A stretch of 38,520 nt of DNA, taken from a virus (Duplodnaviria; Caudoviricetes). The translations under genes were made by a program, and so were the position numbers. Of this stretch, positions 1-38,520 are shown one piece after another. The stretch's first letter is position 1; every line of letters begins with the position of its first letter. Location of the stretch: the IMG/VR virus record IMGVR_UViG_3300022923_000035, positions 1 to 38,520 of that record; one strand, given 5' to 3'. Under the pieces are notes generated by a model. The model had not been told where the DNA came from. It worked only from the letters and a program-made list of their open reading frames with translations, and searched no databases.

Positions 1-696
1 AACACCTTTTGTTTTTGTAGAAGCCGACATATGATTTAATGAAGAATCCATACCTATAAATCCTTCAGAATTTTTTAGTAACTCATGTATAATAGGATAT
101 CTTTCTGTACACTTAATTGTATTCATATAAGCAGGTTCATTTGGCAATGTACAATCAATAATAGTTAAGTTTGGATCATTTTCTTTTAGTATATTAACTA
201 CCTGTTGTGCTAGAAAATGTGGATAATTTCTACCTGGATTTGGTGAATTATAGATATTATTTTGATTCCATCCTACTGGTGGTTGACCTCCTGTAAACTG
301 TACTAAAACATATTTACCTGTAATTTTGTTATCTGCTAACCACTTCTCAGCTTGTGGTTTTAAATGCGTTGTGTACATTGTAGGTGCCATCGTATCTTTA
401 AATTCTACACCATGTAATTTACAATATGACTCTACCAAATGCTCTTTACCTAACATAAAGTTTGATTTGTATGGTTCGCAAAAATAGATATTATCGGATT
501 GTCTTATTCTATGATCGTTATTTGGAATTGTGTTGGCGTCAAATGCTAATTTCACTTTCATGTTATTAGCAAATACATCAACATAGGGTGTGTACACTTG
601 TATAGGCTCACCAGCCTTTTCTACTAACTTGTCAATAAGACAAGAGAACATGATATGTTTACCAATACCACCTTCAACAAAATATGTATCTAACAT
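1..696 (-). CDS. GT9-family (ADP-heptose:LPS heptosyltransferase-like) glycosyltransferase, 3' end outside window
   Basis: Not in the ORF track; translated by hand from ATG at 696: MLDTYFVEGGIGKHIMFSCLI...VLVQFTGG...GRNYP...SEGFIGMDSSLNHMSAS. The N-terminal GGIG and C-terminal FIGxDSxxxH match GT9 motifs. GAGG SD and a late promoter lie upstream. Confidence 0.75.
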   Translation of the reverse strand, partial: MLDTYFVEGGIGKHIMFSCLIDKLVEKAGEPIQVYTPYVDVFANNMKVKLAFDANTIPNNDHRIRQSDNIYFCEPYKSNFMLGKEHLVESYCKLHGVEFKDTMAPTMYTTHLKPQAEKWLADNKITGKYVLVQFTGGQPPVGWNQNNIYNSPNPGRNYPHFLAQQVVNILKENDPNLTIIDCTLPNEPAYMNTIKCTERYPIIHELLKNSEGFIGMDSSLNHMSASTKTKGV

Positions 697-725
697 TATT
701 TACCTCACTTAATATAATATATAGT

Positions 726-733
726 TATTTATA
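726..733 (-). promoter_or_regulatory. T4-type late promoter TATAAATA
   Basis: Exact TATAAATA on the minus strand, intergenic, upstream of the GT9 gene. Confidence 0.75.
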
Positions 734-735
734 CT

Positions 736-1332
736 TTAACTTACTCCGAATAATAATATCTCTCCAGCATCTATTGTACCACCTGAGAATTTGAATTGTA
801 CTCCATCTATTGCAGTTGTAGTATTACAATATCCAGCTACAAAACTATCCATACTTAAATCTTCAAATTGATATGAATTACCTCTACCGATAAAATGTTT
901 AACAAAAGTTGTAGATGAGGGATTAAATAAATGTAAATAACCACTTACAGATTGGTCATTATCATTACCAGAATTTCTAACTAATTGTTGAAAACTTGTT
1001 GATTGTGCTAAATCTCCGTCAGATTGATAAGCTATATCTGCATAAACATCATTTTCTGAATGTTGTGTTTTAAAATGGGTTGTTGTTTTAATTGCGTCAT
1101 ACAAACTACCACCATCTCTAAAACCTACTTCAAAAAAAGCATTATCTTGTGAGCCATGAATATTAACATAATAAAAAATGTATTCCTTATATGTGCTATC
1201 AATATCAGATGTAAAGCTAATAGAGGAAGATGCACTAGCAGTTTGTTTTGATAAAAATACTAAACTTCCACCAAAGCCTGATGCCATTGAACCATTGTTG
1301 AATATTGTTGTGCCGTTAGATATTAATCCCAT
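736..1332 (-). CDS. Putative tail-fibre tip/virion protein, paralog 3 of 3
   Basis: MGLISNGTT leader; TASASSSISFTSDID, LFNPSSTTFVKH and AGYCNTT shared with the two adjacent ORFs. Confidence 0.6.
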   Translation of the reverse strand: MGLISNGTTIFNNGSMASGFGGSLVFLSKQTASASSSISFTSDIDSTYKEYIFYYVNIHGSQDNAFFEVGFRDGGSLYDAIKTTTHFKTQHSENDVYADIAYQSDGDLAQSTSFQQLVRNSGNDNDQSVSGYLHLFNPSSTTFVKHFIGRGNSYQFEDLSMDSFVAGYCNTTTAIDGVQFKFSGGTIDAGEILLFGVS

Positions 1333-1934
1333 TATTTTACCCCATACATTTTGATTATTCCACTATCTATATTTCCATTAAGAAAAGTAAATTGAACCCC
1401 AGTAATAGCAAGAGTTTCATTACAATATCCACCTGCACAATCCTCAACAGCAAAATCAGCTTGATGTGATCTACTTCCTCTAAAAATAAAATGTTTTGCA
1501 AAGGTCGTGCTAGATGGATTAAAAAGTTGTAATGTTCCAACACAACAATGGTCGTTATCGTTTCCAACATTTGGCATTAAACTTTGAGATCCTGTGCTTT
1601 GTGCTAAATCAAATCCTGTTTGATAACCTATACCTGCTCCACCATCATTTTCAAAATGATATGCTCTAAAAAAAGTAGATGTTTTTGTTGCAGTAAAAGT
1701 TGTGTCACCAGATTTACGAAAATTAACTTGAAAATTAGTATTATCATTTGACGGGTGAATATCAATAAATTTAAAAATATAAGAATCATAAGTTGAATCT
1801 ATCCCAGAAGTAAAATCTATTGATGAACTAGCACTTGCAGTTTGAGTAGAAAGTAATGTTAAACTTCCTGTTGATACTGCACTATCTAAAGCACCACCAC
1901 TTATTAATGTTGTTCCATTTGATACTACTGCCAT
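1332..1934 (-). CDS. Putative tail-fibre tip/virion protein, paralog 2 of 3
   Basis: MAVVSNGTT leader; same motifs; TAATG stop/start overlaps with both neighbours. Confidence 0.6.
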   Translation of the reverse strand: MAVVSNGTTLISGGALDSAVSTGSLTLLSTQTASASSSIDFTSGIDSTYDSYIFKFIDIHPSNDNTNFQVNFRKSGDTTFTATKTSTFFRAYHFENDGGAGIGYQTGFDLAQSTGSQSLMPNVGNDNDHCCVGTLQLFNPSSTTFAKHFIFRGSRSHQADFAVEDCAGGYCNETLAITGVQFTFLNGNIDSGIIKMYGVK

Positions 1935-2536
1935 TATGAATCCTTTATTCCATAAAGTTTAAAAGTTCCTGTTTCTATATTGCCAGAAGCAAATCTAAAT
2001 CGAACTGCATTAACTGCCGAAGTTGTGTTGCAATATCCAGCTATAAAAAAATGACTTTCTCTTGGTGCTGTAGCCATTTGACTATTTTCAGCTATATAAT
2101 GTTTTACAAAAGTTGTAGATGATGGATTAAATAAAAACAAATATCCATTATCACTAGCATCAGAATTACTATATGCTGACCTTCCAATCTGTTGATTTCC
2201 TGTACTTTGTGTCAAATCCATAGAACTGTTGTAAGATAAATTTGCATAACTATCATCTTCATTGTGTTCAGCATCAAAAACAGTAGAGGTTTTTGTTACA
2301 TTATAGTTTGAACCACCATCAGAAGAAAAATTTACATGGTACTCAACATCATTAGTTCCAGGATGTACATTAATCCATTCAATTTTATAAATAGGATAAG
2401 TGCTATCTATTCCACTTGTTATTTCTACAGATGATGAATTAGAAGCAGTAGAAGTTGATAACAAAACCAAACCACCTAATGCTACATTAAATGCACCACT
2501 ATTTAACATGGTCGTACCATTAGATATTATTGCCAT
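1934..2536 (-). CDS. Putative tail-fibre tip/virion protein, paralog 1 of 3
   Basis: MAIISNGTT leader; same motifs; AAGGA SD. Confidence 0.6.
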   Translation of the reverse strand: MAIISNGTTMLNSGAFNVALGGLVLLSTSTASNSSSVEITSGIDSTYPIYKIEWINVHPGTNDVEYHVNFSSDGGSNYNVTKTSTVFDAEHNEDDSYANLSYNSSMDLTQSTGNQQIGRSAYSNSDASDNGYLFLFNPSSTTFVKHYIAENSQMATAPRESHFFIAGYCNTTSAVNAVRFRFASGNIETGTFKLYGIKDS

Positions 2537-2566
2537 TGTTTTTCCTTACTCTGGTTTAGTTGGCCA
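2532..2566. repeat. 35-bp perfect direct repeat, copy 1 (other copy 4195-4229)
   Basis: gccattgtttttccttactctggtttagttggcca; spans WPTKPE-stop, SD and the next start codon. Confidence 0.9.
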
Positions 2567-2848
2567 ACTAACAGCGTTTACTTGTTCTACTGTCGAAAGA
2601 CCACTAGTTAAATTTCTTAATGATGTACGATAAGTTTCCCATTCAGTCTTTTTTGCGTCTGTAAGAGGACTATCTGGTAAAATTGTCCAATCACTATCTT
2701 TTAATAAAGTATTTCTTGTTGATCTTAAACTTGCAATTTCTCTATCAAAAGCACCAGCAGTCCATGCTGCTTCTTCAGCATCTCTGGCCGCTTCTTCTTC
2801 AGCAGTTAACTGAACTGAAACACCATCTACTAATTTAAATCTAGGCAT
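2546..2848 (-). CDS. Tail fibre assembly chaperone-like protein (Tfa-like C-terminus)
   Basis: LRSTRNTLLKDSDWT...WETYRTSLRNL...WPTKPE, typical of the phage tail assembly chaperone domain. Confidence 0.75.
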   Translation of the reverse strand: MPRFKLVDGVSVQLTAEEEAARDAEEAAWTAGAFDREIASLRSTRNTLLKDSDWTILPDSPLTDAKKTEWETYRTSLRNLTSGLSTVEQVNAVSWPTKPE

Positions 2849-2862
2849 TTATTTTCTCCTTA

Positions 2863-3207
2863 TTAACTCTTTGGATTATCAGTTTTAACTTGTGCTACGT
2901 GATCTTTCCAAGTAGTTGTACCATTAACATTATCCCAATACAGCATGTCTAACTGTGCACCTATATCACCATAAGCAACTTTTCTTGTTACATCTACTTG
3001 AGCACTACTCTCAGCAGTATTTCCAGCAGTTTCATAAGATGCCAATTGTTCGTTAGTCGGTTTTGTAACACCTGAAATATTCCATTCTTTAATGTATGGT
3101 CCATTACCGTCTGAGTCGTCTTGTAACAAAACGTCAGTTAAAAAATTTACACTAGAAACACCATTTGCAGCTGCATAAAGTTTTACTTTTGTTGCTAAAT
3201 TTGCCAT
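2863..3207 (-). CDS. XkdW-like tail-fibre partner protein
   Basis: LQDDSDGNGPYIKEWN...KPT and QLDMLYWD...WKDHVAQVKTDNPK motifs seen in small phage fibre-associated proteins. Confidence 0.55.
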   Translation of the reverse strand: MANLATKVKLYAAANGVSSVNFLTDVLLQDDSDGNGPYIKEWNISGVTKPTNEQLASYETAGNTAESSAQVDVTRKVAYGDIGAQLDMLYWDNVNGTTTWKDHVAQVKTDNPKS

Positions 3208-3225
3208 ATTTTTTCCTTTTATTAC

Positions 3226-3233
3226 TATTTATA
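3226..3233 (-). promoter_or_regulatory. T4-type late promoter TATAAATA
   Basis: Exact motif, intergenic, upstream of 2863..3207. Confidence 0.7.
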
Positions 3234-3671
3234 TTATTCGATTATTCTGTATCCACCCCATTGAACAGTAATTCCACTTGAATAAGCTGTACTACTTCCA
3301 CCAGCAGAATTAAAATATAATTCAATATAATCTGTATCGTTAAGATCAGCATAACCACAAACTAATTGAGGATAATTATTAGCTGCTGAAGCCATAGAAC
3401 CAGATTCTACAAATCTAGTACCACTTTTGTAAAGACCAACTAAAAATCTTTCTCCACTTATTCCAAGTAAATAAACATAACCATAAATAAAATATTTTCC
3501 AGCAACTCCTGGTGTAAATTTATCTGATGAAAATTTACTTTGTGGATCAAAAATTTCTGACCATCCAGTTATTTTAGTCCATGTACTTGCTGATATAGAT
3601 TGATCTCCATTTTTACGAACTAAAAAAGTTGGAGTGTTAACCTGTTCTATTCCGTTTGCGTATAATGGCAT
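3234..3671 (-). CDS. C1q/TNF-like beta-sandwich putative tip protein
   Basis: NTPTF, KFTPGVAGKYFIY and LNDTDYIELY resemble the C1q-like pattern; paralogous to 3684..4199. Confidence 0.55.
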   Translation of the reverse strand: MPLYANGIEQVNTPTFLVRKNGDQSISASTWTKITGWSEIFDPQSKFSSDKFTPGVAGKYFIYGYVYLLGISGERFLVGLYKSGTRFVESGSMASAANNYPQLVCGYADLNDTDYIELYFNSAGGSSTAYSSGITVQWGGYRIIE

Positions 3672-3683
3672 AATTTATTTTCC

Positions 3684-4199
3684 TTATTCTACAATTTTCA
3701 TTGCACTAAAAACTGTTTCTTTTGCACTACTATCTGCATTACCAGCAATAGCACAAGAACCACTGTCGTTAGTTTGTACAAAAGCATACATTTCAAAATA
3801 ATCATTTACTGATACATCTTGTATCCAAGTTTCAGTTAAAACAACTTCTCTAATTGAACCAGCATTATCAAAAAAAATATTTTTTCTTCTTTGATTTCCA
3901 TTATCATAAAAATAAGCATCTGCTCTATATAACTCATTAGCACTATCATAAAATGTTACTTTAAATTGAAATAAATATTTTCCAGCTTCTGTTGCAGTAA
4001 ATTTATTATTAGTTAAATCAAAAACACCAGATGTACTTTCACTTGAAACAGCTTCAAAAGTAAGTTTTCCTGTAGTTGAATGATTTATATCCTGATTACT
4101 TGTTTTGTGTGCAGAAAAGTATGGAGTATTAACACCACCTATACCACTAGCCAACGCACCACTACTGATAATAGTTGTTCCGTTAGATATGATCGCCAT
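3684..4199 (-). CDS. C1q/TNF-like putative tip protein with shared N-terminal leader
   Basis: MAIISNGTTIISSGALASGIGG then NTPYFSA, FTATEAGKYLF, VNDYFEMYA. Confidence 0.6.
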   Translation of the reverse strand: MAIISNGTTIISSGALASGIGGVNTPYFSAHKTSNQDINHSTTGKLTFEAVSSESTSGVFDLTNNKFTATEAGKYLFQFKVTFYDSANELYRADAYFYDNGNQRRKNIFFDNAGSIREVVLTETWIQDVSVNDYFEMYAFVQTNDSGSCAIAGNADSSAKETVFSAMKIVE

Positions 4200-4201
4200 T
4201 G
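4134..4201. repeat. 68-bp direct repeat, copy 1 (other copy 4934-5001; 2 mismatches)
   Basis: Encodes the identical 22-aa leader MAIISNGTTIISSGALASGIGG; the copies are exactly 800 bp apart. Confidence 0.92.
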
Positions 4202-4208
4202 TTTTTCC

Positions 4209-4547
4209 TTACTCTGGTTTAGTTGGCCATACTACTGCCTCAACTTCTTCAACAGTAGTTAAACCATTTGTTATATCTCTTAATGCCTGTCTATATGTTG
4301 ACATTTCTGTAGATAATGTCTGGTCAGATAAGGCAAGGTAATCTGTTTCTGCAATTAGTTTATTTCTTTTGGTTCTTAAATCTTCCATAGCCATATCAAA
4401 TTCTACAATAGGTAATTGTGCTTGTATGTCAGCTTTAGAAATAGGTGTTGTTCCATTTTCCCAAGTGATTTGATTAATGTCATTATCACTTACACTTACT
4501 TCTGCGTTTGGATTTATTTTAAGTATTGCTTTTATTATATTTGTCAT
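4209..4547 (-). CDS. Tail fibre assembly chaperone-like protein
   Basis: LRTKRNKLIAETDY...YRQALRDIT...WPTKPE C-terminus, shared with 2546..2848; the N-terminal half differs. Confidence 0.75.
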   Translation of the reverse strand: MTNIIKAILKINPNAEVSVSDNDINQITWENGTTPISKADIQAQLPIVEFDMAMEDLRTKRNKLIAETDYLALSDQTLSTEMSTYRQALRDITNGLTTVEEVEAVVWPTKPE

Positions 4548-4549
4548 AA

Positions 4550-4999
4550 TTATCCTTCTATTTCAAATGCTGTTATTCTGCCTGTATTACCATTATTTAA
4601 ATAAACTGTTCCACTGAGATTTCTAAAATAAACTTGATAAGTAAGTTGAGATGTGGAGCTTGGAGAATCTAGTGTAGACATTGAAAGAGGATTCCAAGTT
4701 AATCTATTTTCTGTTATACCAGTGCTAGTTCCTAAATTTGTTGAATCTCTATAAATAGTAAAATAACCTCTACCAGAAGCTGTTTCTGATATTGATGTAA
4801 CAATAACAAAAATTTTATTTGATGAAGAAGCTGGAGTTATATTAACTGAAAGTGTGTTTGACGCAGTTACAAATGAAGTTGAGGTTGTTTCTCTAAATGT
4901 AGTATCTGTTGCAGTAACAACTTGCAAAACCTTACCACCTATACCACTAGCCAACGCACCACTACTGATAATAGTTGTTCCGTTGGATATGATGGCCAT
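4550..4999 (-). CDS. Putative tail-fibre tip protein with shared N-terminal leader
   Basis: 22-aa leader then GKVLQVV, ITPASSSNKI, LDSPSSTSQLTYQV, ITAFEI; a beta-sandwich family common in marine phage tail loci. Confidence 0.6.
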   Translation of the reverse strand: MAIISNGTTIISSGALASGIGGKVLQVVTATDTTFRETTSTSFVTASNTLSVNITPASSSNKIFVIVTSISETASGRGYFTIYRDSTNLGTSTGITENRLTWNPLSMSTLDSPSSTSQLTYQVYFRNLSGTVYLNNGNTGRITAFEIEG

Positions 5000-5001
5000 T
5001 G
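4934..5001. repeat. 68-bp direct repeat, copy 2
   Basis: See 4134-4201. Confidence 0.92.
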
Positions 5002-5002
5002 A

Positions 5003-8000
5003 TTAGACCTCTTCTATATTGAACTTATATTTCTTACCTGATTTGTTATTAATCAAAAATAGATCGTTAGCACCTTCTTGGATAGTCCAATTACCTTTTG
5101 TACCATCAATAGAGTTACCTGTACCATCTTCGTTAGATAAGTTTAAGTCTCCAGTGTATATGTTTGCCCATACGTTACCAGAAGCACCTAAGTCTTGTGT
5201 ATTTGTTGTAAACGGTACGATACTTCCAGCAGTTCTAACAATTGTATGTGTTGTATTACCTAAAGTAATTTCATTACTTGCTGTAGCAGTAGACGCACTA
5301 GCATAAGCACCAATTATTATATTATTAGTTGCTGTTGTTGTGGTTCTTCCAGCACCGTATCCTAAAACAACGTGACATTGTGCATCATTAAAAGTACATG
5401 CTGCCTGAGATCCAATCGCAACGTTTTTTTGCAAATTTGTTGGAGTAGTAAAAGACGACATTGCAAATCTACCTAATGCAACGTTGTCGGAACCACCCTG
5501 ATTATCATGCAAAGAATAGTTTCCAACTGCTACGTTACCGTCACCAGATGTAATACAACTCATTGAATTAGCACCCACAGCGGTGTTTTTTCCACCAGTG
5601 TTTATGGTATTCATTGCATAACCACCAATAGCAGTGTTTGAATATGCACTTATTGTCATTCCAGAAGCACTGAAAACACTTGTACCAATACCAATGTTAT
5701 TGCTACCAGTCATACCTGAATTGTTGGCATACCCTGCACATTGACCTATCGTAATGTTATTACTACTCTTAGAGTTACCTGAATTGTAACCCATTGTAAT
5801 ATTACCCGTAACACCGAAATTAGATGCATATGCACCGTAAGCAGATTTATGTCCTATAGCAATGTTATATTGAGATGTAGATGTCCATTTACCTGCCTGA
5901 GAACCAATACCAATATTACCTATTGAAGTGACATTATTACCAACATAACTTAGTGAACTATTACCAATACCAATATTACAACATCCAACTGTCAGACATC
6001 CTCCTGCAAAAGCACCTAAAGATATGTTATATTTACCAGAAGTCACGGAATTCATGTTATAATCACCAATAGCAATATTTTGATTACCAGTGTGTATTGT
6101 TTTTAAAGCACTTCTTCCAATAGCAATGTTTGATTGAGCACTTGCAGTTAAAGTACATTGAGAGCCTGTATTTAGACCTATGAGTACGTTATGCGTACCT
6201 GATCCTCCATCACCACCTATTGAATCGGTTACAACGTTATTAGAATTGCATATATTAACAGCAGCACTACCACCTGAAGCAGCCGCTAATACGATACCAC
6301 CACAAGATGAACTATATGTTAAAACTTGACCGTCTGTTGATCCTAAACCTGGAATTCTTAATAAAGTATGTGTTGCGTTACCTAAAGTAATTTGATTTGA
6401 AGCAGTATTATTTGAAGGTGCAGCATAATGACCTATTGAAATGTTATTAGTAGTTGCACTATCAGCACCAAAACCAGCATTTTTTCCTATATTTACATGA
6501 AAACATCCATTGTTATTTGCACTTGTACCAACAGCTACATTACAATATCCTGTATCACCATAACCTGCAGCTCGGCCTATAACTACGTTACAATTTCCAC
6601 TACCAAGTTTAGCTGCAACTGAACCAACAATTACGTTACCTGATCCAGCTGAAGATTGCCAAGTTTCATCACCAACAATTACGTTACTATTATTAGTTCC
6701 AGAAGCACCACAGGCTGCTCTCCATCCTAGAATTGTATTGTATTGGCCAGCTCCTAAACAATATGCCTTCCATCCCATTACTGTATTACCTTTATGAGAA
6801 GAAAGTGAACGACCAGCACAAGCACCATGTAAAGTATTCATTGCTCCAGTAGTTAATGAATATCCACTTTGAGAACCTGAAGCAACGTTGTCGCAACCAG
6901 TTGTTAAACTATTTCCTGCTGCATCTCCAATAACAGTGTTGTTAAGACCTGTCATTGTAGTATTTTGAGTTTCAGAAATTACAATGTTTGTAGTACTTGA
7001 TGTTGGAGTATAGTCACATCCACCACCACCTGAAGCAGCCGCTAATACGATACCACCACAAGATGAACTATATGTTAAAACTTGGCCATCTGTTGAACCT
7101 AAACCTGGAATTCTTAATAAATTATGTGTTGCGTTACCTAAAGTAATTTCGTTAGATACAGTTCCAGAACTTGGTTGAGCGTCATATCCAATTACTATAT
7201 TGTTTGTCCCAGTTATACCAGCATATATACCCATACTACCTGACCCTGTAGCAGCATATGTTCCTATTGAAGTGTTACAATCCCCATTAAAAAATCCTGA
7301 ATCAGTACCAACAGCAGTATTTTTACTAACACCTGCACCTGCTTGACTCATAGCTTCTGTTCCAATAGCAGTATTTTGACCACCATAAACCACATCTTTT
7401 AGACTCAGCCATCCAACTCCAACGTTATTTGAACCATTGGTTATTAAACAACCAGAATCTGCACCAACAAAAGTGTTTCGAGCAGCAGAAGTAATGCATT
7501 GTCCAGCAGCATCACCAATAACAGTATTATCAGTACCTGTCATTGTAGTATTTTGAGTTTCAGAAATTACAATGTTTGTAGTACTGGATGTTGGAGTATA
7601 GTCACATCCACCACCACCAGCAGCCGCTAATACGATACCACCACAAGCAGAACTATATGTTAAAACTTGACCATCTGTTGAACCTAAACCTGGAATTCTT
7701 AATAGATTGTGTGTTACGTTACCTAAAGTAATTTCATTTGAAGCAGTAGCATTTGTAGGTAAGGCGCAATGACCAATTACTATATTGTTAGTACCTCCTC
7801 CAAGAGTACCGCCAGCACAAGAATAGTTTGCAAATCCTCCAATACTTATGTTACAACTACCAGTAGATATTCCATCCCCAGCATTATCACCCATACTTAC
7901 GTTAAAGCAACCAGTTGAAGCACAATATCCAGCACTATTACCAATAAGCACGTTGCCGTTACCTGTAATTGTACCACTTTTTCCTGCGTAAGAACCAACT

Positions 8001-9934
8001 AAAATATTATTAGTACCCGCTATATTTGTATTTGGATTATCTTGTACTGTAATGTTAGTATTACTAGAGTTTACTGACCAGTCACATCCAGCAGCAGCCG
8101 CTAATACGATACCACCACAAGATGAACTATATGTTAAAACTTGACCGTCTGTTGAACCAAGACCAGGTATTCTTAATAGGTTATGGGTTACGTTACCTAA
8201 AGTAATTTCATTACTTGCCGTAGAAGTTGAAGGTGCAGTATAATGACCAATTAATATATTATTACTACCTGTAGATACTGTGGGTAATGCACAAGCGGCA
8301 CCTGCATAAGATCCTAAAAGTACATTGCAAGAACCTATTGTTAGACTATTACCAGCTGCTCTTCCTACAGCAGTGTTTTTGGAACCAGTTGTATTAAGTA
8401 ATCCAGCAAATCCACCAATAAATGTGTTATGACTAGCTGTTCTTGTACACGAACCAGCAAGGTGACCAACAAGAGTATTGTTATAACCACCAATGCATGT
8501 ATTTGGACTATCTTGTACTGTAATATTAGTATAACTACTGTTTACTGACCAGTCACATCCACCAGCAGCAGCAGCCGCTAATACGATACCACCACAAGAT
8601 GAACTATATGTTAAAACTTGACCGTCTGTTGAACCTAAACCTGGAATTCTTAATAGATTATGTGTTGTGTTACCAATTGTGATTTCGTTGGAAGCAGTAG
8701 TAGTAGATAATTGAGCGTTAAATCCAATGGCAATGTTATTAGTTCCATTAAGAGCTTCACAACCAGCTTGTGCCCCAAGCATAACGTTACATGCAGCACC
8801 ATCTTCTAAACTTTGTCCTGCTCTAGCTCCTATTCCGACATTTGCCTGAGAAGCATTATTCAGCATTGCTGCAAAACCAATTGCAACGTTACATGCACCA
8901 CTAACGGATCTTCCAGCAAAATAACCAATATTTACACTACAAGCTGCATTAGTTCCACACCATCCAGCATATGCACCAAGAGAAACAACTCCGCTACCTG
9001 TAGTTTTACAACCAGCATTTTTACCTATAGATATATTGTTTAGACCTACTGAGTTATATCTACCAGCATTTTCTCCTAAAGCTATGTTATTTACACCTGT
9101 ACTATTAACACAACCAGAGTTTTGTCCTAGAAATAAGTTGTTTGTACCTGTTCCACCATTACCACCTAGTGTATCGGATACAATGTTACTACAGTTACAT
9201 ATATTAACAGCACCACTAGAAATCGTTGTGCTTCCACCTAATGCAACAGCAGAACCATTAATTGTAATTGAACAATTTGTTAAACTAGAGTTTGCAATAT
9301 TTGAAATAGTGTTTGATGATGCGTTAATAGTTTTGTTTGTTAATTCTTGTGAACCTGTTAATGTTGCAACATTAATACCACTTACAGTAAGAGATGTTGG
9401 TGCTTCTATATTTGCAACTAATGTTCCAGTAGAGATGGATAAGTTACCTGTGTCAGAAGCTGTTGCTGTAGTTGTACCTACAACAAATTTGTCAGCCGAT
9501 TCGTCCCAAGCAATAATAGCATTATCACCAGTAGATCCTCTTTCTATGATAATACCAGAATCGTTTGCATTTGTTGATGCACCTGAATTTAATTCTAATA
9601 AATTGTCGTCTAAAGTTGTATTGGTAGAATTGACAGTTGTTGTTGTTCCATTAACTGTTAAGTTTCCTGATACAGTTAAATTATCGTCAACTGTTACTGT
9701 TCCACCTGCTGAGTCGATTGTAAGATTACCAGAAGACGTATCAATTTCATTATCTCCTGTTACTGCGACTTGAATATTTCCTGTTGTTTTACCTACTACA
9801 GTTCCACCTGCTGTGCTTCCATCATGTACTCTTACTGTGTTAAGAGTTGTATCTACTGTAAGTTCACCGACCGAACCTGTATAGGCGTCATTTTCAGCGG
9901 TACTTCCTCTTCTTAATTGTAATATTGTTGGCAT
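5003..9934 (-). CDS. Long tail fibre, 1643 aa, with six YadA-head-like repeat modules
   Basis: Mtd_N-like start (LQLRRG...GELTVDT...VHDG); many NxxIGxxAG ~14-aa repeats; five copies of a ~40-aa linker; C-terminal NIYTGDLNLSNE...WTIQEG...GKKYKF domain; GAGG SD. Confidence 0.9.
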   Translation of the reverse strand: MPTILQLRRGSTAENDAYTGSVGELTVDTTLNTVRVHDGSTAGGTVVGKTTGNIQVAVTGDNEIDTSSGNLTIDSAGGTVTVDDNLTVSGNLTVNGTTTTVNSTNTTLDDNLLELNSGASTNANDSGIIIERGSTGDNAIIAWDESADKFVVGTTTATASDTGNLSISTGTLVANIEAPTSLTVSGINVATLTGSQELTNKTINASSNTISNIANSSLTNCSITINGSAVALGGSTTISSGAVNICNCSNIVSDTLGGNGGTGTNNLFLGQNSGCVNSTGVNNIALGENAGRYNSVGLNNISIGKNAGCKTTGSGVVSLGAYAGWCGTNAACSVNIGYFAGRSVSGACNVAIGFAAMLNNASQANVGIGARAGQSLEDGAACNVMLGAQAGCEALNGTNNIAIGFNAQLSTTTASNEITIGNTTHNLLRIPGLGSTDGQVLTYSSSCGGIVLAAAAAGGCDWSVNSSYTNITVQDSPNTCIGGYNNTLVGHLAGSCTRTASHNTFIGGFAGLLNTTGSKNTAVGRAAGNSLTIGSCNVLLGSYAGAACALPTVSTGSNNILIGHYTAPSTSTASNEITLGNVTHNLLRIPGLGSTDGQVLTYSSSCGGIVLAAAAGCDWSVNSSNTNITVQDNPNTNIAGTNNILVGSYAGKSGTITGNGNVLIGNSAGYCASTGCFNVSMGDNAGDGISTGSCNISIGGFANYSCAGGTLGGGTNNIVIGHCALPTNATASNEITLGNVTHNLLRIPGLGSTDGQVLTYSSACGGIVLAAAGGGGCDYTPTSSTTNIVISETQNTTMTGTDNTVIGDAAGQCITSAARNTFVGADSGCLITNGSNNVGVGWLSLKDVVYGGQNTAIGTEAMSQAGAGVSKNTAVGTDSGFFNGDCNTSIGTYAATGSGSMGIYAGITGTNNIVIGYDAQPSSGTVSNEITLGNATHNLLRIPGLGSTDGQVLTYSSSCGGIVLAAASGGGGCDYTPTSSTTNIVISETQNTTMTGLNNTVIGDAAGNSLTTGCDNVASGSQSGYSLTTGAMNTLHGACAGRSLSSHKGNTVMGWKAYCLGAGQYNTILGWRAACGASGTNNSNVIVGDETWQSSAGSGNVIVGSVAAKLGSGNCNVVIGRAAGYGDTGYCNVAVGTSANNNGCFHVNIGKNAGFGADSATTNNISIGHYAAPSNNTASNQITLGNATHTLLRIPGLGSTDGQVLTYSSSCGGIVLAAASGGSAAVNICNSNNVVTDSIGGDGGSGTHNVLIGLNTGSQCTLTASAQSNIAIGRSALKTIHTGNQNIAIGDYNMNSVTSGKYNISLGAFAGGCLTVGCCNIGIGNSSLSYVGNNVTSIGNIGIGSQAGKWTSTSQYNIAIGHKSAYGAYASNFGVTGNITMGYNSGNSKSSNNITIGQCAGYANNSGMTGSNNIGIGTSVFSASGMTISAYSNTAIGGYAMNTINTGGKNTAVGANSMSCITSGDGNVAVGNYSLHDNQGGSDNVALGRFAMSSFTTPTNLQKNVAIGSQAACTFNDAQCHVVLGYGAGRTTTTATNNIIIGAYASASTATASNEITLGNTTHTIVRTAGSIVPFTTNTQDLGASGNVWANIYTGDLNLSNEDGTGNSIDGTKGNWTIQEGANDLFLINNKSGKKYKFNIEEV
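6279..8685. repeat. Five near-identical 115-bp linker repeats at 6279-6393, 7035-7149, 7620-7734, 8094-8208 and 8571-8685
   Basis: Core gcagccgctaatacgataccaccacaagatgaactatatgttaaaacttg...cctggaattcttaat, encoding ITLGNxTHNLLRIPGLGSTDGQVLTYSSSCGGIVLAAA. Confidence 0.95.
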
Positions 9935-9955
9935 TCTCTACCTCTCTAATTTAAC

Positions 9956-9991
9956 GAATAACTTAGTATTATTTATAATAGAAAGTTATTC
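9956..9991 (-). promoter_or_regulatory. Late promoter TATAAATA (9970-9977) inside a 36-bp imperfect palindrome
   Basis: gaataactt-ag-tattat-tt-ataata-ga-aagttattc. Confidence 0.7.
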
Positions 9992-10008
9992 AATGCTCTT
10001 TAATTTTT

Positions 10009-10239
10009 CTATAAACTACCTAAATCCATTGTCAATATATGACCTAAATTATTATTATCAAAGGTGTCTATACTTAATACATTACCAAATGCGTCTGTTG
10101 GAGAAGATGAAGGTGCTGATTCCCCACCGCCTAAATCGAAACTATCTAATAAACCAGACAATTTATCAGTGTCAGACAAATAGTGTAATCTATTTGATTG
10201 TGTGTATATTGTTCCTAATGTGTTTCCTATATAAGCCAT
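10009..10239 (-). CDS. Small virion/fibre connector-like protein
   Basis: 76 aa; MAYIGN start; AGGA SD; DLG motifs (FDLGG, C-terminal MDLGSL). Confidence 0.55.
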   Translation of the reverse strand: MAYIGNTLGTIYTQSNRLHYLSDTDKLSGLLDSFDLGGGESAPSSSPTDAFGNVLSIDTFDNNNLGHILTMDLGSL

Positions 10240-10248
10240 TTTTTATTC

Positions 10249-10581
10249 CTACGTTGAAATATCATCCACTGTACTTACTAATACGTCAACTGAATTTGAA
10301 GTATCAGATTTAACTTTAAGTACGTCTCCACTTTTAACTACATACTTTGCCCCACCGTCTATTAATTGTAAAGTTGAACCTGTATTAATAGGTGCATTTT
10401 TAATTAAATACACATCAGTAGAAGTATCTACATCAACAACATAAACATCTACAAAAACTTGTGAACCTGTTGTATTTGACAAAGATATGCCAATAATAGT
10501 ATCATAACTATCAGCTGTAAAAAGTGTTGAAGCTGTTGTTCCAACATTTCTTGCAACATATCTTCTAAAATTTTGTGCCAT
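10249..10581 (-). CDS. Small beta-rich virion protein
   Basis: 110 aa, MAQNFRRY...YLIKNAPI...GAKYVVKSGDVLKV; lies in the tail locus directly behind a late promoter. Confidence 0.6.
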   Translation of the reverse strand: MAQNFRRYVARNVGTTASTLFTADSYDTIIGISLSNTTGSQVFVDVYVVDVDTSTDVYLIKNAPINTGSTLQLIDGGAKYVVKSGDVLKVKSDTSNSVDVLVSTVDDIST

Positions 10582-10586
10582 AATAC

Positions 10587-10594
10587 TATTTATA
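10587..10594 (-). promoter_or_regulatory. T4-type late promoter, 5 nt before ATG
   Basis: TATAAATA-GTATT-ATG. Confidence 0.7.
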
Positions 10595-11315
10595 GTGCTA
10601 TTGCCATTGCAATAGCAAATCCTTTCGATGCTTTATCATCTAATTGTGTTTGAATATTAGATGTCACTCCATCTAAATATTGAAATTCTGTATTTGAAAC
10701 TGATCCATCAGCAACTACACTTGCATCCACAGTTGATAATTCAAAACCACCTGTTATAGAATTGTAAGCCAATACTTGTTTATCTGTTGAACCAAGACCA
10801 GGTATTCTAAATAAGTTTATATTATTATCACCTAGTGTAATTTCATTTGTTGCTGAACCGTTACTTGGTTGAGCATTATATCCTAAAAGAATATTATTTG
10901 TTCCCGTTGTAATATTACAACCTGCATTGTGACCAATTGCTAAATTACAAGAACCAGTTGCTGTTTTTAATGCCTCATTACCAATAGCAATATTAGAAGT
11001 ACCAGTTGTTACATTTTCTAATGCACGAGCACCAATACCAATATTAGAACCTGTAGTGGCAGAATTTAAAGTATAATAACCAATAGCAATTGTACATGAA
11101 CCTGTAAGATTCGTTATTGCTTGATCTGAAATGACAATGTTTGTAGAAGATGGCGACCAGTCGCAGCCTGACGAAGCACCACCAATCTCTTTGATAGTAC
11201 CAGCATCATTGATATACAGCTTTTGTGCTGATGTATCAACAGCTACCTCTCCACTTACGATATTACTCGTAGTTGGAGTGGTAGTACCTCGTTTTAACTT
11301 TATAACGGTCGCCAT
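10590..11315 (-). CDS. Short tail fibre protein with one YadA-like module
   Basis: IKLKRG...GEVAVDT N-terminus; GCDW module start; NEITLG...FRIPGLGSTD linker; EFQYLDGVTSNIQTQLD; AIAMAIAL end. Confidence 0.8.
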   Translation of the reverse strand: MATVIKLKRGTTTPTTSNIVSGEVAVDTSAQKLYINDAGTIKEIGGASSGCDWSPSSTNIVISDQAITNLTGSCTIAIGYYTLNSATTGSNIGIGARALENVTTGTSNIAIGNEALKTATGSCNLAIGHNAGCNITTGTNNILLGYNAQPSNGSATNEITLGDNNINLFRIPGLGSTDKQVLAYNSITGGFELSTVDASVVADGSVSNTEFQYLDGVTSNIQTQLDDKASKGFAIAMAIAL

Positions 11316-11336
11316 AACTATTTTTTATGACGACTA

Positions 11337-14300
11337 TTAATAAGTTCCGCCGTCTAAATCTCCGTACTCAACATTTGTACCATTTGACTGAAGGATTTTA
11401 CCATCAACACCTAATGCTAATTTAGCAAGTGAGTTTGCACCATCTGAATATAAAATATCACCAGTAGTGTATGATGTTTGACCAGTACCTCCATATACTT
11501 CACCAATTGCATCACCATTCCAAGTACCAGTTGCGATAGTACCTAATGTTGTAATTGATGTTTGACCAACATATGTAGCAGCAATATCAATACTGTTAGC
11601 ATTTGCAGTAATTCTATTTGTTGTTCCTACAACATTTAGAGTATTACCAGATTTAGTCATACCATCACCAGCAGTGATTTGGCCAAGACCAGAGAACTGT
11701 ACAAAAGTTACATCATTTGTACCAACTGTTCCAACAGCCTCACCTAATACCCAACCAGTGTCAGCATATGTAGAACCATGTGTTACCCATACAAAGTCAC
11801 CACCAGCCATTTCTGTAGGTGTATCAAAGTCTGTTGCTCTAGTTAATACTGTTGTTGAAGTCAGTACATAGATACCATTGTGAGCAGCCGTTGATTCACC
11901 AGCAATGATAATTCTATCACCTGTAGTAATATCTGTATCACCATCTAAATCACCACCTGCAATATCTAAAGCAGTTGATAATGTTAATGTTGCACCAACT
12001 CCAGAACTACCGTTACTATAAGTTACAGTATTTCCTGTGATTGTAGCAAGAGGAGTATCAATGTAAGCATGTACTTGTTCATGGACATGTAATCCTTCTG
12101 CAACAGCATCAACATATGATTTAGTAGCAGCATCTGAGTCTGCTGTCGGTTCAGCAAGATTTGTTATTCTTGCACTTGATACATCTACTGTACCAGTACC
12201 GTCAGGATTAATAGTGATGTCACCATTTGTGTTTGTAGAAGAAATTGTGTTACCATTGATATTTAAATTATCAATTTGAGCTTCTGTAACAGCAGAGCCA
12301 GTACCAATTGTTCCACCATCAAATGAACCACCATTAATGTCTGGACTTGTTAATACTTTATTTGTTAAAGTTTGTGTATCTGATAATGTTGCAACAACTG
12401 TATTATCAATTCCTACAGTTAATGTGTTACCAGAACCAGATGTATCAATACCAGTTCCTCCAGCGATTGTAAGTGTTTCACTGTCTAAATCAATAGATAA
12501 TGCACCACCTGAATCACCTTGAAAGTCTAAGTCTTGTGCTGTAACTGAATTGTCAACATAATCTTTAACAGCAGCTGAAGTAGGAATAGTTGTATCATTA
12601 TCGTTTGAACTAATACCTTCTCCTTCAGTTACAATAGCAGACGCTTTAAAGTTATCTACTTCAATATTAGATACAGTTGTATTATCAGCATCAACATCAC
12701 CTTCAACAAAACCAGAACCATTGTGAACTAATAATTTACCTGATGTAGTACTAATACCAGGTATTCTTAATAGATTATGTGTTGTGTTACCTAAAGTAAT
12801 TTCGTTAGAAGCACCTTGACTTGAAGGAGCTGCAGAGTAACCAATTACTATATTATTGTTACCTGTAGTTGTTCCGCCAAGAAAACCAGCATTTGCAAAT
12901 CTACCAAGGTTTAAGTTACATGAACCAGTTGATATGTAATTACCAGAGTTAGCACCTATTGAAGTGTTATCATTTCCAGATGTAATAGCATTTAACGCAT
13001 TTGAACCTACACCTGTATTTGCTTGTCCAGAACTTATTGATGTCATTGCATAACCACCAATAGCAGTGTTTGAATATGCACTTATTGACATTCCAGAAGA
13101 ACAGAAAACCTGTGTACCAATACCAATGTTATTGTTACCAGACATACCTGAACCGTTGGCAAATCCTGCAAACTGACCTATCGTAATGTTATTATTGTTT
13201 TTAGAATTACCTGATTCCCGACCCATTGTGATGTTACCACAGAAGCCAGTACCACTAACATACGTGCTGTAAGCAGATTTATGTCCTATAGCAATGTTAT
13301 AATTTGATGTAGATGTAAATTTACCTGCAGAATTACCAATAACTACGTTACCTTTGGACGTTACATTTTGTCCTAAATAACTAGCAGAGTATGTACCAAC
13401 AGTTACGTTGTCTAATCCAGCAGTAGCACATGTAAAGGAAGCATTACCCATAGTAATGTTTCGACATCCAGTAGTTACTTTTCCAGCAAATTGTCCTACG
13501 CCAATATTAGCACCACCTGTTGTAATATATCTACCTGTATTAGTTCCAAGTAAAGTATTCCAAGAACCGGTTGTTAAAGAACATCCAGCATTATTACCAA
13601 CAACAACATTTTCAGTACCTGTCATTGTAGTGTTTTGAGAATCGTTAATTACAATGTTTGTATTACTTGAAGTTGGTGTCCAATCACAAGCAGCTACTCC
13701 ACTAATTTCTGTATCAACATAGTCCTTTACAGCCGCTGATGTGGGGAGAGTGGTGTCATTATCGTTAGAACCAATTCCTTCTGATTCTATAACGATAGCT
13801 GAACCAGCAAAATCAGCAACCTCTACGTTAGATAAAGAGTTACCTGTGCCGTTTGCGTCAAAAGTTTTATTTGTAAATGTGTGTGTTGATGATGCTGTAG
13901 CAACTGTACTATCAATAGCATAAGAAACTTCATTGTTAGAAACGGTTGTGTCAATACCTGTACCACCAGTAAACGTTAAAGTTTGACCTGTAGTAAATGT
14001 ATCGGTAGTTGAACCATCAGAAATTGTAAATGAACCTGACGGAACAGCAGCAAATGACATGTTACCAGAACCATCAATAGTCAAAAACTGACCACTTGAA
14101 TATGTGCTTGGTAAAGTATAAGTTACATTTGATGATAAACTGTTTGGCGATTTAAGTGCTATGTATCCAGCACCATTGTTAGTTGCTTGATTTAACTTAA
14201 TTGAACCACCTGTAGTTGCGTTGTTACCAACGTAAAGATCATCAATTGCATTATTTGAATCTGTTATGATTGAAGAACTTGCTGTAAGAGTACCTGGTGT

Positions 14301-14510
14301 GTGATCTAACAATTGTGTATAGTATCTACCACCAATTTCTATTGCAGCGTTTGAAGTTGAAGTTGGGTCACCAATGAATAATCTATATCCATTACCGCCC
14401 GCACCAGCATTAGTTGCCGAAGTATCGTAAACGTAAGCTAGCTCTCCTTGATTAAGACCACTTGGTGCCGTAGCGCCTGTGGTTCTTTTAATTTTTATTA
14501 TTGTTGCCAT
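11337..14510 (-). CDS. Tail fibre protein, 1057 aa
   Basis: IKIKR...GELAY N-terminus; one YadA-like module; ITNLAEPTADSDAATKSYVD neck motif; NGIYV...LTRATDFD domain; ends DLDGGTY. Confidence 0.85.
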   Translation of the reverse strand: MATIIKIKRTTGATAPSGLNQGELAYVYDTSATNAGAGGNGYRLFIGDPTSTSNAAIEIGGRYYTQLLDHTPGTLTASSSIITDSNNAIDDLYVGNNATTGGSIKLNQATNNGAGYIALKSPNSLSSNVTYTLPSTYSSGQFLTIDGSGNMSFAAVPSGSFTISDGSTTDTFTTGQTLTFTGGTGIDTTVSNNEVSYAIDSTVATASSTHTFTNKTFDANGTGNSLSNVEVADFAGSAIVIESEGIGSNDNDTTLPTSAAVKDYVDTEISGVAACDWTPTSSNTNIVINDSQNTTMTGTENVVVGNNAGCSLTTGSWNTLLGTNTGRYITTGGANIGVGQFAGKVTTGCRNITMGNASFTCATAGLDNVTVGTYSASYLGQNVTSKGNVVIGNSAGKFTSTSNYNIAIGHKSAYSTYVSGTGFCGNITMGRESGNSKNNNNITIGQFAGFANGSGMSGNNNIGIGTQVFCSSGMSISAYSNTAIGGYAMTSISSGQANTGVGSNALNAITSGNDNTSIGANSGNYISTGSCNLNLGRFANAGFLGGTTTGNNNIVIGYSAAPSSQGASNEITLGNTTHNLLRIPGISTTSGKLLVHNGSGFVEGDVDADNTTVSNIEVDNFKASAIVTEGEGISSNDNDTTIPTSAAVKDYVDNSVTAQDLDFQGDSGGALSIDLDSETLTIAGGTGIDTSGSGNTLTVGIDNTVVATLSDTQTLTNKVLTSPDINGGSFDGGTIGTGSAVTEAQIDNLNINGNTISSTNTNGDITINPDGTGTVDVSSARITNLAEPTADSDAATKSYVDAVAEGLHVHEQVHAYIDTPLATITGNTVTYSNGSSGVGATLTLSTALDIAGGDLDGDTDITTGDRIIIAGESTAAHNGIYVLTSTTVLTRATDFDTPTEMAGGDFVWVTHGSTYADTGWVLGEAVGTVGTNDVTFVQFSGLGQITAGDGMTKSGNTLNVVGTTNRITANANSIDIAATYVGQTSITTLGTIATGTWNGDAIGEVYGGTGQTSYTTGDILYSDGANSLAKLALGVDGKILQSNGTNVEYGDLDGGTY

Positions 14511-14522
14511 TTATCTCTCCCT

Positions 14523-14753
14523 TTAAAATGTGCCACCGTTAAGAATTAAGTTTCCACTTTCAGTTAGTATATCATTTCGACTTGTCCATTTTTTAGAACT
14601 GTTATCATATTGTAATAATGCACCATCATTTAATGTTGATACATTTACATCAGCCAAACTATTTAATCTAGTTGAAGCTGATGGTACCGTAACAGATACC
14701 CGTTTAGGGCCTGCTGAGGTAGTTGTATTAATTTTAGCAGTGATATTTGCCAT
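14523..14753 (-). CDS. Small fibre-associated protein
   Basis: LNSLADVN...DGALLQYDNSSKKW fibre-type motif; ends LNGGTF. Confidence 0.65.
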   Translation of the reverse strand: MANITAKINTTTSAGPKRVSVTVPSASTRLNSLADVNVSTLNDGALLQYDNSSKKWTSRNDILTESGNLILNGGTF

Positions 14754-14804
14754 TATTGCCTTTAAAAATTATAATTTTCTAATATTTATAATAGTTAGGC
14801 AATA
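14754..14804 (-). promoter_or_regulatory. Late promoter (14783-14790) flanked by an 8-bp inverted repeat covering the RBS
   Basis: mRNA sense TATTGCCT...TATAAATA...AGGCAATA-ATG. Confidence 0.55.
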
Positions 14805-14812
14805 TACAATAA

Positions 14813-15064
14813 CTATTTTACAACATTTTCCTTAGTATCACCACTTTTTATTTCTTCAGCAATTATACCGTCATAGTGTTTTTGTAAAACACCAGTTTTT
14901 TCTAATTCAACAGAAAGTCTTAATCTAGTATTTTGCAAATCTTGTCTTATTGCAATACTATTTAAACACTTTTGTGACAATTCACTTCTTTTATAGTCTT
15001 TGCCATCAATATTAAAAGTTTGCTCTTGTGTAGAAGTTTGTGTTGTATTCGTTTCAGAACTCAT
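14813..15064 (-). CDS. Hypothetical coiled-coil protein (possible fibre chaperone)
   Basis: 83 aa, IDGKDYKRSELS followed by a helical region; AGGG SD. Confidence 0.55.
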   Translation of the reverse strand: MSSETNTTQTSTQEQTFNIDGKDYKRSELSQKCLNSIAIRQDLQNTRLRLSVELEKTGVLQKHYDGIIAEEIKSGDTKENVVK

Positions 15065-15089
15065 AATTTTTCCCTTTATATATTATAAT

Positions 15090-15422
15090 TTAAACATTTG
15101 GTCTTATAGTCATTATTCCTTCAATAACTCTAGTGACCGTACTATCTGACGCAGTTATATCAACGTCATAAACATATCGTGCTGGTGCATCTAAAGCTGC
15201 TGTTTGATCAGCAGTTAAAGATAATCCAACAACACCTGTTGTTGGTTCATTGATTGTAGTTGTAATAGTGGTTCTTGTTCTTGTTGAACTGTAGCCAAGT
15301 GCCATCTTTGCAGACGCAGTATATCCAGTTAAGTCTAATGCGTTACCATCCGAGTCTTTAACTGTTATTGATGAGCTAAAGGTTGCACCTTGTTCTACTA
15401 TTAAGTTTGCTATCGCTGCCAT
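15090..15422 (-). CDS. Baseplate/fibre attachment protein (BppU-N-like Ig fold)
   Basis: NLIVEQGATF...DLTGYTA...LSLTADQT...RYVYDV...RVIEG pattern of T4-like phage structural adaptors. Confidence 0.7.
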   Translation of the reverse strand: MAAIANLIVEQGATFSSSITVKDSDGNALDLTGYTASAKMALGYSSTRTRTTITTTINEPTTGVVGLSLTADQTAALDAPARYVYDVDITASDSTVTRVIEGIMTIRPNV

Positions 15423-15427
15423 AGTAC

Positions 15428-15435
15428 TATTTATA
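15428..15435 (-). promoter_or_regulatory. T4-type late promoter, 5 nt before ATG
   Basis: TATAAATA-GTACT-ATG. Confidence 0.75.
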
Positions 15436-15437
15436 CT

Positions 15438-15989
15438 TTATTTATGTGTAAATGGAATATCATAATCTTTATTGTAAACTAAAATTTGATGACAATTAAA
15501 GGCACTTCCATTACACACCCAATATCTTTTATCTGAAACTGTTAAATTTTTATCGTATTTTTTGTTGAATGTATTTACCCAATAGTTCAAAAATCTTTTA
15601 TTTTTTTGCCGACTTAAAAAATAAAATAAATATTTTAGATTACTATTTAAATATTCCAATTGATCATTGAGTAATATATGAGCTATATTATAACCTTCAC
15701 CTCTATGAGTTTTAGTTCCACCAACATCTCTATAACTATCTAATACATAATATCTGTTTAAAAGACGATAAACACCTTTTTTCCAAATTGGTTTATTTAC
15801 AATACTTGAAATTACTTTAACTTCACCGTTATCAATTCCTACTGTTAAAGCAGATTGATCTTCAATTTTAAAATCCAACCAATTCTTCCATAAGTAATCA
15901 GTTTTTCTTTCTACTATATAATTTAAAAAGTGTTTATATTCTTCTATATATTTAAAATTATCAGGTTTATCAGTATAACTCTTTAACAT
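15438..15989 (-). CDS. Putative GNAT-fold acyltransferase
   Basis: RLLNRYYVLDSYR resembles GNAT motif A; start moved to MLKSY (15989) to avoid a long overlap. Confidence 0.45.
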   Translation of the reverse strand: MLKSYTDKPDNFKYIEEYKHFLNYIVERKTDYLWKNWLDFKIEDQSALTVGIDNGEVKVISSIVNKPIWKKGVYRLLNRYYVLDSYRDVGGTKTHRGEGYNIAHILLNDQLEYLNSNLKYLFYFLSRQKNKRFLNYWVNTFNKKYDKNLTVSDKRYWVCNGSAFNCHQILVYNKDYDIPFTHK

Positions 15990-16557
15990 TTTTCCACTGT
16001 TGTTTATTAATATAGCAAATATTATATTGTTTATCCTCTTGTGTGCCTGCACCACCAATGCCGTTATCATAAGTCATAAGATAATCAGAATTTGTATATC
16101 TTAAATTTTTTAAATGATAATTTGTTAATCTTTCTTTATGTATAGCATAATTAATATCACCATTAAACAAATCAAAGACAAGATTTTTTTTAAATTTATC
16201 TAAATATACTCCATACTCAGAACCTCTATATTTCAAATCAATCCACTGACATGAACTATACCAAGAATTTGTTTCCCAAGTGTTTAATTTTAAATTAGCT
16301 CTATGATCAGCTACACCAGTAATATATTCATAAAACACTAAAACTGGTAATTTTTTAGCTGCATATGTTCCTATTATATTATTATCCAATTTAAAAAACA
16401 AAATAAAACTATTTTTTAAATTTGTTGTACAACTAAATATATCCTTATCAACATCAAAAAAATCATCCATGGTATATGGATAATTATCTTTACCTTTTGA
16501 TAATAAAATATTTTTTAAATATTTAAAATCTGTACTAACTTCAACTTGAAAATTCAT
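15970..16557 (-). CDS. Putative GNAT-fold acyltransferase
   Basis: IIGTYA and QWIDLKYRGSEYG (acetyl-CoA-binding RGxxxG-like loop). Confidence 0.5.
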   Translation of the reverse strand: MNFQVEVSTDFKYLKNILLSKGKDNYPYTMDDFFDVDKDIFSCTTNLKNSFILFFKLDNNIIGTYAAKKLPVLVFYEYITGVADHRANLKLNTWETNSWYSSCQWIDLKYRGSEYGVYLDKFKKNLVFDLFNGDINYAIHKERLTNYHLKNLRYTNSDYLMTYDNGIGGAGTQEDKQYNICYINKQQWKNVKELY

Positions 16558-17317
16558 TTACTACCTTTTCTCTAAAAGGTTTTTTAAAAAAACCTTGAAA
16601 TATAATTTTATACTGAGGCTCTCTATTCATGTTTACTACAAAATGTTCTTTGCCTGTATTTGTCCACATCAAACATCCTTCATAAGAGGGCATAACTTTA
16701 TTATTAAAAACTGAATGACAGTATGGAATATTATTTAAACATAAATTGAAAACATTACACATATCATACGCAAACAACCCACCATCTTTTTTTAAATCAA
16801 CAGCTTCGTCTGGCACATCATTATGTTGTGTAATAATTCCACCAGGTTCTAATTTTGTGACAAAAATATAAGCAACACCTATATAAGGAAATATGTGATC
16901 TTCAAAGAATGTTTTTAATTTAGAACTAAACTGTGTCATTTCTGTCCACGTTCTTACACTATTTACATATTTTAATCTTTTTTTATATTCCCATTGATTT
17001 TTGTATAAGGCATCAAACGTTAATATTTGATTGTCACTATAACCTGTATCATTTAAAAACATAATACTTTTCCAACCACTAGCTGGTATTTTTTTAGAAT
17101 TTTTTTCTGTTCCAGGTAAATCAATATTAGATTGTTGTCTATTATATTTTTTACCTTTTTTTTTATTTCCACCATCAAATGGTTTAGACCAAAGTCTATC
17201 TGGTATCGACTTTATGTCATTTAATATAGCTTCAGTAGGCCAAGACCAAAAACTAGATAAGTCTACCCAATCATTTTTAGTTGCTATGTTGTAAAAATCT
17301 TTATTTAATTTTCTCAT
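16541..17317 (-). CDS. 2OG-Fe(II) oxygenase, Asp/Asn beta-hydroxylase-like
   Basis: KLEPGGIITQHND (HxD) and NTGKEHFVVN (distal His). Confidence 0.7.
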   Translation of the reverse strand: MRKLNKDFYNIATKNDWVDLSSFWSWPTEAILNDIKSIPDRLWSKPFDGGNKKKGKKYNRQQSNIDLPGTEKNSKKIPASGWKSIMFLNDTGYSDNQILTFDALYKNQWEYKKRLKYVNSVRTWTEMTQFSSKLKTFFEDHIFPYIGVAYIFVTKLEPGGIITQHNDVPDEAVDLKKDGGLFAYDMCNVFNLCLNNIPYCHSVFNNKVMPSYEGCLMWTNTGKEHFVVNMNREPQYKIIFQGFFKKPFREKVVNEFSS

Positions 17318-18095
17318 TTAACCATTCGTTTAGTAAAGGTACTTTTTTATTGTCTTTCATTCCAAACCACAAACTTTTAGTTTTTTTTAAATTTAGTTTT
17401 TCACAGATATTATCTGCTATGTTTCTATATTTATCGTAAAAATAATTAGGTTCAAAATGCATCAATTGTTCTGCTAAACTTATACCAGCAAGATTTACAT
17501 ATGCCTCTTTTTTATACATTTCAAAAGTACCTATTCTCTTTTTAGAAAATAAAATTCCAACTCTATGATATTGTATTCCGTACATTTTACTAAAACTAAA
17601 AGCAACATACCCAACTTTACTTAAATCATATATTTGTTTTACTCCAGATCCACCTGCCCAAGCCAAATCTATAAATGAATTTTTTGTTAAGATGTTTTTT
17701 GTATTTTCATGCTCATCTGCTGTATTGTAAAAAGGTAAACTTAAAAAGTTTGTTTTATTTTTTAAACTAATATTTGATTTAAAAAACTCTTTTGCCTGAC
17801 ACATATATCCAGGATATTCGTTAACATTTACAACAGGTCTTAAACTATGTTCTAACATAGATAACGTTATAGATTCAGATATGCCATTTGTAATATAAAC
17901 ATACTTAAAATCTTTTAAACCTTTAAATTTTATATGTCCTTTGTTTAACCATGGTACAAAATCTTCTATAAATTTATCTTGTATCTCAAATCTATTTTTT
18001 ATTAGTTTTTCATGGTCGTAAATATTGTTATAAAAATTTACTATAGTAGATTTAATTTCTGGAAACTGAATTGTATATGATGGTGTTAAATACAT
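17301..18095 (-). CDS. PLP-dependent fold-type I enzyme (compact aminotransferase-like)
   Basis: ITNGISESI, IDLAW, FSFSKMYG...RVG (Schiff-base Lys motif). Confidence 0.65.
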   Translation of the reverse strand: MYLTPSYTIQFPEIKSTIVNFYNNIYDHEKLIKNRFEIQDKFIEDFVPWLNKGHIKFKGLKDFKYVYITNGISESITLSMLEHSLRPVVNVNEYPGYMCQAKEFFKSNISLKNKTNFLSLPFYNTADEHENTKNILTKNSFIDLAWAGGSGVKQIYDLSKVGYVAFSFSKMYGIQYHRVGILFSKKRIGTFEMYKKEAYVNLAGISLAEQLMHFEPNYFYDKYRNIADNICEKLNLKKTKSLWFGMKDNKKVPLLNEWLNEKIK

Positions 18096-19171
18096 CTTTC
18101 AATACTTTCTTCAAATTGCTTGTGTTCTTTAAATATAAATGGTAAACAAAATACGGCCGTTGTTATATTTTCTGAACCATCTTCAAGTATGTAACCTTCT
18201 TTTCTCATTTTTTTAATGAATGTTAGTGACTGTTTAGATGTTTCAAAATCAATAGCTCCCATACATCCATATTGTCGTGTGGCAGATTTTATTTGAATAT
18301 GATCTAAATTTGTTTTTTTAATTTGATTTAGAGTTTCTAAAGCAACAGCACTACCTATTGGGTGACCAGAATATGTAAATCCATGATTAAACATTTTAAT
18401 TGACTTTTCTATTCGTTCATTTATTAAACAAGCACCCATAGGAAAATATCCATTTGTTATTGCTTTTCCTAAAACTAAAATATCTGGTTGAAAATTAAAC
18501 TTTTCAAAAGCAAACATTGTACCTAATTTACCAAATCCCGTAACCGTTTCATCAAGTATTACTACACCACCTTTTTGTTGATACTCTTTCAATACTGTCC
18601 ACACTTCATTTTCCCAACTATAAACACCACCTGCACCAACAATAGGTTCTATTATAACAAATGACATATCAAATAGACCATTTGTTACTTCAAATAATTC
18701 CTCACTATTTTTGAATTTATACACACTTAAAGGATTTGAAATATTCCAAAATTTATTAATTTGTTGATCACTTGCGTTAGCACTTAATATTGTTGATCCA
18801 TGATAACTATTTTTACCACACACAGCAACTGGTTTTTGTGCAAGTTTTATAGCAGTTTCTACAGCTGCACTACCACTGTTTGTGAAATAAACTTTTTTCA
18901 TATTTGTTATTTCACATATCTGTTGAGCATATGTTTCAGTAACTTGACTATGATATCCTGAAAAATTACTTGTATAAGGTAGTTTTTTTGTTTGCGTTAT
19001 AAGAGCAGATTTTATACTTTCATTTGAATATCCTAATGGTACATTCCACAATCCTGACATTGTGTCTATATACTTTTTACCATCTGTGGTGTAAAGTGTA
19101 TAATTTTCTGCGTGAGATATTTGTTCTGCTGATGAATTAATCTTTTTAAAACTTAAAATTTCTGACGACAT
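18086..19171 (-). CDS. Class III aminotransferase
   Basis: DTMSGLWNVPLGY, FTNSGSAAVETAIKLA, SYHGST, DETVTGFGKLG, PDILVLGKAITNGYFP; start MSSEI with GAGG SD. Confidence 0.9.
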   Translation of the reverse strand: MSSEILSFKKINSSAEQISHAENYTLYTTDGKKYIDTMSGLWNVPLGYSNESIKSALITQTKKLPYTSNFSGYHSQVTETYAQQICEITNMKKVYFTNSGSAAVETAIKLAQKPVAVCGKNSYHGSTILSANASDQQINKFWNISNPLSVYKFKNSEELFEVTNGLFDMSFVIIEPIVGAGGVYSWENEVWTVLKEYQQKGGVVILDETVTGFGKLGTMFAFEKFNFQPDILVLGKAITNGYFPMGACLINERIEKSIKMFNHGFTYSGHPIGSAVALETLNQIKKTNLDHIQIKSATRQYGCMGAIDFETSKQSLTFIKKMRKEGYILEDGSENITTAVFCLPFIFKEHKQFEESIERCI

Positions 19172-19599
19172 AATAACCAAACCTCATACCCATTATTTAA
19201 TTTTACTTTATCTTGCTCAACATAACCTAATCTTTGGTTAAATTTTAAATATTTATCACTACACATAGACCAGTTTTTTGTCCACTGGTTTGTAGTCACG
19301 TCTGTTAATGCTCTTGCTAATTTTATACCTGCACCTGGAGTTTTTTTATCTGAAATTAAAAATCCATCATACATTTCATTATCAACTATAGTATACCAAT
19401 ATATAGCTTTTAAGTCATTATCAAAAATGCCTAACCAGTTATCTTTTCCTTTATAGAATTTTTTAATCCAAGGCCATTTTTTTGAAGCAAGTAATAAATG
19501 TTTTTTCCATTCAAAAAAATCTGCATGCCAAGTATCTACAAGATTTTGTTGTTTAAGCCAACTATCAACTTCTATATAATCAATATTTTTTATAATCAC
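19153..19599 (-). CDS. Putative GNAT-fold protein
   Basis: PGAGIKLARAL and LKFNQRLGY resemble GNAT motifs A and B. Confidence 0.5.
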   Translation of the reverse strand: MIIKNIDYIEVDSWLKQQNLVDTWHADFFEWKKHLLLASKKWPWIKKFYKGKDNWLGIFDNDLKAIYWYTIVDNEMYDGFLISDKKTPGAGIKLARALTDVTTNQWTKNWSMCSDKYLKFNQRLGYVEQDKVKLNNGYEVWLLCRQKF

Positions 19600-19889
19600 T
19601 CAATATCTTCTAAACTAAAAGAAATTAAATTTGTTTCATTATGTGAGTTTCTTAAATTATTGTTTTCAATTGCTCGATCATCATTTACGAAATTGATATA
19701 ATCATCTAAGGTTGTCCATTCTGCAAGGGTTGATCTAGTTAAACCATCTTCAGAAATGGTTGTAATAGTTTCTTTCATTTTACCTGCATTTATAAACTCA
19801 GTTTTTAATGTTCCAAATGATTCGGTTGGTTCGTAAAAAACTACATCTACCGATGGTCTTTGTTGTATAAGTTTTATTTTTTTTGTCAT
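19596..19889 (-). CDS. Hypothetical 97-aa protein heading a late operon
   Basis: No catalytic motif recognised; ATG 5 nt after TATAAATA; ATGA overlap with the next gene. Confidence 0.6.
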   Translation of the reverse strand: MTKKIKLIQQRPSVDVVFYEPTESFGTLKTEFINAGKMKETITTISEDGLTRSTLAEWTTLDDYINFVNDDRAIENNNLRNSHNETNLISFSLEDIE

Positions 19890-19894
19890 AGTAT

Positions 19895-19902
19895 TATTTA
19901 TA
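19895..19902 (-). promoter_or_regulatory. T4-type late promoter, 5 nt before ATG
   Basis: TATAAATA-ATACT-ATG, overlapping the upstream stop codon. Confidence 0.65.
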
Positions 19903-20347
19903 TAACTCCTACTAGGTGCACTCTATCCTGATTAGATGCATTTAAAGCTGTATGATATTGTGTAGTATCTACAACATAATAGTTTCCATCAGCTGGATAA
20001 TGTTTTACTTCATTATTTATAATCATAAAACAATCTTTATTTGTTTCAACAGGTATGTGTATTCTTTTTGATAAGTCTTTATGATAAGTATAACATGTTT
20101 TTGATTTTAAATTCATTACTCTTGTACGATACATTTTTAAATCTGATAAAATACTGTTAACATAAGGTAGATCAAAAATAAATGTGTTAAAATCTGTTTC
20201 TTTATATCCCATTTCATATTTCTCATTCCATTTACCTACACCCCAAAATGGATCTAAATTATCTTTAGTACCTTGAAGACAAATTTGTTCGTCAAACTTA
20301 GGCAGTAATTTTAATTCACTTTTTATTTTTTCTATATCTATGTTCAT
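19898..20347 (-). CDS. 2OG-Fe(II) oxygenase, Asp/Asn beta-hydroxylase-like
   Basis: RVMNLKSKTCYTYHKD, RIHIPVETN, DTTQYHTALNASNQDRVHLV. Confidence 0.8.
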   Translation of the reverse strand: MNIDIEKIKSELKLLPKFDEQICLQGTKDNLDPFWGVGKWNEKYEMGYKETDFNTFIFDLPYVNSILSDLKMYRTRVMNLKSKTCYTYHKDLSKRIHIPVETNKDCFMIINNEVKHYPADGNYYVVDTTQYHTALNASNQDRVHLVGVI

Positions 20348-20979
20348 TTTAAATATTTTCTTTCATATAAACTTTCATAATTATCGGGTAAAATTTCATC
20401 TTCAAAAGACAAATAGTATTTTTTATATTTTTTATAAGACCTATTAAGAACTTTCATATATTCCAAATCATCAGCTTCAGGTTCCCATGGAGCGCCTAAA
20501 GCAAAAGTATATTTTGTCTTATCAAACGTATTGAACATTCCATGTGGCCATTTACCACTTATAATGTAAGGTTTATTTATTTTTGGCACATATTTTTTTC
20601 CCGTTTTAGATATAAAATAGAGAGAATCAACATTACCCCTAAAAACAAATCTAAATTTATGTTGCCATGTTTTAAATTTTTCAGGAGAACAATCTATATG
20701 TGGAGCATTATGATTATTTGCTTGTGTTGTAATTATCATTATTCTACTTTTTTTAGCCCACGTAAACAAATACTTTTCACACCATTCTATCAATTCAGGC
20801 ATCAATAATGCTATATCACTCCATTTTCCATCACGTGTCATTATAGGAATGTGATGACAAGTTCTATATTCATCAACAATCATTTGATCATAAGATATGC
20901 TGTCTAACACACTTAAAACATTTGGAGGGTTGGGAATGTCTATTGGTAAAAATTGCAGTTTTGAAAAATCTATGGACAT
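20344..20979 (-). CDS. Cupin/2OG-Fe(II) oxygenase-like protein
   Basis: APHIDC (HxD) and WPHGMFN (distal His). Confidence 0.6.
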   Translation of the reverse strand: MSIDFSKLQFLPIDIPNPPNVLSVLDSISYDQMIVDEYRTCHHIPIMTRDGKWSDIALLMPELIEWCEKYLFTWAKKSRIMIITTQANNHNAPHIDCSPEKFKTWQHKFRFVFRGNVDSLYFISKTGKKYVPKINKPYIISGKWPHGMFNTFDKTKYTFALGAPWEPEADDLEYMKVLNRSYKKYKKYYLSFEDEILPDNYESLYERKYLK

Positions 20980-21398
20980 ACTGTAACTTCTTTTACTCTA
21001 TGTGGTTGATTAAGTACCCAATCTATTACAGATATACAATACTCAATTGACATTTTCTTTTTATCTATATGTGCTACTCTAGGAGAATCAAAATATCCAA
21101 ATCTAACTATTGTTGTATTAATTCCTTGATAGAATAACTGATGATTTGCTTTATCTAGTGCTGATTTCTCAACAGCGTAAATATGTTTGACTTTTTTTGT
21201 TTCATCAGGAGAATTAGATCCAATATTGATAATTCTTTTATTTAATTCTGCAGCCTGATATAATAATTTAACTTGTTCAAATCCATTGTGTTTACAGTTT
21301 ATAAAAACATCACAATCTTGTAAACTATCAACTGTATTGTATTTTTCACGTAACATTTTTCCAAGGCCTCTACGAGTGCCAGTTATATAAAATTTCAT
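20970..21398 (-). CDS. Minimal short-chain dehydrogenase/reductase
   Basis: MKFYITGTRRGLG Rossmann motif, IINIGS, YAVEK (YxxxK); start corrected to 21398. Confidence 0.8.
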   Translation of the reverse strand: MKFYITGTRRGLGKMLREKYNTVDSLQDCDVFINCKHNGFEQVKLLYQAAELNKRIINIGSNSPDETKKVKHIYAVEKSALDKANHQLFYQGINTTIVRFGYFDSPRVAHIDKKKMSIEYCISVIDWVLNQPHRVKEVTVCP

Positions 21399-21412
21399 AT
21401 GTATATTTAGTT

Positions 21413-21420
21413 TATAAATA
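21413..21420 (+). promoter_or_regulatory. T4-type late promoter, 5 nt before ATG
   Basis: TATAAATA-ACTGT-ATG. Confidence 0.7.
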
Positions 21421-21425
21421 ACTGT

Positions 21426-22043
21426 ATGACATTGGCAGAAATATACAAAAAAAGAAAACAAACCACAAAATATGACCAAGAAAATTATCCTGATATGGAT
21501 ACTGTTAAAAAAATATTAACAGAAACTTTTAAAATTACAGCTTCAAAGCAAAATCTATATCCATACAAAGTACACGTTTTAGGTCCAAATCATAAAAATA
21601 TTAAAAAAGACTTATATGATGTAATATGTCACCAATCAGGAGGTTTCAATAATATTAATATACTCCAAGCCCCATATTGTTTAATATTTACAACAAGGTG
21701 GGTAAATAATCCTGATCCTGTTATATATGATAGAATGAAAAGAGGACATACATATACCGTTTGTGATCTTAAATTATACAATAGTGCAAAAGCAGCAACT
21801 TGTGTAGAAATAGGAATGTTTAGTAAGATATTAACAGGCTTGTGTTTAGAAAAAAATATAAATGTTTCATATACATTATGCTTTCCAGATTATGAAAAAC
21901 ACAAAGATTTATGGAAAAAATTATCATTTATAAAAGATCCTGTACTTTTTAGTATGCAATTAGGATATAGAACTGGATTAGTAAACTATAATAAAGAAAA
22001 AAAACCTCACATTGATGATGTAATAAGTTGGATAAAAGATTGA
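21426..22043 (+). CDS. Nitroreductase-like flavoprotein
   Basis: KKRKQTTKY, TASKQNLYPYKVHV, QAPYCLIF, EIGMFS, MQLGY. Confidence 0.7.
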   Translation: MTLAEIYKKRKQTTKYDQENYPDMDTVKKILTETFKITASKQNLYPYKVHVLGPNHKNIKKDLYDVICHQSGGFNNINILQAPYCLIFTTRWVNNPDPVIYDRMKRGHTYTVCDLKLYNSAKAATCVEIGMFSKILTGLCLEKNINVSYTLCFPDYEKHKDLWKKLSFIKDPVLFSMQLGYRTGLVNYNKEKKPHIDDVISWIKD

Positions 22044-22068
22044 CTTTTATATAAAAATCTGTTATAAT
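22040..22068 (+). promoter_or_regulatory. Sigma70-type early promoter
   Basis: TTGACT (22040-45), 17-nt spacer, TATAAT (22063-68) with extended TG; ATG 5 nt downstream. Confidence 0.8.
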
Positions 22069-22073
22069 ATAGT

Positions 22074-22937
22074 ATGTTAATTAATATTGTTTGTACAAGT
22101 AAACCTGGTGATGGCCTTTTACATTACAGCTATGAACATTGTAGTTACTTAAATTCAATCGGTCTTAAATGCCAATTAGTTATTATTACTCACAAGAATT
22201 TTAATAAAGAAGATTACACTAACTCTATTAAAGAGTCGTATATAACATACGAAAATGTAATATTTGATGAATACACACCCACATCAAATGACATAACATT
22301 AATAATGGGTAGAAGTATGTTAACTTTAGCATATTTAAATAGAGATCATTATAGTACAGATCAATTATTATCGTTAAGATTACTTTTTAAAAATAATCTC
22401 GTTTCAGTTTATTCTGAAAATCATCCTAAAGAATATCTAATAGCATTAAAATACTTTACTCCTAAAAAAGTTTTTGATCTATGTGATTATGATGTATATC
22501 CAAATGGTGTAGGCAAACATTTTGAGAAAATGATTAACTTTGATATATATAAACCTATAAAACAAGACATACAATTTGATTATTTATTTTTAGGCACTAA
22601 TAAAATCTATTATAAAGAAATAGAAAAGGTCATAAGTAATTACAAATCTCACGGTATAATAACTTATGATGAAAGCTACATTAATAAAGATTATAATAAT
22701 ATATTTGTTCCCGTCAAAAATCTTCTAGGAATATTTAATACATACGTTTACACAAAACCTTATTTTGATCCCGCTCCTAGAATAATACAAGAGTGTAAAT
22801 GGTTAAGAAAAAAAATAATTTATTTAAGAGATAAAAATATAAAAGATGGTGGTTCTGTTTACTTTAAGAGACCTGTACCTACAAAACAAATGTATTCAAA
22901 TAATATAAGTATATTAATAGAGGAATTAAAATTATGA
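22074..22937 (+). CDS. Hypothetical protein, possibly a GT-B-like glycosyltransferase
   Basis: KPGDGLLHYSYE and YVYTKPYFDPAPRIIQECKW; first gene of a sugar-modifying operon. Confidence 0.45.
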   Translation: MLINIVCTSKPGDGLLHYSYEHCSYLNSIGLKCQLVIITHKNFNKEDYTNSIKESYITYENVIFDEYTPTSNDITLIMGRSMLTLAYLNRDHYSTDQLLSLRLLFKNNLVSVYSENHPKEYLIALKYFTPKKVFDLCDYDVYPNGVGKHFEKMINFDIYKPIKQDIQFDYLFLGTNKIYYKEIEKVISNYKSHGIITYDESYINKDYNNIFVPVKNLLGIFNTYVYTKPYFDPAPRIIQECKWLRKKIIYLRDKNIKDGGSVYFKRPVPTKQMYSNNISILIEELKL

Positions 22938-23878
22938 AAATATTAATTACAGGTGGTTTGGGATTTATTGGATCTAAACTAGTTGAAGTGTTAAGTGTAA
23001 ACAATTCAGTAATAGTTTTAGATAATAAAGACACTTACGGCCTACTGAATAAAGAAGAAGAAAACTTATTATATAAACAAAGAACAAAAAATTGGATCAA
23101 CAAAAATATACAAGTTATTAATGGAGATATTTTAGACCATAAATCTTGTTTAGAGGCCTTTGAACATAGTCCTGATATTGTTATACATCTGGCAGCATAT
23201 CCTAGAGCATCTATAGTTGATAATAATCCTATTTTAGGTGTACCTAAACTTATAAGTGGTACAACAAACATACTTTATAATTGTGGTTTATTTAATGTGA
23301 AAAAAATAATTTATACAAGTAGTAGTATGGTGTATGGTAATTTTACCGATGGTATAAAAGAAGATGCAAATACAAAACCTACAAACATTTATGGTGAAGC
23401 AAAACTAACAGGTGAAAGACTAACTAAACTTTTTGCTAAAAAAAATAATATGTCTTACATCATTATAAGACCAAGTGCTGTTTATGGATTAAATGATTTA
23501 CCTGATAGAGTTGTTCCTAAGTTTTTTAAGAAAGCAATTAATAATCAGACTATTACATTACATAATGGAAAAAATAAAGCAGATTTTACTTTTAGAGATG
23601 ATGTTGTTGATGGCCTTATAAAAGCTGCATTTTCGGACGTAAAAAATGAAAGTTTTAACTTAACCGCTGGACAAGCATTTTCTTTAAGAACATTATCAGA
23701 AAAAGTAAAAGATATAACTGGAAGTAAATCTAAAGTTGAAGATGTAGGTAGTCACAATTTATATCCAACAAGAGGAACATTAGACATATCAAAAGCAAAA
23801 GATATGTTAAACTATATTCCAAAAATAACTTTTGATATTGGATTAAAAAAATATTATGAGTCGATCACAAAATATTAA
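22934..23878 (+). CDS. NAD-dependent nucleotide-sugar epimerase/dehydratase
   Basis: ITGGLGFIG, HLAA, SSSMVYG, YGEAK, RPSAVYG. Confidence 0.92.
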   Translation: MKILITGGLGFIGSKLVEVLSVNNSVIVLDNKDTYGLLNKEEENLLYKQRTKNWINKNIQVINGDILDHKSCLEAFEHSPDIVIHLAAYPRASIVDNNPILGVPKLISGTTNILYNCGLFNVKKIIYTSSSMVYGNFTDGIKEDANTKPTNIYGEAKLTGERLTKLFAKKNNMSYIIIRPSAVYGLNDLPDRVVPKFFKKAINNQTITLHNGKNKADFTFRDDVVDGLIKAAFSDVKNESFNLTAGQAFSLRTLSEKVKDITGSKSKVEDVGSHNLYPTRGTLDISKAKDMLNYIPKITFDIGLKKYYESITKY

Positions 23879-24962
23879 TATTCCTTTTACAGATTTATAT
23901 TCACAATATAAAGAATTAAAAAAAGATATTGATAATTCTATAACAGAAATTATTACTAATTCAGATTTTTTAACAGGCAAAACTGTAGAGAAATTTGAAC
24001 AATCAATTTGCAATTACACAAAATCAAAATCTTGTGCTTCTGTATCTTCAGGCACTATGGCATTAATCTGTGCTTTAAGGGCATTAAACATTGGTAAAAA
24101 TGATAAAGTTATTACTGTAGGACATACATTTATATCCACTACTGAATCTATTTTAAGTGTCGGTGCAAAACCAATTTTTGTAGATATAGACAAATATTTT
24201 CATTTAGATATTAAAAAACTAAAGTATTATAAAAATACTAAAGCAATTTTATTTGTAGATTTATATGGTCAAACACCAGATATAGATAAACTAAAGAGAT
24301 TTGCAAAAAAACATAATTTATATTTAATAGAAGATGCAGCTCAAAGTTTTGGATCTAGTTATAAAGGAAAAAAAGTAGGAAACCTTGTTGATCTAACTTG
24401 TTTTAGTTTTAATCCAATAAAAAACTTAGGTGCAATGGGAGATGCTGGTGCTGTTACAGGCAGAAAAAAATTAATTAATAAAGTAAAGATGTTTAGAGAT
24501 CATGGAAGACATAATTCAATGTATAAAGAAATAGGTTATCAAGGTCGTATTGACAATATACAAGCTGTTATTATTGAAAACAAATTAAAAAAACTAGATC
24601 AGTGGATTGAAAAAAAAATTAAAATATGTAGAAGATATACAAAATACTTAAAACATATTGTTAAAACACCTGAAGAAACAAGTTGGAGTAAACACACTTA
24701 TTATGCCTATGTAATCGAAACTCCTATTAATACTAGAAATAAGTTAAAAAAATATCTTTTGAATAATGGTATATCTACAAATATTAATTATAGAGAACCT
24801 ACACATCTTTTTAACTCGAGCATAAAATTACCTAAGACAGAATATGTTTGTAATAATATTTTAAGTTTACCATGCTATCATAGTCTAACAATTAATCAAC
24901 AAGACTACATAATAAACAAAATAAAAGAATTTTACATAAATGAAAAAAATATTACTAGTTAG
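23856..24962 (+). CDS. DegT/DnrJ/EryC1/StrS sugar aminotransferase
   Basis: SSGTMAL, IEDAAQSFG, FSFNPIKNLGAMGDAG, LSLPC. Confidence 0.93.
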   Translation: MSRSQNINIPFTDLYSQYKELKKDIDNSITEIITNSDFLTGKTVEKFEQSICNYTKSKSCASVSSGTMALICALRALNIGKNDKVITVGHTFISTTESILSVGAKPIFVDIDKYFHLDIKKLKYYKNTKAILFVDLYGQTPDIDKLKRFAKKHNLYLIEDAAQSFGSSYKGKKVGNLVDLTCFSFNPIKNLGAMGDAGAVTGRKKLINKVKMFRDHGRHNSMYKEIGYQGRIDNIQAVIIENKLKKLDQWIEKKIKICRRYTKYLKHIVKTPEETSWSKHTYYAYVIETPINTRNKLKKYLLNNGISTNINYREPTHLFNSSIKLPKTEYVCNNILSLPCYHSLTINQQDYIINKIKEFYINEKNITS

Positions 24963-25557
24963 TGGTTGCAGTTGGAGTTATAAAAAATTTAATTCCATTT
25001 TTCATCCTAATATGGATTGTTCTTGGCCTAAATGGCCCGAAATATTAGCAAATAAACTCAATATGGATTGTGTTAATTTGAGTTATAGTGGCTCAGGACA
25101 AGAATATATTTTTTCTACGTTAATTGAATATTTGTCAAACAATATGAAAAATATAGGACTAGTTATACCAGCCTGGTCTAGAGCACCAAGACGTGACTAT
25201 CAAACTAACAATATATGGACAAATTTAAGAAATGATGATAGAGGAGACTCAAAGTATTATACTTGTAGAAGTCTAAGATATTTTTACATGTTTCAAATTT
25301 TTTGTGAAAGATATGATTTACCATATAAACAAGTACAAATGATAAGTGGTTTAGATTTAAAAACATTATTAACCAATTCAATTTCTAAAAAAATTGATGA
25401 AAAAAGATTTATTGGTTGGCCGATTGAAAAAGGTATAGGAGGTTATTCTATTCATAATAAACTAGATCAAAATACTCATTTTATATCTGAACAAGACAGA
25501 CATCCAAATGCTGAAGGACAAAAAATAATAGCTGATTTAATTTATGAAAATTTATAG
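24940..25557 (+). CDS. SGNH/GDSL-like hydrolase or acyltransferase
   Basis: VSGCSW, NLSYSGSG, DRHPNAEGQ (DxH). Confidence 0.7.
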   Translation: MKKILLVSGCSWSYKKFNSIFHPNMDCSWPKWPEILANKLNMDCVNLSYSGSGQEYIFSTLIEYLSNNMKNIGLVIPAWSRAPRRDYQTNNIWTNLRNDDRGDSKYYTCRSLRYFYMFQIFCERYDLPYKQVQMISGLDLKTLLTNSISKKIDEKRFIGWPIEKGIGGYSIHNKLDQNTHFISEQDRHPNAEGQKIIADLIYENL

Positions 25558-27019
25558 TGTCGCATTAAACTTACATGATCACAATACGTATGATGGTATA
25601 TTTCATAATCAAAGAGAAAGATATACCAGATTCAAACACAATGTGCCGTTACATTTAGACGCATATCCACACCATAGTGATGAGCAAAAAATGAACATTG
25701 ATGATTACAGATTAAGTATAGATTTTTATAATGAATATTTTAAAAAAAATAAAGATTATATACTGGCCTTTTCTTTTACACAAGGTGGATTAAAAAGTAT
25801 CAACAGTCCTTTTGATAAAGAACTATTAAATTTTAAACCTAAAAAGTTATGGGACCACTATAATAAAAATAATATTTACTACATAGATCACCATCAAGCA
25901 CACTCTACATATGCCTATCTAAACTCAAATTTTAAAGAATCTGATATTTTTGCAATAGATGGTATGGGATATAACTTTAAAAGTATTTTTATAGACAAGT
26001 ATGAGAACATAATAGATATGTCAAAACATTTACCTTTAGGAAGATTGTGGAACGATATGTCGAAATTAACAGGTTTTGGATCACTTGGCGCAAGTAAACT
26101 AATGGGACTTGTTGGATATGGTAGTTATAATGATTATTACTATAATATTTTTGATTTACTATTACAAAATGAAAAAAAAAGTAAACTAATTAATTTAGAA
26201 AAATTTGGTAAAGAAGATTTAGCATTTACACTACAAAAATTTACAATAGATAAGATAAAAGAACATGTGTATCCGTTAAAGAGTTGTAATAATCTTTGTA
26301 TTGCAGGTGGTGTTGCTTATAATGGATATATGAACGAAGAATTTACAAAGCATTATGAAAATGTATTTGTACCACCTGCTGTAGGTGATGAAGGTCAGGC
26401 AATAGGCATATATCAACACGCTGATTACGTACTAAACAACAATATACATAAATCAGAAACATTTGCAGGTAAAGATTATGAATACAATGAAGGTAAAGAA
26501 GTGAATTATAAAGAAGTTGCACAGGCCATTGCTGACGGTAAAATAGTAGGTTGGTTTCAAGGAAAATCAGAAAGTGGTAATCGTGCATTAGGAAATAGAT
26601 CAATACTTGCGGATCCACGCAATCCAAATATTAAAGATATTATTAATAGTACAATTAAAATGAGAGAAGACTTTAGACCATTTGCACCTACAGTATTAGA
26701 AGAACATTACAAAGAATATTTTGATACAAGATTACCTAGTCCGTATATGAGTAGAATATGTAAAGTTAAAACTGATAAAGTGCCTGGAATTACACACGTT
26801 GATGGTACTGCTAGAATACAAACAGTTAATAAAAAATTTAATGAAAAATTTTATAATATCATAAATGAGTTTTATAAAATAACAGGTATACCTATGTTAT
26901 TAAATACTAGTTTTAATTGTCAGGAACCTATAGTAGAGAATCCTAAACAGGCAATAAATACATTTAACAGAACAGCTTTAGATTTGTTAGTTATAAACGA
27001 TAGGATGATAAGAAAATGA
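25544..27019 (+). CDS. O-carbamoyltransferase (NodU/CmcH/TobZ family)
   Basis: HHQAH, IDGMG, AGGVAYN, VGDEG, GNRALGNRSILADP, REDFRPFAP, HVDGTARIQTV, LLNTSFN. Confidence 0.95.
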   Translation: MKIYSVALNLHDHNTYDGIFHNQRERYTRFKHNVPLHLDAYPHHSDEQKMNIDDYRLSIDFYNEYFKKNKDYILAFSFTQGGLKSINSPFDKELLNFKPKKLWDHYNKNNIYYIDHHQAHSTYAYLNSNFKESDIFAIDGMGYNFKSIFIDKYENIIDMSKHLPLGRLWNDMSKLTGFGSLGASKLMGLVGYGSYNDYYYNIFDLLLQNEKKSKLINLEKFGKEDLAFTLQKFTIDKIKEHVYPLKSCNNLCIAGGVAYNGYMNEEFTKHYENVFVPPAVGDEGQAIGIYQHADYVLNNNIHKSETFAGKDYEYNEGKEVNYKEVAQAIADGKIVGWFQGKSESGNRALGNRSILADPRNPNIKDIINSTIKMREDFRPFAPTVLEEHYKEYFDTRLPSPYMSRICKVKTDKVPGITHVDGTARIQTVNKKFNEKFYNIINEFYKITGIPMLLNTSFNCQEPIVENPKQAINTFNRTALDLLVINDRMIRK

Positions 27020-27765
27020 AAATAGTATGTATAAAGTATGGTGATAAATTTTCTTTTGAACACGTAAATCGTTTGTACAGAATGGTAAAAAAAAACTTTA
27101 AAGAAAAATTTGATTTCTATTGTCACACAGAAAATTCTGAAAAAATTTACGAAGATATTAAAATAGTACCGTTACCAAAAGAATGGGAAGATTACAAGAC
27201 CGAGGACTATCCATATTGGGTTAAACTTCATTCATTTTTTGAAAAGCCTACAAAAGAAACAACAATATATTTTGATTTGGATATTATTATACAAAATGAT
27301 ATAACTCACTTACCAAAATACTGTGTTGACAATAAAATATGTTTTGTCAAAGCTTATTGGAAACCGCATTTTCATTTAAAAACTCCACAAGCACCAAACT
27401 ATGATATGGATTTGAATGCTTCGGTTATGATATGGAAAGGCGATTGTACCTGGGCTTGGAAAAAATTTAAAGATAATTTAGATCATTATGCTTTAATGTA
27501 CAATGGAACGGATCCGTATTTGTATATTCATCATTTTGATAAACTTAATTGGTTACCTAGAGGAGAAGTATATTCACGTTTATATGGAATAGATGAAAAT
27601 AACTATTATAATCCTTATGATTCTATCAGTAAGGTAAAATACTTTTATAACGAAGATTATAATATTTGTATTTTTAATGGATGGAAAAGAAAAAAATATA
27701 AAGACGGTACTTACAAACTAGATGATAATGGATATATAGGATTGGAAAAATACTTTAATGATTGA
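27016..27765 (+). CDS. GT-A glycosyltransferase-like protein
   Basis: CIKYGDKF, WVKL, YFDLD (DxD), NASVMIW. Confidence 0.75.
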   Translation: MKIVCIKYGDKFSFEHVNRLYRMVKKNFKEKFDFYCHTENSEKIYEDIKIVPLPKEWEDYKTEDYPYWVKLHSFFEKPTKETTIYFDLDIIIQNDITHLPKYCVDNKICFVKAYWKPHFHLKTPQAPNYDMDLNASVMIWKGDCTWAWKKFKDNLDHYALMYNGTDPYLYIHHFDKLNWLPRGEVYSRLYGIDENNYYNPYDSISKVKYFYNEDYNICIFNGWKRKKYKDGTYKLDDNGYIGLEKYFND

Positions 27766-28405
27766 TTTAGAAAATAATACAATAGATTTAGATTTTTTTA
27801 AAAAAATAATAAAACAAGCATATAATAATGAATTTAATAATTCAAAACATTTACTTGATTCCTTAAACTATACGCAGTTTGAAAGTAAACTAAAACTACT
27901 AGAATATATTAATCTATTAGATATAGTAAATAAAAACTGTAATGTAAGTGTCCTAGGCTGTTGGTTCAACTCTATTATAGCAGGAGTATTAGCTAATAAA
28001 GTAAAAAATATAACAGGATATGATATGGACAAATCTGCAATACAAATTGGTAAAAATATTTTTAGAAATCATAATAACGTAGATTTTTTCCACTTAGATA
28101 TTTTTGAAACAATAAAAGATCGTATAGAAAAAACTGATCTTTTAATTAATACTTCTTGTGAACATATGAAACCTATGAAAGAATGGCCATTTTGGAACAA
28201 AATTAAACAGAATACTTATATAGCATTTCAATCACATAGTAACAAAAATATTAAAGATCATATTAATTGTGTAAACTCTTTAGATGAATTTGAAAACCAA
28301 CTTCCAAAAGATATAAAAATTTTACTAAAAAAAGAATTAATTGAAACAAATAGAGAAGGTATACGATTTACAATTATAGGAAAATATGAAAAGAATAATA
28401 TATAG
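27758..28405 (+). CDS. Class I SAM-dependent methyltransferase-like protein
   Basis: VLGCWF, GYDMD, LINTSCEHM. Confidence 0.65.
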   Translation: MIDLENNTIDLDFFKKIIKQAYNNEFNNSKHLLDSLNYTQFESKLKLLEYINLLDIVNKNCNVSVLGCWFNSIIAGVLANKVKNITGYDMDKSAIQIGKNIFRNHNNVDFFHLDIFETIKDRIEKTDLLINTSCEHMKPMKEWPFWNKIKQNTYIAFQSHSNKNIKDHINCVNSLDEFENQLPKDIKILLKKELIETNREGIRFTIIGKYEKNNI

Positions 28406-29249
28406 TTTTTACATTGACATTCCTAAAGATGAATTAGATATATTTGACAAAAATATACTTAAAGAAAATCATACACCAATAAATTATGTAACTAAAAATG
28501 CATTTAAACAAAACTACACTAAACTAATAGCCTGCAAACAATGGTATGCTGATCAAATAAATGTGCCTTTCAAAATGTTTGAATATGATACTAATTTTAT
28601 ATTATACAAAGATAACTTACAATCAAAATATCCATTTCTTACAACCTATAATATAGTTAATTTTTATAAACTACATTTACTATATGAATTATCAAAAGAA
28701 TATGATGAAATACTTTATTTAGATTTTGATGTTGTGCCTATGAAATCAGACAACTTTTTTGAAACTTGGGATTTATCAAAAGGTATAACCATTCATCACA
28801 ATACACATAAAGTAATTAAGATGGAAGCGATAACTGAATATTCACAAACTATTCGTAGTCCAACATCAAAATACTACAATGCTCAAGCAATGTTGTTAGA
28901 TAGAAATTTAAATCCAAATCATAAAGTTGTAAACACAGGTATTGTTGGTGCAAGTAAAAAATATCTACAACAATTAAAATACTTTGACAACTTTGATTCA
29001 AATATAAAAGAAATGAGTAAACTAACAACAGGCCATGATATGTTTTCAAAAAAAATAACAAACTTTTTTGGTTGGGATAATGAAACACTTTTTGCAGTTA
29101 AACTTGCAGAAAACAAAGTAGATGTACAGTGGTTAGACAATAAGTGGCATTACTTTTTTGGTACTGAATATTTTATACCAAAAGATGTAATTATGTGCCA
29201 CACAATAAACAAAAAATTTGACATTGTTTGGAGAGCATACAATGCTTAA
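28386..29249 (+). CDS. Nucleotide-diphospho-sugar transferase-like protein
   Basis: FYKL, ILYLDFDVV (DxD), NTGIV, DNETLF. Confidence 0.65.
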   Translation: MKRIIYSFYIDIPKDELDIFDKNILKENHTPINYVTKNAFKQNYTKLIACKQWYADQINVPFKMFEYDTNFILYKDNLQSKYPFLTTYNIVNFYKLHLLYELSKEYDEILYLDFDVVPMKSDNFFETWDLSKGITIHHNTHKVIKMEAITEYSQTIRSPTSKYYNAQAMLLDRNLNPNHKVVNTGIVGASKKYLQQLKYFDNFDSNIKEMSKLTTGHDMFSKKITNFFGWDNETLFAVKLAENKVDVQWLDNKWHYFFGTEYFIPKDVIMCHTINKKFDIVWRAYNA

Positions 29250-29979
29250 AATTTGTACAGTTTATTTTAAAGGTTTCTATACACCCGATTACGTTTCAAA
29301 ACTTTACAGATCATTAAAAAGAAATAGTACAATACCTTTTCAATTTATATGTTTAAGTGATACGGATGTTGAAGCTGATATTGTTTTACCTTATAACCAT
29401 AATAGTAATATAGTAAAACACTGGCATAAATTAAAGTTTTTTAGTCCTCAATTTGCTTATCAACAGCCTAATGATGACATCATTATAATGGACATAGATC
29501 AGGTAATAGTAAATAACATAGATGAATTATTAAACTTTCCTGTACAGGACAATGAATTAATAAGTTACGGGCAATGGTGGGATAACAAATTAAAATTAAA
29601 TGGTGGATTTTACAAATTTAAATCAGGTAGTTTAAAAAGTATATGGGATGACTTCTCACTTAATCCAGAATATTGGCAGCTGCATTATTACAATAATGGT
29701 GATGTACATGCAAAATATTATGGAGAACAAAATTACGTTAATTGGAAAATACAAGAACATAAAATCAAACTAACTACAACACCTAAACAATGGTTAGGTA
29801 AATATACAAATGATTTCAAAAAAAATTTACAATTGAATAAAATATATAGTCAAAAATTTGATACAGACTATATGATATTAGATGAAGTAAATGAAAATCT
29901 GAAAGTAATACATTTTACTGGTGTGGGAAAAACAGTAAATGAGTGTAAATCAATTTTTATAAAGGACTATTGGAAATAA
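29242..29979 (+). CDS. GT-A glycosyltransferase-like protein
   Basis: Start MLKICTV; WHKLKFF, MDIDQ, NGGFYKF, GEQNYV, IHFTG. Confidence 0.75.
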   Translation: MLKICTVYFKGFYTPDYVSKLYRSLKRNSTIPFQFICLSDTDVEADIVLPYNHNSNIVKHWHKLKFFSPQFAYQQPNDDIIIMDIDQVIVNNIDELLNFPVQDNELISYGQWWDNKLKLNGGFYKFKSGSLKSIWDDFSLNPEYWQLHYYNNGDVHAKYYGEQNYVNWKIQEHKIKLTTTPKQWLGKYTNDFKKNLQLNKIYSQKFDTDYMILDEVNENLKVIHFTGVGKTVNECKSIFIKDYWK

Positions 29980-30626
29980 TGAACAATGCTTATAAGGGTG
30001 TAAATATAGACATTGGAGCTAGATGTACTTTAGAGTGTTCACAATGTAGTAGAACAAAATTAAGAAGAAGAGGATTGCCAATTCCTGGAAAAGATATAAC
30101 AATAGAGCAATTTAAAAAAATAGCAAATTTTTTTAAATACATAAATTTTTGTGGTCAAGTATCAGATCCTACTATGAATAATGACTTCATAGAATTTTTA
30201 AAAATATGTAATAATAAAAAAATTACAACTTCGGTACACGTAGCGGCATCCCATAGAAAAGAAAAATGGTGGAATGAAGCATTTGAAGCAAATAAAAATG
30301 CACAATGGACTTTTGGTATTGATGGATTACCTGAAGAAAGTCATAAGTATAGAGTTAACCAAGATGGAGTTAAATTATTTAAAATGATGTTATTAGCTAA
30401 AAGCAAAGGTATAAAGTGTGTCTGGCAATACATTGTTTTTAACTATAACGAGAATCATATACTACAAGCAAAAGAAATAAGCGAAAGTCACAAAATAAAA
30501 TTTGACTTATTATTAACATCCAGATTCACTAAAGATGATCCGTTAAAACCAACATCAAAAAAATATTATATACCAAAACCACAAAATGATTTATCAATAA
30601 GAGAATATTTAAAAAATGAAAAATAA
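29970..30626 (+). CDS. Radical SAM protein (core domain only)
   Basis: CTLECSQC (CxxxCxxC), FCGQVSDP, FGIDG, WQYIVFNYNE. Confidence 0.85.
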   Translation: MEIMNNAYKGVNIDIGARCTLECSQCSRTKLRRRGLPIPGKDITIEQFKKIANFFKYINFCGQVSDPTMNNDFIEFLKICNNKKITTSVHVAASHRKEKWWNEAFEANKNAQWTFGIDGLPEESHKYRVNQDGVKLFKMMLLAKSKGIKCVWQYIVFNYNENHILQAKEISESHKIKFDLLLTSRFTKDDPLKPTSKKYYIPKPQNDLSIREYLKNEK

Positions 30627-31545
30627 AAAATTTGTACCAAAATGTATTCACAAAAATAGACAAATGGCATTTACATCCACAGGATTTTTAGTACCGTGTT
30701 GTTGGATTGATAGTCCAGTTGGTAGAAACGATCCAGTTTTAAGTAAGTTTTATGAATCAAAATGGCATATTGACAATAATGATTCTATTGAAGATATATT
30801 AAATGGTGATTTATATAAGGAGTGGTGGTATATGTTAAAAAACAATCCTAATAATGCACCAAATTATTGTAAATATTATTGTACAACCAAACCAGAAAGT
30901 GGTTCTACTAAAAAAATTATAAAAATACCAGAAACTTTTAAAAAACAATCTAATTTAAAAACAAGAATTATATGTGCTATGTGGGGCAAAAAATATAATA
31001 GCAATCATGTAAATAATTTGAAACACATGATTGATAATTATTCAGGTATAACCTATGATAAATTTGAAATTATAGATAAAAATCTATTTAACAATATGTA
31101 TAATAAGCTTCAAATGTTTGATTTATTTAGAGATCATCATAATATATATTTTGATTTAGATGTTGTCATATATAAAAAAGTACCTAATCTTATAAGAAAG
31201 AATTTTACACTATTAGACGACACATGGTGGAGAGAGTCTGCTCATACACCTTTAAATTCATCTATTATATCATGGACTGGAGATGTTTCACATATATGGA
31301 AAAAATTTATATTAAATAAAGATTTTTATTTAAAAAAATACCCTATAAGTATAGATGAATTTTTTTACAAAGAGATTGAGTACAAAACTTTTGATAATTT
31401 TTGTTATTCCATTAAGGAACATCAATATGATAAAAAACCATTAGATAAATTTAGTGTATGCACTTTTGGTCAAATGCAGCATTTATTAGAAGACGGTTGG
31501 ACAGGTTGGTGGACAAACTATTTAAATAAATTTAAAGCTGATTGA
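30616..31545 (+). CDS. SPASM/twitch-like Fe-S domain fused to a GT-A glycosyltransferase-like domain
   Basis: N-terminal PKC...GFLVPCCW...CKYYC; C-terminal CAMWGKKY, YNKL, YFDLD, NSSIISW. Confidence 0.7.
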   Translation: MKNKKFVPKCIHKNRQMAFTSTGFLVPCCWIDSPVGRNDPVLSKFYESKWHIDNNDSIEDILNGDLYKEWWYMLKNNPNNAPNYCKYYCTTKPESGSTKKIIKIPETFKKQSNLKTRIICAMWGKKYNSNHVNNLKHMIDNYSGITYDKFEIIDKNLFNNMYNKLQMFDLFRDHHNIYFDLDVVIYKKVPNLIRKNFTLLDDTWWRESAHTPLNSSIISWTGDVSHIWKKFILNKDFYLKKYPISIDEFFYKEIEYKTFDNFCYSIKEHQYDKKPLDKFSVCTFGQMQHLLEDGWTGWWTNYLNKFKAD

Positions 31546-32006
31546 ATCGCTTCTAATTTATTTTTTGATTTTCTTAATTTACTTTTTTCTTCATTATTTT
31601 TAGAGTTAATTACTGTATCTGTTTCAAATAATGCTAACTTTAATGCAAAAAGGTGATCTGTATTATCCAAATCCTCAAACATTGTTTTTATTAACATAGA
31701 AAAAGTACTACTATCAACCTTACTGTTATCTATTAAAAGACCACTTTTCTTTGCTATCTCTATAACACTATTTTCAAACAATTCTTTTTCTGTTTTATTT
31801 TTTTGATATGTTGACTCATGTAATTGATCAATATTCATATACTTTGTAAGTGCTTGATATTGAGGATTATTTTCTTCGTATGGTATAATAGTTGTAAATA
31901 CTGATTTTTTATCTTCAGTTGTTGTTTGCACTTCTATATTTTTTCTTTCGTTATCTATAAAATATGCAGTTAAAAAATTATCTTTTAAAAATTCTTCAGT
32001 TAACAT
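31518..32006 (-). CDS. Hypothetical protein
   Basis: 162-aa ORF with GGAG SD, overlapping the end of the epimerase gene; no motif recognised. Confidence 0.6.
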   Translation of the reverse strand: MLTEEFLKDNFLTAYFIDNERKNIEVQTTTEDKKSVFTTIIPYEENNPQYQALTKYMNIDQLHESTYQKNKTEKELFENSVIEIAKKSGLLIDNSKVDSSTFSMLIKTMFEDLDNTDHLFALKLALFETDTVINSKNNEEKSKLRKSKNKLEAIQSALNLFK

Positions 32007-32724
32007 TTTTGTTCTCCTTTATATATTCAAATAAATTTATCGTTGGTTGCCATCCTATATTATATAGTAAAGTATTATCAGCCTTATTGTCTAATCGCTC
32101 AAACATATTTCCCACAACACGTTGACAATTAATTTTAAAATAATCCACTATATCTAAAAGTTTATTTGTTACACCTGTACCAATATCAGTTACTCCAGCT
32201 AAATTAGAGTGTGCCAAACTATCTATCGCTCTCACTAAATCATTAACGTGTATAAAATCTCTACTATGATTTGTATTAATAAAAGGAACATCATTTCTTA
32301 ATATTCTTGGTATTAACATACTTTCTCTAGCATTAGGACCATATACAGTTGTAAATCTCATACCTAAACTGTTTGCATGTGCTACTTGTTCTAAACCATA
32401 TTTACTCATTGCATATGGATTTCTCCATGGCTCATGTGCAGTTGATGAACTAGCATATAAGATTCTAGTATCTTTAAAATAATCAAAAAGTCTTTGACCT
32501 GCAATTACATTTTGCTCCCAATATTCTGTAGGTCTTTCTAAACTATCTCTCACACCCGACAGACCAGCAAGATGTATAACTAAATCTACATTATACTTTA
32601 AATCACAGGTTAATAAATCATTACCTGTTTGCTTGTCTATACAAATTACTTTATGATTGTTTTTAAGAAAATTATATAAGTGTTGGCCTATAAAGCCTTC
32701 ACTGCCCGTCAATAATATATTCAT
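31996..32724 (-). CDS. NAD-dependent nucleotide-sugar epimerase/dehydratase
   Basis: LTGSEGFIG, HLAG, YASSS, YAMSK, RFTTVYG, RDFIHV. Confidence 0.9.
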   Translation of the reverse strand: MNILLTGSEGFIGQHLYNFLKNNHKVICIDKQTGNDLLTCDLKYNVDLVIHLAGLSGVRDSLERPTEYWEQNVIAGQRLFDYFKDTRILYASSSTAHEPWRNPYAMSKYGLEQVAHANSLGMRFTTVYGPNARESMLIPRILRNDVPFINTNHSRDFIHVNDLVRAIDSLAHSNLAGVTDIGTGVTNKLLDIVDYFKINCQRVVGNMFERLDNKADNTLLYNIGWQPTINLFEYIKENKNVN

Positions 32725-32725
32725 A

Positions 32726-33667
32726 CTAAGATTTATTTATACGTAAATAATAAGTATTCGCTGTTACTGCTGTTCCATCTGGAAATTCTTGTGCTCTATA
32801 GTCGTCTGTGTTTACATACAATTGTTGATAGTTACCAGAACCATTTAAAATAGTATCACCCATTCCAGAACCTCTTGTATTACCAGAACCAGATGTTCCT
32901 AAATTATAACTAATTGAATAGCCATCAGCAGATGAAGCTGCTGTATATCTAATCCATTCTTGCAATAAGGAATTAAATGTAGCAGATGTAAACTGTTGAA
33001 TATTATTTGATGCATTAACATAATATGGCAACGTAAAACTAGGTGCTGAACCATTTACTCTATGTAAATAATAATTTGTAATTGTTGTTGGTTGATCCAG
33101 TGTTTCTGGAATACCACCAGCAGTATATAAACTTGTATCAGCTCTTGTATCTGTAAATATCGCTGTTGCTGAACCACTTACTTCAGTTGCACCAGCAACA
33201 GATGAAGAACTTGAAATAAAATAAGTACCTGCTTGTTGTGTAGTGGTTGTTGCAGCTGTTAATAAATCTATCGCTGGGTGTAAAAATGTATCTTTTACAT
33301 CTTGTAAATTCATTGCTTGAATTTGACCACTTGCATTATAATATGATGGCCAAGTTTTGCCTGTATCAGTTGTTGGTGATACAGATGCTGTTGATGAATT
33401 TATTTTTGAGTAACTTACTGTTACTGTACTAGGTTCTGCTGTTGTAGCCTCACTTGGGAATGCTGTTGTGCTTGTTGAATAAGAACCAGCTTGTTTTCTA
33501 GTATCTGTAATTGTTCCTAAGTTTCCACCTGAACCAACTACTGATAAAGTTACACTTGGATTTAAAGAATATTGATAAATTACTTGATCTACTATCGAGT
33601 CAACCATTGCAGTTGACATTTCTCTTAAATTTCCACTTACTTCATATAAAGGTTTTCTAACTGCCAT
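32726..33667 (-). CDS. Putative virion structural protein
   Basis: Ser/Thr-rich 313 aa with internal repeats (TDTR; YYxNAS); late promoter and GGAG SD. Confidence 0.6.
   Translation of the reverse strand: MAVRKPLYEVSGNLREMSTAMVDSIVDQVIYQYSLNPSVTLSVVGSGGNLGTITDTRKQAGSYSTSTTAFPSEATTAEPSTVTVSYSKINSSTASVSPTTDTGKTWPSYYNASGQIQAMNLQDVKDTFLHPAIDLLTAATTTTQQAGTYFISSSSSVAGATEVSGSATAIFTDTRADTSLYTAGGIPETLDQPTTITNYYLHRVNGSAPSFTLPYYVNASNNIQQFTSATFNSLLQEWIRYTAASSADGYSISYNLGTSGSGNTRGSGMGDTILNGSGNYQQLYVNTDDYRAQEFPDGTAVTANTYYLRINKS
32734..32741 (-). promoter_or_regulatory. Possible late promoter for the epimerase
   Basis: TATAAATA 9 nt upstream of ATG, inside the end of the previous gene. Confidence 0.5.
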
Positions 33668-33697
33668 AATATCTCCATTATTTAATATTAATAAATC

Positions 33698-33705
33698 TAT
33701 TTATA
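33698..33705 (-). promoter_or_regulatory. T4-type late promoter
   Basis: Exact TATAAATA, intergenic. Confidence 0.7.
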
Positions 33706-33710
33706 ATATT

Positions 33711-34532
33711 TTATGCTCCTGCTCCATATAGTGTTTTTACAACTACACCTGATGAGTTTAAAATCTGTAGTGTAACAACGTTTTTAAGTTGATCTTGCCC
33801 AATTGCATCATTGGCCATATTTGCTTCCCCAACTGTATCTGTACCAATCATTGTTCCTGTAACAACACCAGAACTGCCTGTAGTTACAACTGTACCTGTT
33901 TCATTTGGTAAAGTTATTGTTCTATCTGCTGTAGGATCTATAGCAACTAAATCAGTTTCAAAATTATCGTCTGTAGTACCTTCAAAAACAATACCATTGG
34001 AACTTTGTGTATAGAAATAACCAGAAGTTTGAATATTTGCATTACTTGTAATACTTCCTGAACTGCTATTAATAGTACTTACTGTTAATGTTCCAGTTAC
34101 AGTTAAACTATCATTAACTGTAATTAAAGATGTATCTGATGAACTAATTGTATTACCAGCAACTTGAATAGTTCCTAACGAATGTGTACCAGTTCCTTGT
34201 GCAGTAAATTCTCCTGTAATTGTTACATCACTTGGTAAAGAAAATGTAATTGTATCTGTGGCAGAAACTACAGCATTAATTTGATTAGCTGTACTTGCGA
34301 AAGTAATTGCTTGAGTGTTTGAAATTGATTGTGTATTAGAGCCATCAGTAATATCAAATGATAAACTTCCTGCAATAGATGAATACAATTCATTTACAGC
34401 ACCAATTACTGATGTTGCAGAAATACTTGGATTTAATGCACCAATATCACCAAAATCGTTTTCAGATAGAGCATTAAACTCCGTTCTAAACGTTTCAAGT
34501 GTATCTGTTGCTGCTATTGTTCTTGCGGCCAT
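33711..34532 (-). CDS. Baseplate-associated/short fibre protein
   Basis: TDTLETFRTEFN start, SVIGAVNEL, and IVFEGTTDDNFET...DPTADRTITLPNETGTV motifs of T4-like marine phage fibres. Confidence 0.7.
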   Translation of the reverse strand: MAARTIAATDTLETFRTEFNALSENDFGDIGALNPSISATSVIGAVNELYSSIAGSLSFDITDGSNTQSISNTQAITFASTANQINAVVSATDTITFSLPSDVTITGEFTAQGTGTHSLGTIQVAGNTISSSDTSLITVNDSLTVTGTLTVSTINSSSGSITSNANIQTSGYFYTQSSNGIVFEGTTDDNFETDLVAIDPTADRTITLPNETGTVVTTGSSGVVTGTMIGTDTVGEANMANDAIGQDQLKNVVTLQILNSSGVVVKTLYGAGA

Positions 34533-34753
34533 TATTTTTTAATTACCTCTTTTAATAATTTTTTAATTTCAAATAATTCACTCTTTAAAGTATTTATTTC
34601 TTTTACTGTATCTCTTAATACATCACTTTGTTTTTCTCTTGCTTTACGTCTATTCATATAAAGTTGATATTCAGACTTATTTACATTTACAATTGCGTTA
34701 GAGTTTGTATCTCTTACTAAACTTGCAAAACCTTCAACTTGTAATTTACTCAT
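34532..34753 (-). CDS. Small coiled-coil protein
   Basis: Start MSKLQVEG; LVRDTNSNAIVN...EINTLKSELFEIKKLL, typical of the gene downstream of DUF4815 genes in T4-like marine phages. Confidence 0.7.
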   Translation of the reverse strand: MSKLQVEGFASLVRDTNSNAIVNVNKSEYQLYMNRRKAREKQSDVLRDTVKEINTLKSELFEIKKLLKEVIKK

Positions 34754-34754
34754 A

Positions 34755-37700
34755 TTAGATAGCCAATGCAATTCCTCTCATATCTCTTAATACTGGCGGA
34801 TATGCTGAATTAGTTCCTTTCATTACTATTTTAAGTTGGAATGATGTAAAGTCATGTATATCACTTGCAGAATATTTGTATTCTCTAAATGTTGTATCAT
34901 CTTCAGCAGGAGTAATAGATGCGTCAGGACTTCCGTCTGTGTTAAATGGTGTCCAACTTATATCGTCAAGTTGTCTTTCTTCATCTGGTCCTGAAACTCT
35001 ATAATACATTTCTACTTCAGATGTTGCTCTAATATTTGCAGTTAATCTTATGTCTAATGCCTTAGAGTTATTTTCTAAAATAACTGGTTTAGTGCAGTAC
35101 ACAGCAGCTGATGATGTTCCTGTGTTAGTAATGTCATCAACAAAATCTGGTGTGTTACTTGATGTAGCACTATTTAATCTATTTGAAATTGTAAAGATAC
35201 TCATTCTTTGAGTATCTAATACTGGAGAAAGTTTAGTATTTGTAGTAGTCATTTCTAAAGTTGTAAAGAATGATTTACCACCAACGTTAGCAGCAATTGC
35301 TAGTGCAGTATCTCCAGACTCATTAATTTCACTTGCGACCATTTGAGGTGCTGTAAAGGCAATGTTATCGTTATTAATTACGGCAACTTTATTTGCAGCT
35401 GTTGTTAAAGTAAATTCTGATTCTGAACCGTGTATTGATTTACCTGTAGTTGTTCTTACAAAGTAATCTACATTTGTACCAGGCACTACCATTGTTTGTA
35501 TACCACCTAAGTTAAGTACATCAAACAATCTATTTTGTGTTGCAGTAACAGCTGTGCCACCAATATCACCAGTAGCTGTTGCAGTTCCAGAAGTTGTTAT
35601 ATCGTAACTATCTAATGTAACGTTTGAAATAGATGTATATGTTCCATTAATATCACTATGAGCAATACCGTTATATGTTCCACTTGGAACACCAGCAATT
35701 GTAACTCTATTATTTGTACCATGCATTCCGTGATTTGGATGAAACACTCTAATTACTCCAGAGGCATTTGTTGTTCTTAAAGGATTAGTTTTAAGTGTTC
35801 TTGTTGGTAAAGTATCGTTAGTTAGTGTAACCGTACCTGTAACGTTACTAAATTCTGCTCTTCTTAATTTAAATTTCATATCTTCATTTTGTTCAGCAGA
35901 CCATGTCATACCGTTTTGAGATTTAAACATCACACCAGCATATGGTTGTGATGATATTGTTCTATTTGAGTCTAATGATGTTTCACCTATTCTTGCTACG
36001 TAAGCATTATAATCTTGTGAATTAGCCATTACAACAAAACAATACTCTACATTGTTTTGTATATAAACTGGACTAGAGAATGTAAATTTAGTTGCAGTTG
36101 TACCATCTGTACTTGTATTTACTGAACCAGGATTTAAAGTAACTTCTGAGAATGGTAATATTTTTTGACCAGGATAACCATTTACAACATTTCGTATCTG
36201 TACTGTAACTGGAATACTACTATCTTTTGTTTGAAAGAATAAATCTATTGAAGTTAAGAATACGCCACCCTCATCATCAATTAAAAAAGTTTGAGCAAGT
36301 GGATCGTGGTATGCAATTTGTCTTTCACTTGTTCTTGTAGATGTTCTTGTGATAGATTGATTTTCTGTTACACTTCTCATTTCAACACGAGCTTCTCTAC
36401 TTGATAAAATAGTTTCTCTTACAGTTTCTAATAAACCTCTTGCAATGTATTCAGCATTTGCAGCTGTTTCCACATCCGAGTTTGTTTGACTATTTGTAGA
36501 TGAACTTGTTAATCTGAATAATCTTTGACCTGTTCTCCATCTAGGATTTGCATCCACTTTTGGATCAGGTATAGCAAATGTACCTTCAACTTTACCATTT
36601 GCGTCTGTTATTAAATTACCACCTAATGATCCTCCGTCAGGCGTAACATATGAAGCAATATCTATGTTATCAAAAAATGGATAAACTCTTGTATTTGGCT
36701 TTAATCTTGTTGCAGTAAATGTAATTGTTTTACTTCTAATAAATGGAACAAATGCAACTGAAACAACTCTATCACCAATTGATGTTCTAACTGTTTCTGG
36801 TATTGCAACTGCTCTAATACCTGTTCTTGTTTGTGATACTTGTTGAGCTGTGGTTACTTCTTCTTTTGCCATGACTCTCCATCCATGACCACCTCTTTTC
36901 TTATACGTATCACCAACACGTCTTCTTTCTGTTTCAACAGGTCTTCCTGTCCATGTATCTTGCCATGAATTCCAAACTGTTGACATAGGAAACTCAGATA
37001 ATTGTCCACTATTACCAGTTTGTTTTGTTAAGTTATCCCAACTACCATTAGGATTATTAATAACTAATTCTGGCGCTCTTTCTGTTTCTTTCCATTCATC
37101 ACCTGGAGGTGTTAATTCGATTGCACCTATCCATGTGAATATACCAAATGGATTAACATTGATAGCTTTACTAGCATAAGGTTGATCTATCAAAGTTTGT
37201 TCTATATAAGGTAAAGTTATTAGATCACCTGTTTTAGTATAGTTTGCATTTGCTCTATCTGTTGCAATAATTTCTGTACCATCATCATCTCTTTCAATAA
37301 GTTTTACAGCGTCTTCATGGAATGTAGGTCTCATTTCACCGTTTGCATAATCAATTGAAACTTTATAATCTCTATTACCCACGTCACCAATATTGTGACC
37401 AGTAAAATTATCTACTACAAATCCATTTTTAAATCTATCAAAACCATCAGCATCTTGTATTTGTAAATTTTGTGCAGCTGTTTCTAACAACGAAAGTTGA
37501 GTGTAGTATTCAACAGTATCTATTCTACTTTCGATACGGCCGATATCTCTCATTGTATATCGTTTATTATCTACATGTTCAATACCAACTTCAGATGTAT
37601 CTAAAGTATATGCAGGTAAAAATAATGTGTAGAGATGCATTGCATTATCTAACTCTCCAGGCACTCTTGGAGATGATGAACTTGCACCTTTTAAAACTTT

Positions 37701-38519
37701 AAAGTTACCATCTTTGTCTAAAAATATTTTATCAACTCTTCCTAAATAGTATTCAAAATCTGATCTTACGTCTGAATTAAATTTAATTGGTTGTACTACT
37801 GAAGCACCTGAACCATCAAATGATCTGTCTTGTACACCTGAATCTATTGTTGACGCATCATCAACTCTTGGTCTAAAATCTAAACTATCTCTTAATTCAT
37901 ATCTAACACCTGTTGTTGATGAAGTGTAAGATGGAATATCTTCATAATTAATAACACCTGAATATGAATCAACATCAAAGTAATCACCAGAACTATGAGT
38001 GAAATAATCAAAATCAATTAATAATTGTCCTGTTGGTGTTACTTCACCTGATTTTAATTTAATTCTTCCAATATCATAGAAGTTATCTCTTTGACCGTTA
38101 TCTAAATCAAATCTACTTGTTATGTCTGTATCACTTGAAGTTGCAGCTGTACTGAAATCAGCGGCCATGTAAATGTTATTGATTTTGTAAACATCAGCCT
38201 TTGCTAATCCAATAGTTCCACTTTCAATTGTTGCTTGTGTTGATACAGCAAGTGTTTCATTTGAATTTAATGTTTTACCTTTTGAAGCTCCTACAGTTTT
38301 GTTTATAGTTAATAGTGCTTTAACATCATGTGAAGCGTAGTTAGCACCAAAGTCAATAGTTAATTGTGTTTTAGCAACATTTAAATCAAAGATTACTGTA
38401 CCTTCGTGGTTATTTCCTGTTAAACTTAATACATCACCTACAGCACCAGAACTACCAGAACCTAAACTTGTAATTGAAATAGTAAAATCATTTTCTGATA
38501 AATCAGCAAATGTTTCATC
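34755..38519 (-). CDS. Large virion structural protein, DUF4815/VrlC-like; 5' end outside window
   Basis: LDNGQRDNFYD, RYTMRDIGRIESRI..EYYTQLSLLE, RFKNGFVVDNF, DPLAQTF, FKSQNGMTW; the frame stays open upstream of 38168 (GTIGLAKADVYKINNIY-MAADF). Confidence 0.88.
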   Translation of the reverse strand, partial: DETFADLSENDFTISITSLGSGSSGAVGDVLSLTGNNHEGTVIFDLNVAKTQLTIDFGANYASHDVKALLTINKTVGASKGKTLNSNETLAVSTQATIESGTIGLAKADVYKINNIYMAADFSTAATSSDTDITSRFDLDNGQRDNFYDIGRIKLKSGEVTPTGQLLIDFDYFTHSSGDYFDVDSYSGVINYEDIPSYTSSTTGVRYELRDSLDFRPRVDDASTIDSGVQDRSFDGSGASVVQPIKFNSDVRSDFEYYLGRVDKIFLDKDGNFKVLKGASSSSPRVPGELDNAMHLYTLFLPAYTLDTSEVGIEHVDNKRYTMRDIGRIESRIDTVEYYTQLSLLETAAQNLQIQDADGFDRFKNGFVVDNFTGHNIGDVGNRDYKVSIDYANGEMRPTFHEDAVKLIERDDDGTEIIATDRANANYTKTGDLITLPYIEQTLIDQPYASKAINVNPFGIFTWIGAIELTPPGDEWKETERAPELVINNPNGSWDNLTKQTGNSGQLSEFPMSTVWNSWQDTWTGRPVETERRRVGDTYKKRGGHGWRVMAKEEVTTAQQVSQTRTGIRAVAIPETVRTSIGDRVVSVAFVPFIRSKTITFTATRLKPNTRVYPFFDNIDIASYVTPDGGSLGGNLITDANGKVEGTFAIPDPKVDANPRWRTGQRLFRLTSSSTNSQTNSDVETAANAEYIARGLLETVRETILSSREARVEMRSVTENQSITRTSTRTSERQIAYHDPLAQTFLIDDEGGVFLTSIDLFFQTKDSSIPVTVQIRNVVNGYPGQKILPFSEVTLNPGSVNTSTDGTTATKFTFSSPVYIQNNVEYCFVVMANSQDYNAYVARIGETSLDSNRTISSQPYAGVMFKSQNGMTWSAEQNEDMKFKLRRAEFSNVTGTVTLTNDTLPTRTLKTNPLRTTNASGVIRVFHPNHGMHGTNNRVTIAGVPSGTYNGIAHSDINGTYTSISNVTLDSYDITTSGTATATGDIGGTAVTATQNRLFDVLNLGGIQTMVVPGTNVDYFVRTTTGKSIHGSESEFTLTTAANKVAVINNDNIAFTAPQMVASEINESGDTALAIAANVGGKSFFTTLEMTTTNTKLSPVLDTQRMSIFTISNRLNSATSSNTPDFVDDITNTGTSSAAVYCTKPVILENNSKALDIRLTANIRATSEVEMYYRVSGPDEERQLDDISWTPFNTDGSPDASITPAEDDTTFREYKYSASDIHDFTSFQLKIVMKGTNSAYPPVLRDMRGIALAI

Positions 38520-38520
38520 T

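Follow-up and report, generated by a model that had tools for sequence, protein, structure and literature searches.

A shared N-terminal peptide on three tip-gene cassettes behind a phage tail fibre points to probable docking on a common fibre-end domain

We have analyzed a 38,520-nucleotide stretch of DNA from a marine tailed phage (IMG/VR record IMGVR_UViG_3300022923_000035, positions 1 to 38,520), referred to here as the window. The source record is a 38.5-kb genome fragment, and the enzyme and domain searches cover the window. A long tail fibre gene is followed in the window by nine ORFs, all intact, tightly packed and on the minus strand; the tip genes are named below by their lower coordinate.

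5003-9934, minus strand: tail fibre-type protein, 1643 aa (Mtd_N, E 4.3e-10; PHROG tail spike/virion structural families)
5003-5150, minus strand: the fibre's final ~48 residues (DLNLSNE...WTIQEG...GKKYKF), putative socket; predicted to form a four-strand antiparallel meander, pLDDT 84
4934-5004, minus strand: 71-nt leader repeat, copy 1, 96% identical to 4134-4204
4550-4999, minus strand: cassette 1 tip, leader and GKVLQVV-type body, probably TNF-like; starts MAIISNGTTIISSGALASGIGG-K
4209-4547, minus strand: chaperone-type gene of cassette 1, tail-fibre assembly (Phage_tail_APC, Pfam E 1e-11)
4134-4204, minus strand: 71-nt leader repeat, copy 2, 96% identical to 4934-5004
3684-4199, minus strand: cassette 2 tip, leader and gC1q/TNF-like body by profile; starts MAIISNGTTIISSGALASGIGG-V
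3234-3671, minus strand: cassette 2 partner, short degenerate leader and gC1q/TNF-like body by profile; starts MPLYANGIEQ
2863-3207, minus strand: XkdW-family gene after the C1q-type pair (E 1.8e-12)
2546-2848, minus strand: Phage_tail_APC chaperone-type gene (Pfam E 1.7e-15)
1934-2536, minus strand: cassette 3 subunit A (phrog_14820), predicted galectin/ConA-like beta-sandwich; starts MAIISNGTTML
1332-1934, minus strand: cassette 3 subunit B (phrog_14820); starts MAVVSNGTTLI
736-1332, minus strand: cassette 3 subunit C (phrog_14820); starts MGLISNGTTIF

Five of these genes (4550, 3684, 1934, 1332 and 736) begin with the leader M-x-[ILV]-[IV]-S-N-G-T-T. A degenerate DNA pattern for this peptide has five matches in the window, every one at those five starts, against a mean of 0.00 in 100 shuffled windows. 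An earlier note on this DNA had described five genes with a shared leader and a looser sixth, 3234, and all were found in place; 3234 scores 1.0 on a leader matrix that gives the other five tips 42-45. The note's further observations also held: the array lies directly behind a fibre with a WTIQEG/GKKYKF end, the fibre ORF stopping 3 nt before the first leader, and the leaders of 4550 and 3684 are identical over 22 residues (the next residue is K in one and V in the other), which appears in the DNA as the 71-nt repeat at 96%. The six genes on its list are joined in the array by three that it lacked (4209-4547, 2546-2848 and 2863-3207). Its picture of six alternative single-gene tips had to be given up, the genes forming instead three cassettes with chaperone-type genes of their own. 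The unit of the array is a probably trimeric cassette rather than a single gene: 4550 alone, the 3684/3234 pair and the 1934/1332/736 triplet.

The fibre has an N-terminal Mtd_N domain, glycine/asparagine-rich repeats and the C-terminal putative socket, and ends in NIYTGDLNLSNE...WTIQEG...GKKYKFNIEEV; the ~25 residues preceding the putative socket are a generic shaft repeat. In 127 of 127 full matches the distance from this domain to the C-terminus is no more than 9 residues. It matches the C-terminus of the P-SCSP1u fibre gp28 (PDB 8I4M, E 3.3e-23), which the available text describes as a trimeric tail fibre (PMC10575957). Cultured phages with the domain are P-SCSP1u, P-GSP1 and S-CAM4. A fold search with the domain monomer gave no Foldseek match at E<=0.001, the best structural hits being propeller-blade-like meanders (Z 4.3), and the fibre has no Pfam match to a gp10-like branching domain. 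Peptidase S74, an intramolecular chaperone that forms a C-terminal domain with a Ser-Lys cleavage motif, was considered for the fibre end and rejected: no S74 match was obtained, and the lysine after S-N-E is unconserved and absent in the window.

The 4550 protein is homologous to the C-terminal domain of orf22 in PDB 9EFK and matches gp37, gp38 and gp39 of P-SSP7 at E 5e-18, 4e-8 and 6e-15. Its Atlas features are Pgp3-C (0.95, the family being on 15% of members), BC2L-C N (0.90) and C1q (0.83), all of which we take to be TNF-like, and its body probably has a TNF-like fold. The profile of 3684 and 3234 matches solved gC1q domains (adiponectin, E 1e-19; C1q-related factor, E 1e-9) as well as phage fibre C-termini (9K09, E 5.7e-5; 8KE9, E 0.0035), and on these profile matches the two bodies are gC1q/TNF-like; as single sequences neither has a Pfam C1q match. 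An XkdW-family gene follows the C1q-type pair here, in HTVC019P and in HTVC010P. For the triplet, a subunit model (pLDDT 96) predicts a galectin/ConA-like beta-sandwich (best structural Z 8.1, rmsd 3.2, 121 residues aligned; galectin-9 Z 7.2; nothing in Foldseek at E<=0.001). No solved relative of the triplet was found by sequence, and the ESM Atlas returned only unnamed viral clusters for 1934. The tips had been called structurally unrelated, and at profile level they are (hhalign probability 0.1-1%, with 0.5% for 4550 against the C1q pair); in fold, 4550 and 3684/3234 probably share a TNF/C1q-like architecture, and only two fold classes are likely among the bodies.

Leader-bearing phrog_14820 runs with both ends bounded consist of exactly three genes in 44 of 44 instances, and other runs in 20 of 32. 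The triplet leaders are position-specific. Three consecutive paralogues are thus kept as a unit, and 1934/1332/736 is probably a heterotrimer. Such triplets occupy three places each in HTVC010P, HTVC019P and HTVC034P. The Phage_tail_APC gene normally lies 3' of the triplet; here (2546-2848) it lies ahead of it.

The earlier note had called for a survey of genes downstream of GKKYKF domains, and this brought the shared leader to light at many loci. Among 158 distinct pairs of domain and next gene, 84 have the strict leader and 15 a looser form, and 26 have a second domain with leader within 4 kb. There remain 33 domains with neither a leader-like neighbour nor a later domain with leader (25 followed by other genes, 8 by none; at least 4 kb of sequence remains in 9 of the 33). 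A scan seeded with the leader yielded 126 loci, with the domain within 2.5 kb upstream in 93 (within 30 nt in 80), upstream DNA too short in 27 and the domain absent in 6. Leader-bearing bodies fall into 14 clusters, 13 of which lie within 4 kb behind a domain, glycine-rich and tail-collar types included; about a dozen unrelated bodies with the leader were found in this position. Leader and domain thus go together in combination with tip bodies, and also fibre N-termini, that are unrelated. Gene starts upstream of the domain do not score on the leader matrix (0 of 182), which was built from domain-adjacent leaders. Three tip families behind one domain were seen in this phage only.

A second survey was seeded with the tip body alone, blind to leader and domain, and gave 80 loci, not dereplicated. 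Leader and domain occur together in 34 of them, another leader without the domain (at least 1.5 kb upstream) in 21, and the domain with another leader in none; upstream DNA is too short in 23. Homologues that keep the leader where the domain is missing, which the note had named as evidence against docking, were sought for all three tip families, and the only two such loci are truncated copies of this same phage. Elsewhere, 4550-type and C1q-type bodies start MAYIG.., MALT.., MTSILK.. and the like, with the domain absent nearby, and the point of exchange in these genes is the Gly-Gly that closes the leader. Independent 4550-type genes immediately 3' of the domain have the leader (loci L211, L248, L343 and L351). 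On a quick tree of the bodies, leader class is scattered, with 30 changes against a shuffled mean of 35.5 and at least 7 forced; 11 of its 118 branches are starred, and 6 rows are wrongly labelled 'other' (5 with GTG starts).

Two observations bear on how the motif is to be read. A siphovirus major-tail-protein family has the identical first nine residues without the domain (5 loci with long upstream DNA), and the short motif by itself is therefore no diagnostic. The gene 3' of the domain in cultured cyanophages retains at most M-x-hydrophobic-hydrophobic..G, and the strict leader is therefore lineage-specific. Read-through fusion of fibre and tip was rejected, the gap between them being -1 to +12 nt in all frames; no in-frame fusion was found among the fetched loci or the best 150 representatives.

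On gene context and homology, we consider it probable that the leader docks tips onto the fibre-end domain. The terminal ~48 residues of the fibre would be the socket. Host-binding tips, encoded separately and probably trimeric, would be plugged onto it by the ~16-residue peptide that their N-termini share, three peptides to each trimeric fibre end. The docked forms would be a 4550 homotrimer, a mixed trimer of the C1q pair and an A/B/C heterotrimer of 1934/1332/736, each assisted by the chaperone-type gene of its cassette. Comparative genomics, through the co-variation of leader and domain, thus supports the socket-and-plug idea of the earlier note well; the idea is altered in that the unit is a cassette and the fold classes number about two. 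Beta-strand complementation, which the note offered as an example of the joint, is a guess. Complex prediction with three domains and three leaders (residues 1-32) entered as alignments gave ipSAE 0.00 in two runs; without folded controls and with the fold of the partner uncertain, the result counts neither way.

The leader might instead serve to nucleate trimers or to be recognised by a chaperone, or it might have been inherited together with the fibre end as a cassette for starting translation. It is short, it adjoins shaft-like repeats in some families (L005 type), and chaperone-type genes come after the tips. We nevertheless regard this as quite improbable. The same bodies with the same type of chaperone have other leaders where the domain is absent, which indicates that the leader tracks the fibre end and not body or chaperone. 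It is also conserved as protein, 232 distinct DNA leaders using every synonymous codon, and gap lengths from -1 to +12 nt, with every frame represented, exclude a read-through origin.

The docking principle itself is already known. In podophages of Klebsiella (KP32, K11 and KP34) an N-terminal peptide of RBP2 docks on a branching domain of RBP1; deletion of 29 residues of RBP2 abolished function, and fusion to the peptide carried a foreign enzyme (PMC13352976, available portion). A conserved N-terminal peptide on unrelated, separately encoded receptor-binding bodies occurs here too. There, the same portion places the site, T4 gp10-like, near the N-terminus of a fibre with its own binding domain and describes one RBP2 (PMC13352976), whereas the partner here is formed by the final ~48 residues of the fibre, small lectin-type domains make up the tips, and the peptide is common to three cassettes. 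In T2, T6 and S16, as here, a separate gene lies directly behind a fibre whose end lacks a binding domain of its own; its product, gp38, uses an N-terminal attachment part to cap the distal end of the trimeric gp37 fibre, and determines host range (PMC12032242, in part). According to the same text (PMC12032242), each genome encodes one gp38, a monomer in which a folded attachment domain is combined with a polyglycine sandwich; here there is instead a peptide of ~16 residues on trimer-type bodies with many different folds, and there are paralogue triplets and several cassettes. None of the six tips has a Pfam or PHROGs match to the gp38 family; the bodies match C1q/TNF and sandwich folds.

For cassette 1 the comparison is with P-SSP7 genes 37-39, three paralogues immediately behind the tail fibre and homologous to 4550, although that fibre ends in another domain and the paralogues have other N-termini. 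Genes 37 and 38 are sites of resistance-breaking mutations, and a tail-fibre role has been proposed for genes 37-39, the text examined making no mention of a docking peptide (PMC5520035). For the triplet, a model is offered by virophage DSLV2, in which three consecutive paralogues form one LPS-binding heterotrimer with a gp37-like needle fold (PMC12724248, in part); the triplet here is instead a predicted galectin/ConA-like sandwich. Pelagiphages HTVC010P, HTVC019P and HTVC034P have the same cassette types (4550-type with chaperone, C1q pair with XkdW, phrog_14820 triplet with chaperone), mostly annotated as hypothetical, but with other leaders, one kind per cassette, and without the WTIQEG/GKKYKF domain. 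A literature search that scarcely covered subscription papers or supplements, a possible place for P-SSP7 or pelagimyophage details, found no description of the domain-leader pair.

Whether the cassettes share one site is a separate matter. The three would compete for one fibre end, and the particles of one burst would bear mixed tips that bind sugars on the surface of SAR11-type host cells, with neither DNA inversion nor a DGR involved. Among the 43 window ORFs we found neither an invertase with inverted crossover sites nor a reverse transcriptase with a template repeat; all cassettes are oriented alike, contrary to invertible tip switching as in Mu and P1, and a BPP-1-type DGR is also without a match. 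Competition for a single socket is a serious candidate that falls slightly short of probable. Alternation on the same fibre is less certain because the record is a 38.5-kb fragment and two domains are often present in related genomes.

The leader could instead dock each cassette at a site of its own, whether on further socket-bearing fibres encoded beyond the contig or as part of a fixed chain or a branch, and every particle would then have all three in set places. Beyond the incompleteness of this genome, two-domain genomes are common (the 26 pairs above; locus L084), and in HTVC010P-like pelagiphages one fibre is followed by cassettes of the same types in much the same order, suggesting that there they are displayed simultaneously. 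For the neck fibre of A-1(L), gp82-gp81-gp80, a head-to-tail chain of trimers has been modelled in which N-terminal beta-hairpins dock onto the preceding protein's C-terminal trimer (PMC10966104, in part); it is a fixed bead chain, and any likeness to the tips here is one of architecture. We hold separate sites to be rather unlikely. No second domain occurs in the 33.5 kb upstream or in the 12.85-kb contig G001, which extends downstream, and a scan found no tip with a socket-like C-terminus. HTVC010P-type arrays give each cassette a different leader, as separate sites predict, while here all three have the same one. Taken as a whole, the reading with a fibre-end socket, a leader plug and three competing cassettes is somewhat favoured.

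A broader form of the competing-cassette reading is offered tentatively, as one that may well prove wrong. A single distal socket would take three trimeric tips, one of them a heterotrimer, giving mixed receptor-binding ends and host-range bet-hedging at assembly; the docking peptide would have been grafted onto podovirus cassettes, and the socket-peptide pair would be one of several standard joints for tip trading among SAR11 phages and cyanophages of different morphotypes. If docking is correct, a function follows for a very common fibre end. It also follows for 'hypothetical' genes, numbering in the hundreds, that the most abundant ocean phages carry in their hypervariable regions for host recognition, and host range would be determined by small, exchangeable tip genes rather than the long fibre. 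The 48-residue domain and 16-residue peptide would then be a compact protein joint and, if three cassettes share one socket, mixed-specificity particles would arise without DNA rearrangement. The idea is testable now, since phages in culture include some with the domain, namely P-SCSP1u, P-GSP1 and S-CAM4, and others with the tips, HTVC010P and P-SSP7.

An assembly artefact is excluded as the source of the array: two other viral contigs match it at 99.9%, and contigs from 4 of 4 DNA runs examined span all 30 of its bins. Between strains the interval is hypervariable. The relative L001 has both flanks in common (97% and 88%), with the array replaced by one unrelated leader-bearing tip, and in two RNA-library runs contigs retain the fibre end with the opening 28-33 codons of 4550 and diverge beyond that point. 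Such variability would suit a genetic reservoir, in which the fibre-adjacent tip alone is used and recombination between leader repeats moves the others in; whole cassettes are flanked by the 71-nt repeats and by a 158-nt repeat at 73%. We think it very unlikely, however, that the downstream cassettes are silent. Their ORFs are intact and tightly packed, with purine-rich sequence upstream of the starts inspected; in every triplet subunits B and C retain the leader with 0.6-1.2 kb between them and the domain, so that distance is no cause of silencing; a recombinase is absent from the window; and the triplet leaders are just 63-72% identical as DNA. No deletion form between the 71-nt repeats was seen in contigs of the 4 DNA runs, which as contigs are unable to prove absence. 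A joint at 4200-5029 in run X4 was rejected as a repeat deletion; it carries 27 letters of another fibre end, of L001 type, and therefore belongs to another strain. A promoter/terminator scan was at chance level (29 against 26.2). RNA-library contigs reach 26-29 of the 30 array bins in 4 of 4 runs examined, which is not a demonstration of transcription, and their cover is low at 4026-4646.

Comparison with related loci indicates that the shared leader behind the fibre domain is real, and comparative evidence supports it well. Five of the tip genes were said in the earlier note to start with M-[AG]-[ILV]-[IV]-S-N-G-T-T, and the window sequence bears this out. Among relatives the conservation of the leader extends to about residue 16, with G7 and G14 invariant; it is kept at the peptide level, and synonymous codons vary freely. 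The leaders of 4550 and 3684 (genes are named by their left coordinate) have 22 identical residues, an identity that may mark a recent graft. The array also holds two Phage_tail_APC genes and one XkdW gene, which delimit three cassettes:

736-5230, minus strand: tip array
4550 and 4209, minus strand: single tip and accessory gene
3684, 3234 and 2863, minus strand: C1q pair and accessory gene
2546, 1934, 1332 and 736, minus strand: accessory gene and triplet of phrog_14820 paralogues

Co-occurrence of the leader with the domain (the last ~48 residues of fibre 5003-9934, WTIQEG...GKKYKF) was assessed from three independent seeds: the triplet body, a DNA pattern of the leader, and the domain. Among 80 loci found with the triplet body, 34 have leader and domain, 21 another leader and no domain, none another leader with the domain, and 2 the leader and no domain; upstream DNA is shorter than 1.5 kb in 23. 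The earlier note had held that tip homologues keeping the leader where the domain is lacking would speak against docking; the only two such loci are broken-off, 99.9% copies of the window phage, whose contigs start at or inside the array. The Fisher value for this seed (1e-13) overstates independence because the loci are redundant. The independence of the link rests instead on its spread over families and on the body tree, a quick tree with weak support and 6 mislabelled rows, in which leader class changes 30 times against a shuffled mean of 35.5 and at least 7 changes are forced.

The scan for the leader pattern covered 37 of 64 parts, with long flanks for 80 loci. The domain lies within 2.5 kb in 93 of 126 loci, 27 are too short, and 6 are without it: five siphovirus major tail proteins and one 28-codon ORF. 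This tail protein family (with members at L198 5001-5402 and L226 5001-5399) shares its first nine residues with the leader, a start taken as a chance look-alike. With the domain as seed, 158 distinct pairs of domain and next gene gave 84 strict and 15 loose leaders, 26 non-leader genes with a second domain and leader within 4 kb, 25 others and 8 with none; the background of the leader score, whose matrix derives from such leaders, was 0 of 182. Leader-bearing genes form 14 body clusters. Thirteen lie behind the domain, among them glycine-rich and tail-collar types; as distant kinship is possible for some clusters, the separate bodies number about a dozen. Bodies of the 4550 and C1q types found elsewhere have different N-termini, and in cultured cyanophages the gene after the domain retains only a loose form of the leader. 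That the leader has some role other than docking seems quite improbable. L005, L017, L018, L023 and their relatives are the mirror image of the window, with two socket-bearing fibres and a single tip set; the gene after their first domain is coiled-coil-like, encodes 70-80 aa and has no match in Pfam or PHROG.

The fibre end has a match at the C-terminus of the tail fibre of P-SCSP1u (PDB 8I4M, 18 chains, E 3.3e-23), a fibre that the available text describes as a hexamer of trimers, its distal part unresolved in the structure (PMC10575957). Annotated records matching the window's fibre end number 45, and 44 of these are cyanophages. A domain profile of 38 rows retrieves 6,689 representatives with E<=0.001, part of which arise through a generic shaft repeat in its first half. 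The full domain is present in 127 of the best 150 matches, always ending within 9 residues of the C-terminus, and it caps fibres having many different N-termini. Its monomer model is a four-strand meander (pLDDT 84). The window fibre consists of repeated ~180-aa modules with a recurring linker (5600-9300, minus strand); that of the close relative L001 has fewer (1275 vs 1643 aa).

Three leaders would likely dock on the trimeric fibre end, each cassette likely providing one trimeric, presumably sugar-binding head with the aid of its own chaperone-type gene. With one socket type the heads would compete, giving mixed particles. Of these steps, co-occurrence, position, domain identity and the conservation of the triplet are shown, while contact, stoichiometry, sugar binding and competition are inferred. 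It is less likely, if the most credible alternative, that the cassettes occupy fixed separate sites; neither the window nor the contig extending it downstream contains a second domain, the genome being incomplete. In Klebsiella phages RBP2 docks through a conserved peptide (PMC13352976), and in T-even phages gp38 caps gp37 (PMC12032242); the window system would work in a similar way, as far as the available parts of those papers describe them. It belongs to neither family, since its partner domain, unlike that of RBP2, lies at the distal end and is not of the gp10 kind, and its tips are not gp38. No description of the domain-leader pair was found in the literature searched; the principle of peptide docking is already known.

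The triplet protein has a confident predicted fold (pLDDT 96), a sandwich whose closest matches, at a middling Z of 7-8, are GH32 C-terminal domains and galectins. Leader-bearing runs of this family contain exactly three genes in 44 of 44 bounded cases; runs without the leader have three in 20 of 32, with one run of six and eleven of one. Triplet leaders are position-specific. A heterotrimer is the simplest reading, for which the tripartite tail of virophage DSLV2 is a precedent in the accessible portion of its description (PMC12724248). Up to three phrog_14820 triplets per genome, each with a separate leader set, occur in L120 (2-6190), L108 and L112; L051 (2469-6203), L053 and L055 have a triplet of ~400-aa glycine-rich (PF21722) paralogues behind the domain, with a leader on each.

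The profile of the C1q pair hits gC1q domains as well as two phage fibres at their C-termini. That of 4550 matches residues 502-658 of 9EFK orf22 (658 residues, 18 chains; E 1.6e-27), which we take to be the tail fibre of phage LME-1. In the LME-1 paper the fibres are hexameric trimers whose distal ends were not modelled; its available portion does not name orf22 (PMC12407071). The language-model neighbours of 4550 are Pgp3-C, BC2L-C and C1q types, which makes a TNF-like fold, shared with the C1q pair, probable for it; hhalign found no link between the two. 4550 is also homologous to P-SSP7 gp37, 38 and 39, described in the text available as three paralogues directly 3' of the fibre; genes 37 and 38 carry resistance-breaking mutations, secondary to those in gene 23 (PMC5520035). 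A third conserved-looking domain (EIFWENGQ...WTIV) terminates the P-SSP7 fibre (L175, 4866-9737), and the four 4550-type genes after it have N-termini of their own, a candidate third socket-leader class.

Of the socket-bearing loci among the 377 compared, the window alone has leader genes from two or more body families after a single domain. In HTVC010P, HTVC019P and uncultured relatives the cassettes are of these same types and follow a similar order, but every cassette starts with a different N-terminus and the domain is lacking; in L001 a single unrelated tip fills the interval between shared flanks; and in co-occurring strains the 4550 body changes just after the leader. On these three grounds the array appears to consist of podovirus-type cassettes that were given one common leader. 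That the cassettes serve as a recombinational reservoir is, by our estimate, very unlikely. In L001, the stretch between the single tip and the next conserved gene (7807-7972) retains sequence with 92-95% identity to the beginning of 2546-2848 and to the last part of 2863-3207, either a short hybrid chaperone gene or the remnant of one. At 10009-11315 (minus strand) the window has a fibre-type gene ending KGFAIAMAIAL, followed by genes of 110 aa and 76 aa, the latter of the MAYIG type; the tip arrays of HTVC010P/034P-like phages begin with this trio as well, which may represent a second class of joint that uses an adaptor.

The window, a single 38,520-base virus contig, contains several long fibre-type genes, a sugar-modifying and radical-SAM block, and a DUF4815 protein, DUF4815 being presumably linked to VrlC. 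This make-up resembles the host recognition cluster of T4-like SAR11 phages as described in the available text (PMC7029224). The triplet family has matches in Pelagibacter phages only (6 records among 50,697 annotated), and the stretch is present in salt-marsh metagenome sequencing runs (at least 24 among the matches listed); from these three lines we infer a SAR11 host. Sugar-pathway, carbamoyltransferase, aminotransferase and radical-SAM genes lie in two orientations at 18086-33667, with the fibre genes on one side and the DUF4815 gene on the other.
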